Source of the DNA: an uncultured delta proteobacterium
GTDB lineage: Bacteria; Desulfobacterota; Binatia; UBA9968
Reading direction: 5' to 3'
Assembly (NCBI GenBank): GCA_963840855.1
Contig: CAWJBB010000030.1
Location: forward strand, 192,001 to 256,000
DNA length: 64,000 nt
Each line of letters begins with the position of its first letter. Within the stretch, counting starts at the first letter, position 1. The notes under the pieces are model-generated. The model searched no databases. It was not told the origin of the DNA and saw only the letters and a list, made by a program, of their open reading frames with translations. A program made the position numbers and the translations under genes. This document shows positions 1 to 64,000 of this stretch, piece after piece.

Positions 1-8
1 GCGGCCTG

Positions 9-1539
9 ATGACCTTCGCGACAACTTCCCCGATGGCCTGGGCCGCCAGCCATCGAGAGGCGCCGCTGATCGCGCTGGACCCGGCGGCGGATAACACCGA
101 CACTTATATGTTCCGGAGCTGGCAAGATCCGAGCAAAATCGTGTTCATCATGAACGTGATCCCCGGTCAGGACCCTGCCGATGGTCCGAACTATTTTAAT
201 TTCGATGATGACGTGGTCTATCGGTTCAATATCGATAACAACCGGGACGGTAGCGCTGAAGACATTATTTACGAGTTCCGCTTCAGAACGGAAAACCGGC
301 CGATATTCGGGCAGCTCGAATTTCCGCTGGCCTATGTTGGTAATCCCAATATTCCGGTCCCGGAGTTGCAGGGGATCACCAAACTCGACGGGGCGGGTTC
401 CGAAGGCCTTACTCGCCGGCAGACATACACTGTGACCGAATTACGCGGCGAGTATCGCAGGGAGCTTTTTAAGGGACAGCGGCTGGTCGCGGTTCCGTCC
501 AACGTTGGTCCGGCAACGTTCAAAAATTACGAAGACCTTGCGTCGCAGGGGATATACGTCGATGGCGAGTCGCAGATCAAAGTATTCGCAGGCCAACGCG
601 CGGAAACATTTTATATCGATCTCGGCGCGGTCTTCGACACGGTTAATCTGCGCCGATTTCCACCGCTTCTAACGCCAGCTGAGGACGCCGACGATACCAA
701 GGATCCGTTCGGCATCAACCGGTTTAGCGGCACCAATGTGAACAGCATCGCGATCGAAATACCGATCGCGCGGATTACGCAGGACCGCAAGCCCCTAGAG
801 ATGACGAAGAATCCGTGGATCGGCATGTATGCCTCCACGAGCCGGCAAAAGATCAGAGTACTAGGGAAAAATGGCAGGGTGAGGACAGACGGACCAGCGG
901 TACAGGTTTCTCGCTTGGCGAATCCGTTGGTGAACGAGCTGATTATCAATACCTCGTCTAAAGATTTCTGGAATGCCGAGGAGCCGGAGGACGAAGCTCA
1001 GTTCCAGGAATTCTACAAAAATCCTTCGGTAGCGCAGGCGCTGGAACTAATCTTCGGCGTGCCCGTGCCGGCAACGCCGCGGACGGATTTGATGAGCGTT
1101 TTTCTCAAGTATCCAGGACAGCCTCTTAACGGCAATAATTGCGGCAAACCCTGCGCCGAGCTCTTGCGGCTCAATCTTGGCGCGGCGCCGACCCAGCCTG
1201 AGAATCAGAAACGGCTAGGCGGGCTTGCCGGCGATGCCGGCCGGGTTCCCCAATGGCCGACGACCCAATGACGATGTTACTGATATCGCGATTCGCGTAG
1301 TCGGCGGCGCCAACTATATCGCCGGCTTGGCCGGAGACGGCGTGAACTTCCTGGGCGGCGCGCCGGGCGCGGGCGTCAATGACGGGCCGGGCTACGGAAC
1401 GATTCCGGGAAATCGGCTCGACGTGACCCTGAACGGGATCGCCAAGGAGTTTCCTTATCTGCCGACGCCCTTTGACGGACGCAGCCGGCGCCACATCGAC
1501 TGCGTACAGAACACCGGGGCGCCTTGCATCGAGCAGTAG
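9..1539 (+). CDS. DUF4331 domain-containing secreted protein (frameshift near 1240; 5' end may extend beyond window)
   Basis: ASHREAP..DP.ADNTD.Y.F N-terminal motif in ORF 9..1271; the family's C-terminal GFPNGRRPNDDVTD and FPYLPTP motifs are in the overlapping frame 1225..1539. Confidence 0.85.
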
Positions 1540-1550
1540 ATCGAGGAAAG

Positions 1551-1578
1551 GCCGGAGGGAGATCGCCCTCCCTCCGGC
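1551..1578. terminator. GC-rich hairpin between DUF4331 and TPR genes
   Basis: GCCGGAGGGAG...CTCCCTCCGGC perfect 11-bp stem; only a weak T tract follows, so possibly an mRNA-stabilising hairpin. Confidence 0.45.
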
Positions 1579-1602
1579 GCGTCTTTGTCAAGGAGAAGGA
1601 TA

Positions 1603-2939
1603 ATGAAAACCCGCCGTACCCTAACTGTGATGCTGTTTGCTCTGCTGGCTTTTGGCTTTGACCTCGCCCATGCCCAACGGACGAAAACCGATCATCAGAT
1701 CGCCTACTACCAGACATTGCTTCAACGCAATCCACGAAGCGCCAAAGCGTACTTTGGATTAAGCGACGCGCTGATTCGGAAGGCGCGTGAAACCGGTGAT
1801 CCGTCCTATTTCAACCGCGCCGAGGAAGCATTGAAAAAGTCTCTGGAGATCGCGCCGCAAAATGCGGGGGCGCTGCGCCATCTGGCTTATGTTTTTTATT
1901 CGCGCCATGAGTTTGCACCCGCGGCGGTGCATGCACGCAAAGCCGTCGAGATAAATCCGGAGGACGGCGACTCCTACGGCGTCCTTGGCGACGCGCTGCT
2001 TGAAGTGGGCCAATACGCCGAAGCGCAGGCTGCATACAACACTATGATCGAGCTGGATGAGAGTCTGTATTCCTACAGCCGGTTGGCTGGACTCAAAAGC
2101 ATGCGCGGCGAAAACGCGGGCGCGATTGACGATCTGGAGCGAGCTATCGCAATTGGAAAAGCCGCGAAGCAACCGGCGGAAAGCATCGCTTGGGCGGAAT
2201 GGCAGCTTGGTACGGACTACTTTGCTCTCGGAAAGATTGAAGAAGCCGAGGGTTATATCAGCAGTCGCTCACGACTTATCCGAATTATTACCGTGCCTTT
2301 GCCGGCATGGCCCAGTTGCGGGCGGCGCAGAAAAAGTATGGAGAGGCGGTCGAACTTTACCAGAAAGCGATCGCAATTCTGCCAATGCCGGAATATGCCG
2401 CGGCATTAGGCGATGTCTATATGAAAATCGGCGAACCAAAGAAAGCGAAGCAGCAGTACGATCTCGTCGAGTATATTGGCAGGCTTAACGCGCTCAATCA
2501 GGCTCTGTACAACCGCGAACTGGCTTACTTCTATGCCGATCATGACATCAAGCTGACGGAGGCTTTGGATCTGGCCAAGCGCGAGCTGGATTACCGCAAA
2601 GACATCTATGCCTACGACCTCCTCGCTTGGAATCTCTACAAAAACGGCAAGCTCGCCGAGGCGCGCGATGCTATCGAGGAAGCGCTCAAGCTCGGCACCA
2701 AAGACGCGAAGCTGTTCTATCATGCGGGCATGATCCATTACCGCCTCGGCGACCAGGACAAGGCGAAGGAGTTTCTCAACCGCGCGCTGTCGACCAATCC
2801 TCATTTCCATATTCTCTTCGCTGATACCGCCGCGCAAACATTGACACAGCTCGAACGCGATGTTGAGCAGGCGAAGCCGCGCATGATCGTGAGGAGGGTT
2901 AAACGATGCAAGGCTGTTCTCTTCATCCGGCGCGCTTGA
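1603..2939 (+). CDS. Tetratricopeptide repeat protein with signal peptide (frameshift near 2258)
   Basis: AGGAGAAGG RBS then ATG 1603; TPR-like helical repeats run through ORFs 1585..2409 and 2307..2939. Confidence 0.85.
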
Positions 2940-2948
2940 CACTTGTCG

Positions 2949-3013
2949 AAAATCTCCCCTGACCCCTCCCTTCGACCTCGCTCAGGGCATGCTTTTTCAA
3001 AGAGGGGGATTTT
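2949..3013. repeat. Nested palindromic element
   Basis: Outer AAAATCTCCCCT...AGGGGGATTTT inverted ends enclosing a CCCTTCGAC...GCTCAGG unit; a related outer unit occurs at about 32819-32850. Confidence 0.55.
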
Positions 3014-4761
3014 TTTCGCCAGCGAGAAGCAACTCGACGACACTCAGAGTAATCGTCGCGGCTCTTTCGTTTCTCTGCCCGCTGCTTTTTGCCGGACTTT
3101 GCGCGGCCCATCCGTTGGGTAATTTCAGCATCAGCCAGTATTCCGCGCTGCGCGTTGGACAAGATTCGATTACGTTGCGTTACATCGTCGACATGGCGGA
3201 GATCCCGACGTTCCAGGAAATTCAGGAGACCGGGATAATTCCAAATGGAGACGACCCCAACACCCAAGCCTATCTTGCGAAGAAAATCCTCGCGCTGCGC
3301 GATGGGTTGTCACTCGAAATAGGCGGCCGGCGTCTACCGCTCCACGCGGACTCGAAAGAAATTATTTTTCCCGCCGGTGCCGGCGGAATGCCGACATTGA
3401 AGATTGGCGTATCTTACACGGCCCGACTTCCAGCCAGTGCCAACGGTTTGAAATTTTCGTTCAATTATCGCGACGGGAATTTTGTCGGGAGGGCAGGCTG
3501 GAAAGAAATTATCGTAGCGCCCGCGGCGGGCGTCCAGATCGAAAACAGTTCGGTTCCTGCATCGGACCGTAGCGCTGGGTTAAGCAATTATCCCACCGAC
3601 CTTTTGAACACTCCGCCGCAGGATCTAGAGGCTCGAGTTGTCTTTTCAGTTCCAGTTATCACGGCAACGTTGGTGGGCGAGGAAAAATCATCATCTTTGG
3701 CCGACGAGGTCAATACCCCGGTTTCGTCTGTCCCATCGCGGGCACGACGTACGACCAGCGATCAGCCATTGGACCAACGCGTGTATGTCAAGAATGTAGG
3801 GGAGGGTCGCGACCGCCCCCTACCAAAAGAGGCGACGTCACCTGAAAGGTCGCCCGCGCTAAATCTTGAATCATCTATCGATAACAAGGTTGTCCAATTG
3901 CAAGTTAATAAACAATCAACGCCGCGCGATTCATTCACCGAATTGATCGCCAGGAAACAGTTAGGATGGAGCGTCGTTCTTATCGCGCTTGCGGTTGCCG
4001 TGGGCCTCGGCGCGTTCCATGCGTTGGAGCCCGGTCACGGCAAGACTCTGGTCGCCGCTTATCTCGTTGGCTCGCGGGGCACCATGAAGCATGCGCTGCT
4101 GCTCGGACTGATCGTCACCGCGGCGCATACATCCGGGGTGTATCTTTTGGGGGGGATCACGCTTTACGCATCGCAGTACATCGTACCGGAGCGGCTTTAT
4201 CCCTGGCTGGGCGTAGTGTCCGGCGTCATGATTACGATTCTCGGAACGGTTCTCCTTTTTCAGCGTTCCCGAAGCAAAGGCGTAGGCCACTCACACCACC
4301 ACGGTCACGAGCAACACGGCCATCCTCATGATCACGAGCACGGGCATCCGCACCATCACAGTCACGCGCATGGACACGATCATGGCCACCGCCACGCGCA
4401 TGATGGTCACCACCATCATGATGGAACGGCGTCGCTGCGCGAGCTTTTGACACTAGGCATCAGCGGCGGCATCGTGCCTTGTCCCGCTGCGCTGGTTGTT
4501 CTCTTGAGCGCCGTGTCGATGAACCGTGTCGGCTTCGGGCTTTTCTTGATCGTTGCCTTCAGCGCCGGCCTAGCCGCAGTTTTGGTCGGAATCGGCGTGT
4601 TGATGGTTTACGCGCGACAGTCTATGTCGCGGTTCCAGAGCGAAGGAAAATGGATAACTCACTGGCTGCCCATAACCTCATCGGCCTTCATCGTCATGTT
4701 CGGCCTCGCTCTTACCTGGCAGGCACTCCAAACGACGGGTATGAGCCCGTGGCGGCTTTAG
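2989..4761 (+). CDS. Ni/Co transporter (NicO/RcnA family) with N-terminal extracytoplasmic domain and His-rich loop; start uncertain
   Basis: HPLGNFS after a hydrophobic signal, HALEPGHGKT motif, long His tract, GIVPCPAA motif, multiple TM segments. Confidence 0.88.
   Translation: MLFQRGGFFSPARSNSTTLRVIVAALSFLCPLLFAGLCAAHPLGNFSISQYSALRVGQDSITLRYIVDMAEIPTFQEIQETGIIPNGDDPNTQAYLAKKILALRDGLSLEIGGRRLPLHADSKEIIFPAGAGGMPTLKIGVSYTARLPASANGLKFSFNYRDGNFVGRAGWKEIIVAPAAGVQIENSSVPASDRSAGLSNYPTDLLNTPPQDLEARVVFSVPVITATLVGEEKSSSLADEVNTPVSSVPSRARRTTSDQPLDQRVYVKNVGEGRDRPLPKEATSPERSPALNLESSIDNKVVQLQVNKQSTPRDSFTELIARKQLGWSVVLIALAVAVGLGAFHALEPGHGKTLVAAYLVGSRGTMKHALLLGLIVTAAHTSGVYLLGGITLYASQYIVPERLYPWLGVVSGVMITILGTVLLFQRSRSKGVGHSHHHGHEQHGHPHDHEHGHPHHHSHAHGHDHGHRHAHDGHHHHDGTASLRELLTLGISGGIVPCPAALVVLLSAVSMNRVGFGLFLIVAFSAGLAAVLVGIGVLMVYARQSMSRFQSEGKWITHWLPITSSAFIVMFGLALTWQALQTTGMSPWRL
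3796..3823. repeat. GTAG-type REP-like palindrome inside the transporter linker
   Basis: GTAGGGGAGGGTC-GC-GACCGCCCCCTAC (13-bp stem, 2 mismatches). Confidence 0.6.
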
Positions 4762-4895
4762 CGTTGATATTGCTCTACTTCGCAGAAGATGATCGGAACA
4801 GCGAAAAAATCGATCTGATCCGCGAAAGCTACAAGCAGGCCTTCCATCAGGAGTCGGTGCTGCGCGTCGATAGCCGAAGTTGCGTCTCGTTTTGA
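4759..4895 (+). pseudogene. DUF3574-family C-terminal remnant
   Basis: ..IRESYKQAFHQESVLRVDSRSCVSF* resembles the family's C-terminal QESVLRVD...CVSF; no N-terminal part or start present. Confidence 0.6.
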
Positions 4896-5029
4896 ACCGC
4901 CGGGTCAAAATACCAGCAAGACAAACATTCCAAAAGTTGCTAATAGACCGTAAAGACTGGATAAAAAGTATGAAAAGTTGCCGCGTCTGAGTGCGCGGGT
5001 TTGCGAGACGTTGCGATGTCTAGGCAAGC

Positions 5030-6281
5030 ATGAAGGATTTGGCGGCCCATCCGTTTATTGAAGCTCTATTGAAACGGCGCTCCCGCCGCTTTGGCTTGGG
5101 CATGAAGATGGAGTCCGGGCCCCTGGCTTTCCAGAGCCGGCATGCGCCAATTCCGTTGACCGAAGAGGAAGAAGCACTGCTGGTGTTCGCCGCCAGTGGT
5201 GTCACGGGGTATGCTCTGCTCGATCTGCCTTTCGTTGAAAGCGAAGGCGGCGCCATTGTCGCCCGTTCCGTGGGCAGAACCATAGCGAGTGGCGACGCGA
5301 TCCAAGCCGTTTCTCTGGTGGTGACGAACGACGAAGCCACCTACTTGATCAAGCGCCCGCAGGACTTTGACCCCGGCGAGATTCCTGAATTGATCGAGCT
5401 CGCCCTGGCGCATGTTCAACGAGAACGTGTCGATCAACCATGCGGACGTTTCTCCCCATCATGAATCGCAGGTAAATCAACGGTGACAAGTATTTAATGG
5501 GCTCGGCCGTTGTGTGTTGACTGAATGCGCATGCCCGGTTTCCAGCCGGCATATTCGGCCGCTTCGCACGCAAGCAGATTGGGCGGTGCAGCGCACGGGT
5601 CATTGGACGAGCTCCTGCCGGCGGGCGGGTTCTCACGGTGCAACGGCTCGAACTCATGGTGTCGGAGCTGGTCACTGTGGAGCAAGGAATGATGCTGCAG
5701 AACTTGGCGCTGATGTGCCAAACGCTGGGGCTCGGCGGTTTTCCCAATTTCGCCGAACATGAGTTCAGTTGGTTTCAGGCTCTCGGATTTCGCATGGAAG
5801 AAATGCCGGCCGGTAAATATCTCGGCGCGAATCTATTGGCGAGATTCCTGATGAATGTCTTCGGCGCCAACCATGCTATCCCATACTCGCTGGGTCTGGA
5901 ACGCGACGGAAAAATCTTGCTGGCACCCTATAGTCCGCCGTACTACGCCACAATGGAAAATGCCGTGCACGCGGTTGTGGAAGCTAAATTTGGCCCACAG
6001 GGCTTGTTTCGCGGCGGCGCGGCACGGAGCGCTTGGCGCGAACCGGCGGCGATTGCCAATGGAGTCAAGCAGATCAGCCACGAAGCCGTTGCGGCGACGC
6101 ATATTGCGAATACATTTACCAGCGTTATGGACGCTTTCCTGCCTACATTCCGCCCTTCCGTACGGTGCTGGGTTTTCAAGCTTGCCATCTCGACCCGGAG
6201 TTTTACGACCGCTACTACAGGCCCCAAGCGCTATCAGAAACCGAGCGCGATCATATGGCGAATTGGCACGGCGAAAAGTAG
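5030..6281 (+). pseudogene. Fragmented nitroreductase-like hypothetical gene
   Basis: RRSRRF N-terminal motif and EQGMMLQNLALMCQTLGLGGF segment spread over frames 5030..5464, 5638..6294 and 6033..6281. Confidence 0.55.
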
Positions 6282-6316
6282 GCATGAGGCGTGAGGCACG
6301 AGGCGTAAGGCGATAG
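6281..6316. repeat. 7-nt period tandem repeat (GGCRYRA)x5
   Basis: GGCATGA GGCGTGA GGCACGA GGCGTAA GGCGATA between convergent genes. Confidence 0.6.
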
Positions 6317-6347
6317 TCGTGAGTACGAGTCCCGCGCAATTGCGGAT

Positions 6348-7724
6348 TCAGGCGCGGAATAGCGGGCGCAAGGCGCGCAGATCGCGAACTTTCTCCAGCT
6401 TCCAGACCGCGTCGCACAGCTTTCGCGCCCGAGTCTTGCCGATCACCGTAGTCATCAGATCGTAGCTCTTTTCATCCACTTCGGCTCGCGTCATCGGTTT
6501 CTCGGCGGTGCCGGAGACGGCCCTGGCATGGTGCCTGAGCTCGCGGCCGTCGCGCAGGCTGACCTCGACAATTCCCTGGCGGCTCGGCATGGCCGCCGAC
6601 AGCGCGTCGTCGCCGCGTAGCTCGATACGGCCGCGCAGCGCCAAGACTTTGCGGTCGCGCATGCGGCTTTCGTCGTGGGACGATTCGAAGGTGACCTTGC
6701 CGTCGATCAACATGACGGCGCAAATGTGCTGCATGCAGATGTCGGGCATATCGCGGTTGTCGACGGTGTTCGCGGCCTGGTGCGCCACCCGCACCACGAC
6801 TTTGTCAACGTCTACCGCTTTGATTTGGTGCGCCAGGATGAGATCGCGCAGCGCATCGAGGGGCGCTTGAATCGGTGAGCCCACCGACCAGCGCTTGATG
6901 TTGGTATTCATGATTTCGTAGACGTCGCCGAGGCCGCGGGTCAGCATGGTGGGATCCGGCTGGCGGCCGTAGGCCACAAAGAAGTTACGCTCGCCGGCGA
7001 ACACATCATCGACACCGGTGAAGCCATGGCCGACCATGGTGGCCGCAGTAACACCGTTGCGAGCCGGCATGCCGCCGAAGTCGAAGGCCTTTTCAATATG
7101 CTCCCCATCGCGCATCCAGCACGAGATACCCGATGCTTGCTGCGCGGTGAACGAAAGCATATGGCGGACCTGGCGCTCGCGCAGGCCGGCCAGCGCCCCG
7201 GCGGCCGCGGCGGCTCCGAACATCGGCCCGAAGCTGTGCGTCGAATGGCCGTCCGCTCGGAACTGGTAAGCGTCGAGGGCTTGTGTCAACCGGCAGCCGA
7301 CGTCGTAACCAAGGGCCACCGCGCGAAGCAGGGCAATGCCGCTCTGCCGTTGCCGCTCGGCCATGGCGAGGGCCGCGGGCACGATGCCACAGCCCGGATG
7401 AGTCAGCGACGGCGCATGTGAATCGTCGGTCTCGTCGGCATGAGCGAGCATGCCGTTGGCCAAGGCGGCGTTCACGGCGGTGGTAATGACATTGCTGCCG
7501 ATGACGCAGGCTTCTTTGACGCCGCCGAGCGTTTTGACATAGGTGAGCGCTTTGATTCCGGGCGCGAGGCGCGACCCGGAAATCATTGCGGCGAAGGTGT
7601 CGAGGATGTGGTGCTTGGTCTTTTCGATCACCGCGGTAGGAAGCGGCCTGCGCAGTGCCGAAGCGATGTAAGCGCTTAGCTTGCGCATGACCGGCGAGAT
7701 TTGCGTTGCGGGGCGGCGGCTCAT
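6348..7724 (-). CDS. MmgE/PrpD family protein
   Basis: AALANGMLAHADETDDSH...HPG motif; 458 aa. Confidence 0.92.
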   Translation of the reverse strand: MSRRPATQISPVMRKLSAYIASALRRPLPTAVIEKTKHHILDTFAAMISGSRLAPGIKALTYVKTLGGVKEACVIGSNVITTAVNAALANGMLAHADETDDSHAPSLTHPGCGIVPAALAMAERQRQSGIALLRAVALGYDVGCRLTQALDAYQFRADGHSTHSFGPMFGAAAAAGALAGLRERQVRHMLSFTAQQASGISCWMRDGEHIEKAFDFGGMPARNGVTAATMVGHGFTGVDDVFAGERNFFVAYGRQPDPTMLTRGLGDVYEIMNTNIKRWSVGSPIQAPLDALRDLILAHQIKAVDVDKVVVRVAHQAANTVDNRDMPDICMQHICAVMLIDGKVTFESSHDESRMRDRKVLALRGRIELRGDDALSAAMPSRQGIVEVSLRDGRELRHHARAVSGTAEKPMTRAEVDEKSYDLMTTVIGKTRARKLCDAVWKLEKVRDLRALRPLFRA

Positions 7725-7858
7725 AGAAAAACCCGCCGTGGAACAAAATTTTCTGTGCGCTCATTGCGGTCAAGAGCGCCGATATCGAGTTCATGTTTTT
7801 TCCAGGGCGGTTCAACTATTCCGATACTTTATAAACTGCGTAAACACAATCCCTAACT

Positions 7859-7908
7859 TTGAACCTTGAACGTTGAACTCGGAACCGCACACGGAGTGTG
7901 CGTTCAAG
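7859..7908. repeat. TTGAAC-periodic intergenic repeat with hairpin
   Basis: TTGAACC TTGAACG TTGAACT CGGAACC, then CGCACAC-GGA-GTGTGCG hairpin and TTCAAG. Confidence 0.65.
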
Positions 7909-8171
7909 TGTATAAAAGATCGTCGTCTCTGATATAATAGGTTCAAATATCAACCTTCCGAAGCGCGAGAGTTGATTCGTCTGGAAAAACAATCGGCACT
8001 TCTACGACTAATTTGCGATCATAGACATAAGCATTCGATGGCAATTGCCCCGCCCTTGTATTCGTGCACCGTCGCATTAGCACAGTCTGACCTGCGAGTT
8101 TTGCATCCGAAGGATTGCCCACGCCTCGAATCGAGACTTCGGAATCTAAAATAGGGAGATACAAAAAATAA

Positions 8172-10250
8172 ATGGCCAAGACTATGTCAAAGTCCAACCT
8201 CGCGACGGTTGAACCCCAATCCGTCGAGCCGAAGGCGGCCATGTCGGCGGCTGAGATGGGAGCGCGCCAGCGCGATATCTCGGTTTCCGAGTTCTTTACC
8301 AAGAACCGCCACCTATTAGGTTTTGACAATCCGAGAAAAGCGCTGCTCACCTGCGTGAAAGAGGCCGTCGATAATGCCCTCGACGCCTGTGAGGAAGCAG
8401 GGATTCTGCCTGAAGTTGTGGTCAAGCTAGAGGTCGCTTCTAACGGCGCTGCCGCGCCTGCTCCGAGCCAGGCGAACCGCTTCCGGATCACGGTGATCGA
8501 CTACGGCCCCGGCATCGTGCGCCAACAGATTCCACCGATATTCGCCAAGCTTCTCTACGGGTCCAAGTTCCACCGGCTGCGCATGAGCCGCGGGCAGCAG
8601 GGAATCGGCATTTCTGCCGCCGGCATGTATGCGCAATTGACGACAGGGAAGCCGGTGCAGATTATCTCGCGCACGAGCGCGAAATCGGCCGCTCACTATT
8701 TCGAAGTCCAGATCGATACTAAAAAAAACGAGCCGCGGATTTTTGAGAACAAGAAGATCGATTGGGAGAGCCATCGCGGTACCCAGGTGACTCTTGAAAT
8801 AGAGGGACGCTATCAAAGGGGCCGCGGTTCCGTGGACGAGTATCTCGAACAGGTTGCCATCGCCAATCCGCATGTCAAGCTCGTCTACCAGACCCCGGAG
8901 GGAGAGACCAAAGAATATCCCCGAACCATACAAGAGCTGCCGCCGCAGCCGCGTGAAATCAAGCCGCATCCCTACGGCATCGAGTTCGGCATGATGCTAA
9001 GGATGCTGCACGACACCAAGAGCCACTCGCTCTCCGGGTTCCTGTCGAGCGATTTCAGCCGGGTGTCTGCCAATCTCGCTCACGAAATCTGCAAGGCGGC
9101 GAAGATTTCGCCGGACTCGCGGCCGCGAAATATTCACGGCGCCGCCGCCGAGACGCTCTACAAGGTGATCCAGTCCACCAAGATCATGGCGCCGCCGAGC
9201 AATTGCATCTCACCCATCGGTGAGAAGGCGATTCTCCATGGCCTGTATAAGCAAATCAAGGGTGATTTCTACACTGCGGTAACTCGGCCACCGGCGGTCT
9301 ATCGCGGCAACCCATTCATCATCGAGGCCGGTTTGGCCTTCGGCAAGGGACCGGAACAGTCGGCAGGTAAAGCGGATAAGCCCAAGGTGCCACTTGCCGA
9401 AGGCGAGAATCATGACGACGACAACGAGTTAGCCAGTGTCATTCGTTATGCCAATCGCGTACCGCTGCTCTATCAGCAATCCGCCTGCGCGACCTTCAAG
9501 GCGGTGCTCGACACCACCTGGCGTAACTACGGTGTTCCCCAATCCAGAGGCGCTCTGCCGGCCGGTCCCATGGTAATTTTCGTCCATATGGCCTCGGTCT
9601 GGGTGCCTTTCACCAGTGAGTCCAAGGAAGCGATCGCCGACTACGACGAGATCAGAAAAGAAATCAAACTCGCCCTGCAAGAGTGCGGGCGGCGGCTCGG
9701 CGTCTTTCTGCGACGACGCGAGCGGGCCAAGAGCGAGTTTCGCAGGCGCAATATTTTCGAACTCTATATCGAAGAAGTCGTCGAAGCGTGCAACCGCCTC
9801 AAAGGTGGAAAGCTGCCCAGGGAAAAACTCAAAGAGCAGCTGCAAAAGATCGCCATGAAACGGACCGGCGGCGAAAAAACCGACGAGCTACTGGGACACG
9901 ACGGCGGTGGCCCGGAAGGCCTTCCCCATTCCATCATCGTCACCGCCGAGGGCACCGAAGGAGACGCCCCGGAACTGCCCGGCGATGAGGGGAACGATGG
10001 CGCGCCTTCGGAGGAACTGCCGCTCGACCTCGACACATCCGCGGCGCCGGCGCGGCCCAAAGGAAAGGCTGTGTCAAACAAGACTACGAAGCCTACCAGG
10101 GCTAAAATGACTGGCAAGAAGAATCCGGCGAAAGTTCAACCGCCGCAGAGCGCTAAGCAAATGACCTTGGGTTTTGATACGGCTGGAACAGACGCAAAAC
10201 GTAGCCAAAGGATTGGGAAAAAACATGGCGCGAAAAAAGTCAAAAAATAA
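8172..10250 (+). CDS. top6B: DNA topoisomerase VI subunit B with long low-complexity C-terminal tail
   Basis: ISVSEFFTKNRHLLGFD, GHKL motifs EAVDNALDA, DYGPGI and SRGQQGIGISAA, RYANRVPLLYQQSAC, VPFTSESKEAIA. Confidence 0.96.
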   Translation: MAKTMSKSNLATVEPQSVEPKAAMSAAEMGARQRDISVSEFFTKNRHLLGFDNPRKALLTCVKEAVDNALDACEEAGILPEVVVKLEVASNGAAAPAPSQANRFRITVIDYGPGIVRQQIPPIFAKLLYGSKFHRLRMSRGQQGIGISAAGMYAQLTTGKPVQIISRTSAKSAAHYFEVQIDTKKNEPRIFENKKIDWESHRGTQVTLEIEGRYQRGRGSVDEYLEQVAIANPHVKLVYQTPEGETKEYPRTIQELPPQPREIKPHPYGIEFGMMLRMLHDTKSHSLSGFLSSDFSRVSANLAHEICKAAKISPDSRPRNIHGAAAETLYKVIQSTKIMAPPSNCISPIGEKAILHGLYKQIKGDFYTAVTRPPAVYRGNPFIIEAGLAFGKGPEQSAGKADKPKVPLAEGENHDDDNELASVIRYANRVPLLYQQSACATFKAVLDTTWRNYGVPQSRGALPAGPMVIFVHMASVWVPFTSESKEAIADYDEIRKEIKLALQECGRRLGVFLRRRERAKSEFRRRNIFELYIEEVVEACNRLKGGKLPREKLKEQLQKIAMKRTGGEKTDELLGHDGGGPEGLPHSIIVTAEGTEGDAPELPGDEGNDGAPSEELPLDLDTSAAPARPKGKAVSNKTTKPTRAKMTGKKNPAKVQPPQSAKQMTLGFDTAGTDAKRSQRIGKKHGAKKVKK

Positions 10251-11331
10251 CGGAGCGGTGGAAAAGAAACTCGTCGGCGTGGCCGACGTGGTCATTAGCG
10301 CCGCGCAGCGAAGCAAAGATCCTGCCCTTTCGATTCCCGTGCGCAGTCTCGCCAACGTCACGTTCAACGAGAAGCGGGGTATCATCGAGATGGGCCGTAG
10401 GAAGCAGGCGCGCTCGTTCTTCAACGTCGGCATGGCCAAGAAGTTCATGCAAACGGTGCTGGTCGCCGATGCCCTTGCGGAACTGCAGCGCGCGAATTTA
10501 ACCACTTCTCTCAGGGAGATCTACTACCGCACCAAGCACACGATCAAAAACTCCCACGAAAACACCTTTGACAACCAGAACGAATCGGACCCGCTCATCG
10601 AAGACCTGGAAGTCACCTTGGAAGCCCTGCGCGAAGAGCTCCACGTGCGCGCTGAGAACTCCGGCACCGTGGTGGGGCCGCTGGTATTGGTCGACGACGG
10701 CGACCGTGTGGACTGCACCAGGCTGGGGAAAGGCGGTTATTCGGTTCCCTCCATCGTCGAGCCTGAATACATTCAGCTCACTAAGTGCACGGCGGATTTC
10801 GTGCTTCTCGTCGAAAAAGGCACCCAGTGGAATCGCCTTTCAGAAGACAAGTTCTGGCGCAGATACAACTGCATCCTGCTCACCGGAAACGGCCAGCCGC
10901 CTCGCGGCGTCAGGCGCCTGGCGCGCAGGCTGCACGAAGAATTTAGTCTGCCCGTTTATGTCCTCGTCGATAACGACCCCTGGGGCTACTACATCTACTC
11001 GGTCGTCAAACAGGGGTCGATCAATCTCGCTTTTGAAAGCGAGCGCATGGCCATTCCCAAGGCCAAGTTCATCGGCTTCTCCAGCGCCGATCCCGATCGC
11101 TACGGCCTGCCGCGCAACGTCGGCATCAAGCTCAACGACAAGGACATCAACCGGGCAAAAGAACTGATGAAGTACAAGTGGTTTCAGAAAAAGGAGTGGC
11201 AGAATGAAATCAAGGGGATGCTCTCAATAGGTCTCAAGTACGAGCTCGACTCGCTTGCCAACAAGGACTTTCAGTACCTGACCAAAACCTATCTCCCCAA
11301 AAAACTCAAAGAGAAAGATTGGCTGGATTAG
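10225..11331 (+). CDS. top6A: DNA topoisomerase VI subunit A (Spo11-like)
   Basis: SLREIYY catalytic Tyr motif, VEK and VDNDPWG TOPRIM motifs; overlaps the top6B stop. Confidence 0.96.
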   Translation: MARKKSKNNGAVEKKLVGVADVVISAAQRSKDPALSIPVRSLANVTFNEKRGIIEMGRRKQARSFFNVGMAKKFMQTVLVADALAELQRANLTTSLREIYYRTKHTIKNSHENTFDNQNESDPLIEDLEVTLEALREELHVRAENSGTVVGPLVLVDDGDRVDCTRLGKGGYSVPSIVEPEYIQLTKCTADFVLLVEKGTQWNRLSEDKFWRRYNCILLTGNGQPPRGVRRLARRLHEEFSLPVYVLVDNDPWGYYIYSVVKQGSINLAFESERMAIPKAKFIGFSSADPDRYGLPRNVGIKLNDKDINRAKELMKYKWFQKKEWQNEIKGMLSIGLKYELDSLANKDFQYLTKTYLPKKLKEKDWLD

Positions 11332-11425
11332 ACGGACGCGGACAGCCATTCAGCTCTTCGAGTACTGCGTTTGGAAATCACTGCTAGAAGGTTGGGACGT
11401 TGGTAGCGGTTCAGTCTCAGAAATT

Positions 11426-11481
11426 TGTAGGGGCCCCCGTGCCTGCCCGCATCAGGGCGACCACAGGGGATCGCCCCTACA
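11426..11481. repeat. GTAG-family REP-like palindrome
   Basis: TGTAGGGGC...GCCCCTACA inverted ends with internal GGGCGA..TCGCCC stem. Confidence 0.65.
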
Positions 11482-11649
11482 TTGATACGTTTGTTGAATC
11501 AAACTGAACCACTACCGCGGCGTTTCTCTCCTTGACAGGTCCCTTCCACTGAAATAAACGACGATTGTAAGTTTACTGTGCCTTCGGCAATCGTCGGAGT
11601 CCTAATTCGAGAGCCGCCGATCACCATGAAGAGCACAGGAGGAGGCGTC

Positions 11650-12705
11650 ATGTTTCGAGTAGACGTAGATGCGCATGTAGACGAAACGGAAGCGACCTGG
11701 GAATACCTCGACGATGGGGCGCACCGCTTCAAGCCGGTCACACTTGACCCGGGCGCCGCGACGGCGCCGGGCGATGCCCGGCCGCACCGCCTCTGGCTTA
11801 TCGACGGAACGATCAGGCTCAGGCGCTGGCGCGATGACCAGCGAACGGGAACCGTCAAAGCGACCCGAGAGCTTGTGGACGTGGAGGCCCGGCTGCGCCA
11901 CATGGACGAGCTGCGCGTCGACGTGCAGGTGCTCTACCCCACACTGTTCCTCCATGCTTTTACCGCTCGACCGGAGATCGACGTAGCACTGTGCAAGTCT
12001 TACAATCGCTGGATCGCCACAGCCACTGAGAAGAGTCGCGGACGGCTCCGCTGGGTCGCAGTTTTGCCGCTGCTCGACATCGACAAGTCCGTGCAGGAGC
12101 TACGCTGGGCGAAGGATCATGGCGCCTGCGGGGTGTTCAAGAAAGGCATCGAATGCGGTGACCGCGCGGCCAGCGATCCGTACTTCTTTCCAGTCTACGA
12201 GGAGGCGAGCCGCCTCGATCTGCCTATCTGTATCCACAATGCGACGGGAAACGTCGAGTCCGCCACCGCGGAAGGTTCCGGCCTGGGAGGAGGAATGGTT
12301 GCTATCGCGGCGTTCACCGCGCTCGCGGAGCATGGCATTCCCGAGATGTTCCCGAATCTCAGGGTGGGATTCATCGAGACGGGCGCTTCCTGGGTGCCGT
12401 ATCTCTATTCCGATCTGGTGGCAAAGAAACTGCGGCGGACCTTTCTTCCCATCGACTTCAAAGAAGACTTGTTCCGCCGCAACCGTTTCTACGTCGCGTG
12501 CCAAACCAACGATGATCTTCCCTACATCTTGAAGTACGGGACCGAAGACAGCTTGATGATCGGAACCGACTATAGCCATGCGGACCAATCGGCAGAGATT
12601 CAGGCCCTGGACGTCATCGAGCAGCGCGGCGAGAACGGGGAAATCCCCGCCTCTGTCGCCCGCAAGATCCTGGACGACAACCCGCGCCGGTTCTACGGGC
12701 TATAG
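11650..12705 (+). CDS. Amidohydrolase_2 family protein
   Basis: GGAGG RBS; DVDAHVDE, ICIHN, IETGASW, IGTDYSHAD motifs. Confidence 0.9.
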   Translation: MFRVDVDAHVDETEATWEYLDDGAHRFKPVTLDPGAATAPGDARPHRLWLIDGTIRLRRWRDDQRTGTVKATRELVDVEARLRHMDELRVDVQVLYPTLFLHAFTARPEIDVALCKSYNRWIATATEKSRGRLRWVAVLPLLDIDKSVQELRWAKDHGACGVFKKGIECGDRAASDPYFFPVYEEASRLDLPICIHNATGNVESATAEGSGLGGGMVAIAAFTALAEHGIPEMFPNLRVGFIETGASWVPYLYSDLVAKKLRRTFLPIDFKEDLFRRNRFYVACQTNDDLPYILKYGTEDSLMIGTDYSHADQSAEIQALDVIEQRGENGEIPASVARKILDDNPRRFYGL

Positions 12706-12963
12706 GCGAACTTCCGGAACGTTCCCACATTCTACTCACGTAACTGCTCGGCGACAACGCGCCGAAAGCGGCGCTGAACATACAGCAGGACCTCGGCGTA
12801 AACTTAGTGCTATAGCGGATGCGTGGCGAGGCACGCCGTGGAAACGAAATGCCGGGGGGTTATCGACTTGAGCCACGTGCAAGTGTCGAAACAATATTTC
12901 ATACTGAACTTGTTGTGAGAGATTGTGGGTGAAAAGCGCGACGCGCGCGGCCCGGAGGTGACC

Positions 12964-15084
12964 ATGAGCGTACTGGGACAGCAGAAGCGAGGAAGCGGCG
13001 GCTCCGCGCCGGCCGGGCGCATCCAGCCAGGTAACAGCGGGCCAGGAGCTCCGAAGACTGCGGGAAAGCTGAAAATGCCTCCGGGCCGAACCTGGCTATG
13101 GTTCGTGCTCATCTTGCTTGCAAACTTCTTGCTGGCGAGGTTCTTCATGCCGAGTCCCGATGCGCCACTCACAGTTCCGTATACTTTTTTCAAGGAGGAG
13201 GTAAGGAAGAACAATGTCGAGGCGATTTACAGCCGCGGCGAGACCCTGACGGGCCGCTTCGCGGCGCCGGTGACCTATCCGCCGGCGGAGAAAAAGAGCG
13301 CAGCGCCGAGAGGCGCGCCCGAAAAGTCGAGCGAGCGTGGCGCGGCGCGCCGTGCGGCTCCGAGAACAGCGAGTAACTTCACGACCACCTTGCCCGCCTT
13401 CGTAGATCCCGGGTTGGAGACGTTTTTGATTGATCACGGGGTTCAAATCAGCGCTGAACCTATCGAAGAAGGCGGCAGCCCGTGGACGACGTTCCTTTTT
13501 GGCTTTGGCCCGGCCCTACTCCTCATCGGATTTTACGTTTGGCTCTTCCGGCGCGCGGCGCAGCAGGGCGGCGGCATGGGCGGACTCATGGGTATCGGCC
13601 GGAGCAGGGCGCGCCGCTACGATCAAGAGAAGGATACCAAAGTCACCTTCGACGACGTCGCCGGCATCGACGAGGCCGAGAACGAGCTCGTCGAAATCGT
13701 GGATTTTCTGAGAGATCCCAAGAAATACACCCGCCTGGGCGGGACTGCGCCGAAGGGCGTGTTGCTGATAGGCGCGCCGGGCACAGGCAAGACCTTGCTA
13801 GCGAAGGCGGTCGCCGGAGAGGCGGGCGTGCCGTTCTTCTCGATGAGCGCCGCGGAGTTCGTGGAGATGATCGTGGGAGTGGGCGCGGCGAGAGTGCGGG
13901 ACCTTTTCAAGCAGGCGCGCGAGAATGCGCCCGCGATCGTCTTCATCGATGAGCTGGACGCCATCGGTCGCGCGCGTGGGCAGATGGCGATTGGCGGTTC
14001 GAGCGAGCAGGAGCAGACCTTAAACCAAATTCTCACCGAGATGGACGGCTTCTCCAGCCGCGAGGGCATCATTGTCTTGGCCGCGACTAACCAGCCGGAC
14101 GTGCTCGACAAGGCGCTCCTGCGGCCCGGACGCTTCGACCGGCGCGTGGTGGTTAACCTCCCCGACAAGACGGGGCGCGAGGCGATCCTCAAAGTCCACA
14201 CCCGCAGCGTGCCACTCGCGAAGGACGTAAATTTAGCGGACCTTGCAGCCGTGACGTCAGGGCTCTCGGGAGCTGACCTGAAGAACCTGGTCAATGAAGC
14301 GGCGCTGCTGGCGGCTCGCCGCGAGCAGAATGAGGTCCGTCACAAGGACTTTCTCGATGCACTCGAGAAAATCGTGCTCGGCCCCGAGCGCCCGCTGCTC
14401 TTGAGCCGCGCCGACAAGCAACGCATCGCCTACCATGAAGGCGGACATGCAATTCTCGGCCTGGTGGTTCCCGGCGCTGACCCGGTGAACCGGGTGACAA
14501 TCGTGCCGCGTGGGCAGGCCCTCGGAGTGACTTATCAGCGCCCGGACAGCGAGCGCTACAACTATCCGGAAGCCTATCTACGCGCGAGGATCATCGGGAT
14601 GCTGGGCGGCCGCGCGGCGGAGGAGATCGTCTATGGCACCAAGACGACTGGCGCAGAAAGCGACATCGAGCAAGCCACCGGCCTGGCGCGCCGGATGGTC
14701 ACGCGCTGGGGTATGAGCGAGCGGCTCGGAATGGTGCAGCTCGCGCCCCGGGAGAACCCATACCTGAGCGTTCCGAACGGTTATGCAGGCTCGAGGGAGT
14801 TCAGTGAGGAGACGGCCGAAGCCATCGACGAGGAGGTGCGCAAGATCATCGGCGAGAGCCATGACGAGGCGATACGCCTTCTGAGCGCGCACCGAAAACA
14901 ACTCGACGCGCTGGTTGAAGCGTTACTCGTGCGCGAAACTCTCAATGAGCAGGAGATCCTTGAGGTTACCGGGCTCCCGCGCGCGCCCGCTTTGGAGACC
15001 GGGATCTTACCCGCTGGCGCGGGCAACGGTGGCGACGGTCACTCGCGTGACGACTCGGTCTCGCCACGCGCTTACAAAGAATAG
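12964..15084 (+). CDS. ftsH: ATP-dependent zinc metalloprotease FtsH
   Basis: Two TM helices, GAPGTGKT Walker A, IVFIDELD Walker [16 protein letters not shown] zinc motif. Confidence 0.95.
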
Positions 15085-15113
15085 CGGGCGCCGGGCGTGC
15101 CGCCTCGACTTCA

Positions 15114-15582
15114 CTAATGTGATGGTTGTGAAATTTCCGGATAACGTAAGCGGACCACTCGAGCGAGTCCCTTGAGTTTATCCTCGATCCTCAACTTAAA
15201 GTGTTCTTCGGGGATCAAGCACTCGAGGCACGCTTCCGGTCCGGGGAGAACAATTATAGAAAACAACTCCGTCTTCGAAACGACTTGATAACGAACCCGC
15301 CTGCCGAACTTCTTTGCTTCATACTCCGTAACTCCATCGACTTCGCGCAACAGGCCCTCAGCGAACGGGTGCTCGCCGCGGAAAAATTTCGTTTGCACTT
15401 TCGGAAATCGCTGCTGAATGTGCCGTTCCACCCGACGCAGCGCTACATCACCATTGGTGGTCCCGGACCACAGCAACCCTACGTTTCTCCCTTCGAGAGT
15501 TGCGAGCCGGGGGCTCACCCCCCTGAGGCTTTAGGTCGCCACGGATCTCCGCTACGGGATTCAACACTTTGAGCTGTGCCAT
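15114..15582 (-). pseudogene. Collapsed paralog of the UGSC operon: UGSC N-terminal part fused to the C-terminal part of the small CxxC protein
   Basis: MAQLKVLNPVAEIRG..SPRLATLEGRNVGLLWSGTTNGDVALRRVE..RGEHPFAE aligns with 60462..60743; ..GPEACLECLIPEEHFKLRIEDKLKGLARVVRLRYPE aligns with 63276..63521; +1 shift in a G6 run near 15520. Confidence 0.8.
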
Positions 15583-15989
15583 ATTTGCTCTCTTTCTTGG
15601 GAATGTTCCGATGAAAAACTATCCTGACGTAAGTTGTTGTAAATGACAGGCTGCCGACCGCCGCGCGTGACCGCCATCATCGTTCCATCACGTCTCACAG
15701 TCGGGCAGGACGAAGACTATTGCATCGACGCAATATCAAAAGCGCACCAGACTCGCAACCTGAGTGAAATTTCGACGACCGCACAAGAGCGGTTCTCGGT
15801 CAAGTGTCTATCTTCGGCCGGGCGAAGCGTCTCTCGTCGAAGATGAATCGTACGAGCAAAAACTCGGCGAGGATCTGAAGACTGGAAACCGCACACCGCA
15901 TTGATTGATACACGATGTTTCGGATCACGGCGCCGGAGCAGCATTTGGGCCTGCTAATCATCGACTGAGAAATCCACAGCCGATGGGTC

Positions 15990-16019
15990 TTGACCGAGGG
16001 TTCCCAACCGGCGTATGGT
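15990..16019 (+). promoter_or_regulatory. Possible sigma70 promoter of the dehalogenase-like gene
   Basis: TTGACC-N18-TATGGT about 45 nt upstream of the ATG. Confidence 0.3.
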
Positions 16020-16063
16020 CGCTCTAGTTGACCCCTGCGCTAAGCGGAAAAGGAGGCTTTCTT

Positions 16064-17287
16064 ATGCTGACAACCAACAAGGTGAAGACCCCGCGTAGTT
16101 TCCGCATCGTCGGACCTCAACGCCAGATCGATGAGCGCGAGACGCCGCATCCCAAAGTCGAACGCGGCGAATTCGGAACGCGGCTCCGTGACTGGCGAAA
16201 AAATCGCGTCGGCGGCGATCCTTTCCGGCGCCTCTTCGGCGGCGGCGGCGAAGGTGATCCGAACAATACCTTAAATAAGATAATGAGGGACGCGCCCGAG
16301 GGAAAGGTCAATCCTAACCAGATCCCCGTGGACGATCCGGCGGAAATGGCCGAGCAAATTAAAGGAGTCGCCAAGTACCTTGGCGCCGATGTCGTGGGGA
16401 TTTGTCATCTCGACCAGCTTTATGTCTATTCCCACCGCGCCCGGGGCAACGCCGCTATGGGAGAAAAACCCGGCGATCCCGTCAACATAAAGCACCGCTA
16501 CGCCATCTGCCTGGGTTTCGCGAGCGACTACTACCGCTACATGAGCAACAACAGCAAAATCTCCGACACGGAGTATCAGTTCGGCAACAACCACGCCATC
16601 GTGCCGACGTTCATGCTTGCGTCCTATATCCGTGAGATGGGCTATCCCGCGACTGCTAATCACCACGGGCGGTCGTCGGTCAACCCGATTCCCTTAGCAA
16701 TCAACGCTGGGCTGGGCGAGCTGGGGCGCCACGGCATGCTGATTCATGAAAAGTACGGCTCGCGACTGCATTTGACGGTGGTGACGACTGATCTTCCCTT
16801 GGCGGTCGATCAACCGGTGGATATCGGCGTCGAAGAGTTCTGCAAATACTGCAAAAAGTGCGCGCGCACCTGTCCCTCGCACAGCATTCCCTTCGGCGAA
16901 AAGGAAGTCTTGAACGGCGTCGAGAAGTATCTCGTCAACATAGAGACTTGCTACAAATACAAGCTGGCGGGCCGCGGCGAGTGGACCAACTGCGTCGTTT
17001 GCGTTTCATCATGCTGCTATAACAAGCCCGATACCTGGTGGCACGACGTGGCGATGTGGTCGGTAAAGAAAACACCTCCAATGTTACGCGTGTTGGTCGT
17101 TAAACCGCTGCTGTGGATGGATGACCTGATATGGGGAAAAAGGCCATGGAAACGCATGAAGTGGCTGAGCTACGACAACGCGCCGAAAACTATGACTTGC
17201 AATATTCCAGGCTGCAATGCCAAGCACACCAACCTGCAGGACAAGCGGCTTCATACCACCAACGTCGCTCAGGGAGGAACGCACTGA
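16064..17287 (+). CDS. Reductive dehalogenase-like cobalamin/2x[4Fe-4S] protein (RdhA/QueG superfamily), no Tat signal
   Basis: AGGAGG RBS; AKYLGADVVGIC, AGLGELGRHG, TDLPLAVDQPVDIG, FCKYCKKCARTCP, CYKY..CVVCVSSCC, RdhA-like C-terminal NKP..WWH...MDD. Confidence 0.8.
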   Translation: MLTTNKVKTPRSFRIVGPQRQIDERETPHPKVERGEFGTRLRDWRKNRVGGDPFRRLFGGGGEGDPNNTLNKIMRDAPEGKVNPNQIPVDDPAEMAEQIKGVAKYLGADVVGICHLDQLYVYSHRARGNAAMGEKPGDPVNIKHRYAICLGFASDYYRYMSNNSKISDTEYQFGNNHAIVPTFMLASYIREMGYPATANHHGRSSVNPIPLAINAGLGELGRHGMLIHEKYGSRLHLTVVTTDLPLAVDQPVDIGVEEFCKYCKKCARTCPSHSIPFGEKEVLNGVEKYLVNIETCYKYKLAGRGEWTNCVVCVSSCCYNKPDTWWHDVAMWSVKKTPPMLRVLVVKPLLWMDDLIWGKRPWKRMKWLSYDNAPKTMTCNIPGCNAKHTNLQDKRLHTTNVAQGGTH

Positions 17288-17339
17288 CGATTGAGCGAAG
17301 TCTGAACCGACGAATTTACTGACGGGAGAAAGCAAAGCA

Positions 17340-17594
17340 ATGGCGTTCATAATTGCGGAACCATGCATTGGCGTAAAAGACAAAGCGTGCATCGACGTTT
17401 GTCCGATGGACTGCATTCACGGCGGCGACAAGGACGAGATGCTCTACATCGATCCGGACGAGTGCATCGACTGTGACGGATGCGTTCCGGTATGCCCGGT
17501 GGAAGCCATCTTTCCCGCGGATAAAGTCCCGGAAAAGTGGAAAAACTATGTCCAGATCAACGCGGACTACTTTAAAGCGCGGAAGTCACCCTAA
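17340..17594 (+). CDS. Ferredoxin (7Fe/8Fe dicluster, FdxA-like)
   Basis: PCIGVKDKACIDVCPMDCI and ECIDCDGCVPVCP. Confidence 0.93.
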   Translation: MAFIIAEPCIGVKDKACIDVCPMDCIHGGDKDEMLYIDPDECIDCDGCVPVCPVEAIFPADKVPEKWKNYVQINADYFKARKSP

Positions 17595-17617
17595 AGATTT
17601 TATCCTACATAGGGTAT

Positions 17618-17730
17618 CGTCATTCCGGGCAAGCTGGCGATAGCTAGCGCGACCCGGAATCCAGGAAAATGAAAGCTTCTGGCTTCCCGCTGGAGCTTCT
17701 CCTGAGCCCAGCCGAAGGGCCGGTATGACG
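17618..17730. repeat. GTCATTCCG...ATGAC palindromic element (RPE-like)
   Basis: CGTCATTCCGG...CCGGAATCCAG...CCGGTATGACG inverted ends. Confidence 0.6.
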
Positions 17731-17925
17731 TACTCGGACTCCCAACGTTGTAAACGAACTTTAATTCCAGGACTCTAGCGCTGGTTCCTTTCTTACCACG
17801 CGTTGTTTCGGTATGAAAACTACCCAATCTTCGTTATCAAAGGACCTGCATCGCCGCGCACTCGCTCGCGCGTCATCTGACTCCGGTGCGTTCATGAATC
17901 ATTCCGGTGTTGTGGCCGGCGGTTG

Positions 17926-18807
17926 CTACGGCCGCAGCCCGGGTTCCACTGCAGAAATGTTCAGGCGTGGCGGGGTGGACTCGAGTTCGCGCAGGAACTC
18001 CGCCAGGGCGTTCCAGAACTCTTCGCGCCGCTCGATCCCGTAGTGACGCGCGCCCGCCAGCTTCACAGTGCGCTGGGGTCCGCCCCACGCGCGCGCGAGC
18101 GCGACGCCGTTTTCAACCGGAGTGACGTCGTCATGCTCGGCGAGGATGAACAGCGCGGGCACCTTGATCGCTGGCGCGATCGCAGCCGCGTCGTAGCGCC
18201 CGTTTAGCAATAGCCCGGCCGGTAGCCAGGGATAGCGCTCCGCGGCGAGGGCGGCGAAGCTGTCAAAGGGAGTGGCAAGAATCGCGCCGCGGATCTGACG
18301 CGTCGTCGCCAGGGAAACGGCGAAGTACGTGCCCAGGCTCCGGCCGAGCACCACGATGCTCGACGGGTCCACGTCGGATCTCGCCGCGGCGTAATCATAG
18401 ATGAGGCCGGTGTCTTCCAGCACGACGCTCTCGGAGGGCTCGCCTTCGGATAGACCGAAGCCTCGATAGTTGATGAATAGCCAGCCCCAGCGCTCGGGCT
18501 TGACGCCCCGATCAATCATCCAGGACGATTCCCGGCGCACGCCGCCGAAGACGATCACCAGCGGAAAGCGCTGGCCGGACCGCGCCGCCGCCGGATGCTT
18601 CAGCCATCCATGCAGCGTGACGCCGTCGGCCGTTTTAAGGCGCACTTCCTCGATGCCATTCGCGCGCGACGCCACCGACGCGAGATACTCCGGGTCCGAG
18701 CTCCTCGGCCGAAACAGGAATCGTTGCTCCAGCGGTTCCATCATGAGGCCGCAGCCGACGGCGAGCAGCGCGACGGTACCGGCGAGGATGGTGAGTAAAG
18801 ATCGCAC
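17926..18807 (-). CDS. Alpha/beta hydrolase, probable lipoprotein
   Basis: NYRGFGLSEG, GRSLG nucleophile elbow, Asp/His downstream; GTG 18807 followed by hydrophobic stretch and LAVGC lipobox. Confidence 0.82.
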   Translation of the reverse strand: MRSLLTILAGTVALLAVGCGLMMEPLEQRFLFRPRSSDPEYLASVASRANGIEEVRLKTADGVTLHGWLKHPAAARSGQRFPLVIVFGGVRRESSWMIDRGVKPERWGWLFINYRGFGLSEGEPSESVVLEDTGLIYDYAAARSDVDPSSIVVLGRSLGTYFAVSLATTRQIRGAILATPFDSFAALAAERYPWLPAGLLLNGRYDAAAIAPAIKVPALFILAEHDDVTPVENGVALARAWGGPQRTVKLAGARHYGIERREEFWNALAEFLRELESTPPRLNISAVEPGLRP

Positions 18808-18911
18808 GGGTGGTATTCTACATTGCACGAAAAACGGAGCAAGGGGCTGCGTCCGTGGCTCTGAAACACGGTGGCTTGAACGGCTGCAAAACGAGTTATA
18901 TTCTTGGTGCC

Positions 18912-21011
18912 ATGGACGAGCAGGAACTACCAAGCCAGAACGTGGATCTTATACAGAGCCAACATCAGGCTTTGCTGGAAGTTTCACAGGCGATTGCCTC
19001 GCACCGAGATCTCGGGCAGCTTTTTCATGACCTCGCGCCGCGCCTCCACCTCGTGGTTCAGTTTGACTTCGTCAATCTGATCCTGCACGAGCCGACCCGC
19101 AATGTGATGCGATCGCATGTCTTGGAATGCCCAGAGCCGGATTATGTCTGCCCCTCACAGGAATGCCCTATGGAAACCCCGGGAGGCTGGGTGTGGCAGA
19201 CTCAACAAACATGGGTAGTTTCCCAACTTGACCTTGAAACCCGTTTCCCCGATTGCTCGCGCTGGCTGAGCGAGCGCGGGGTGCAGTCGCTCTGTGTCGT
19301 TCCGATTACAACCGCATTACGGAAATTGGGTGCCCTGGCTTTCGGCAGCTCGCGGAAAGCGGCCTACTCTGAGACCGACGTGACTTTTCTGCAACAGGTG
19401 GCCAGGCAAGTGGCGGTGGCGGTCGACAACGCGCTCAACTTCGAGCAGGCGCAAACCGTCCAACAGCAGCTCCAGGAAGAACGCGATCGTTTGCGCCTCT
19501 TGTTGGAAGTGAACAATACCGTAGTGTCGGCGCTCGATCTGCACGAACTGCTAAGCGCGGTATCCACTTCTCTGCGACGCCTATTCAAGCATGAATACGC
19601 CAGCCTTTCTCTCTACGATGCAGAAACCCAGCGGCTGCAGATTCACGCGTTGGATTTCCCGGTCAGCAAGGGCCTGCTCCAGGAAGGTCTCTGGGTCCCC
19701 GTTGAGGGATCACCGACGGGAAGAGCCTTGACGTCGCGCCAGCCGGTCTTCATAACCCGCCGCGACATCGAGCAATTTGGTTCCGACATCGCCCGGCGCA
19801 TCGTCGCCGAAGGTCTCCAGTCTGGATGTTGCTTACCTCTGGTTTCACACGGCCGGCCCCTTGGCACGCTCGTGGTGGCAAGCATGCGCGAGGAAACATT
19901 CCCGCAAAAAGACGCCGAGCTGCTTCACCACGTCGCCAATCAAATCGCCATAGCCGTCGAAAACGCGCTGGCTTTCGGGCAGGTGGTGGAGCGAGCGAAC
20001 AAGCTCACGGAGGAAAAACTCTATCTCCAGGATGAGATCCGCACCCGGCATGATTTCGAGGAGATCATCGGTGAGGACCGCGCTCTCAAAAATGTCTTGC
20101 AGCAGGCGCAAACGGTAGCTCCCACCGACTCCACCGTTCTCATTCTCGGCGAAACCGGTACAGGCAAGGAGCTGATCGCCCGCGCCATTCACAATCTGAG
20201 CGCGCGCCGCGAGCGGGCCCTGGTGAAAATAAACTGCGCCGCCATCCCCACCGGCCTCCTTGAAAGCGAATTGTTCGGCCATGAGAAAGGCGCGTTCACC
20301 GGGGCCATCCTGCAACGCGTCGGCCGCTTCGAGCTCGCCAACGGCGGCACGCTTTTTCTTGACGAAGTCGGCGACATTCCGCTCGAACTCCAGCCCAAGT
20401 TGCTGAGGGTTTTGCAGGAGCACGAGTTCGAGCGCCTTGGGAGCACGAAAACGCTTCGCGTGAACGTGCGAATCGTCGCCGCCACGAACTCGAATTTGCC
20501 GCAAATGGTCGCCGAGAAGCAATTTCGCAGCGACCTGTTTTACCGGCTCAATGTTTTTCCCATCGTCATTCCGCCGTTGCGCGAGCGGCGCGAAGATATT
20601 TCTCTTTTAGTGCGATACTTTGTGCAAAAGTACGCACGACGCATGAAAAAAAAGGTCGAGACGATTCCAGCCAGCGCGATGAAAGCGTTGTCTGAATACA
20701 ATTGGCCAGGCAATGTCCGGGAACTGGAAAATTTCATCGAGCGCGCGGTCATCCTTTCCCGCGACGCGCAACTGGAAATTCCGCTTACCGAGTTGAGGCC
20801 AGTGACGAATCTCGCGCCGGTAATCTCTGCAAACGGCGCCGCGACCCTGGAACAGGCTGAACGGGAGCATATCGTGCGCGCCCTGGGCGAAGCGAATTGG
20901 ATAATCGGCGGCGCGGCGGGCGCCGCCGCACGCCTGGGTATGAAGCGGACCACTCTTCAATCACGCATGAAACAATTGGGCATCGCGCGTCCCAGATTAA
21001 CCCCAGCTTAA
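18912..21011 (+). CDS. FhlA-like sigma54-dependent activator (2xGAF-AAA+-HTH)
   Basis: Two GAF repeats, GETGTGKE, ESELFGHEKGAFTGA, WPGNVRELEN, C-terminal GAAARLGMKRTTLQSRM. Confidence 0.93.
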   Translation: MDEQELPSQNVDLIQSQHQALLEVSQAIASHRDLGQLFHDLAPRLHLVVQFDFVNLILHEPTRNVMRSHVLECPEPDYVCPSQECPMETPGGWVWQTQQTWVVSQLDLETRFPDCSRWLSERGVQSLCVVPITTALRKLGALAFGSSRKAAYSETDVTFLQQVARQVAVAVDNALNFEQAQTVQQQLQEERDRLRLLLEVNNTVVSALDLHELLSAVSTSLRRLFKHEYASLSLYDAETQRLQIHALDFPVSKGLLQEGLWVPVEGSPTGRALTSRQPVFITRRDIEQFGSDIARRIVAEGLQSGCCLPLVSHGRPLGTLVVASMREETFPQKDAELLHHVANQIAIAVENALAFGQVVERANKLTEEKLYLQDEIRTRHDFEEIIGEDRALKNVLQQAQTVAPTDSTVLILGETGTGKELIARAIHNLSARRERALVKINCAAIPTGLLESELFGHEKGAFTGAILQRVGRFELANGGTLFLDEVGDIPLELQPKLLRVLQEHEFERLGSTKTLRVNVRIVAATNSNLPQMVAEKQFRSDLFYRLNVFPIVIPPLRERREDISLLVRYFVQKYARRMKKKVETIPASAMKALSEYNWPGNVRELENFIERAVILSRDAQLEIPLTELRPVTNLAPVISANGAATLEQAEREHIVRALGEANWIIGGAAGAAARLGMKRTTLQSRMKQLGIARPRLTPA

Positions 21012-21175
21012 TCACAGCCGTTCCCGAGACAAACAGAGGCCGATATTTCGGCAGCTGCCGACCCGCGAGCGTGACACCGCCGCAATCGACTGGAGCCAAT
21101 CGTTAACGTCCGAAAACGGCCGGTAACTGTCTTGCGTACGGGCTTCATTTATCCCAATACTGTTTTTGACACGCT

Positions 21176-22617
21176 ATGAAAGATTTCTACGAGGCCATGC
21201 TTGCCAGAGACCACCGTTTTGACGGCAAGTTTTTCATCGCGGTAAAGACCACGGGTGTTTACTGCCGTCCCATTTGTCCGGCAAGGCCAAAGCTGGAAAA
21301 CTGCGAGTTTTTTCCTGACGCCGCCTCTGCGGAAAAGGCTGGATACCGGCCATGTTTGAGGTGCCGCCCGGAGTGCGCTCCTCTATCACCTGCCTGGTTC
21401 GGAAAGAAAGCGGTAGTGCAACGGGCACTCAAACTCATAGCGAGAAACGAGCTTCATCACACCAACGAAGATCAATTTGCCGCCCGGCTGGGAGTGAGTG
21501 CAAGACACTTGCGGCGGCTTTTTGAAGAAGAGATCGGTCAGACCCCTAAGCAAATTGCCGACAACAACAGGCTTAACTTCGCTCGAAAGCTGATTGTCGA
21601 GAGCACCATGCCTCTGATGACGGTCGCACGAACGGCTGGCTTTCGTTCCCTCAGACGTTTCAACGACGCATTCCAAAAACGTTTCCGCCGGCCTCCTTCT
21701 CAGCTACGAAAGACTCATATTGACCCACACAACACTGACGGAATCGACCTTAAGCTTGCATTCAGGCCTCCTTACGATTGGCAAACCATTATTCGATTCT
21801 ATCGGACGCATTCCATTCCGGGCGTCGAACGCGTCACGGAGGGCTTCTTCGAACGCGTTTTTTGTATCGGTAGCGCGATTGGAGTTTTCCAAGTTCAACC
21901 GATGGCCGCCGAACCGCAGCTGAAATTAAGGGTCATCACCGAAGACCCCACGATACTCTTCGACGTCGTAACGCGCGTGCGTAGGATGTTCGACTTGGAC
22001 TCGGATCCCATGCTCATTGCGAGCAGTTTCGCACCGGTTCCGCGTCTTGCAAAACTATTTGATCGCTTTCCTGGCTTGCGATTGCCAGGTGGTTGGGATG
22101 GTTTTGAGACCGCCGTGTGTTCGATCTTGGGGCAATTGGTTTCGGCTGAACAGCGAACCCATCTCGTCGGCCAGCTAGTGCGCGGCTACGGGGCGGATGT
22201 CGTTCATCCTGTTTCCGGAGAGAAGACCCGGTTATTTCCCCGCCCGGAAATTCTGGCGCAGTCCGATCTCAGCGAGGTCAAGACAACGATAGCTCGAAGA
22301 GAGGCGATTCGCGATTTCAGCCGTCGCGTATTGAGTGGAGCGATTTCGCTTTCCGAAGCTCAAGACCCTATGGCGTTCCGGAAGACCCTCCTCGAAACGA
22401 AGGGCCTGGGTCCCTGGTCGGCGGAATATATCAGCCTTCGGGCCATCGGTGACACCGATGCTTTTCCTGGGACGGATTTGATTCTCAAACGCGTGGTCGA
22501 GCTGCACCCAGATCTTGATTTGGAAGCTATCAGACCTTGGAGATCGTACGCGGCGATTTATCTCTGGAAGGAGTTCGCTGACATGCTTTCCAAGAGAAAG
22601 ATGAGGAACCAACATGA
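21176..22617 (+). CDS. alkA: Ada/AlkA fusion (Ada Zn domain-AraC HTH-AlkA glycosylase); 3' end probably affected by an indel
   Basis: TTGVYCRPICPA, GYRPCLRCRP, AraC HTH, ILGQLVS, GLGPWSAEYI, WRSYAAIYLW; called ORF runs on to 22822 over ogt. Confidence 0.88.
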
Positions 22618-23147
22618 CGCTGTATTACAAGGAAATGAAATCGCCGATCGGCAAACTGAAACTGATCGCGAACGCAAACGCGCTGGTGGCCATTCTGTCG
22701 GAACGGGAACGTCCAAATCGACTGAGACTCGACGTGCCAAACGTCGATCAGCAACACCCCATCCTGGTGGAAGCCGAACGACAACTCTCCGATTATTTCG
22801 CCGGCAAGAGAACTCAGTTTGAGCTTCCTCTCGAACCACGCGGGACTGAGTTCCAACAGAAGGTCTGGTTATACTTGAGGAGAATTCCGTTTGGAAAGAC
22901 GACGAGTTATGGAGATATAGCCAGAACTGTCGGTTCGCCTCGGGCCTCTCGCGCCGTCGGCGCCGCCTGCGGCAAGAATCCGCTCTCCATTGTGGTGCCC
23001 TGTCATCGGGTTGTCGGAGCGAACGGAGCGCTTACCGGTTTTGGCGGCGGCCTCGAGACCAAGGCTGAGCTCTTGGCTCTCGAAGCACGGGCCCTCCAGA
23101 TCGAAGGCTCTCAGCCTGAGGCTGATCCGCCTCCGGCGGAACTTTGA
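22614..23147 (+). CDS. ogt: Methylated-DNA--protein-cysteine methyltransferase
   Basis: GTEFQQKVW, RAVGAACGKNP, VPCHRV active site. Confidence 0.95.
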   Translation: MTLYYKEMKSPIGKLKLIANANALVAILSERERPNRLRLDVPNVDQQHPILVEAERQLSDYFAGKRTQFELPLEPRGTEFQQKVWLYLRRIPFGKTTSYGDIARTVGSPRASRAVGAACGKNPLSIVVPCHRVVGANGALTGFGGGLETKAELLALEARALQIEGSQPEADPPPAEL

Positions 23148-23231
23148 ACTCCCATGTAATTCGATCCCCTAGACTTACCCCTGCGACTCCTTGAACTATG
23201 AATAATGCCGGCTGGCCCAGTGCCGGTCAGC

Positions 23232-23260
23232 ATTTCGGCGCGTGCCGACCCGTCGGCACG
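23232..23260. promoter_or_regulatory. Candidate upstream activator site for the FhlA-like protein
   Basis: Perfect palindrome CGTGCCGAC-CC-GTCGGCACG (23241-23260) about 100 bp upstream of a sigma54 promoter; partial copy at 21045-21065. Confidence 0.55.
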
Positions 23261-23354
23261 CTTGCTTCGTCACTAACCATAGTCAACACACTGATAAAGT
23301 TTGAAATCTCTTTGATTCCGGATATTTATCGCGCTCTCTGAAACGAAGCGGTTT

Positions 23355-23369
23355 TGGCACACGACTTGC
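23355..23369 (+). promoter_or_regulatory. Sigma54 (-24/-12) promoter
   Basis: TGGCAC-ACGAC-TTGC matches TGGCAC-N5-TTGC. Confidence 0.8.
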
Positions 23370-23410
23370 CATAACTCTTCATCGAGAGGAAGAAAATTAC
23401 GCTGGATGTC

Positions 23411-23590
23411 ATGAAGATCGACGTTCCATTTATTGCGGCTTTGCTTATCCTTGGTGCCGATCTTTTGGCGCGCGTTTCAATTCAAAGTATCGAACAGGCG
23501 CTTTTCTCGACGGCGTTGGAGTGGTCTATGAAGCGCATCAGGGCGGGCCGGCAGAAATCTTCTTCCAAGAGTGTGGGATCGGATGAGTAG
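23411..23590 (+). CDS. Small hypothetical protein, 59 aa (not in ORF track)
   Basis: MKIDVPFIAALLILGADLLARV...; first ATG ORF of this size after the sigma54 promoter; hydrophobic N-terminus. Confidence 0.4.
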   Translation: MKIDVPFIAALLILGADLLARVSIQSIEQALFSTALEWSMKRIRAGRQKSSSKSVGSDE

Positions 23591-23617
23591 GCTCGAATTG
23601 CAAGTAGGAGGAACTCG

Positions 23618-23782
23618 ATGATGTTCGAAAATCAGATCTGGTTTTATCCGACAGCGGCGCCGGCTGCGCTACCGATCGGGCTGAACCATCTAGACGCGGA
23701 TTTTTGTTGGTGTGATCCGGTAGTCGAGGTGGACGAGGACGGCAAGGAAGTTGTGCTGCACAAGCAAGTGACATGGAACTGA
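23618..23782 (+). CDS. Small hypothetical protein, 54 aa, H-x5-CWCDP...H motif (not in ORF track)
   Basis: AGGAGG RBS; MMFENQIWFYPTAAPAALPIGLNHLDADFCWCDPVVEVDEDGKEVVLHKQVTWN. Confidence 0.65.
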   Translation: MMFENQIWFYPTAAPAALPIGLNHLDADFCWCDPVVEVDEDGKEVVLHKQVTWN

Positions 23783-23807
23783 ACCGTCTGAAACAGGCTC
23801 TTAGTTC

Positions 23808-24083
23808 ATGTTGAAGATCACCACCAAAACCGACGCTGTAAAGACTACTTTCGAGCTTGAAGGGAAACTAGCGGGAGCTTGGGTTAATGAACTGGAGCAC
23901 TGTTGGCGCGAGATTCCCAGCGGTCACACCGTTAAGATTTCATTGGAAGCGGTGACATTTATCGACGATGACGGGAAAAAACTGCTGGCCAGGCTGCACG
24001 CAAGCGGGGCAGAGCTGAAGGCCGCGGGATGCATGACGAAATGCATCGTGCGGGAGATCATCAGAGAAAACCAGCGAAACTAA
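23808..24083 (+). CDS. STAS-like (anti-sigma antagonist fold) small protein
   Basis: MLKIT..LEGKLAGAWVNELEHCW..LEAVTFIDDDGKKLL pattern. Confidence 0.7.
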   Translation: MLKITTKTDAVKTTFELEGKLAGAWVNELEHCWREIPSGHTVKISLEAVTFIDDDGKKLLARLHASGAELKAAGCMTKCIVREIIRENQRN

Positions 24084-24181
24084 CTTGATTCGAGGAATGT
24101 ATGATAAGCGCAACGGGCAACGAGGCGATCCCACGCGCGCGCGAGGAAAACTTTACTGCCATTGAAAAATTGGGAGGAACC

Positions 24182-24604
24182 ATGGAATTGAAACCCTACA
24201 CTTCGAAATCAGTGCCGGAGCGCGGCCATATCAATGCGGAAGAAAAAATCGCCTCGCTCTTTGAACCGGACACCCTTTTATCCGCGCAGTATTTTGATAA
24301 CCTGCGCAGAAAAACCATCTTAGAGCCGGAGAAAGCGCTCATCCTGGCGGTTTTGGAAGATGCCATTAATTGCTTTCAAGACAATGTCTTGGCTGAGAGC
24401 GGCAAAGCAAAGAAGCTTTTCGACGAAGCGGAAGAATGGGTATTCGATGAAGGCGGCGAGTGGATATTCTCCTTTCGAAATGTCTGTGAGCATTTGGGGT
24501 TTAATCCTGAATACGTGCGCCGGGGATTGTTGCGATGGAAAGAAAAGAAACTAGCCAGTCAACCTCGCCGCAGCGTTTGGGACGGGACGAGGATGGCCGG
24601 CTAA
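24182..24604 (+). CDS. Conserved-looking hypothetical protein
   Basis: GGAGG RBS; EPEKALILAVLEDAI...FSFRNVCEHLG..PEYVRRGL. Confidence 0.7.
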   Translation: MELKPYTSKSVPERGHINAEEKIASLFEPDTLLSAQYFDNLRRKTILEPEKALILAVLEDAINCFQDNVLAESGKAKKLFDEAEEWVFDEGGEWIFSFRNVCEHLGFNPEYVRRGLLRWKEKKLASQPRRSVWDGTRMAG

Positions 24605-24667
24605 AGCACGCCGCGAAATAGAGTGATGGCGCAGGACCCACGTTAGAGTATTAAGGAGGAAGTGTTT

Positions 24668-24841
24668 ATGAATTCATGGCAACTCATGTTTCTACAAAGC
24701 AGAGCGAACAACTACTTTTATAACGGAGATAGTCTCGCGACGCAGAATTGGGCTTGGCCCCAGGGGACCTGGTTTCAGAAGCGTTTGCGCTATCTGCGAA
24801 AGAAGCGGCAGCGGACGCATCAGCAAACGGCGGCGCTATGA
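24668..24841 (+). CDS. Small hypothetical protein, 57 aa (not in ORF track)
   Basis: TAAGGAGG RBS; MNSWQLMFLQSRANNYFYNGDSLATQNWAWPQGTWFQKRLRYLRKKRQRTHQQTAAL. Confidence 0.5.
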   Translation: MNSWQLMFLQSRANNYFYNGDSLATQNWAWPQGTWFQKRLRYLRKKRQRTHQQTAAL

Positions 24842-24869
24842 AGCGCAAAGCTTAAAGCTGTTGATCTGG

Positions 24870-25864
24870 CTACTCGGGCAGTTTCGGAGGACTTGATACT
24901 TCCGTAGCAACTTGCCCCGTTAGCGCTTCCATGAACGCGACTAAATCTTTCTGCTCCGCGGCAGTAAGATTGAGGGGGCGCACTTCTTTTGAAAGCCACT
25001 GATTCGGCGCGCCGCCTTTGTTGTAGAAGGCGACCACTTCCTCCAATGTTTTGAGGCTGCCGTCGTGCATATACGGCGCGCGTTTGGCGACGTCGCGCAG
25101 GGTCGGGGTCTTGAAAGCGCCCCTATGCTCGTCGTTTTTGGAAACCGTAAATCTTCCGAGGTCTGGGCTCGCGTTATCCATACCCACACCCAGGTTGTGA
25201 TAGTTTTCGTCGGTGAAGTTAAAGCTCGCGTGGCAGGTCACGCAACGCGCCTTTCCTTCAAACAAGGCCAGGCCTCGCTGCGCAGCTGCCGGGAGGGCTT
25301 TTTTATCGCCCGCCTTGAAACGATCGTAGGGTGAGTTGCCGGATAGGATCATCCGTTCATAGGCTGCGATGGCTTTTGCCACTCCTTCGGGGTTGAGGTC
25401 TGTGCCGAACACCTTGCGATGCTGCTCTTGATAGTACGGAATAGAGCCCAGGTTTTTGACGAGCAACTCCGGCGACTGGTCCGATGCTTTGATCGCTTGA
25501 TCTTCCAGCGAAGTGCGCTGGCCGGCCCACTGTTGCGCGTCGCTAAATAGACGATTGACCAGCGTCGGCGAGTGCCGCGGCGTGGGCTTGCCATCGAACC
25601 TTGCGGAAAACTGACGCGCATCGCCCCAGCCGTGATTTGGCTCATGGCAAGTAACACAGGCTACGGTGCCGTTTCGCGACCATCGTTTATCCCAGAAAAA
25701 CTGTTTGCCTAGGGCGATCTTCTCCGCTGTGAGCGGATTGTCAGCGGGAATGTACGCGGCGCTTTCCTGGAGACCTAGGGAAGCTTAAGCTTGAACTCGT
25801 CGCTATGAGCTCGCGCGGCGAAAGTGGCGAGGGCGAGCACGAATATCATGTACCATAACTTCAT
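24870..25864 (-). CDS. Di-heme cytochrome c peroxidase (CcpA/MauG family), frameshifted
   Basis: AAGGAGG RBS, signal peptide MKLWYMIFVLALA, two CVTCH heme motifs, FKTPTLRDVA..PYMHDG; frame breaks near 25775 and 25480. Confidence 0.85.
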
Positions 25865-25896
25865 GCGATGCCTCCTTGCAATTGTTCTCAGCGATA

Positions 25897-26084
25897 GACG
25901 GTGTGAAAACTCTTTAGGAACCCTTGACCCCCCTTCGACCCTTTGAGGGGCCTCAGGCCAGGCCCCTCGACAGCCTTCAGTCCCGAGCCTTCGAGGGTCA
26001 GGGCAAACGGCTAAATGCTTGATTATGTCTGACATCCGTTCGTGGTGAGCCGAGTCGAACCATGAACGGGGTTTTCATACAGCC
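25897..26084. mobile_element. MITE-like element with nested palindromes
   Basis: GACGGTGTGAAAAC ... GTTTTCATACAGCC terminal inverted repeat (11/14); internal CCCTTCGAC units and CCGTTCGTGGT...ACCATGAACGG stem. Confidence 0.5.
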
Positions 26085-26102
26085 CGGCGATAGACGAACC
26101 CA

Positions 26103-27650
26103 CTATTTTCCGCCCTGCGCCGCCGCGCGAGCCACTTGCATGGTTGCGCTGTCGCCGTGAATGCCGACGATCGTGCTCACGTCGAGGTTGAGCCTATCGA
26201 GGGCCGTGACGAATTCTTTTACCAGTGGCGCGGCGCGCACCTGCCCGTTGCGGGGGCTGATATGGTCCGCTTCGATCAATATCTTCTCAGACGGTAAATA
26301 GATAACGACGAGATCTTCGGCGTGGGAAGTCGGCAATGGGTAAACTTCCACTCGGCGGCTACCGTCGGTCAGCACGCGGGGTCCACCGCCGAAAGATTCA
26401 ATGACCACGCCGCCCGGACTTGTTTCTAAACTGTCGGGTTTGCGCGTGTGCGGCGCTTTGGCGACGCGGCTGTAGAACTCCTTCGCTGAAAACGGCGCAA
26501 TCACAGATGCGCCCGATGCCATAAAAGCGCGTATGCCTCCCGCGTGATCCAGGTGGTGGTGTGTCGGAACGATGTAGCGGATCGGTTTCGTGGGAAATTT
26601 TTCTTGAATGGATTTTACCACCGGCGCGGTACGGGCTTCATAGAGCGGCCCTTCGACGGCAACCAAATGATCGCGCATTTCGATGACGACGGTGGCGTGG
26701 CCGACCCCTTGGATTTTGTGTACGCCGTCGGCCAAGCAATTCCATTCGATGGACGCGGGGCGCCCCATGTCCTGATAGCTCACGCCGCCGGCGACCCGAC
26801 GCAGGATCCACTGCGAGGCAATGGGCGCCGCATCCGTTTTCTGCGCGCGCACCGACTCCGGCACGATGAAGGTGTCGGTAGTAAGCGAGGAGTTGTTCTT
26901 AACGGATCTAATTTGCTCCTCTTGGAGCGCTTTACCGTTGAGCTCGTAGCGCAGGCTGAAAGGCGTCATCACGCCGTCGACCTTGCGCCAATCGCCGTAG
27001 CGCAACAGATAGCTGCTATCGCCTTCCAGGGGATCATTCTCGAGAATGTCGACTTGCGCCGGTAGATGCGTTTTGGGGTCGAGATAGATGCGGAACTCAT
27101 CGCCGCCGTCTTTGAATGCGATAACGCGATGCGATAACCCATTCACATCAGTGTCGGGTAGACGCTGAGCGCTTTTTCCCTTGGCAGCGACCAGTAGCAA
27201 ATTGACTGCGCTGCGCTTCTCTTCACGCATGCGGGTTGCCAGGCGTCCTGGATGAAGGCGGCTTTGTTTGGCGGTTTTGGGATCGCCTTCTTGCAGGAGT
27301 CCGACGTTGCCGTCGATGATTTCGAGGAAACGGATGTTTTCGTTGCGGGCCGAATTGCGCCCGTCCCAGTCTATTCTTACCCGCGGCTGGGTTAGATCGC
27401 GGGTCAGCGTGTAACGAAAGGTGCTGATCTGGCGGGTGGCGCCGAGCGGCCGTGGTGTCGAGGAAGAATCGAACTGCTTGCCTTCGCTCTCAATGACTTG
27501 GTTCTTGATTGCTCGCAGCGCGGCTACCCCGCCCATGGCGTTGGCGCTTTGGTCGAGTAACGCTTTCACGGATTGGGCATGCGCGGTGGCGATCGCGCAT
27601 GCGAACAGCGCCGCAGCGAAGAAAAAGGTCATTGAAATTCTTCGGCTCAT
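26103..27650 (-). CDS. Secreted MBL-fold metallo-hydrolase
   Basis: GGAGG RBS, signal peptide, THHHLDHAGG, HAED, EADH, GIHG. Confidence 0.88.
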   Translation of the reverse strand: MSRRISMTFFFAAALFACAIATAHAQSVKALLDQSANAMGGVAALRAIKNQVIESEGKQFDSSSTPRPLGATRQISTFRYTLTRDLTQPRVRIDWDGRNSARNENIRFLEIIDGNVGLLQEGDPKTAKQSRLHPGRLATRMREEKRSAVNLLLVAAKGKSAQRLPDTDVNGLSHRVIAFKDGGDEFRIYLDPKTHLPAQVDILENDPLEGDSSYLLRYGDWRKVDGVMTPFSLRYELNGKALQEEQIRSVKNNSSLTTDTFIVPESVRAQKTDAAPIASQWILRRVAGGVSYQDMGRPASIEWNCLADGVHKIQGVGHATVVIEMRDHLVAVEGPLYEARTAPVVKSIQEKFPTKPIRYIVPTHHHLDHAGGIRAFMASGASVIAPFSAKEFYSRVAKAPHTRKPDSLETSPGGVVIESFGGGPRVLTDGSRRVEVYPLPTSHAEDLVVIYLPSEKILIEADHISPRNGQVRAAPLVKEFVTALDRLNLDVSTIVGIHGDSATMQVARAAAQGGK

Positions 27651-27987
27651 ACTTGCCTCCTCAATATATGACTCAACGGCCCTAGCCATATCACACATCC
27701 TGTGATGGCCGATAATGTTTTGATCAATCCGTGAGATGCCAATGGCGGTGAGATGAGCTACGAGTGAGTAACTCGGTGGCGTGATCAAGGTCCAGCCCTG
27801 TTTGCAAGCCGTCTACGAGTTGACATAACGCCACCTTATCGAATACTCTCCGCCTCGAAATGGGCATTGGCGGACCGCTTTCCTTCGTCGGGCTCGCTAT
27901 TGAGCCGTTGACAGCTGGCTCACAAGCGCCTGATGGAGCCGTTTTTATTCGGGTCAAGGTCTGAAAAGCGAATTCTATCATTTAAAT

Positions 27988-29030
27988 ATGAAGCTGATTT
28001 TGTTCGTTCTTCTGTTCGCTATTTTTCCGGCCGCTGTTAACAGCGTCTTTTCACAGGCGCCTTTTTATCAAGACAAAACGATTGCAGTCGTTTTGGGCGG
28101 CCCTCCGGGCGGCTCGGCCGACTTGAGGACAAGGGCGGTTACAAATTTCCTGCGTAAACATATTCCGGGAAATCCGACGATCACGATCCAGCATATGGGC
28201 GCGGGCGGAGGCCGGCAAGCGGCAAATCATGTCTATCGCGGAGCGCGCCCGGATGGGCTTACCGTCGGCAGCATGGGCGCCGCGCTGGTCGCCAACGCCG
28301 TTCTCGGCGAGCCGGGTGTTCAATATGACATCGACAAGTTCATTTATCTTGGCACGCCCGACAGCGCGCAGCATTATGTTTTCGTCACGCATCGCGAGGC
28401 GGGACTCTCTAGTATTGATAAACTGCGCGCAGCCTCTGGCGTGCGAATCGGCGCGCAATCAGTGGGTCATCGCCATTTACATCACGGGCCGGCTTTACGC
28501 CTATCTACTGGGCCTGAGAGAACCCAGGTTCGTTACCGGCTATACGGGCCCCGAGATCGATATCGCGCTTTTCAAGCGTGAGCTCGACGCCAGAGTTACC
28601 ACCGGCGAGTCCATCGTGCGCCGTTCGCCTGAATGGTTAGAGAAAAAACTCGTGGACGTCCACGCCGGCATTGAAATCCCCAAGGCGAGCGCAGTCAGCA
28701 CTTCGCTAATTTGCCTGAGCTAGAAAGCTTCGCGAAGTCGCCAAAGAGAAGAAAATCGTGGAAATGTTTCGCGCCTTCAGACTTGCCGGGCAGAATTTTT
28801 TTCTGCCGCCGGGAACTCCCAAAGAGCGGGTGCAGATCTTGCAGGACGCCATGCGCAAGACGTTCGCGGATAGTGAGTTTTCAAGGGAATACCAAAAGCT
28901 TGCAGGCGAGCCGCCATCGCCTCTCATGCCGGAGACGCTGGAGAAAGTAATCAAGGAGCTGCCGCGCGATAACGAGGTCATCGAACTGTTCAAGATACTC
29001 GCCGGCGCGGAACCCCTGCCCGCCCGTTAG
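27988..29030 (+). CDS. TctC/Bug-family substrate-binding protein, frameshifted
   Basis: PFYQDKTI..GGPPGG..HIPGNP..GAGG..PDGLT; continues in frames 28229 and 28758 (LPPGTPKERV); paralog of 62157..63236. Confidence 0.85.
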
Positions 29031-29213
29031 CGCCGCTTGCCGTCGATTCAAATCAATGACTTGTTTCTTTCATGGGGCACTGTTTCCAATTTAACCGAGG
29101 CAAGATCTTATGAGCTTGAAGGCGCGTCACCGTGGGGCAAGTCGTCGATTTTAGTTTCCTCGAAAAGGCGCGCAAGATCTCGGATTGATTCGCTGACTCT
29201 ACTCCGGCGAATG

Positions 29214-29286
29214 GTTCAAATCGTTCAAGCTGTTCAAACTGTTCAAAACGTTTGGAACGATTGGAACTTTTGGAACGACTTGAACC
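29214..29286. repeat. GTTCAA 9-nt periodic inverted array
   Basis: 4 direct GTTCAAnnn units followed by 4 inverted TTGGAAC/TTGAAC units. Confidence 0.8.
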
Positions 29287-29383
29287 CCGTATGATAGCCC
29301 GCCTGCTCTTGCTTCTCCTGCCGATTCGGACTTACCATACGGACTATTTCGTCAGTTAAGAAAAGAAGCCGACGGAGGTCGTC

Positions 29384-30256
29384 ATGGAGCCGATCGAGCC
29401 CGCAGTTCTTGCCACCGCCAACGAGAAAAGCCGCAAGCTTAGAGAGTTAATCCGGGCGCCGGATATTCTTGTGATGCCGGGCGCCTACGATGTTCTGAGC
29501 GCGCTGTTGTTCCAACAGCTCGGCTTCGAAGCAATTCAATGCACCAGCGGCGGCATCGCCGCGGCGTTGGGCTATCCTGACGGCGAGGTGATTAGCCGGG
29601 ATCTGTTTCTCCAAGTGACGGGAAATTTCGCCGCGGCGGTCTCGGTTCCCGTCAACGCCGACGGCGAGCGCGGCTACGGCGACGAGGAGGGCGTCAAAGA
29701 AACCGTGCGCGCGCTGGTCGCCGCCGGCGTGGCCGGTATGAATCTCGAAGACGGCGCCGGGGCCAAGCCGGGCGGCGCGCGCGGGTTGGTGCCGGTGGCC
29801 GAGCAATTACGCAAAATCGCCGCGGTCATGGAAACCAAACGCGCGCTGGGCAGCGAGTTTTTCCTTAACGCTCGCGTGGACGCATTCCACGTCATGACCG
29901 ACGATCCAAAAAAAATTCTGGACGAGGCGATCCGCCGCGGCAACGCCTACGCGGAGGCGGGCGGCGACTGCATTTTCTATTTGAACCTCCATGCGCGGGA
30001 CACCATCGGCGTCGTGGCCAAGGAAGTCAAAGCGCCGGTCAGCATTCTGGCCGGACCACAGTCACCGAGCGTAAGTGAGTTGCAAGATTTGGGCGTGGCG
30101 CGAGTCAGTTACGGCTCCGGGTTTCTCAAAGCGGCTATCGGGGCAACCAAGCGCCTGGCGCAGGAAATCTTGGAGAAGGGAACCGTCGCGGCGATGAAAG
30201 AGGGAATGCAAACGCCGGAAATAAACGCCCTGGTGTCACGAAAGAAAGCGAGTTGA
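29384..30256 (+). CDS. Isocitrate lyase/PEP mutase family protein
   Basis: PGAYDVLSA, TSGG, DGERGYG, NLEDG, NARVDA. Confidence 0.9.
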   Translation: MEPIEPAVLATANEKSRKLRELIRAPDILVMPGAYDVLSALLFQQLGFEAIQCTSGGIAAALGYPDGEVISRDLFLQVTGNFAAAVSVPVNADGERGYGDEEGVKETVRALVAAGVAGMNLEDGAGAKPGGARGLVPVAEQLRKIAAVMETKRALGSEFFLNARVDAFHVMTDDPKKILDEAIRRGNAYAEAGGDCIFYLNLHARDTIGVVAKEVKAPVSILAGPQSPSVSELQDLGVARVSYGSGFLKAAIGATKRLAQEILEKGTVAAMKEGMQTPEINALVSRKKAS

Positions 30257-30260
30257 GCGG

Positions 30261-30731
30261 ATGAACGCCGCAGGCACAGTCGTTTCCATTCACGTCGCTC
30301 CCACCGGCGCGGCGCCGATGAAGACCGTCAGCAAGATCCAAGTGGTGGCCGGCAAGGGGCTGGAAGGCGACCGTTACGCGGTGAAGCTCGGAACCTACTC
30401 GAATGATCCCGGTTCGGGGCGCGACGTGACGTTGATTGAAATCGAAGCTTTCGAAGCTCTACGGCGCGACTATCAAATTACCCTCGAACCCGCTTCGGCG
30501 CGCCGCAATATCGTCACCCGCGGCGTCGCGCTCAATCATCTCGTCGGGGTCGAATTCACCGTCGGTGACGCGCTCCTGCGCGGCACGCGCCTGTGCGACC
30601 CCTGCGCGCATATGGAGAAGCTCACGGTCAAAGGAGCAATGCGCGGCTTGATTCATCGCGGCGGACTCAGGGCGGAGATCATTCGTGGGGGAGTCATTCG
30701 CATCGGCGACGCCATTGGCGCGGGTGGCTAA
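30261..30731 (+). CDS. MOSC domain protein
   Basis: GLEGDRY, RRNIVTRG, RLCDPC, RGGLRAEI..GG.I..GD. Confidence 0.9.
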   Translation: MNAAGTVVSIHVAPTGAAPMKTVSKIQVVAGKGLEGDRYAVKLGTYSNDPGSGRDVTLIEIEAFEALRRDYQITLEPASARRNIVTRGVALNHLVGVEFTVGDALLRGTRLCDPCAHMEKLTVKGAMRGLIHRGGLRAEIIRGGVIRIGDAIGAGG

Positions 30732-30780
30732 GTAGTGACGTGTTTGCCGTGGATAGTCGGACGATCCCGGGTCCTCGCCC

Positions 30781-31641
30781 ATGACCGGCTGGGCGCTCAC
30801 GCTAATTCTCGCCGCCGCCTTCATCCACGCGGGTTGGAATTTTCTCGCCAAGTGCGCCAGCGGACACGCCACGTTTACCTGGCTCTTCGCGGTTTTGTCC
30901 GCGTTGTTTTATGCGCCGGTGGCCGGCGCCGTGATATTTTTGTGGGGCGCGCCGATCGGTTGGGTGGAAATCGGGTTTATGGCCGGCAGCGCGGCGTTGC
31001 ACACGGCTTACTTCGTCTTGCTCAATCAGGGCTACCGCACCGGCGATTTGTCCTTGGTCTATCCGCTGGCGCGAGGCACCGGGCCGCTGCTCTCCACTGT
31101 CGCGGCAATCGTGTTTCTCGGTGAACGCCCGACAGTCGTGGCATTGTTGGGAGCGCTGTTGGTGATCGCCGGCGTCGCTGTGCTGACGAGCAACCCGGAG
31201 CAACTCCGTCGCGCGGGAGCGCGCATGGCGGTTCAGTATGCTCTGGTGACCGGCGCATTCATCGCGGCTTACACGCTCTGGGATAAACAGGCGGTGAGCC
31301 GGTTTGCCTTATCGCCGATCCTGCTCGATTGGGGCGCGAATGCCGGCCGCGCGCTCCTGCTTACGCCGTTCGCGCTGCGCCACTGGAACGAAACGCGCCT
31401 CGAATGGCAAACCCATCGGCGCGAGGCCGCCGGCGTCGCGCTACTGGCGCCGCTTTCGTATATTCTGGTCTTAACGGCATTGGCATTTACGCCGGTGAGC
31501 TACGTCGCGCCGGCGCGGGAGATCAGTATTCTGATCGGCACGGCGATGGGCGCCCGCTTGCTGTCGGAAGGTGACGCCGGTCGCCGTTTGCTTGGCGCGG
31601 GAGCGATGGTGGTGGGTGTTATCGGACTGGCGCTAGGATAA
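30781..31641 (+). CDS. EamA/DMT family transporter
   Basis: HAGWN, GDLSLVYPLARG, YVAPAREISI; about 10 TM segments. Confidence 0.9.
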   Translation: MTGWALTLILAAAFIHAGWNFLAKCASGHATFTWLFAVLSALFYAPVAGAVIFLWGAPIGWVEIGFMAGSAALHTAYFVLLNQGYRTGDLSLVYPLARGTGPLLSTVAAIVFLGERPTVVALLGALLVIAGVAVLTSNPEQLRRAGARMAVQYALVTGAFIAAYTLWDKQAVSRFALSPILLDWGANAGRALLLTPFALRHWNETRLEWQTHRREAAGVALLAPLSYILVLTALAFTPVSYVAPAREISILIGTAMGARLLSEGDAGRRLLGAGAMVVGVIGLALG

Positions 31642-31645
31642 GATA

Positions 31646-31679
31646 GTTCAAATCGTTCCAGCCGTTCAAAACGTTCAAG
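31646..31679. repeat. GTTCAA 9-nt periodic repeat
   Basis: GTTCAAATC GTTCCAGCC GTTCAAAAC GTTCAAG. Confidence 0.7.
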
Positions 31680-31728
31680 TCGTCAGACTTGGTCCCTCGG
31701 GATTGGTTCAAGCGGCAGAGAGAATTCC

Positions 31729-31837
31729 GTCATGCCCGTCCCGATAATCAGTCGAGGGCCGGCTACGGCGGGCATCCAGGCCAATTGGATGGAAACAAGC
31801 ACAAGAAAGTCTGGATTCCCGCTTCCGCGGGAATGAC
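31729..31837. repeat. RPE-like palindromic element
   Basis: GTCATGCCCG...GGGCATCCAG...CTGGATTCCCGCTTCCGCGGGAATGAC. Confidence 0.7.
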
Positions 31838-31894
31838 TGATTACGGACAAGTCTTATCCGACGTCTTGAAAAATGAGCGCTCATTTAACTAGAC

Positions 31895-32269
31895 ATGATT
31901 AAAGACGATTCGTTCAAAGATTTTGTTCTGGATCAGTTGCGCGATCTGGACGATGTCGAGGCGCGGCGCATGTTCGGCGGCTACGGGCTTTATCAGGACG
32001 AAACATTTTTCGGCATTGTCCACAAGGGCCGTCTGTATTTTAAGATCGACGAAACCACCGTCGCGGAATATCGAAAGCGCAAGATGAAAGCGTTTCGGCC
32101 CAACACTAAACAAACGCTCAAGAGCTACTATCAGGTGCCAGTGGAAGTCATCGAAGACGCCGATCAACTTTGCGAATGGGCGGAGAAGGCGATCGGTTGC
32201 CAACGGAAAGGTGTCAGGGGTTGGGGGTTTTCTTTGGCGGCACGCTGTGCAGGCTGGGTGCGGGATTGA
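31895..32269 (+). CDS. TfoX/Sxy N-terminal domain protein
   Basis: ARRMFGGYGLY..FFGIV..LYFK..SYYQVP..IED. Confidence 0.88.
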   Translation: MIKDDSFKDFVLDQLRDLDDVEARRMFGGYGLYQDETFFGIVHKGRLYFKIDETTVAEYRKRKMKAFRPNTKQTLKSYYQVPVEVIEDADQLCEWAEKAIGCQRKGVRGWGFSLAARCAGWVRD

Positions 32270-32606
32270 AGAGGTGATCGAGCACGAGCCAGAGAGCGCG
32301 CGAGTGATGGAAAAATAGCAAAGGAAAGATCACCGCGAAGGGCACCCAGATCATGAGCTGTTGATCGATGGTCATGCTCGTAAACGTATCGAGAATGAAA
32401 AAACCCGGCACCGCGATGGCGATGGTCGCGGCGTAATTGATATAAATAGCGCCGACGAAATAGCCTTGCTCGCGTTCGAACTTGAGGCCGCAGTTTTGAC
32501 AGTTCTCATGCATCGAAAAAGGCTTGCGGAACAATCTGCCCACGCCGCAGCGCGGACACTTGAGGCGCAGGCCGCTGGCGAGCAGCGAAAATATGCGTCC
32601 AGTCAC
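32214..32606 (-). CDS. DUF983 family membrane protein
   Basis: CPRCGVGRLF...CQNCG..EQGYFVGA plus two TM helices. Confidence 0.85.
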   Translation of the reverse strand: MTGRIFSLLASGLRLKCPRCGVGRLFRKPFSMHENCQNCGLKFEREQGYFVGAIYINYAATIAIAVPGFFILDTFTSMTIDQQLMIWVPFAVIFPLLFFHHSRALWLVLDHLFNPAPSLHSVPPKKTPNP

Positions 32607-32621
32607 GTTGGTAGCTCTTTG

Positions 32622-32763
32622 CCCTCACCCTTCCCTCTCCCAGAAGGAGAGGGTTTTGGGATTAAAATCCGCTTGTACGGCATTGCCTCTGGAGCTTCGT
32701 AGCCTGGATGAAGTGAAACGAATCCAGGAATCCCCGGATTTCACTACGTTCCAGCCGGGCTAC
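32622..32763. repeat. Two adjacent palindromic elements
   Basis: CCCTCACCCTTCCCTCTCC-CAGAA-GGAGAGGG (32622-32653) and GTAGCCTGG...CCGGGCTAC GTAG-type REP (32699-32763). Confidence 0.65.
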
Positions 32764-32836
32764 ACGCTCAATTTGGAAAAGCTTCCCGATGTCGCAACAC
32801 TGATGGACTTCGTACGATAAATCTCCCCTTCCCCTT

Positions 32837-35800
32837 TTACAAAGAGGGGTTAAGAACTTCCGCGCTCATTTCTCGTCGAGCTGTTATTCCGGCGCCGCCG
32901 TTTAAATATTCGCGCAAGAAACGCGCGGTGTAAGACTGCCGGCCGTCTTGAATAATTTCCAACGGTGAGCCGCAGGCCACCACCCGGCCGCCCTGTTCGC
33001 CGCCTTCGGGGCCGAGGTCCACCAGGTAATCGGCGTCTTTGACGATATCGAGATTGTGCTCGATGGTGACCACCGTGTTGCCCATCTCCACGAGGCGATG
33101 GAGGATATGGATCAACTTCTCAACGTCGGAGAAGTGCAGTCCCGTGGTGGGTTCGTCCAGGACATAGAGCGTTTTGCCGCGCGATTCCTTGCTGAGCTCA
33201 TAGGCGAGCTTGATGCGCTGCGCTTCACCGCCCGAAAGCGTGTTGCTCGATTGGCCGAGAGTGATGTAGCCCATGCCGATATCATCGAGAATCTTGAGCG
33301 GCCGGGCGATCTTTTGAAAGGCGCTGAAAAACGGCACGGCTTCCTCGACGGTCATGCGGAATACATCGGCGATATTTTTTTCGTTGTAACGAATGCACAA
33401 GGTCTCTTCATTGAAACGAGCGCCGGCGCAGACCTCGCAATCAATGAAGACATCGGGGAGAAAGTTCATCTCCTTGCGAATCTTCCCTTGCCCCGCGCAC
33501 TCCTCGCAGCGGCCGCCTTTGACGTTGAATGAAAACCGGCTCGGGGTGTAACCGCGCAGGCGCGCTTCGGGCGCCAGAGCGTAGAGCTTGCGAATTTCGT
33601 CGAGCAGGCCGACATAGGAGGCGGGAACCGAGCGGGGCGTTTTGCCGATGGGCGTTTGGTCCACTTCGACGATCCGTTCGAGGGTCTGCCAGCCGGCGAT
33701 TTCCCGATGGGCGCCGGGCCGGCCCGCGAACTGGCCGAGCTTCGATTTGAGACCCTTGTAAATAACTTCGCGGACCAGAGTGCTCTTGCCGGAGCCGGAT
33801 ATGCCGGTGACGCAGGTCCACATGCCGAGAGGAATTTTGACGTCGAGGTTTTTCAGGTTATGCGCTTTTGCCCCGCGAATCGTCAGCCAGCGCGATGTTT
33901 CCAGCATGCGCGCCGGGCCAAGCCGTTTTTTGTCCGAGCGCAGATAAATTCCGGTGGGAGATTCAGGATGGTTCTTAATCTCGTCCGGCGAGCCGATGGA
34001 TACGACGTAGCCCCCGTGGACGCCGGCGCCGGGCCCGAGATCGACGATGATATCCGCCGACTGGATGGTTGCCTCATCATGCTCGACGACCATCACGCTG
34101 TTGCCGGCTTCTTCCAGACGGCGCAGGGTCTTGAGAAGCATCTGGTTGTCGCGCGGGTGCAGTCCGATGGTGGGCTCGTCGAGGATGTAGCACACGCCGC
34201 GCAGGTTCGATCCCAATTGGGCGGCCAATCGAATGCGTTGCGCCTCGCCGCCGGAGAGCGTGTCGGCGCGCCGGTCCAGGGTTAAATAGGGCAGGCCGAC
34301 TTCGTCGAGGAAATTCAAGCGCTGCTGAATTTCCCGTAAAATCTTATCGGCGACGGCGCGGTCGCGCTCGGCGTTGCCGTTTTTTGCGTGGGTGATTTTC
34401 AAGTGGTCAAAGTATTCCTTGGCCTGTTCCACAGAGAAAGCCGCGACCTGCCATATCGCTTTGCCGTTGACGCGCACCGCCTGCGCCCGGCCGTTTAACC
34501 GCCGGCCGCCGCAGGCGCCGCACGCCGATTCCGCCAACAGTTCACCAAGCTCTTGGTTGGCCTCCTCTTCGCCGTCGCCCCACAGCTCGCGCAGGCGCGG
34601 GATGATGCCGCGAAACGCCGCGCGACCACTGCCGCCGAAAAGAATTTCTTCCTGGGTTTTCTTGGCCAGACGTCCCCAGGGTTTGGCGCTGTCGATGCCG
34701 CGCGCTGCTTTCAATTCTTGGCCCAAGCGCTCGACGGCGCGGCGCAGATGGCCGGCATTGCCAGAGAAGAGGCCGGCGAGCGCGGCAAGGGAGTCGGACA
34801 GAGTTTTTTTTGCGTCGGGGAAGAGCAGCTCGCGGTCGAAATCCCACTTAAAGCCCATGCCGCCGCACGGCGAGCAGGCGCCCTGGCGGCTGTTGAAAGA
34901 GAATAGGCGCGGGTCGAGGGGCTCATAGCCGATGCCGCAGCGCAGACAAAAAAGCCGCTGGTTAAAAATCTGCTCGCCGCGCTCGGAAACTAAATGGATG
35001 ACACCGTTGCCGAGGCGGAGTCCCTGATCGATCATCGCTTCCACCTCGCGGGTGCTGGCCTTGCTCTTGCCCACGACGATGTCGATATCATGTTCTTTGA
35101 AGCGCTCCAGGCCGTTGGTCAGCTCCGGCGCTCTGAGCTCCAGCAGTTTTCCGTCGATGCGCGCTTGGCGGTAGCCGAGGCGGCGCGCGCCGGCAATGAC
35201 TTCCTTATGAAAGCCCTTGCGGCCGCGTACGATGGGGCTCAGCACCACGACGTCTTTGCCGCGGTAGGCGCGACCTATGCGGTCGAGGATCTGGCTGCGG
35301 CTCAGGGAATGAATCTGCCGCCCGCACTGCACGCAGTGCTGCTTGCCGATCTTGGCATAAAGCAACCGCAGATAATGATAGATCTCCGTAACCGTCGCCA
35401 CAGTGGATTTCTTGCCGCCCTGGCTGAGCCGCTGTTCGATGGCGACGGTGGGCGGTATGCCCGCGAGCAGGTCCACGTTGGGGCGCGCCATCACTTCGAG
35501 AAACTGGCGCGCGTAGGCGGAAAGGCTGTCGATGTAGCGCCGCTGCCCTTCGGCGTAAATGATGTCGAAGGCGAGGGACGATTTTCCCGAACCGCTCAAG
35601 CCGGTGATGACGACGAAACGGTCGCGCGGAATCTTGAGGCTGATGTTTTTCAGATTATGCTCTCTGGCGCCGACGATGGTGATGGCGTTTTCTTCAACGG
35701 GCAAGGGCGCGGCAGGCCTTGCCCCTATGCTCTCCAGAACCGGCGTGAATGGCGACGCAGCGTCTGTCGAAAGATAGGGTTTCAGGTAAATTCCTGTGTG

Positions 35801-38530
35801 CGAATTTTCCACCCCGGCGATCTGCTCCGGGGTCCCGGTGGCGACGATGTAACCGCCCGCGTCGCCGCCTTCGGGCCCGAGGTCGATGATGTGATCGGCG
35901 CACTTGACCACTTCCATGTTGTGCTCGATGACGACCACCGAATGGCCCTGGTCGATCAATTCATTAAAGGCCCAGAGCAGCCGCTCGATGTCGTGAAAAT
36001 GCAAGCCCGTCGTCGGCTCATCGAAGATAAACAGCGTGCCGGTCTTCTTGGCTCTGGCCATATGCGCCGCCAGTTTGAGGCGCTGCGACTCGCCTCCGGA
36101 AAGGGTTGTCAGGGGCTGGCCGAGCCGGACATATTCAAGACCGACGGCTTTGAGCGGGTAGAGGCCATTTTTGATTTCCGCCGTGTCTTTGAAGAATTCC
36201 AAAGCTTCGTTCACCGTGAGATCGAGCACGTCGCGGATGCTCTTGCCGCGATACGTGACTTCCATGATTTCTTCCCGGTAACGGCTGCCATGGCACTCGG
36301 GGCATGAAGTGTAAACATCCGAGAGAAACTGCATCTCGACTTTTTCATAGCCTTCGCCGCGGCAGGTCTCGCAGCGGCCGCCTTCCACGTTGAACGAAAA
36401 AGTCGACGGCGTGTAGCCGCGCAGGCGCGAGAGATCGGCGGCGGCGAACAGGCGGCGAATGCCGTCGAAGGCTTTCATGTAGGTGGCGGGATTGGAGCGC
36501 GGCGTGGTGCCGACGGGGGACTGGTCCACCAGCACCACCTCGGAAATCTTGTCCGCGCCATCGATCTGAGCGCAGTCAACGACATTGGCAACGCGCGCTT
36601 CTTTGAGCTTTTTCAAATTGCGGTAAAGCACTTCGTCCACCAGACTCGATTTTCCCGAGCCGGAGACGCCGGTAATGCAGACGAAGACCCCGAGAGGGAT
36701 TTCCACGTCGATGTTTTTGAGATTGTTGGCGCTGGCGCCGGAAATTTTGATCGCTCGTTGGAGGAGCGGCTTGCGGTTGCGCGCTGGAAAGGGAATCGTT
36801 TTGCGCCGGCTCAGATAGGCCGCGGTAAGCGAGTTTTTATCTTTGAGCAAAGCCTCATAGGATCCCGCGAACATCACCTCGCCGCCCTGTTCCCCGGCGC
36901 GCGGGCCGAGATCGATGATGTGGTCGCACTCCTTGATGATCTCCGGATCATGCTCGACCACGACGACGGTGTTCTGGTTGGCTTTGAGGCGGTGCAGAAT
37001 CTCGACGAGCCGGTGGCTGTCACGCGGATGCAGACCGATGGACGGCTCATCGAGCACGTAGAGCGTATTGACCAGCGACGAACCGATGGCCGTAGTGAGA
37101 TCGACCCGTTCCAGCTCGCCACCGGAAAGCGTCCGCGACTGGCGGTCAAGGGTCAGATATTCGAGGCCCACGCTCGCGAGATATCCGAGCCGGCGGCGGA
37201 TCTCGTCGAGGATCAAGCGCGCCACCTGGTCGAGGGCGCCTTGGAGCTTGAGCTCGGCGAAAAAACGGTGCGCTTCGCCCACGCTCATGGCGGTGATCTG
37301 GGCGATGTCTTTGCCGTCAATTCTGTAACGCAGCGCGTCGGGTTTCAGGCGGCTCCCCTGACAATCGGGGCAGATGAGATAGGCGCGGTAGCGCGCCAGC
37401 ATCACCCGAACATGCATGCGGTAACTGCGGCGCTCCAGACGGCGAAACCAGCCGCGGATGCCCCGGTACTCGCCGTCGCCGTCGATGACGAGCCGCTGCT
37501 GTTTCTCAGCCAGTTCGCCCCACGGTTTTGTCGTTGAGATTTTTTTGCGCTCGCAGAAATCGAGCAAGCGCCGCGTTCTGCGCTTGCGGTTGATCCAGGG
37601 CTTGATGGCGCCCTCGCTGAGTGATTTGCCGTGGTCGGGAATGACCAGATCGAGATCGATGTCGATCACGCGGCCAAAACCGCGGCAGGTTTCGCAGGCG
37701 CCCAACGGACTGTTGAAAGAAAACAGGTTGGGCGCCGGATCGCGGTACGATATATCGCAGTGGGGGCAGTGGAGATGGTTGCTGAAGGGCTCGCGCCGCC
37801 AATTTTCCTGCGGCAGATGGAGACTCAACCGGCCTTTGCCGTAGTGAAACGCCTGCTCGAGGGAATCCAGGATTCTTTTTTTATTCTCCGCCCGGAAAGC
37901 GAAGCGGTCGGCGATGATTTCCAACGCTTGTTCGCGCCGCGGTGCCTCCGTGATCTCATCGAGTTCCCGAATGTTTTGGCCTTCCAGAAGGCGGTGAAAT
38001 CCCGCTTGGCTGAGCCCGTTGCGCATTTCCTCCCAGGAGACCGCCGCCGGCGCCGCCAACGGAAAAGTCAGAATCACCGGCGCGCCCTCCGCGAGAGTGC
38101 CGAGCTTGGCAAGCACCGACTGCGCCGAATCGCGTTCGACGATCCGCTCGCAGGCGCGGCAGTGGAGCACGCCTATTTTTGCGAAAAGCAATTTGAAATG
38201 ATCGTGCAGCTCGGTCATGGTGCCGACGGTGGAGCGCGAGGTGCGCACCGCGCGGCTTTGATCGATGGCGATGGTGGGCGGGATGCTCTCGATGCTTTCC
38301 ACGTCCGGCTTGTCCATGCGGTCGAGAAACTGGCGCGCGTAGGCGGAGAAGCTTTCGACGTAGCGCCGTTGCCCTTCGGCGTAGAGGATGTCGAAGGCGA
38401 GGGTGGATTTCCCAGAGCCGCTGACGCCGGTGATAACCGTAAGGGCGTTCAGCGGAATGCGCAGGTCGAGGTTTTTTAGATTATTCTGCTTGGCGCCGCG
38501 TATCTGTATCCAGCCGTGGCTCATGGTCAT
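32837..38530 (-). CDS. uvrA: Excinuclease ABC subunit A, tandem-duplicated (two UvrA units in one 1897-aa chain)
   Basis: Four G.SGSGKS Walker A motifs, four LSGGE/DEP sets, two AEGQRRY.ES/DS motifs, repeated zinc fingers. Confidence 0.96.
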
Positions 38531-38535
38531 TCGCT

Positions 38536-38787
38536 TTATTGCAGGCGATACTTTTCCACCAGAATCCGGCGGAAACGCGAGCCGTAGATCAAATCGAAGG
38601 TTGCTTCTTTATCCGGAAAGAGTTTTAGCGCCGTTTGTTTGGCATGCTCCACAACCTCCTGGGCTTCGTCAAGGGTAAGTTCCACTTGCCGCAGCAAAAC
38701 GGCCGCCACGTCCATCGCCCGGCTGAGCCGGCGCAGCTTGCGTTCTTCTTCCAATAGCGCTTGTTTGTCCACAGCCACGGCCTCCAA
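38536..38787 (-). CDS. Small conserved-looking helical hypothetical protein upstream of uvrA
   Basis: 83 aa, LFPDKEATFDLIYGSRFRRIL; 5 nt from the uvrA start. Confidence 0.7.
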   Translation of the reverse strand: MEAVAVDKQALLEEERKLRRLSRAMDVAAVLLRQVELTLDEAQEVVEHAKQTALKLFPDKEATFDLIYGSRFRRILVEKYRLQ

Positions 38788-38848
38788 GATTAACGGTGAT
38801 TACTACCACCCCAATACTTCAAAGGCGCCAACCTTTAACGTCTACCAC

Positions 38849-38967
38849 GTTCAAAGAACGCGGTTCAAGGCGGCGCCTTCGGCGCGGTTCAAAGTTTCGC
38901 GTTCAACGTTCAAGTTAACGCCCAGCCAACCTTCTATTCCGAAACCTTGAACCTTGAACTTTGAACG
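38849..38967. repeat. GTTCAA/TTGAAC 7-nt periodic inverted array
   Basis: GTTCAAA GTTTCGC GTTCAAC GTTCAAG ... CTTGAAC CTTGAAC TTTGAAC, plus a GCGCC-TTC-GGCGC hairpin. Confidence 0.7.
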
Positions 38968-39018
38968 AGCAACAGCGGCGCGCTTCCGCGCGCGTCACGT
39001 CTTTGCTACTCTTCGTTC

Positions 39019-39706
39019 ATGCGCATCGCGGAAATCTTCTATTCCCTACAAGGCGAAGGGCGGTTGATTGGTACCCCGTCGGTGTTTATTCGTACTTCGG
39101 GGTGCAACCTGCGTTGTGTATGGTGCGACACGCCCTACACATCGTGGAAACCAGAAGGTCGGAATTGGCGCATTGATAAGATACTATTGCGAAGTCGGCA
39201 AGTATCCGGGCCGTTTCGTTGTCGTCACCGGCGGGGAGCCATTTTTGGCTCCGGAAATAGAAGAACTAACGCAAGCGCTTAAAGAAACCGGCGCCCATAT
39301 TACCATCGAAACGGCGGCGACGATTTTCAAACCGGTGGCCTGCGACCTGTTGTCGATGAGTCCGAAGCTCACCAACTCCACGCCGTGGAAAAAAGCCAAT
39401 GGAAAGTTCGTCAAGATGCACGACGCGCGGCGGCTTAATTTCCTCGTGATGCAGAATTTTCTCGACCGCTATGACTGCCAGTTGAAGTTTGTCGTCGATC
39501 AACCGGCGGACTTCGATGAGCTGCGCGACGTTCTCGCCCAACTGAATCAGGTCGATCCAAGTAAAGTGCTAATCATGGCGCAGGGAAAGACCGCGCGGCA
39601 GATTCACGCGAAGTCGCAATGGATCGTGGAAGCCTGCAAGAACTACGGCTACGGCTACACGCCGCGGCTGCATATCGATCTGTACGGCAACCGGCGGGGC
39701 ACATAA
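39019..39706 (+). CDS. queE: 7-carboxy-7-deazaguanine synthase (radical SAM), frameshift near 39180
   Basis: [48 protein letters not shown]. Confidence 0.9.
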
Positions 39707-39723
39707 CGGTCGCTAGCGCGACC

Positions 39724-39765
39724 GGTTCCAGTCGTTCAAAATGTTCCAGCAGTTCCAGTCGTTGA
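39724..39765. repeat. GTTC(A/C)A 9-nt periodic repeat
   Basis: GTTCCAGTC GTTCAAAAT GTTCCAGCA GTTCCAGTC GTTGAA between convergent genes. Confidence 0.7.
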
Positions 39766-39792
39766 AAAGATCGGATTCTTGCCGGATTGAGA

Positions 39793-42700
39793 TCACTGCG
39801 CTAGCGGCAGCTCGCTGGGTGGGTGAGAAGGGGTGAAGTTGATGTCCCGTATTTTTACTTTGTTGAGATTTTCTCTGGCGGGAAGAAGTGGAGCCGTGGC
39901 CGCTTTTTTATCCGAATGCTCCATGATCGCCGGCGCCAGCAATTTTAGAATCGTCACCGGCAGCGCGCTGGTAAATTTATAATTTTCAGCCTCCCGGCCC
40001 TGGACGTAGGCCGTGACGACACCGTAGTAACTCTCGTCGATGTAAAAAACGAAAGTCGCCGTACGGTTGGTGGCGCGGGAAGAAGTCACACCGCCTTGCC
40101 GGTTGAAGGTTTGAATGCGGTTGTCGCCGGAGCCGGTTTTTCCGCCCACCGTAATGAGCTTGCCGTCGGGATATTTAAATGCCCCATGCAAGCGCCGCGC
40201 GGTGCCCTGCGCGACGACGTCGGCCATCGCTTTGCGCGCCGCGCGCGCCACCACCGGGTTCAGTACGACTTCGCCTTTAGGCGGATTGCGCTCCAAAACC
40301 GTTTCATAGGGCGTGCCGGGGGCGAAGTGGATCTTGGTCAATGCCGTTCCAGGGCGGCGCACGCCGTCGTTTACCAGAATGCCGACCAACTCGGCCAGCG
40401 CCACCGGCCGGTCGCCGGAGCTGCCAATGGAGCTGGCATAGGACGGCACCATAGTCTTAAAAGGAAAACCCAGTTTCTGCCAGTAAGGCGTGAGGCGGGC
40501 GAAGGCGTCTCTTTCTATCTTTATGCGCAAGCGCAAGTCCTGGGCTTTGCGGTGGCGCGCATTAAGCAGCCAGGACGAGCCCTCGAGCCCCGCCTTGCGG
40601 CTGCCGGCGAGAAGATCGTCCCATGACAGATTTGGATTCTTGCGGTATTCCTGCGCGCACCAGAGGTCCAAAGGGTGAATGGAGAGCAGATAGGCGAAAT
40701 CCATCGCGGTGAGTCTGGGGTTCTGGTAGGCTCGAAACAATCTCGCCACGTCCACGGACGCGGCCTGCGCGCCGTGTTTCTTGAGCCATGCCGCCAGCGC
40801 TTGTTCATCGGCGCCGATGCGCCAGGCGAAGAAAAGTATCGCCAGCCGCCGCTCCGCGTTGCCTCTAGTTCCCACCAGCCGGGCGATGATCTTTTCCTCG
40901 CTCTGTCCTTTATAGTTGGGGTAAGAGCGCCGCAGTACGCTGCGCGATTCCTCATCGGCGATCTCCACGAGCATGCGGCGGCGCTCGGGATGATCCGGCT
41001 TGGCGAGCACGTCGTCGGCGTTATAGGCCAGCCGCGCGCGGTGGTAGCCTATGATATCGCGCATGAGACGGATGAACACGAGATTGATTGAGCTCTGAAA
41101 GGCCTCGCGCAGCGACAGGATTTTGCCGTTATCATCGGGATCGAAATTGGCGAAGTCATGCAGCCCGCCGCCGGTGAAAAACATTTCCCCGGGACTGGCT
41201 GAATAACGCCGCTCCATGGAGCTTTGCAGAATCGCCTCGAGGGTGATTTGGGGGTCCGTCTGAAGCGTTTCAATGACCCAGCGGGTGAGCGGATCACGCG
41301 CCTCCTTCGCCGCCTGCTCGAGGTCTGGTCCGGCCAAGGAGGAAAACTCCTTGTGCAGTTCGGCGATGATTTCCAGATAGTGCGTCAACGTGCGCAGCTT
41401 GGCGGTGCTGCCGAGCTCGAGCTTGACGCTCTTATTGAAATCGAAGGGCGTGGCGAGATTGTCCGCTTGCACCCGGACCATGTTGCCTTGCGGCGTGGGT
41501 TCCACGAGCAGGAATGAATAAACGATCTTTTTCGGGTCGGCGTAGTTGAGCAGGTATTCGCCGATCAATCCTTTGGCTTCAACGACCTTGCGGTCTCCCA
41601 GGCTGTTGAGAAAATCCGTCACTTTCTGCTGTAGCGGCACGTCGATGGTGCTTTGCAATTCCAAGTGCAGGCGGTTGAGGTCATAGACGTTGTTAATGCC
41701 CAGATACTCCATCGTCGTAATGCGCACGGCGTTGGCGGCTTTGTTCTTGTAAGACGAAGGCTGCGGCGTAACCGGCCCCGTGCCCAGATATTCGATAGGG
41801 GTGTGCTCAATGGCGTCGGCCAGCTGCTTTTCGATGATGCCTTCGCGCGCCATCAGCTTGGCGAACTGGCGGACTTTTTCCTCGAGGCCCGGCCGGTCAT
41901 CGACCAGAAATGCCGACGGCGAGCGCACCGAGACCAGCAGCGTTAGCACTTGCTTATAGGCGTCCACTTTCGCAGCCGTAATACCCGGCTCCTTGATGGC
42001 CTTCAGGGCGTCTTCCAACTCGGTTCCGAACCAGGCGTAAAGCCCCTCGCCGAGGCCGTGGATCTCGCCGTAACCGGGCGCGGCGGCCAGCGGCACGGCG
42101 TTGAAATAGTCCACAATGATGCGCTCGCGCCAAGCGCGCGTGTTCTTGCCGGCGCGGTAGGCTTTAAGGCTGGCGCCGACGAGCTGGCGCAATTTTTCCA
42201 ACGGCGTGTCGGTGCGGCCGTGGGGAGAGTGGCGGAATTTTTCCAATTGCACGGCGAGGGTGCTACCGCCTTGCACCGGCACCGGCAAATAAAATTTGGC
42301 GCCAATGTAATAAAACAGGGCCTTCACCGTACGGTCCCACTCGATTACCGGATTCTGCCAGGACGCCGCGGGGTGGTCGAGATCGCGGTTTTCCAAAAAC
42401 AGCAGGGTCTTGACCAACAGCGGCGGGATGTCGTTGATCCCTTTGAACAGGAATTCCGATTGGGCGTATTGAAACAGCGGAGCGCCCTTGGTGCCCGCGC
42501 CGCTGTTGCTGGCATTGACGCCCTGGACGACGATGCCGGTTACTCGCGGCTCGGTGTAGGGCGGCGCGATGCCATGGCCGATGAGATTGGCGAGAGTCTC
42601 TGATTGCCGCGCCTGCTGCGTGACTTGGTAGCCCTGTTTCTCAAGACGCGACTGAAAGTCGGATAGCTTCGAATAGCCTCTGCGGTCATCAAAGGGGGCG

Positions 42701-42948
42701 GAGCGCGGAAACGCTATGCTCGGACTGCGGCCGTCGGCCAATTCAAATGATAGCCGCTTGTTGGTTGCGGTGAAGAGCCAGGATTGCAGCACCGACGTGC
42801 GGACCTCTATGATGCCGCAGACGATGATTATCAGGAAAAAAAGGCACCACTTCAGCCAGCGCTTGAGGAAGCCGGTCTTGGTGAAGAACCAGCGCGATAC
42901 CAGCGAGGGGGTCGGTTGAGCTTCAGTGGGAATCGAATCGGCGTCCAT
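39793..42948 (-). CDS. Large bifunctional transglycosylase/transpeptidase-like protein
   Basis: N-terminal TM; LENR and GGSTLAVQLEK glycosyltransferase motifs; GSTAK (SxxK), SIN, KTGSG. Confidence 0.85.
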   Translation of the reverse strand: MDADSIPTEAQPTPSLVSRWFFTKTGFLKRWLKWCLFFLIIIVCGIIEVRTSVLQSWLFTATNKRLSFELADGRSPSIAFPRSAPFDDRRGYSKLSDFQSRLEKQGYQVTQQARQSETLANLIGHGIAPPYTEPRVTGIVVQGVNASNSGAGTKGAPLFQYAQSEFLFKGINDIPPLLVKTLLFLENRDLDHPAASWQNPVIEWDRTVKALFYYIGAKFYLPVPVQGGSTLAVQLEKFRHSPHGRTDTPLEKLRQLVGASLKAYRAGKNTRAWRERIIVDYFNAVPLAAAPGYGEIHGLGEGLYAWFGTELEDALKAIKEPGITAAKVDAYKQVLTLLVSVRSPSAFLVDDRPGLEEKVRQFAKLMAREGIIEKQLADAIEHTPIEYLGTGPVTPQPSSYKNKAANAVRITTMEYLGINNVYDLNRLHLELQSTIDVPLQQKVTDFLNSLGDRKVVEAKGLIGEYLLNYADPKKIVYSFLLVEPTPQGNMVRVQADNLATPFDFNKSVKLELGSTAKLRTLTHYLEIIAELHKEFSSLAGPDLEQAAKEARDPLTRWVIETLQTDPQITLEAILQSSMERRYSASPGEMFFTGGGLHDFANFDPDDNGKILSLREAFQSSINLVFIRLMRDIIGYHRARLAYNADDVLAKPDHPERRRMLVEIADEESRSVLRRSYPNYKGQSEEKIIARLVGTRGNAERRLAILFFAWRIGADEQALAAWLKKHGAQAASVDVARLFRAYQNPRLTAMDFAYLLSIHPLDLWCAQEYRKNPNLSWDDLLAGSRKAGLEGSSWLLNARHRKAQDLRLRIKIERDAFARLTPYWQKLGFPFKTMVPSYASSIGSSGDRPVALAELVGILVNDGVRRPGTALTKIHFAPGTPYETVLERNPPKGEVVLNPVVARAARKAMADVVAQGTARRLHGAFKYPDGKLITVGGKTGSGDNRIQTFNRQGGVTSSRATNRTATFVFYIDESYYGVVTAYVQGREAENYKFTSALPVTILKLLAPAIMEHSDKKAATAPLLPARENLNKVKIRDINFTPSHPPSELPLAQ

Positions 42949-43163
42949 GGAGTGGTTGAGATTATAGCATACGCGCAAAAAATTCCCACGTCGCATTTAT
43001 GACAGTGCCTGCGGATGGGTCCGGGCTTACTTAATGGTTCTGTGGAATCTCGTTTCATTTGCTTGCCGCCTCATGAGGCCTTGGGATAAGGCTGAAACTG
43101 GGGACTTGCCAGTGGCAATGCTCCGATAATATAAAATAGACCGCGACAAAGGAGGAGGACGGC

Positions 43164-44267
43164 ATGAAAGTCACCAAAATGATTGGCGCGATCGTCGCTG
43201 GCGGCTGGCTCGGCATGGCGCTTGTTTCTAGCACCGAGGCAGCCAGCGTCGAGGAGCTGTTTGCCGGCATTGGCAAATTGCCCGCGAAGGAACGGCAGCG
43301 GCGGCTCGAAGAGGGCGCAAAAAAAGAAGGAAACCTGGTGGTCTATTCCAATCATGGACTGGAGACCACGCAGGAATACTCGGACGCGTTTCAAAAAAAG
43401 TATCCATTCGTAAAGGTCGACGCTTCCCGTCTCCAGGGGGCAAAGGGGCTGGACCGAATTCTTCTGGAACATCGCGTCGGCAAACTGCCCGCGGATGTAG
43501 TGGGCGTCGACTTCGATAACATCGGCGAGCTGATGAAAACCGGCGTGCACGCGCGCTATGACTCGCCGGAAAAAAAGTATTATCCGAGCCAGTTCTGGGA
43601 CAAAGAAGGGCGCTGGTACACCGCCGAATACACCCTGGTGGTGATCGCCTACAATACCAATCTGGTGAAGCCCGCCGAAGCGCCCAAAAGTTACCAGGAC
43701 CTGCTCAACCCGAAATGGAAAAACGACATCTCCATCGACAATGAGCCTGAGCAGGCGGTGTTCGCCTGGCTGATGGAGTGGGGCGAAGAAAAGACGGCGC
43801 AGTACATGAAGGCGCTGATGCGCAATGGCGCCGTGGCGCGGCGCGGCCATACGCTGCAAGTGCAATTGATCTGCAGCGGCGAGACTAAAATCGCCGTGGA
43901 AGTCTATCCGCCGCGGGTATTGCAGATGAAATACGAGAAGAAATGTCCCATCGCGATGGTCTTTCCCAATCCGACGCCGGGATCGCTGGGAAGCCACACG
44001 GGCATCGCCAAGAGCGCCAAAAACCCCCATGCCGCTGCCCTCTACATCGACTTCATGCTGAGTGAAGACGGCGCAGCCGCGTTAGCGCGGGGCGGCGGCA
44101 CAATCTCGGCGCGCAAAGGCGCCAAGGCCGGCTGGCAGGACATAATAGACGCGGTGGAGAGCAAAAAGTTCCGCACGACGCTCGTCGGCCATGAAAGAAT
44201 GGGAGAGTTGAAAGACAAGGGCTACAAGTTGATCGAAGACATCATCGTGCGCAAGCAGCTGAAATAG
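43164..44267 (+). CDS. ABC transporter substrate-binding protein (Fe3+/polyamine-type family)
   Basis: AGGAGG RBS, signal peptide, GAKKEGNLVVY, YNTNLV..APKSYQDLLNPKWK, AKNPHAAALYIDF. Confidence 0.9.
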   Translation: MKVTKMIGAIVAGGWLGMALVSSTEAASVEELFAGIGKLPAKERQRRLEEGAKKEGNLVVYSNHGLETTQEYSDAFQKKYPFVKVDASRLQGAKGLDRILLEHRVGKLPADVVGVDFDNIGELMKTGVHARYDSPEKKYYPSQFWDKEGRWYTAEYTLVVIAYNTNLVKPAEAPKSYQDLLNPKWKNDISIDNEPEQAVFAWLMEWGEEKTAQYMKALMRNGAVARRGHTLQVQLICSGETKIAVEVYPPRVLQMKYEKKCPIAMVFPNPTPGSLGSHTGIAKSAKNPHAAALYIDFMLSEDGAAALARGGGTISARKGAKAGWQDIIDAVESKKFRTTLVGHERMGELKDKGYKLIEDIIVRKQLK

Positions 44268-44287
44268 CGCGACGCCCCGAGGCGGCG

Positions 44288-45990
44288 TCACATTTGCTGG
44301 ATCGAGTAGCGCGCGCCGACGGCGCGGGCGATCAGACTGATAACGACGAGAATCACGATCATGACCATGCCGAGGGCGGACAGCGCTGGATACTGGCCGC
44401 CGTCCCATAATTCAAACAGCACGATGGAAATCACCTCGGTGCCGCTGCGGTAGAGCATGATCGAGGTGGAAAGCTCTCTGAAGGAGTGGGTGATGACATA
44501 AATCCACCCGGCGACGAAGCCCGGCGCAAGCAGCGGCAGGATGACGCGTTTAAACGTATGCCCCCACGCCGCGCCGCTCGCTTCCGAAGCCTCTTCGAGT
44601 TCCTTTTTGATTTGCAGCATGGACGAAGAGCACGCGCGCATGCCGTAGGGCAGATATTTAGTAACGTATGCGATCAAGAGAATCCACAAAGTGCCATAGA
44701 CCGGCACCGGCAGTATTAAATAAAGCCACAAGATCGCGATGCCCAGGACGAGGCCCGGCATGGCGATGGGACTGAAGGCGAGAAAGTCGAGGGCGCCCTT
44801 GCCGCGCCATTTCGTGCGCACGACGATCCAGGCGATGACGGCGGTGAGCAGCATCGTTAACGTCGAGCTTCCCAAACCCAACACGAAACTGTTCCACATG
44901 GCGCGGTGCACCAGCGGCAGGTTCCAAAGATTTGCATAGTTTTCCAGCGTGAGGCTGGCAAAGGCCGTTTCGGACGGCGCCATGTAAAAGGGCAGGAAGG
45001 ACGACCAGACTACGACCAGCACCGGCAGGATGAAAAGGACAAAGCAGAGCAGCAAATTAAGGCGACCAGAGGGAGGCGCCAGCGCCCAAGGTCGAACGCC
45101 GTCGGGCGAAATCCCTTGCCGGTGATCGTTGCGTATTGTTCCGAAGCCGCCGTCCATTTGAGGTAGAGCAGTACGCCCGCGGTCGTGATGGCGAGATAGA
45201 CCACGGCAAAAGTACTGGCGAGACCGAAGTCCGTCGGCACGGTTTTGGTTGCCAGATAAACTTCCGTGGCGAATACGAGGATGCCCGCGGGCATGCCAAT
45301 CAATGCCGGCACTTCGAAATTCTCGATGGCGCGCACAAAGCTGATCATCCACACGGCCAGAATGGCGGGGAGCAGCACGCGCAAAGTGATGCGCATCGTC
45401 GTGCGGAATATGTTGGAGCCGGCGACCATGGCCGCTTCTTCAAGCGACGGGTCCATGGAACGGAGCGCCGCCGCGAGCAGCAAAAACGCCAGAGGAATCT
45501 GGTCGGTTCCCTGGACCCAGATCATTCCGGGCATATTGTTGATCTCGATGGGCTCGCTGAGCCCAAGATACTGCATGGCAATGATATTGATGATCCCCGA
45601 GCGGCGGCCGAAAAGGAAAATCCAACCGACGGTGGTAAGAATGCCCGGCACAATCATCGGAATCAGGATGCAAGTGTAAACTGCGCTGCGCCAGGGCAGG
45701 TTGGTGCGTTCGGTCATCCAGGCGAGGTAGAGGCCGCCGGCGAAGGCGAGAAAGCTCGAGCCCGTGCTGAAGATGACGGAATTTAGGAGCGCTCCGGCCA
45801 AACGCCAGTTCTGAAAAAGGGCGAGGTAGTTTCGAACCGTGAATTCGCCCGGAACCCCCGGCGGCCCGCTTTTCACGCTGCCGTAGAGTAGCATCGCCAG
45901 CGGAATCAGCGTTAAATAGGCGATCACCGCTGCCGCCAGCGCAACCAGAATAAACTGCGGGCGCATGCCCAGGCGAACTCCGTTTGCCAT
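44288..45990 (-). CDS. ABC transporter permease (FbpB-like double TMD), frameshift near 45050
   Basis: MDPSLEEAAMVAG and ELEEASEASGA EAA motifs in two overlapping frames. Confidence 0.88.
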
Positions 45991-46045
45991 CAGATGTTTT
46001 CTCTAGCATGGTGCAGGGAGAGCGCACAACATTGTCGATGATGCA

Positions 46046-46089
46046 GTTCAGGGGGTTCAAATCGTTCAAGCCGTTCAAGGCGTTTCGAA
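46046..46089. repeat. GTTCAA 9-nt periodic repeat
   Basis: GTTCAGGGG GTTCAAATC GTTCAAGCC GTTCAAGGC GTTTCGAA. Confidence 0.7.
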
Positions 46090-46335
46090 AGGATACAACG
46101 GCTGCTGAGAAACTAGGCTTGACATGGCCCACCGTAGTCGAATAGACAAGGTTGAGTTGCGGCATGGTTTTGTATTGGGCGGAGATACCAAGCTGATCGA
46201 CAGCCCACCAAGGTCTCGATATTGTCGAATACACCGGGCCGCGAGGACGAAGGGCGGTCCAACGTAGGAGGCGATTATGTTCGTTGAGACAGTAGCAGTG
46301 AGTAAAGCCTAATCGCCGATTGATTCATCGACGGT

Positions 46336-46404
46336 GTCATCCCGTCGAAAGCGGGAAATAGGCTGTTTCGAATTATTCCTGAATGCCCGTTCGCGGAGGA
46401 TGAC
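46336..46404. repeat. Degenerate RPE-like palindrome
   Basis: GTCATCCCGTCGAAAGCGGGAA...CCCGTTCGCGGAGGATGAC. Confidence 0.5.
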
Positions 46405-46408
46405 GGTC

Positions 46409-47497
46409 ATGCGTGGGAGAGCCTCGTTGTTTACGACGTTATTAGTCATCATGGCATAGCAGTGCCAGGTGTCGTATTGCACTTATTTTGGCGTTGGGCT
46501 CTAGACAGCGGCGGCCCAGCGCATTGGAAAAAATCTCGATGAAATAGCGCAGCTGGCCAACAAAGAGAAGACTATCCGTGTTGCCAACTCCTGGGAACCG
46601 CAGAATGAACCGGTGCTGCTCAAAGGCTTCTATCAAAAGTATCCCGGCCTCAAAGTGACCAGCACCCGCGCAAGCGGTATTGAGACCAGGGAGCGTATCC
46701 TGAACGAAGCGCTGGCTGGAGTTTTCGACTTCGACTTGGTGAATGTATCGGGGGAGCTCAGACCCAATTACATCAAAGCCGGGGTCATGGCCGGTCCCAT
46801 TGAATGGCGCAAGTTGTTTCCCGACATAAAGGACCTCCATTTCAGTCCCGATGGTTATTTCGTCGTCAGTGGCTTTAGCAAATACATCATCGCCTACAAT
46901 CCCACCCTGGTGCCGAAGGACAAAGTACCCAAGAAATGGGAAGATTGTCTCGACCCCTACTGGAAGGGAAAGCTGGTGGTCTTGACCCGTCCGCGAACGT
47001 TCACCGGTCTTGCCTCGGGCTGGGGCGAAGAGAAAACCATCAAGTACGCTCGGGCGCTCAAGGATAATCAGCCCGTGTGGAAGAGCAGCCAGTCCGGAGC
47101 GCTCACCCAAGTTGCGATCGGTGAATACCCGATGCTCTGCGGCGTGGGTTACCACTCTACCAAAGATCTAATGGTGCGCGACCCCAAGGCTACTATCGCC
47201 TATTCCGTGCCCGGCGATTTGCCGATCCAGATCGGCGAGGCGATGGCGATTATGAAAGGGGGCAAAGCGCCCAACGCGTCCCTACTGTTAGCCGGGTGGT
47301 TGATAGCGCCGGAAGCCCAGAAGATTATGCATTTAGAGGGACGGGACTCGCCTTTTGTCGAAGGGACTGAGTCCGATCAGTTGATCAAGAAGCACGGCGC
47401 TAAGCCTATTTGGGAAGGTTGGGACGCCATTGAGCACGAGGCGCAGATGGCGCGCAAGATTACCGCGGCCTGGGGCTTCCCCAAGGCAAAAAATTAG
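46409..47497 (+). CDS. ABC substrate-binding protein; signal-peptide region disrupted
   Basis: Frame is open from 46505 (..AAAQRIGKNLDEIAQLANKE..) to WGFPKAKN; in-frame TAG at 46502; start approximate. Confidence 0.8.
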
Positions 47498-47518
47498 ACG
47501 CCGAAGGACGTGAACGTG

Positions 47519-49276
47519 ATGAAAACCATCGCAATCCCGTATTCGGGTTGGCAAGGTGTGAAGAGCCGCTTGCGCGGTAATGTGCTGCCTTTTCTTCTGA
47601 CCGGCTTTCTCGTCTTTCTGGTCATCATTCCACTGGCGCGTTTGGCAATCAACAGTTTTCAATTGGGTCATCCGGCGTTGCCTGAAGGCTGGACGCTGCA
47701 GAACTATTCAACGGCCTTGTCGATGCCGCTTTTTTATGAAGCCCTTGGCACGACAGTTGTAATCTCCGCCATCGGAACTCTATTGACTCTCGGCATCGCC
47801 ATTTTATTCGCGTGGCTGATCGAGCGCACGGATATGCCCCTGCGCAATCTCGCCTGGGCTTTGATTTTGATCCCGATGGCGATCCCCGGCGTGCTTTTCG
47901 CCCTTGGATGGGCGCTGCTGCTCGCCCCTAAGACGGGGGCGTTGAATCTTATACTGCGGGCGGCTATGGGCGCGTTGGGTTTCGAAGCAACCACGGGTCC
48001 GATCAACATTTACTCCGTCGGCGGATTGATCTTTCTCGACGGCCTGCGCGGCGTCACGACGGTGTTTCTCATGGTCGTCGGCGCTTTTCGGATGATGGAT
48101 CCGACTATGGAAGAGGCGGCGCGGGTGGCGAAAGCCAGCGGCAAGAGCGCTTTTTTTCAGATCACTCTGCCGGCTTTACTTCCGGCCGTGCTCACCGCCG
48201 CGATCTACTCGTTTATCTCGAGCATGGAATCCTTCGAAGGACCGCTGGCCATCGGGCTTCCGGGGGGGATTTTCGTTCTAAGCACGTTGATCTACTTCAC
48301 GACCCGGCTGCAGGCGCCACTGGATTACGGTTTAGGCGCGGTATTCGGCGTCATATATATGGTCTTGATGCTGTTTCTATTGGTTGGTTACCGGCGAGTG
48401 GTGCGCTATTCCGAACGTTATTCGACCATTACCGGCAAGGGATTTCGCCCCCGAGTGGTTTCCATCGGCAAATGGCGCTATCCGGCTCTGGGAATGTTTA
48501 TCGCCTATTTTATCGTTACCGTCGGCGCGCCCTTTGTGATTTTGTTATGGGCTTCGCTGCTGCCGAGTTATCGCATTCCTTCGATGGAGGCTTGGAGTCT
48601 CATTTCCCTGACGAATTATTTGCAAGTCTTCGCCATGCCTAATGTCGGTTCGGTGGTTTGGAACACGCTGTTCTTGATGATTATTTCGGCCACCGCCACC
48701 ATGCTCTTGGCCTTCTTCGTTTCCTGGGTCATCGTGCGCACACAGCTCAGCGGCCGGGGCGCCCTCGATGCGGTGGTATTTTTTCCGCACGCGGTGCCGG
48801 GTATCGTGGTCGCCTTGGCGCTGATGATGGCTTACTTGAGCCCGCCGCTGAAGTATCTCGGGATCTACGGCACGATCTGGATTCTCGGTATGGGTTTCAT
48901 CGTCAGTTATATCGCGTTCGCCACCCGTTTGATGAACAGCTCGATCATTCAAGTGCATAAGGAATTGGAGCAGGCGGCTTATGTTTGTGGCGCGACACCG
49001 ACGCGCACCTTGCTTGCCATTACTCTGCCGCTTCTCTTTCCCGCGTTTGCCGCGGGTTGGGTTTGGGTCGCCGTGCACGTGCTGCGGGGTTTTTCCATTC
49101 CCTTGATGCTTTCGAGCAGAAACAACCAGGTTTTTGCGGTGATGCTGTGGGATTATTGGGACAGAGGGCTGGTCTCGCTGGCCTCGGCGCTGGGAGTCTT
49201 GCTCATCCTCGTATTGATTCCGCTGACCCTGGTCATGCGCCGTTTCATCGTTCAAGTCAGCGGGCAGCAAACCTAA
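47519..49276 (+). CDS. ABC transporter permease (FbpB-like)
   Basis: MDPTMEEAARVA and ELEQAAYVCGA motifs; about 12 TM segments. Confidence 0.92.
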   Translation: MKTIAIPYSGWQGVKSRLRGNVLPFLLTGFLVFLVIIPLARLAINSFQLGHPALPEGWTLQNYSTALSMPLFYEALGTTVVISAIGTLLTLGIAILFAWLIERTDMPLRNLAWALILIPMAIPGVLFALGWALLLAPKTGALNLILRAAMGALGFEATTGPINIYSVGGLIFLDGLRGVTTVFLMVVGAFRMMDPTMEEAARVAKASGKSAFFQITLPALLPAVLTAAIYSFISSMESFEGPLAIGLPGGIFVLSTLIYFTTRLQAPLDYGLGAVFGVIYMVLMLFLLVGYRRVVRYSERYSTITGKGFRPRVVSIGKWRYPALGMFIAYFIVTVGAPFVILLWASLLPSYRIPSMEAWSLISLTNYLQVFAMPNVGSVVWNTLFLMIISATATMLLAFFVSWVIVRTQLSGRGALDAVVFFPHAVPGIVVALALMMAYLSPPLKYLGIYGTIWILGMGFIVSYIAFATRLMNSSIIQVHKELEQAAYVCGATPTRTLLAITLPLLFPAFAAGWVWVAVHVLRGFSIPLMLSSRNNQVFAVMLWDYWDRGLVSLASALGVLLILVLIPLTLVMRRFIVQVSGQQT

Positions 49277-49279
49277 AGG

Positions 49280-50380
49280 ATGCCCATGCGAGTCACCGTA
49301 AGCGGATTGACCAAGAGCTTTGAAACAACGGACGGCCGCGCTGATGCGCTGCGCGGACTCGACTTCCAGGTCCAGGCGGGGGAGTTCTACACGCTATTGG
49401 GACCCAGCGGATGCGGCAAGAGCACGACGCTCAGGTGTATAGCGGGGCTCGAGCGTCCCGACTCTGGTGAGATCGCCATCGGAGAGAAGATCGTGGCCGG
49501 CTCAAAGGTCTTCGAGCCGCCGGACAAACGGCCCATCGGAATGGTGTTCCAATCCTACGCCATCTGGCCGCACATGACCGTATTCAAGAACGTAGCTTTT
49601 CCCCTGAAACAACAGCGAGTGCCGAAGAGAGAGCGGGAAAAACTGGTCATGGAAGCGCTTGCTCTGGTGAAGATGGAGGAACTGGCGCAGCGGCCGGCAC
49701 CCTATCTGAGCGGTGGCCAGCAGCAGCGGGTGGCGCTCGCCCGAGCCCTGGTGTCGAAGCCCCAAGTGTTGTTGCTCGATGAGCCGCTCAGCAATCTGGA
49801 CGCCAAGCTCCGCGAGGACCTCAGGTTCGAAATCAAGGAACTGACGCGGCGATTAGGCATTACCACGCTGTATGTCACCCATGATCAGACCGAAGCCCTG
49901 GCCATGTCCGACCGGATTGCGGTGATGCTGAGTGGGCAGATTCTCCAGGAGGCATCGCCCAGGGAGCTGTATCTGAAGCCAGGCGCGAAGTTCGTCGCGC
50001 AGTTCATCGGTCAAGTGAATTTCTTCGAAGGGAGCGTCGCCGATTCATCCCGCGACGGCTTGGGCGTGGTTCGCACGGCGCAAGGAGATCTGCGCTGCCT
50101 CATCCCATCGTCGCTGCCGAGCGGCGCCAAAGCTCTGGTTAGCGTAAGGCCGGAGAGTTTTCAGATCACGCGGGAACGGCAGGCGAACGAGTGCAATGTT
50201 TTGGAAGGAACGGTCGAAAAGTTCGTTTTTCTCGGCGACTTCATCGATTGTCAAATCCTCATGGGTGAGCAGGCCGTGCGTGTCAAACTGCCCGCAACAA
50301 GCGATCTCAATCAGGGAGAACGGGTATTTCTGCAGTTCGATCCCCGCGCCTGCATCCTGATCCCGGCAGCAACTGCATGA
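49280..50380 (+). CDS. ABC transporter ATP-binding protein (FbpC/PotA-like, TOBE)
   Basis: GPSGCGKS, LSGGQQQR, LLLDEP, YVTHDQ. Confidence 0.95.
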   Translation: MPMRVTVSGLTKSFETTDGRADALRGLDFQVQAGEFYTLLGPSGCGKSTTLRCIAGLERPDSGEIAIGEKIVAGSKVFEPPDKRPIGMVFQSYAIWPHMTVFKNVAFPLKQQRVPKREREKLVMEALALVKMEELAQRPAPYLSGGQQQRVALARALVSKPQVLLLDEPLSNLDAKLREDLRFEIKELTRRLGITTLYVTHDQTEALAMSDRIAVMLSGQILQEASPRELYLKPGAKFVAQFIGQVNFFEGSVADSSRDGLGVVRTAQGDLRCLIPSSLPSGAKALVSVRPESFQITRERQANECNVLEGTVEKFVFLGDFIDCQILMGEQAVRVKLPATSDLNQGERVFLQFDPRACILIPAATA

Positions 50381-50401
50381 AGTGGCCTCATCTCGAGACG
50401 G

Positions 50402-51103
50402 TCAGTCGACACCCGTCGACTTAAAGGCTGCACGTACCGCGGGCGTGGCGAGGAAGCGCACAAAGCGCTGCGCCAGCTCCGGCGCCTCGGCTCCGGTTGA
50501 AACCCCGGCCGCATAGGTGGTGATGTTTTCGATTTCTTTGGGAAGAGGACCGACCAGTTTCACGCCTTGATCGGAGCGCATGAGAATCGCAGTGATCTGG
50601 CCAAAGCCGATTTCCCTGGCGGTTCGACTGCTGGCGAGATGTTTCATTACCCCTTCGGCATCGGGAAAACGGATGGTTTTGGCCTTTGCCTCTTCGGCAA
50701 TGCCTAGCTGTTCCAAGAGCTTCTCGACGAAAATCCCCGACGAGCCTTCGGTGTAAACAATCGATTCGCTGGCGATGAGTTCGTCTTTGAGCGCCCGCGC
50801 TGTGGAGATGTCGGGCTCGGGCTCGCCCCGGCGAATCACCACGCCGGCCTTTACGCTGCCGATAACCGCGCTCGATCCGGCGGCGACATGGCCGCTTGCC
50901 GCGAAATCTTCCACTGTTTGAATGGGAACGAGGAGCACATCCGCGTTAGCTTCCCCGCTTTCCACCCGGCGGCGAATAGCTGGAGCCGTGGCGAATGTAA
51001 GGACGACCTTGTGCCCGGTTTCTTTTTCGAAGGCCTGGGCTGCGGTTTCGAGCCCTCTCTGCACCGCGCCACCGCTCAGGACTTTTAGGATTGATGCGAC
51101 CAC
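50402..51103 (-). CDS. ModA-like substrate-binding domain protein (no obvious signal peptide; start uncertain)
   Basis: LKVLSGGAV..FEKETGHKV, PDIST..AL, GSSG, LVGPLP.EI. Confidence 0.8.
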   Translation of the reverse strand: MVASILKVLSGGAVQRGLETAAQAFEKETGHKVVLTFATAPAIRRRVESGEANADVLLVPIQTVEDFAASGHVAAGSSAVIGSVKAGVVIRRGEPEPDISTARALKDELIASESIVYTEGSSGIFVEKLLEQLGIAEEAKAKTIRFPDAEGVMKHLASSRTAREIGFGQITAILMRSDQGVKLVGPLPKEIENITTYAAGVSTGAEAPELAQRFVRFLATPAVRAAFKSTGVD

Positions 51104-51172
51104 TGAAGTCAACTTGATCGAGTTCTGCCAGCTAGGAGGCCTCAACCAAAGGGAAAGAATGAATGTTGCTTT

Positions 51173-51248
51173 ACCACGAAGGCACGAAGGACACGAAGTC
51201 TGAGCGAATAAATATCCGAACCCTTCGTCTACTTCGTGCCTTCGTGGT
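51173..51248. repeat. CACGAAG periodic inverted repeat
   Basis: ACCACGAAGGCACGAAGGACACGAAG...CTTCGTCTACTTCGTGCCTTCGTGGT. Confidence 0.75.
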
Positions 51249-51265
51249 GGAATTTCTCTGCTGCT

Positions 51266-51691
51266 TCAGTCCGCCAGCACGCCCATGTCCCGGCCACCGC
51301 CATGCTGATAGATGATGCGCTTGCCGGTCTTTTCATCGATTTCGTTTCTCTGCCCACCGGCCTTCGCGACATCTTCCGCCGTCGCCTTGTGGCTGTTGCC
51401 CAGGAGAATCATCGGCTCGTCATTGGGATTCGACCCTTCGTAGAACTCGTGGGCCGGGATACTGATTATCTGTCCCTGGGAAACCTCGTGGGTTTCATTG
51501 AGCCCCTTCATGATCCCTCGCCCGGTAAGGACGTAATAGGTCCGGTCCGACGGATGGTTGTGCATGCGCTGCACGTCACCCGGCGGAAAAAACAGAATCC
51601 AGGTGTCCAGGTTCTCTCTTCTAAAGAGATCCAGGCGGCGGTCGCCTTTTTTTCTCTCCTTTGCCTTCTCGGAAATATCTATAACCTGCAT
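51266..51691 (-). CDS. Cupin domain protein
   Basis: GGAGG RBS; MHNHPSDRTYYVLTGRG and IPAHEFYE cupin-like motifs. Confidence 0.85.
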   Translation of the reverse strand: MQVIDISEKAKERKKGDRRLDLFRRENLDTWILFFPPGDVQRMHNHPSDRTYYVLTGRGIMKGLNETHEVSQGQIISIPAHEFYEGSNPNDEPMILLGNSHKATAEDVAKAGGQRNEIDEKTGKRIIYQHGGGRDMGVLAD

Positions 51692-52045
51692 ACTAACCTC
51701 CCTTTTAGTTTTAATTTCTTTCGCATTGTGCCTCCCCCCGCCTCCACCGAACCGACTCTAGTCCCGCCAGCGACGGGCTGTCAAGTTCCATCCAGGCAGA
51801 GGAATACAAAATAACAGATCCTGCTTGTTGTCATGCCCCGGTTCTCAAGGAAAAAATGGTTCGTCGCCTTGACGTCCCGGCGTTGACTGAAAGTGTTGCA
51901 GTCATATATGCCAGCGCAAGGAGTTGATTCAGCGGAAGAAGATTGCATCGGCAGCCTCCGCTGGCGGCTTAGCGCCCGGTTTCTGACCCGAGAATGGGCA
52001 CTATAAGACAGAATCATCAATGTCACGCGCCAATTGCTTCGTGGG

Positions 52046-52126
52046 GTTCAATAGTTCAACGGCTAATAGCCACTAAACCCGGTTCAAATCGTTCAAGACA
52101 TTCAACCGCTTCGCTCTGTTCAAGCC
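52046..52126. repeat. GTTCAA periodic repeat
   Basis: GTTCAATAGTTCAA...GTTCAAATC GTTCAAGAC ATTCAACCG CTTCGCTCT GTTCAAGCC. Confidence 0.7.
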
Positions 52127-52204
52127 GTAGTGGCAGCAAATAGCAAGAGTAAAGACCTACCCTATTCAGTGACGGTTGCTCTAAGAAATATCCTCTTGCC
52201 TAAA

Positions 52205-52414
52205 TGTATCATTGCGTGCGACAGTGACGGTGCTTAAATATGCGGTGGATTTCCTGCACGGATTCTATGGAATACCGATTACCCGCATGCCGATGGAATG
52301 GAACCGGCCAGAGCTCTTCCTGATTTCGACAGTCACCCGATCTCAGATGAGTCGAAACGGACAATTCTGTGGGATAACGCGGTCAAGCTCTCCGGGCAGC
52401 GTTTAGTCAGCTGA
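52205..52414 (+). pseudogene. Amidohydrolase C-terminal remnant
   Basis: Uncalled frame reads RILWNTDYPHADGMEPARALPDFDSHPISDESKRTILWDNAVKL. Confidence 0.7.
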
Positions 52415-52492
52415 GAAGTCGATTTGAACGCGGCTTATCCTGAGGAACAACACTTGAGGGAATAAAACTAAAAACGCAACGAGGAGGTTCGC

Positions 52493-53644
52493 ATGGCCGA
52501 ATACAAGCTAATCTCGGCAGATTCCCACGCAAATGAAGTCCCTGCAACGTGGGAGCGTGTCCGCCGCAAGTACGGCGATCGTGCTCCGCAAATAGTGTGG
52601 GATCCAAGCGAAGAGGAACACGGTCCGTACCTATCGATTCCGGAGTGGGAAACAAGTCTCGAAGGGAATAACCGTGAATCGTGTGCGATGGAGTTCGTGG
52701 GTATGGTGATCGGCGGGCTCGGCGTCGGCAGCGTCGTCGGTCGTACTTCGGCGAAAGCGGCCGAATTTCGCAAGAAATTCCGCTTTGAGGACTGGCCGGG
52801 GCCGTGGGAGCCGAACTCCCGGCTTAAAGACATGGACCGCGACGGAATAGAAGCCGATATTATTTACGCAAGTCATCTGCGCCACATTTACGGGCTAAGC
52901 GTTAAGGACGAGCCTTTTTTTCGCGCGATTGCGCAGTCGTACAATGACTGGTTGATGGAGTACTGCAGCGTTGATCCTAAGCGGCTTATCGGTCTGCCGG
53001 TACTTTCCATCCTTGACGTTCAAGGCGCGGTGCAAGATTTAACCAACTACAGCAAGCAAGGGGCTAAAGGATTCATGATAGCGTCATCGACGCCGATCGG
53101 CAGCAGCTACGGCGACAGAAAGTTTGATCCCTTATGGGCGGCAGCGCAGGAAGCGGACACGCCCCTCGCCCTGCACACCACGACCGGGGCATGGAAAAAA
53201 GTCAAGTTCCATCACCCGCGGGTTCGGACCAGCATTCGCGGCGAGGGTGAAATTCAAACGTCCCTTCTGGAGATGATCTACGGCGGTATTTTCGATCGAT
53301 TTCCTCGTTTGAAGATTGTCGCCGCAGAATGGGACATCGGTTGGGTCGCTCATATGGTGGCTAAATTCAAAGACCATGATCCTAAAACCGGACTCGAATT
53401 GGCTCCCGCCGAATACTTCCGCCGTAACATCTGGTTCACGTTCGAAAATGACCGCGCCGGAGTGTTGACGACCCCGCTGTACGGTGCGGACCGCTTTTTA
53501 TGGGCGAGCGACTACCCGCATGGCAACACCACATGGCCGGATTCCAAACAGATTGTCGAACAGCAGTTTGAAGGGATCCCTGACGAAATCAAGCGTAAAC
53601 TCACGCGGCAGAATGCGATCGATCTCTACAAGCTGGAAGTGTGA
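52493..53644 (+). CDS. Amidohydrolase_2 family protein
   Basis: GAGGAGG RBS; ISADSHANE, LALHT, AEWDIGW, WASDYPH..TTWP. Confidence 0.92.
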   Translation: MAEYKLISADSHANEVPATWERVRRKYGDRAPQIVWDPSEEEHGPYLSIPEWETSLEGNNRESCAMEFVGMVIGGLGVGSVVGRTSAKAAEFRKKFRFEDWPGPWEPNSRLKDMDRDGIEADIIYASHLRHIYGLSVKDEPFFRAIAQSYNDWLMEYCSVDPKRLIGLPVLSILDVQGAVQDLTNYSKQGAKGFMIASSTPIGSSYGDRKFDPLWAAAQEADTPLALHTTTGAWKKVKFHHPRVRTSIRGEGEIQTSLLEMIYGGIFDRFPRLKIVAAEWDIGWVAHMVAKFKDHDPKTGLELAPAEYFRRNIWFTFENDRAGVLTTPLYGADRFLWASDYPHGNTTWPDSKQIVEQQFEGIPDEIKRKLTRQNAIDLYKLEV

Positions 53645-53692
53645 TCGCAGTATTGGCGAGCTTAGGTCACGGCAGATCCAACGGAGTCATTT

Positions 53693-54796
53693 ATGAAACT
53701 GTTACGCCGGCATGCGGCTTTCTCTTGGTTAGTGTTCGGAGCTCTTGGCTTGCCGCTTTTCGCAGCGACCGCGCAGCCGAAGCAAACCAAGCCGCAAGGC
53801 TACCATGTTAGTTCCGGTCGCGAAGAAATCGTCTCAGCGGCGATGAAAGAAGGAAAACTGCGCATTCTCACGACCATGGATGATGCAGACAGCAAAGCGA
53901 ATACGGCGGCGTTCAAAAAGAAATACCCGTTTCTGGATGTCCACGCACAGCAAAGCCGCGGAACTGATTCGGCGCAGCGCTTGTTGCTGGAAATCAAAAG
54001 CGGCATGGCTAAAGAGTGGGATGTTGTGCTGGTCTCCGCGGATTTCTACAGCGAGTATCACCCGTACCTCTGGAAAGTGGATATTCTCGAGATGGCGAAA
54101 AAGGGAGTCCTCCAGATACCGCCGCCGATGATTGATCCTCGCAATAAAAATGTGCTCGCTTCGTTCAGCTACTTTCAAGCGACCGCGTATAATTCCAAGC
54201 TGATCCCGGCCAATTTGGTTCCCAAAACATTGAACGACCTATTGCGACCGGAGCTCAAAGGGCGAAAGTTTGCCGTGGATATTCGACCTAAGGATGTCGC
54301 CGGGCTTGTTCCTGCATGGGGCGTGGAGAAAACTTTGGATTTCGCCCGTAAGATTGCGGCCCAGCAACCGATCTGGGTGCGCGGCGGGACGCGCGTTATG
54401 ATGTCCATTATTTCAGGCGAAATCCCCATGATGATGGGCAATAACTATGGTAGCGTTCGGGAAGCGCAGCGCAAAGATCCTGCGGGTGTGCTCCAGTACG
54501 CAATCCTCGAGCCCGTACCCGTCAGGTTCGGCAACGCTCAGGCGATTTTGATGAGTGCGCGCAATCCTTACGCTGGCTTACTCTGGCTGGAATGGCTTGC
54601 ATCCCCCGAAGCACAGAAAATCATCGACGACACTGAGCCTTACAGTTCTTCGGTTTACGTGCGCGGCGGTGTGGTGGAACAAGAACTCAGGGGCAAGAGC
54701 TTGTCTGTTGTTGATTGGGAGCACTATCCGCAAATGGAAGACTGGCAGGCAAAAATCGTGGCGGCGTACGGTTTCCCCAAGGCCGATACGAAGTGA
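53693..54796 (+). CDS. ABC substrate-binding protein
   Basis: Signal peptide; KEGKL, YNSKLI..PKT.NDLLRPE.KG, YGFPKA. Confidence 0.9.
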   Translation: MKLLRRHAAFSWLVFGALGLPLFAATAQPKQTKPQGYHVSSGREEIVSAAMKEGKLRILTTMDDADSKANTAAFKKKYPFLDVHAQQSRGTDSAQRLLLEIKSGMAKEWDVVLVSADFYSEYHPYLWKVDILEMAKKGVLQIPPPMIDPRNKNVLASFSYFQATAYNSKLIPANLVPKTLNDLLRPELKGRKFAVDIRPKDVAGLVPAWGVEKTLDFARKIAAQQPIWVRGGTRVMMSIISGEIPMMMGNNYGSVREAQRKDPAGVLQYAILEPVPVRFGNAQAILMSARNPYAGLLWLEWLASPEAQKIIDDTEPYSSSVYVRGGVVEQELRGKSLSVVDWEHYPQMEDWQAKIVAAYGFPKADTK

Positions 54797-54839
54797 TCGC
54801 ATTACAGGGAGCCGCGGCTCGAGAGGAGTTTACTGTCAC

Positions 54840-55790
54840 ATGTCTGAAGAAAAACCGACTACGCGCCTGAGAAAGCTGCTCAACAGGACAGATCGGGTGC
54901 TCGTGATGCTTCACCCTCCCAGTGCGACGCATGCGCGGATTATGGAAACTGCCGGCGTCGAAGCGCTGTTCGTCGGGACCGGCGCCGTCGTCGGGGCATA
55001 CACCGGTTTAGCGGATGTGGGAGTGGCGAGCATGACCGAATGTGTAACGATTGCCGGCTGGATCGCGCGCAGTGTTGCGATCCCCGTGATGCTCGATGGC
55101 GACACGGGTCACGGTGGCATCATGGCCGTACGGCGCCTGGTGGCCGAGTGCATCAGGGCAGGGATTGCTGGACTGCGTCTTGACGACCAACCGGGTGAAA
55201 CCAAGCGGGGAACACAAACTTCCGGAATCGAAGTAGCACCGCTCGAAGTTGTCCTGGCCCGTTATCGGGCGGCAGTGGACATGAAGGACGAACTTGATCC
55301 TGATTTCGTGATTATGGCGCAGAGCTACGCGCGCGACGCGGCCAATGGCGGATTCGATGAGTTTTTACGGCGGATCAAAGCTTACAAAGAACAGGCCAAA
55401 GTGGATTGGGTTCAATTTGAATCGCCTCACTCGATAGAGGAGATTCAGCAAGCGCGCGCGGCTGTGGCGGGAACTTTCTCTGCGCAGAAAGGCAAGCTCT
55501 CACGAATTCTATCTCTCAAAGAGCATCTCGAATTGGGGCTCAACGCAGCGTGGTATTCCGGTATGGGAACCGCAGTCACCTATGCCGCGCTGTGGGATTT
55601 TCTGCAGGATTTCCAACAACGCGAGCTCGCAGCCTGGGAGGATTTCCGCGCAGCCCACAAAGATAATCCGTATCTGCGCGGTAGCCGCGGGGCAAGTCCG
55701 GAAGGGCGCGAAAAACAACGCGAGCTGGAGGAACGCTATTTCCCGAACGAGATGCTGCAGAAATACCGCGACCCTTCCGACAAACGCTAA
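54840..55790 (+). CDS. Isocitrate lyase/PEP mutase family protein
   Basis: GLADVG, DGDTGHGG, LDDQ; catalytic-loop position reads TKRGTQ rather than KxCGH. Confidence 0.88.
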   Translation: MSEEKPTTRLRKLLNRTDRVLVMLHPPSATHARIMETAGVEALFVGTGAVVGAYTGLADVGVASMTECVTIAGWIARSVAIPVMLDGDTGHGGIMAVRRLVAECIRAGIAGLRLDDQPGETKRGTQTSGIEVAPLEVVLARYRAAVDMKDELDPDFVIMAQSYARDAANGGFDEFLRRIKAYKEQAKVDWVQFESPHSIEEIQQARAAVAGTFSAQKGKLSRILSLKEHLELGLNAAWYSGMGTAVTYAALWDFLQDFQQRELAAWEDFRAAHKDNPYLRGSRGASPEGREKQRELEERYFPNEMLQKYRDPSDKR

Positions 55791-56018
55791 TCTGCTGCAA
55801 GGTTTGGAACCCTTGGAAAAAATCCGGCCTACGACGCCTTACATGCTGACCATCGACGACGTCAGAGAGTTTCCGAGGTATGAGAAAACGTGGAAGGAAA
55901 CCTTTCAGATCCGCTGAAATGAAATTACCGGAACGATCCAGAACAGCGCGGCTCGGAATTTTCATCGGGTCACAGAATCCGTATTCAGGCTGCACTTAGG
56001 TCTACTCTATGCGCCCGT

Positions 56019-57140
56019 CTATTTTTGGCCCTCAGCTTTAGGGAAACCATAGGCGTCAAACACTTTCTTCTGAAGCTCTTGCATCTTAGGGGAGTGGTCC
56101 CACGCCACCAAAGAGGATTTTTTTCCCCGCGTGACTTGATAGGCAATTGTGCCGGGCGTGAAAACAGAACCCTCAAAACTGCTCTCTATTATTTTCTGTG
56201 CTTCCGGACTGGCAACGAATTCAAGCCACAAAAGACCGGCATAGGGAGATGCAGCTTTGTCAAAAACAGCCTCATGGTCGCCGATCCGAAGCGGGATAGG
56301 TTCAACGACCTTGTAAGCAAGATCGCCGGCTTTGTCTTTCTCCATGGCTGCCTTAGTGCTGTTTAAATTAGCTCCGAGGAGCATCGGGTATTCTCCCGCA
56401 ACCATCGCCGCAAGCACTCGGGAATGACCTCGGACCCAGACCGGGTTTTGCGCGGCTATCCCTTTGGCAAATTGCAGAGTTTTTTCAAGTCCCCAGGCAG
56501 GAACCAAGGCGGCAACCTCCGAGGGCCGGATGTCGACGACGAATTTTTTCTCTTTGAATTCGGGTTTTAAGAAGTCATCCCATACGCCGGGAACCTTGTC
56601 CTCGGAGATTAGTTTCTTGTTGTAGGCCACAACCTGGGTATTGGTGGTGTAAGCCAGAATGTTGCGGTTTACCGGGTCGATCATCTCCGGCGGAATGCGG
56701 AGAACACCGTGCTGTGCCATGCCCAGGAGGTCAAGTTTCATTTGGTGCGGGAGGTAGTCGTCGTATAAGTCTGCGGCAACATAGTTCGTATCCCAGCCCT
56801 TTGCTGCACCGCTTTTCATTTCCAGGACCATGCGCTGATGTGTATCCGTTCCCTGGACCTCCTCTGCGCGCAGATCAATGAAGGGGTATTTCTTTTTGAA
56901 CGCTTCCGTAAGCAGCTTCAGGCTTCTTTGCGTTGTCAGAACGCGTACCCGCCCCTCTTTTTTTGCTTTGGCGACTATTTCGTCGTGACTGGTTTCGAAG
57001 ATATACCCTTTGGCTTTCGCCGCCTGCTTCGCTTTGGGTAAGTCAGGACTTGGCGCGGCAGAATAGGCAAGCGGAGTTGCCAGCCCGGGAGCAAACAGCA
57101 GCGCCAATAGCGCGAATTGGGACAAATACCGAAGGTTCAT
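56019..57140 (-). CDS. ABC substrate-binding protein
   Basis: Signal peptide; AKKEGRV, YNKKLI, PEFKEKKFVVDIRP, YGFPKA; paralog of 53693 and 59263. Confidence 0.9.
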   Translation of the reverse strand: MNLRYLSQFALLALLFAPGLATPLAYSAAPSPDLPKAKQAAKAKGYIFETSHDEIVAKAKKEGRVRVLTTQRSLKLLTEAFKKKYPFIDLRAEEVQGTDTHQRMVLEMKSGAAKGWDTNYVAADLYDDYLPHQMKLDLLGMAQHGVLRIPPEMIDPVNRNILAYTTNTQVVAYNKKLISEDKVPGVWDDFLKPEFKEKKFVVDIRPSEVAALVPAWGLEKTLQFAKGIAAQNPVWVRGHSRVLAAMVAGEYPMLLGANLNSTKAAMEKDKAGDLAYKVVEPIPLRIGDHEAVFDKAASPYAGLLWLEFVASPEAQKIIESSFEGSVFTPGTIAYQVTRGKKSSLVAWDHSPKMQELQKKVFDAYGFPKAEGQK

Positions 57141-57215
57141 AAAATACGTCCGCTCCATTTTCAGATGGGGGCCCGCTTATTCTGCTGGGGCTCCCTCTTT
57201 TATGACGCGCCCCGC

Positions 57216-57340
57216 AGCTGTAGGCATCGGTCTCGTACGCTGACCGAATCGCGTCGTCCCGATTCTCGTGTTGCCGACGTATGGCGCTAAGCTTTGCTGC
57301 CGGTCCCCGTTGTTGCATCCTCAGTATGTTAACATCCTCG
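57216..57340 (-). pseudogene. Possible C-terminal remnant of a RAYT/IS200-like Y1 transposase
   Basis: QQRGPAAKLSAIRRQHENRDDAIRSAYETDAYS resembles the pre-HTH C-terminal segment of such proteins (recognised from memory). Confidence 0.4.
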
Positions 57341-57350
57341 GTTTGATGCC

Positions 57351-57393
57351 CCGAAGGCAGAGGTCACAAGTTCGAATCTTGTCGGGTGCGCCA
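57351..57393 (+). tRNA. 3' half of tRNA-Arg(CCG) (fragment; att-site-like)
   Basis: CCG-AA-GGCAG-AGGTC-ACAAG-TTCGAAT-CTTGT-CGGGTGC-GCCA: anticodon, T-arm, acceptor 3' strand and CCA; no 5' half upstream. Confidence 0.85.
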
Positions 57394-57405
57394 GACCTCA
57401 AATCC

Positions 57406-58479
57406 TTACTCCGGCGCATACACCACGATGCATCCACGGCAGGCCAACTCCTTCGCTGTCGTGGCCACATAGACGCGATTGTTGGCGAGACTCACCCCGA
57501 GCGAGCGCGCGCCATTCGACGTCGGTATCTGCTGCAGGCCCTTTTTCGTCTTGGTGTCGACCACCATCAAGGTTCCACCTGAGGTGGAATGGTAGTACTG
57601 GCCGAGTTTGCGATTCACCGTCGAGCCGCCGTTGCCGCCGTATCCCGTGAGATATGTTTCCACCTTGCCGGCCGCGATATCGAAAATCGCCATGTCACCG
57701 CCGGGCTTGGGAGACGGGCCGTGGACGCTGCTGCAACCCAGGAAAATGGTCGAGTCCGAGACGATGGCGAGACTATGCGGATGACACCCACCGAGTTCGT
57801 GCAGCTTCACGAGCTTGCCGTTTTTGGGATCGGTCTGCGCCAACAATCCCTTGGTGGTGTCGGCGCGTGATACCGGGATGGCTGTGTAGAACATGCCGCT
57901 TGGCGCGTGATACGCGGAACGCTCCAGGTTCTCGCCGGATTCCGGAATAGGGATCTTCGCCAGGATTTTGTGATCGGGCGCAGTCGAGATGAAGCTGAGG
58001 AACGGCGGATCGTCGTTCGAATTGGCGACGATGACGACGCCGATGTCTTCGCCCATGGCCATCCCGTTGGCGCGCTTTTTTCCGCCAGTGGCGACCGTCC
58101 CCGTAATCTGGCCGGTCTTGGCATCGATCACCTTGATCGCGCTGTCGCCGTCGCTCACCCATACTTCGGCGCCGCCCTTGACGACCACAACACCATTCGG
58201 TCCCGAGGCATTGCCATCCTTTAACCGTCCGACGAAGCCCGGTATCCGCGAGACGAATTTGTCGGTCTTAGTATCGAAGACGACAACGGATTTGTTGGTC
58301 TTGTCGGCGAGATAGCCAAGACCCGTCGTTTGGTCGATGGCCATAATGCCGATGTCGGTGATCGGATCACCGGGAATTGATATTTCTGCGACCTGTTTCA
58401 GGCCTCCGGCCTGCGCGGGACTAGCGGAGATCATGGCGGCGAGTGCTGCAACGATCACGGACGTGGAACGCGACTTCAT
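57406..58479 (-). CDS. Secreted YncE/YVTN-like beta-propeller protein
   Basis: GGGAGG RBS, signal peptide, repeated beta-blade segments (YLADKTN, SGPNGVV, WVSDGDS). Confidence 0.8.
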   Translation of the reverse strand: MKSRSTSVIVAALAAMISASPAQAGGLKQVAEISIPGDPITDIGIMAIDQTTGLGYLADKTNKSVVVFDTKTDKFVSRIPGFVGRLKDGNASGPNGVVVVKGGAEVWVSDGDSAIKVIDAKTGQITGTVATGGKKRANGMAMGEDIGVVIVANSNDDPPFLSFISTAPDHKILAKIPIPESGENLERSAYHAPSGMFYTAIPVSRADTTKGLLAQTDPKNGKLVKLHELGGCHPHSLAIVSDSTIFLGCSSVHGPSPKPGGDMAIFDIAAGKVETYLTGYGGNGGSTVNRKLGQYYHSTSGGTLMVVDTKTKKGLQQIPTSNGARSLGVSLANNRVYVATTAKELACRGCIVVYAPE

Positions 58480-58569
58480 CGGCTCCCTCCCTGTATCTTT
58501 TCTTGGCAAGCATTAGCGACACATTATCACGATCAGACCCATGGACGCATCACTACAACAGAGAGAGCC

Positions 58570-58688
58570 ATAATGAAAGCCCCTTGAGCTAAAAGCGAAA
58601 GCTGTGGCAGCACGCTAGCCCAAGTCTCATTGTCCATTGCTCGCCAAGTTGCGCAGGCTTTGCGGAGAGTATGCGGGGTAATTCGCAT
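58570..58688 (-). pseudogene. Possible tyrosine recombinase fragment
   Basis: RITPHTLRKACATW resembles the H-x-L-R box II; rest degenerate. Confidence 0.4.
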
Positions 58689-58982
58689 CGCTTGCAGTCT
58701 CGCTCGGCGACCGGTGATGGCATATCCGCTTGCAAATGTTTGCAAGGGTGTTCGAAAGTTTGATGCGATTTTTTATGATGGGTCGTGGAGGTCTAGACCG
58801 TTGTCTCGGTCTTACGTTCTCCAGCGCAGCGTCTCGCCCTTTACGGGATTGACGAACGGCTGGCCGCTCTCCGAAGACGCCAGCCACGCCTTCTTCAGCT
58901 GCAGATACCATTTCATCGATTTATCGGCATAGTTGATCAGAATTTGCAGTGGCGAATGACGCAGACCATCCTGCGGCGTGCT

Positions 58983-59120
58983 ATTTTCTCTGCCGACGTT
59001 TTCAGGGAACGCGATGAGGCGATCGGCTACGAGTTCCGAGTGCTCGATGAGGTCGGTGGCGTGGCTGACAACACCCGGAATCAGGATCTTCCCGGCGGGG
59101 AGTTTTACGTCGCGCCAGAC
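58983..59120 (-). pseudogene. Cobalamin-independent methionine synthase II family remnant
   Basis: Uncalled frame VWRDVKLPAGKILIPGVVSHATDLIEHSELVADRLIAFPENVGREN. Confidence 0.75.
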
Positions 59121-59262
59121 CTGATACTCAAGATCGCTCTCTGACTATCACTTTAACTCCAATTGTGAGATACAGTGGGCGAGTGCCGCTATGCTTTAGG
59201 CATCAGCCTACGAGCGACGGCTCTGATCCGGCACACGGGCAAAAAACCAAAGGGTATGCGCC

Positions 59263-60399
59263 ATGGACACGACTTTTACGCGGAGAGTCTCATTGTTGCT
59301 GATTCTCGTTCTTTCCGGTTCCTGTGCAGTAGCTTCCGCTGTTATTGCCGCCTCCGCTGAGCCCAAATCAGTTACAGCTTCGCACCTCGATTCCAAGAAA
59401 CAGGGCTACACGTCCTTCGGCACCAAAGATGAAATCGTGGCTGGTGCCAGGAAAGAGGGTAGCCTGCGCGCGATGAGTCAATTCGATCAGAGAACAAATA
59501 AGGCTTGGGTTAGTGCTTTCAAGAAGCGGTATTCGTTTATTGATGTTCAGGTAGCCGATGCCACCGGAACTGACCCGCAGCAGCGGCTGCTCCTCGAATT
59601 AAAGAGCGGGCGACCGACAGGCTGGGACGTCTATGACATAGCTCCGGACTTTCATTCCGAATACCTTCCGTATACCGGGAAGTTTGACATCATGGGAATG
59701 GCTACGGCGAAGGTTCTCGCAATACCCGTACCCATGATCGACCCAAAGAATCACAATGCAGTGAGTATCGCGAGTTCCGCCCATGGAATCGCATACAACA
59801 GAAAGCTGATCCCAGAGGGTAAACTCCCCAAGTCATGGGACGACTTCCTAAGGCCGGAGTTCAAAGGAAAAAAATTTCTAGTTGATACTCGCCCCCAAGG
59901 ATTCGCCGCTCTCGCCGCGGGACTAGGTGAGAAGTGGGTCGTAGATTATGCGCGGAAGATAGCGGCGCAGGATCCAGTTTGGGTACGTGGTCAGAGCCGT
60001 TATTTCACCTCCATAGCACAGGGAGAGCACGCGTTGTTTCACCTCGCGTATCAATACAGTTGCGTAAGAACAGCGAAGAAAGTCCCCACCGATTCTTTGG
60101 GATGTGAAATCGTTGAGCCTGTGCCGGTTAGGATTCAAAACTTTTTAGCGATAAATAGTACTGCTCAACACCCAAACTCCAGCCTTCTCTGGCTGGAATT
60201 TCTCGCAAGCCCTGAGGGCCAGAGGATTATTGACGAGCATGAGGAATTCAATGCATCGTTGTTTTCTCCAGGCTCAAAACTCGCAAACTTGATTCAGGGA
60301 AAGAAACTGTCCGTGAATAGTTGGGACACTATTCACAATAGCGATAAGTGGCAACGGATGGTCATCGAGGCCGTCGGGTTCCCGACTGCGGAGAAGTAA
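59263..60399 (+). CDS. ABC substrate-binding protein
   Basis: Signal peptide; ARKEGSL, YNRKLI..PKSWDDFLRPEFKG, VGFPTA. Confidence 0.9.
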   Translation: MDTTFTRRVSLLLILVLSGSCAVASAVIAASAEPKSVTASHLDSKKQGYTSFGTKDEIVAGARKEGSLRAMSQFDQRTNKAWVSAFKKRYSFIDVQVADATGTDPQQRLLLELKSGRPTGWDVYDIAPDFHSEYLPYTGKFDIMGMATAKVLAIPVPMIDPKNHNAVSIASSAHGIAYNRKLIPEGKLPKSWDDFLRPEFKGKKFLVDTRPQGFAALAAGLGEKWVVDYARKIAAQDPVWVRGQSRYFTSIAQGEHALFHLAYQYSCVRTAKKVPTDSLGCEIVEPVPVRIQNFLAINSTAQHPNSSLLWLEFLASPEGQRIIDEHEEFNASLFSPGSKLANLIQGKKLSVNSWDTIHNSDKWQRMVIEAVGFPTAEK

Positions 60400-60461
60400 C
60401 GTGACATACATTTCGGAACGTTAGGAACTTTCACCTGGAATATTCGCATAAAGGAGAAAAC

Positions 60462-62135
60462 ATGGCAGAGCTCGAAGTGTTAAATCCGGTGGCGGCGATC
60501 CGCGGCGAGCTAAACGCTCGGGAGGTTAGCCCCCGACTAACGAGTCTGGAGGGAAGGACGCTGGGGTTGTTGTGGTCAGGAACTACCAACGGTGACGTGG
60601 CATTGCGCCGGGTGGAGCACCGTCTGCAGGAGCGATTTCCCAATATTCGAACGAAGTTCTACCGTGGCGAGCATCCGTTTGCCGAAACCTTGCTGCGCGA
60701 CGTAGCGCAGGCGTGCGACGGGGTTGTGATCGCGACCGCCGATTGAGGGACCTGTAGCTCGTGGAGTATCCACGGGGCAGTAGAACTGGAGAAACTAGGA
60801 AGACCAGCGGTTACCATTGTGTCGGGGCGGTTGGAGGGGGACGCCGTCGAAAGCGCCCGTGTGTTCGGGATGCCGCATCTGCAGTATGTAGTAGTGCCCT
60901 GGATATATCGGAACCTGGACGCCGAGCGCGTGTTGGAGCAGACGGACGGAGCGATCGATGACGTGGTGTGCGAGCTTACGACGGCGCGGCAGGCGAGAAA
61001 TGGGCATGTTGTTTCGTCCGAGTCGGAGCGATTCAAAGGATGCGATCGGTTCGAGGCGGTGGAGCGGATGAACGAAGCATTTCTCCTGCGCGACTGGGGC
61101 GACGGCTATCCACTGCTGCCTCCGACCCCCGAGGCGGTGGATCGACTACTTAAGGGAACCTGCCTGCCGCGAGATCACGTGCTGTGTGATCTACCGCCCG
61201 GATGGGGATTGGCAACGATTGAGAAGGTAGCCATCAATGCAGCCATGGCAGGGGCGAAGCCGGAGCAGATGCCGGTAATCTTGGCGGCTCTCAAGGCGCT
61301 CTCCAAGGTGGATCCGGAGATGGCGCGGCACATCCTCATGTCCACCGGCTCCCACGCCTCCCTGCTCGTGGTGAACGGGCCTATCGCAAAGGAAATCGGG
61401 ATCAACGGGCGGGCGTGTATGGGCCCAGGCCGGGACAACCATGTAAACCTGACGATCGGTCGCTCATACACGTTGTGTCTGAAGAACATTGGCCAGTGGT
61501 ACCCTGGGCAAATGGATATGGATACGGTGGGCTCCGTGCGCAAGTTTACCGTGTGCGTGGCTGAGAACGAGGAAGCGAGCCCGTGGGAGCCCTTCCACGT
61601 CGAGAAAGGATACCGCAAAGACGACAGTGTCGTTACCCACATGGCTACTCGGGGGGAGATCGATATAATCGACCAGGGGAACACTATCCCCGAGCGGGTC
61701 CTGATGAACATCGCCTTTAACTCCACCATGGGACAGAAAGATCTGCGGCACGGGGCAGATTCAGAAATCGGTCGCCGAATCATCCTCATGGTGCCGCCGG
61801 ATCCGGCGCGAATAATCGGTGAGGGCGGCTTTAGCAAGCAGGCGGCGAAGGAGTTCATTCATTTTCACGCCCGCAAGTCCTTGCTTCACACTCTTGCGTA
61901 CGTACCGCTGCGCAGCACGGAGGGCGATCTCCGGTGGCTGCCGCGACACTGGCGCTGGCTGCGAGACCTTTCGGACAAGGAGCTGGACCAGATCCTCGAG
62001 CCGGTGGTGGACCGCGCCGACCGGTACGATCTGTTCTGCGTGGGGGCGGACCGGGCGAAATTCCAGATCATGCCCGGGGGGCCTTCCGTCCCCTCACTGG
62101 AGAACATCGACCAGTACCGCGCCAGCGCCGGATAA
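60462..62135 (+). CDS. UGSC-family selenoprotein fused to a large uncharacterised domain (557 aa, Sec95 at UGA 60744-60746)
   Basis: AAGGAG RBS; ORFs 60462..60746 and 60819..62135 are in the same frame and separated only by TGA; read-through gives ATAD-U-GTCSSWSIHGAVELEKLGRPAVTIV. Confidence 0.85.
60752..60780 (+). promoter_or_regulatory. Candidate bacterial SECIS element
   Basis: CTGT(AG)CTCGTGGA-GTA-TCCACGGG-GCAG: 12-bp stem with a 2-nt bulge; G-starting apical loop after a 19-nt spacer from the UGA. Confidence 0.7.
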
Positions 62136-62156
62136 ATGAGGGAAGAGGGTGCGAAT

Positions 62157-63236
62157 ATGAAGCGGAAAAGAACAACATGTGAGCTCGTTCTTGTATCGCT
62201 TTTCTGCGCGTTCCTGATCGGTCCCCTCATTGTAAATGACGCTTTCTCACAAGCTCCTTTCTACGAAGGCAAGACCATCAGAGCTATCATAGGCCAATCG
62301 CCGGGTGGCTTGGGAGACAGCCGGCTCAAGGCTGTCATTCCTTTTCTGCAGAAGTATATTCCGGGAAAGCCCCTAATCGTTAGGGAGTATATGGAGGGGG
62401 CAGGGGGCCAGAAAGCCGCAAACTATGTTCACAAGACCGCCCGTCCAGATGGCCTTACCATCGGCTTTTATGCCGCAGGCACGGTGCCGGCGGCCGTCCT
62501 CGGACAACCTGGAGTGCTCTACGACCTCAAGGAAGTGATTTTTCTTGGGGCCCACCAGACTGGGCGCCCAACGGTTTTTTTTACCCGCAAAGAATTAGGT
62601 CTGGACAATCTAGACAAACTGCGGATGCACTCCGGTTTGCGCATCGGCGCTCAGGCGGTCGGGCATGGCACGTACTATGTCAGTCGACTGTTCGCCTACG
62701 TATTTGGTCTCCGCGAGCCAAAATGGGTTACGGGCTATAGTGGCCCGGAGTCCGACATTGCCATCGCGAGCGGTGAGATTGATGCTCGGGGTTCTGCGAC
62801 GCATCAAATCGTAACTTCTCGATCAGACTGGGTCGAGAAGGACCTCATGCACTTTCACGCTATTTACGAAGTTCCCAAAGGCAATGGGCACCCGCATCCT
62901 CGCTTTGCTCGACTCCCCGAGTACAGCAGTTTTGCGAAGTCCGAGAGAGAAAAAAAAGTCATAGAATTATATCGGACGACGCAAAGCGCCTCCCATCCCT
63001 TTGTTCTTCCTCCGGGCACTCCTAAAGAGAACGTCCAGATTCTCCGGGAAGCGGTGCGAAAGATGTTTGAGGATCCGCAATTCTACAAGGAATACGAAAA
63101 GCTCACCGGGGAAGCATCCCGGCCAATGAACGGGGAGGCGCTCGAAAAGGAGATCAGGAGCATGGCCGGCGAACCAGACGTCGTAGAGTTGCTCAAGAAA
63201 ATTGGCGGACCTGATCCCTTACCGGCCCGCCAGTAA
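62157..63236 (+). CDS. TctC/Bug-family substrate-binding protein
   Basis: Signal peptide; PFYEGKTI..GQSPGG..YIPGKP..GAGG..PDGLT..LPPGTPKE. Confidence 0.9.
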   Translation: MKRKRTTCELVLVSLFCAFLIGPLIVNDAFSQAPFYEGKTIRAIIGQSPGGLGDSRLKAVIPFLQKYIPGKPLIVREYMEGAGGQKAANYVHKTARPDGLTIGFYAAGTVPAAVLGQPGVLYDLKEVIFLGAHQTGRPTVFFTRKELGLDNLDKLRMHSGLRIGAQAVGHGTYYVSRLFAYVFGLREPKWVTGYSGPESDIAIASGEIDARGSATHQIVTSRSDWVEKDLMHFHAIYEVPKGNGHPHPRFARLPEYSSFAKSEREKKVIELYRTTQSASHPFVLPPGTPKENVQILREAVRKMFEDPQFYKEYEKLTGEASRPMNGEALEKEIRSMAGEPDVVELLKKIGGPDPLPARQ

Positions 63237-63275
63237 GGCGCCGAAACGAGCAAAGAAGGGCCAGCGGAATTCGCT

Positions 63276-63521
63276 ATGGGTGACGCGATGATAGAAACGA
63301 TTGAAGGAGCACTGGAGACGCTTCGCAAGTCACTTCAGGCCGACGGTTTCGATCTTAAAGTTGAAGGCTTCAAAGAAGGTGTTGTCTCCGTGGTGGTTGT
63401 AGCCGGACCCGACGCGTGTATCGAGTGCTTAATTCCACAAGAGCATATTAAGTTAAGAATAGAGCATAGGCTCAAAGGTCTCGCTCGGACGGTTCGGCTG
63501 CGTTACCCTGAAAAGCCGTAG
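63276..63521 (+). CDS. Small CxxC protein, NifU/Nfu C-terminal-like
   Basis: ALETLRKSLQADGFDL...ACIECLIP parallels the Nfu pattern RP.L..DGGD...GACxxC. Confidence 0.72.
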   Translation: MGDAMIETIEGALETLRKSLQADGFDLKVEGFKEGVVSVVVVAGPDACIECLIPQEHIKLRIEHRLKGLARTVRLRYPEKP

Positions 63522-63618
63522 TGAGCGCATTGCCAGGGTTGGTGAGCGCAGATAAGATTGCCGATCGCCTGGGGGGAGGGTTGAGCTTCGACAACAGTCC
63601 CGTCGCTCACATGTGGCG

Positions 63619-63732
63619 GAGGATCCAGAGGCCGACGAAGTATCTCTGAAGCGGCCTAGCCGCTCCTTCGGGACGTGATCGTTTTCGTCAGCGTGGTTCG
63701 TCTGCTAAACCGGGAGCCGCCGGACGCTTGAC
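63619..63732 (+). other. Structured non-coding segment resembling an IS110/IS1111-family element end
   Basis: AGGCCG/CGGCCT stem, TCC-TTCG-GGA tetraloop, ends in GCTTGAC; no transposase adjacent. Confidence 0.4.
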
Positions 63733-64000
63733 TGATGCTTTTTGTGCGAACAGTAAATCAAGAACTTGGCTTGGTTCGACCCGCAGCCGGGTGTATCACA
63801 ACTGAACGCTCTTTGGCATCACAGATATAAGCCGGGGTGGAACGGGTCAATCGGAGCAGGTCTCGGCTCACCTCTTTCCACGCGAGCTAAAAAAATTGTC
63901 GAGGCCCCACCTGACGGCGCCGCGGCTGGAGATGAAAAGGAACGTAAAGCAGTAAAAGACCGCGCGCTCGCCGGTGTTCAATATCGGCCAAAATCCCTTG

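Follow-up and report, generated by a model that had tools for sequence, protein, structure and literature searches.

The locus analyzed here raises the question of whether two neighboring open reading frames (ORFs) in a 64,000-nucleotide stretch of DNA (hereafter, the window) are two genes or one, and what the product would do if they are one. The called ORFs, at 60462-60746 (94 aa) and 60819-62135 (438 aa), lie on the + strand, as do all features described below, and they share a common frame. A preliminary description had joined them across an in-frame TGA at 60744-60746, and the frame translation of 60462-62135 bore this out, the TGA being the sole interruption. When the TGA was read as selenocysteine (Sec, U), this segment gave 557 codons followed by TAA and hence 557 residues, of which only residue 95 (U95) needs non-standard decoding. 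The codons after the TGA are GGG ACC TGT, and the motif accordingly reads U-G-T-C, with the codon of C98 at 60753-60755. A Shine-Dalgarno-like GGAG, read from the sequence, is located at 60453-60456, 5 nt upstream of the ATG at 60462. A search with the single protein as the query returned one-piece matches over residues 1-552 or more at 80 orthologous loci, and the AlphaFold2 model of the whole chain reached a pLDDT of 94 and a pTM of 0.94. We conclude that 60462-62135 is almost certainly one gene, encoding a UGSC/Unknown_1 fusion selenoprotein (P0001), and that its product is very probably a real Sec protein of the UGSC family.

The column of U95 was analyzed across homologues, for which the preliminary description had left it to be seen whether they carry Cys or UGA at codon 95. 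Both were observed. TGA was present in 80/80 orthologous loci from other genomes and was never replaced by TAA or TAG; by their record titles, these loci are delta-proteobacterial or come from Dehalococcoidia/SAR202/Chloroflexi, Entotheonella, and Thermoflexus. The same codon was found in 18/18 copies, which come from 5 contigs of this genome and from 12 loci in its relatives, and Cys occupied the column in 16 of the 19 database homologues called full length. Among the matches listed for 41 related genomes, TGA was found in all 83 that span residue 95, compared with 1 of the 67 that do not. All 81 clade members, fetched as species representatives, had Sec at this position and none had Cys. The motif was UGTC at 78 of the 80 orthologous loci and UGAC at the other two; thus, the UGTC variant that had been read from this one gene is fixed in the clade. 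From these alignments, we infer that Sec would be inserted at the UGA at 60744-60746.

In bacteria, a SECIS element is a stem-loop that follows the UGA immediately on its 3' side, with its loop at the spacing where SelB acts. A SECIS-like hairpin had been proposed at 60752-60780, and RNAfold of 60738-60800 returned it at exactly this place, with a 2-nt bulge separating a lower 4 bp from an upper 8 bp. The hairpin begins 8 nt downstream of the UGA, and its GUA loop (60766-60768) begins 19 nt past the UGA. The folding energy was within chance (z = -1.08; 26 of 200 shuffles folded equally well), and therefore the energy alone was not counted as evidence. Conservation was confined to the upper 8 bp (60758-60765 paired with 60769-60776) and the 3-nt loop, the lower 4 bp being particular to this gene. 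This 8-bp core stem was found in 16/18 copies, and in the remaining two another hairpin occupied this place. Pairs changed on both sides were observed from GC to CG (the window and its orthologue) and from AU to UG (two others), and the Dehalococcoidia group showed the same stem with the loop UGG. Third-position entropy was 0-0.57 bits in the stem, 0.79-1.98 bits at five degenerate flanking sites, and 0.30-0.56 bits at the other flanking sites; within the stem, synonymous positions are held fixed. Since the hairpin sits in conserved coding sequence, part of this invariance is at the protein level. Judged from the aligned copies, the hairpin at 60752-60780, with its conserved core, is real.

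The N-terminal domain belongs to a described family. Pfam PF24696 (UGSC) matched residues 6-173 (60477-60980) with 113.1 bits (cut-off 25; E 2e-32) over model positions 2-171 of 172, running across the TGA. This match agrees with the earlier statement that UGSC proteins are a known family of no assigned function, as do three papers (PMC1976440, PMC2398784, PMC13188914), in which the family, known since 2007, stands as functionally uncharacterised. The NCBIfam equivalog NF041046 matched residues 31-172 with 92.2 bits (E 2.9e-26), below its cut-off of 125, thereby indicating a diverged, fused subfamily rather than the equivalog itself. The domain is predicted to fold into five beta-alpha units of the Rossmann/flavodoxin type, with U95 placed by the model between strand 87-93 and helix 96-111. 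Fold matches over residues 27-179 reached Z values of 9-11 with many unrelated alpha/beta (Rossmann/flavodoxin-like) families; the search with the whole model gave generic alpha/beta matches over these residues only, with no thioredoxin among the 50 matches listed. Searches by sequence for solved relatives of the protein or of a 26-row profile returned none of note.

The remainder of the chain, residues about 185-557 (61014-62132), is the partner domain Unknown_1, as assigned from its motifs, a printed alignment, and the model. The motifs are WGDGYPLLPPT, AINAAMAGA (containing Ala265), NGP, N..IGR, and AENEEASPW; D214, T222, N329, R334, and E368 are the invariant polar residues, and W375 is also conserved. 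At the Ala265 column, Cys was present in most of the more distant homologues. The domain has 4532 homologues at E up to 0.001 and matched no Pfam or NCBIfam family. Its ~370 residues are predicted to be tightly packed (pLDDT 93). VIA-align comparison of the domain with 48,161 chains gave a best Z of 5.8 (encapsulin, phage capsid pieces) and none at Z>=8, and the best Foldseek matches (class I fumarate hydratase, cyanuric acid hydrolase, and IRG1) reached E 5.6e-4 with TM 0.17-0.22. These matches were too weak, and so no fold is named for the partner domain.

UGSC and the partner domain exist both as fused forms and as adjacent split forms. Among the 83 listed matches spanning residue 95, 27 reached residue 380 or beyond in one frame and the other 56 were shorter, being N-domain-only or cut off; with the split forms adjacent, this sustains the earlier suggestion that the C-terminal domain is often a separate neighboring gene in relatives. 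Four homologues of 700-740 aa (P0168, P0227, P0239, P0243), which have no Pfam domain and two matched stretches each, are probably tandem partner domains. The single-chain model, the fusion, and the adjacency suggest that the two domains may bind each other.

Further fusions were observed among 14 longer partner-domain homologues. Four were fused to a Pyr_redox_2 flavoprotein; in P0275, the member of these four whose sequence was read, a CADC motif resembles that of thioredoxin reductase. Three others had an N-terminal extension with a sub-threshold NifU match (E 0.06-0.21), and the sequence read for one of these (P0272) has a CxxC in the extension. The NifU-like extension is found in related Cys-form fusions, two of which are named NfuA by one source. 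In this genome, the paralogue on contig C72 has a thioredoxin-reductase-like gene directly downstream.

The selenoprotein gene is preceded, 62 nt upstream, by a gene for a solute-binding protein of 378 aa (59263-60399; Pfam SBP_bac_6, SBP_bac_8, SBP_bac_1), and one orthologous locus (L039) has a 43% identical solute-binding gene in the same place. The ORF directly after the stop (62136-63236; alternative start 62157) encodes a protein of 366 aa that has a hydrophobic segment at its N terminus and matches TctC weakly (Pfam TctC E 0.0021, 18 bits, below the cut-off of 27); this gene keeps its position in just the four closest loci (L022, L038, L039, L040). Syntenic in the same four loci is the gene at 63276-63521 for a small NifU-like protein of 81 aa (Pfam NifU E 5.4e-7) with one CxxC (ACIEC), which is a candidate thiol carrier for the selenoprotein. 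When the 80 orthologous loci were compared, the neighbors seen in the window recurred only in the 3 closest. Five sampled loci and five paralogue loci had varied neighbors, including TPP enzymes, solute-binding proteins, PEP-mutase-like proteins, aldo-keto reductase, and CoA ligase. As neighborhoods differ between lineages, no substrate is named by context.

Alignment by hhalign of 13 UGSC domains with five PF07355 (GRDB) proteins of this genome matched UGSC to the Sec-bearing C-terminal part of the GRDB proteins with a probability of 92% (E 7e-7) over 72 columns, with Sec on Sec. The reversed control gave 0.4%, and masking of the motif gave 44% (E 2e-4) in the same register. These alignments are small (Neff values of 3.3 and 2.4), so that the match is read as probable one-module remote homology to GrdB/PrdB, not as membership; the U/C-G-x-C motif alone contributes roughly half of the score. 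On these profiles, it is probable that the UGSC core is remotely homologous to the Sec-bearing U-x-x-C module of GrdB/PrdB. The Pfam GRDB model itself (PF07355) did not match this protein at E up to 0.1; over the whole genome at E up to 10, it matched five other genes and a weak fragment, and 0/6 UGSC loci.

In the enzymes that contain selenoprotein B (GrdB/GrdF/GrdH/PrdB), namely the glycine/sarcosine/betaine and D-proline reductases, Sec attacks the substrate and a Cys resolves it, and selenoprotein B is partnered by a proprotein subunit that bears a pyruvoyl group (GrdE/PrdA). Our best explanation of the locus as a whole, held with good confidence, is a one-gene selenoprotein in which Sec95 and Cys98 would form a redox center with the partner domain. 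The UGA at 60744-60746 would be decoded as Sec by the ribosome under the direction of the hairpin, SelB, and tRNA-Sec. Sec95 may then act, by analogy, as the catalytic nucleophile or redox center, and Cys98 would resolve it, giving a selenenylsulfide. A small substrate would be held by the partner domain and attacked as in selenoprotein B of the glycine and D-proline reductases. Re-reduction of the center would proceed via thiol carriers; these could be a flavoprotein of the thioredoxin-reductase type or else a small protein with a CxxC, for example the NifU-like product of 63276-63521. This chemistry and electron path of the UGSC/Unknown_1 protein are modeled on selenoprotein B, and their parts differ in strength. 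It is likely that the UxxC is a catalytic redox center working with the partner domain, and a GrdB-like reductive cleavage specifically is an analogy to which we give somewhat less than even credence.

Alternatively, the protein may be a real selenoprotein whose UxxC binds or passes a metal, an Fe-S cluster, sulfur, or selenium together with the NifU-like protein, with the partner domain as scaffold or receiver; we consider this unlikely. The NifU-like CxxC gene syntenic in the four closest loci would suit such a role, as would the three related fusions with a weak NifU-like extension, two of them named NfuA by one source, although the NifU matches in these fusions are below threshold and the four partner-domain fusions to thioredoxin-reductase-like flavoproteins bring in donors of electrons rather than of clusters. 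The absence of the partner-domain Cys from the clade and neighborhoods that point to no particular substrate are also compatible with it; however, the polar, enzyme-like invariants D214, T222, N329, R334, and E368 are kept, and the profile match links the UGSC core to the catalytic Sec module found in GrdB/PrdB-type proteins. We therefore prefer the catalytic redox center.

Far less probable is that the TGA at 60744-60746 is an ordinary stop between two genes for separate 94-aa and 438-aa proteins. For each of the best 120 database homologues, gene callers have taken this view (319-460 aa, all beginning after the TGA), and a 94-aa protein that is 93% identical to residues 1-94 has a database record of its own, just as the preliminary description had foreseen in saying that standard callers would split the gene. 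Nevertheless, one Pfam domain (PF24696) runs across the TGA. No ribosome-binding site and no conserved start was found after it; the earliest candidate, GTG 60819, falls within the UGSC domain and is thus not a real start, and the 72 nt from the TGA to this GTG are conserved at the protein level. Cys at the stop column in 16/19 full-length homologues, TGA and never TAA or TAG in 80/80 orthologous loci, and the frozen synonymous sites in the hairpin likewise argue against an ordinary stop.

The Sec machinery in this assembly bears on the same reading. Of selA, selB, selC, and selD, which the preliminary description had named as genes to look for, three were found, together on contig C1: selA (616 bits, above cut-off), selD (383 bits, above cut-off; Sec-type, with U in a GUAAK motif), and selB, which was read in two frames overlapping by 14 nt, indicating a 1-nt frameshift or an assembly error. 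The fourth, tRNA-Sec, was not found in the assembly (94% complete, 93 contigs, only 39 tRNA genes), and this negative result and the two frames of selB are points in favor of a stop. ARAGORN at default settings called 39 tRNAs, none of them SeC. Several candidates were rejected: the best match to Rfam RF01852 (43 bits against a threshold of 47) was a tRNA-Ser, other top matches were tRNA-Trp and tRNA-Leu, lowered ARAGORN thresholds produced 245 and 6388 'tRNAs' that were noise, and seven SeC calls at the 90% setting were without an Rfam match. TGA terminates 629 of the 1529 ORFs of >=400 aa and is the commonest stop of the genome; thus, genome-wide TGA reassignment was rejected.

Least probable of all is that an error of sequencing or assembly produced the TGA, or that a Cys codon was recently inactivated by mutation and left a pseudogene. 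In favor are the nature of the assembly, a metagenome bin with 8% contamination in which two or more other genes show apparent frameshifts, and a paralogue (contig C23) whose C-terminal part is interrupted by stops. Against it, the TGA recurs in 80/80 orthologous loci that were assembled independently and in each of the 5 other paralogues in this genome, a contig from an unrelated metagenome run (X4) keeps it unchanged despite 12 differences elsewhere, and the remaining frame is intact. Among contigs from public runs, this X4 contig alone covered the TGA, and none from X1, X2, or X3 did so. In public RNA runs, a fraction of 0.07-0.08 of the words was present.

The one-gene selenoprotein is the preferred reading, and the module is not peculiar to the window. 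In databases, this gene and most of its relatives are split at the UGA, and so the protein, its architecture, and the selenium dependence of these organisms are under-counted. The fused form fixes the working partner of UGSC. The UGSC family (2007) was already known, as was the UGSC/Unknown_1 fusion, which a 2008 paper reports from Global Ocean Sampling data (PMC2398784, Fig. S1A). Added here are the UGTC clade, the Ala in place of the Unknown_1 Cys (81/81), the match to the GrdB/PrdB Sec module, the thioredoxin-reductase-like and NifU-like fusions, and a partner domain without a convincing match among solved structures. The GrdB/PrdB match, the reductase and NifU-like fusions, and the lack of a solved-structure match together allow a testable functional proposal. 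A further reading is offered tentatively and with rather low confidence: UGSC would be the free-standing catalytic Sec module of selenoprotein B and Unknown_1 a new substrate-holding subunit, the two together constituting undescribed selenium-dependent, thiol-fed reductases, of which the UGTC/Ala265 clade would be a distinct enzyme. If this is true, the six UGSC-type genes and five GrdB-type Sec genes of this genome would be signs that selenium-dependent catabolism of small organic compounds is large and unrecognised, both among bacteria of soil and groundwater and among SAR202-type Chloroflexi.

Compared with the UGSC family, the protein is alike in its end-to-end PF24696 match, in Sec or Cys as the first residue of the motif, and in the hairpin just downstream. 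However, its motif is UGTC (78/80 loci) and not UGSC, and its UGSC domain makes up the N-terminal third of 557 aa, whereas the family model is of ~150 aa. Units of the Rossmann/flavodoxin type are predicted here, in contrast to the thioredoxin-like fold that the 2008 paper suggests for UGSC (PMC2398784). The fusions of that paper are alike in having UGSC first and then Unknown_1 in one chain. The printed block 'A[VI]N[GA]VMAGC.PEY.P...NGP' (PMC2398784) resembles residues 257-307 here, a match judged by eye because the paper prints only a 60-column block of Unknown_1. Within this block, the Cys marked as conserved in Unknown_1 (MAGC; PMC2398784) corresponds to Ala265, which is Ala in 81/81 clade members; mechanisms that need the Unknown_1 Cys therefore do not apply here. 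By record titles, the clade comprises soil, groundwater, and sponge-associated lineages, whereas the 2008 fusions (PMC2398784) came from ocean reads.

Compared with selenoprotein B, the first ~200 residues of GrdB-type proteins are without a counterpart in UGSC (hhalign 0.7%), and the partner domain does not resemble the GRDB part (hhalign 0.2%). The Pfam GRDB model ends just before the Sec of GrdB-type proteins. Common to UGSC and GrdB/PrdB, at the same spacing, are a strand, U-G-[ST]-x, a helix, 'ELEK.G.P.V.I', and a further strand, and GrdB/PrdB works with a second polypeptide or domain, as the UGSC protein probably does.

Translation of 60462-62135 (+) with TGA read as selenocysteine (Sec, U) gave a single chain of 557 residues, in which U95 (60744-60746), followed by G-T-C, was the sole non-standard codon. 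GGAG was found at 60453-60456, upstream of the ATG. Gene calling had split this chain into two ORFs of the + strand, one of 94 aa (60462-60746) and one of 438 aa (60819-62135, GTG start at 60819), which share one frame interrupted only by the TGA, as the preliminary description had read them. The Pfam model of the UGSC family, PF24696, matched residues 6-173 almost end to end (model positions 2-171 of 172, E 2e-32), indicating that one domain continues over the TGA and confirming the proposed family membership. NCBIfam NF041046 (UGSC family (seleno)protein) scored 92 bits, under its 125-bit cut-off. The two called ORFs would suit a two-gene reading, in which the TGA is an ordinary stop, but the GTG at 60819 falls within the PF24696 domain and, given this position, is not a real start; this reading is close to excluded.

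The remaining part of the chain, residues ~185-557 (partner domain), matched no Pfam or NCBIfam family. In the available portion of PMC1976440 (2007), the UGSC-containing protein is a selenoprotein of unknown function, and the accessible text of reviews of 2022 and 2026 still lists the family without a function, in agreement with what had been stated earlier. The consulted sections of PMC2398784 (2008), an ocean survey, count 255 Sec versus 21 Cys forms of the UGSC protein and describe a "UGSC/Unknown_1" fusion. Figure S1A of that paper shows an Unknown_1 block with the motif AVNGVMAGC.PEYMP ... NGP, whose counterpart in the window protein is residues 257-307. The large C-terminal domain proposed as fused to UGSC lies in one frame with it and matches this printed motif. 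From these 2007 and 2008 descriptions, this kind of protein, fusion included, was already known; the gene adds a further member, so far unannotated, to what has been in print since 2008.

Next, the conservation of the TGA was analyzed. Searching with the read-through protein (tblastn) revealed five more copies in the source genome (contigs C24, C72, C86, C82, and C23), each with a TGA aligned to U95 and conserved protein on either side. Together with 12 loci of relatives, TGA occupied this column in 18 of 18 copies. A search of 41 related genomes gave matches in 35, a count that takes in one genome flagged unpublished (G009), on which no conclusion depends by itself; among the matches listed (all but three), TGA was present in 83/83 that span residue 95 and in 1/67 that do not. 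Among species representatives, 80 loci with 50-81% identity aligned over at least residues 1-552, except that L087, truncated by a contig end, begins at residue 25. By record title, these were assigned to Dehalococcoidia or Dehalococcoidales (69 loci), delta-proteobacterial bins (3), Chloroflexi or Chloroflexota (3), SAR202 (2), Candidatus Entotheonella (2), and Thermoflexus (1). All 80 carried TGA at the U95 column; the motif was UGTC in 78, as had been proposed, and UGAC in two. Database homologues called full length showed Cys at this column in 16 of 19 and Thr, Ile, or Ser in the other three. These results support the expectation of Sec or Cys at codon 95 in homologues. That the TGA is an error is close to excluded. 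In an unrelated public run, a single contig covers 60691-60867 with 12 differences and an unchanged TGA; contigs of the three other runs compared do not reach the TGA. Genome-wide reassignment of TGA was also considered and rejected, since TGA terminates 629 of the 1529 ORFs of at least 400 aa in the source genome.

RNAfold reproduced the SECIS-like hairpin described at 60752-60780, consisting of 4 bp, a 2-nt bulge, and 8 bp, with the loop GUA 19 nt past the UGA. Its energy was ordinary (z -1.08; 26 of 200 shuffles fold equally well). In 16 of 18 copies, GUCGUGGA pairs with UCCACGAC around a 3-nt loop, either GUA or GUG, at a constant distance from the UGA; the copies at L028, a locus of a relative, and on C72 form a different hairpin at the same place. 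In the 16-row alignment, five of the upper eight pairs were invariant, one varied on one side, and two changed on both sides: the window and its orthologue have C-G in place of G-C, and the related genomes G014 and G023 have U-G in place of A-U. In other copies, the lower four pairs are for the most part not formed. Among the 80 orthologous loci, which comprise 38 distinct sequences, the 8-bp stem recurs with the loop UGG. Third codon positions within the stem showed entropies of 0-0.57 bits, with Ser as TCG and His as CAC in 38/38 distinct sequences, and among flanking third positions five degenerate ones reached 0.79-1.98 bits and the rest 0.30-0.56. Since the stem coincides with the conserved coding stretch S-W-S/M-I/V-H-D, protein constraint accounts for part of this invariance, but not for the frozen synonymous sites. 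Thus, 60462-62135 is a single gene encoding a member of a known selenoprotein family; its Sec codon and hairpin are conserved, and its UGSC domain is joined to the partner with which it usually occurs. The earlier interpretation as one UGA-read-through selenoprotein was right overall.

The Sec machinery expected in the genome was recovered in part: selD (383 bits), selB, and selA (616 bits) are clustered on contig C1, and tRNA-Sec (selC) was not found in the assembly (94% complete by marker genes, 93 contigs, 39 tRNA genes only). SelD carries U within an N-terminal G-U-A-A-K motif. The selB gene (C1:38613-40500, - strand; ~1470-1530 of locus L005) is in two pieces in different frames with a 14-nt overlap; apart from this break, each half stays open and is conserved, the second bearing the expected F-R-L-P-V-D-R-A-F motif, and the split is a 1-nt frameshift or assembly error. 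A search with Pfam PF07355 (GRDB), the model of selenoprotein B (the GrdB/PrdB family of glycine/D-proline reductases), gave five genes at 373-446 bits: C30:183963-185243, ~6.8 kb ahead of the first base of the window, C74:71885-73174, C46:2434-3762, C49:66560-67837, and C61:84931-86232. The model stops just ahead of the Sec, the TGA coming immediately after the match, and all five genes read on past this in-frame TGA at codon 347-353 for ~80 residues, with the motifs U-G-T-S, U-G-T-C, U-G-S-S, and U-G-T-G. Counting the six UGSC genes and selD as well, candidate Sec genes in this genome number at least 12.

The whole chain was modeled by AlphaFold2 (118-row alignment) with pLDDT 94 and pTM 0.94, so that the UGSC and partner parts are predicted to form one compact body. 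In the model, residues 33-173 form five strand-helix units in succession, and U95 is placed between strand 87-93 and helix 96-111. Against solved folds, residues 27-179 matched many unrelated Rossmann/flavodoxin-like families (Z 9-11, none prominent). A thioredoxin-like fold is suggested in the part of PMC2398784 consulted. The partner domain modeled alone reached pLDDT 93; VIA-align against 48,161 chains found no convincing solved relative (best Z 5.8, none ≥8), Foldseek gave at best E 5.6e-4 with TM ~0.2, and sequence searches of the Protein Data Bank gave nothing of note. Cys85, U95, Cys98, Cys242, Cys339, and Cys365 are kept in 81 orthologues. Position 265 is Ala (M-A-G-A) in 81/81 aligned orthologues, whereas it is Cys in most of the more distant homologues and in the 2008 figure.

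Fusions and neighbors of the partner domain were then compared. In four of 14 longer homologues, a Pyr_redox_2 flavoprotein is fused at the C-terminal end; a thioredoxin-reductase-like C-A-D-C-D-G motif is present in P0275, which alone of the four was inspected at sequence level. Directly downstream of the C72 paralogue is a thioredoxin-reductase-like gene (locus L126 4600-5880, - strand) with GVSHCASCDG (C-A-S-C-D-G motif), whose frame is lost after ~175 residues. TPP enzymes adjoin the C24 and C23 copies and the Entotheonella locus. As no neighbor is common across lineages, no substrate can be named. Separately, four database homologues of 709-741 aa without a Pfam domain (P0168, P0227, P0239, and P0243) show two stretches each that match the partner domain and are probably tandem duplications of it. 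The paralogues at C23:19103-20405 and C24:65735-67378 are near-duplicates along with their neighbors (TPP enzyme, aldo-keto reductase, FGE-sulfatase-like); in the C23 copy, the two domains are out of frame with each other and stop codons interrupt the partner domain, which may reflect a pseudogene or else the presence of another strain in the bin (contamination 8%). Upstream, window 46613-60399 is dense in solute-binding protein genes (46613-47497, 50402-51145, 53693-54796, 56019-57158, and 59263-60399), three of which are 40-43% identical to a single L039 gene; with an ABC permease and ATPase, an Amidohydro_2 gene, and a PEP-mutase/isocitrate-lyase-like gene, it looks like an uptake/catabolism island.

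A rival within the Sec reading is that the protein works with a NifU-like protein as a carrier or in the handling of clusters. Directly 3' of the selenoprotein gene lies a gene whose 366-aa product weakly matches TctC and, 39 nt past it, an 81-aa NifU-like gene with one CxxC (63276-63521); this order occurs in L022, L038, L039, and L040 only and is absent from the other 77 loci. Three of the 14 longer homologues are Cys forms within the M-A-G-A subfamily (42% identity) with ~100-residue N-terminal extensions, all giving sub-threshold NifU matches (E 0.06-0.21); two are called NfuA by one source, and P0272, the one inspected at sequence level, has a CxxC within its extension. A remnant of a second copy of the selenoprotein locus was also observed at 15114-15582 (-), in two frames, covering residues 1-24 of a UGSC paralogue (15511-15582, 58% identical) and 20-88 (15330-15524, 72% identical). 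The latter piece reads on, without a change of frame, into the C-terminal half of a protein resembling the NifU-like one at 63276-63521; this looks like a deletion that took out the Sec codon along with the partner domain and the gene that follows.

For the catalytic role, we propose that Sec95 and Cys98 would form a selenol/thiol center, to which the partner domain may present the substrate, by analogy with selenoprotein B, and which could be re-reduced via thiol carriers. The PF07355 model picked up none of the UGSC loci in the whole genome at E up to 10. Aligning 13 UGSC domains with the C-terminal parts of the five GRDB proteins by hhalign gave 92% probability and E 7e-7 over 72 columns, the Sec residues falling in one column, versus 0.4% for reversed sequences; masking the five motif columns left 44% (E 2e-4) in an unchanged register. 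The N-terminal part of GRDB resembled neither UGSC (0.7%) nor the partner domain (0.2%). The GRDB proteins typically have the Sec region ILTST-U-GTSTRSGAAITTELEKAGIPTVQIT and the window protein VVIATAD-U-GTCSSWSIHGAVELEKLGRPAVTIV, with the same spacing. These small alignments suggest that UGSC and selenoprotein B are probably remote homologues in the Sec-bearing module only.
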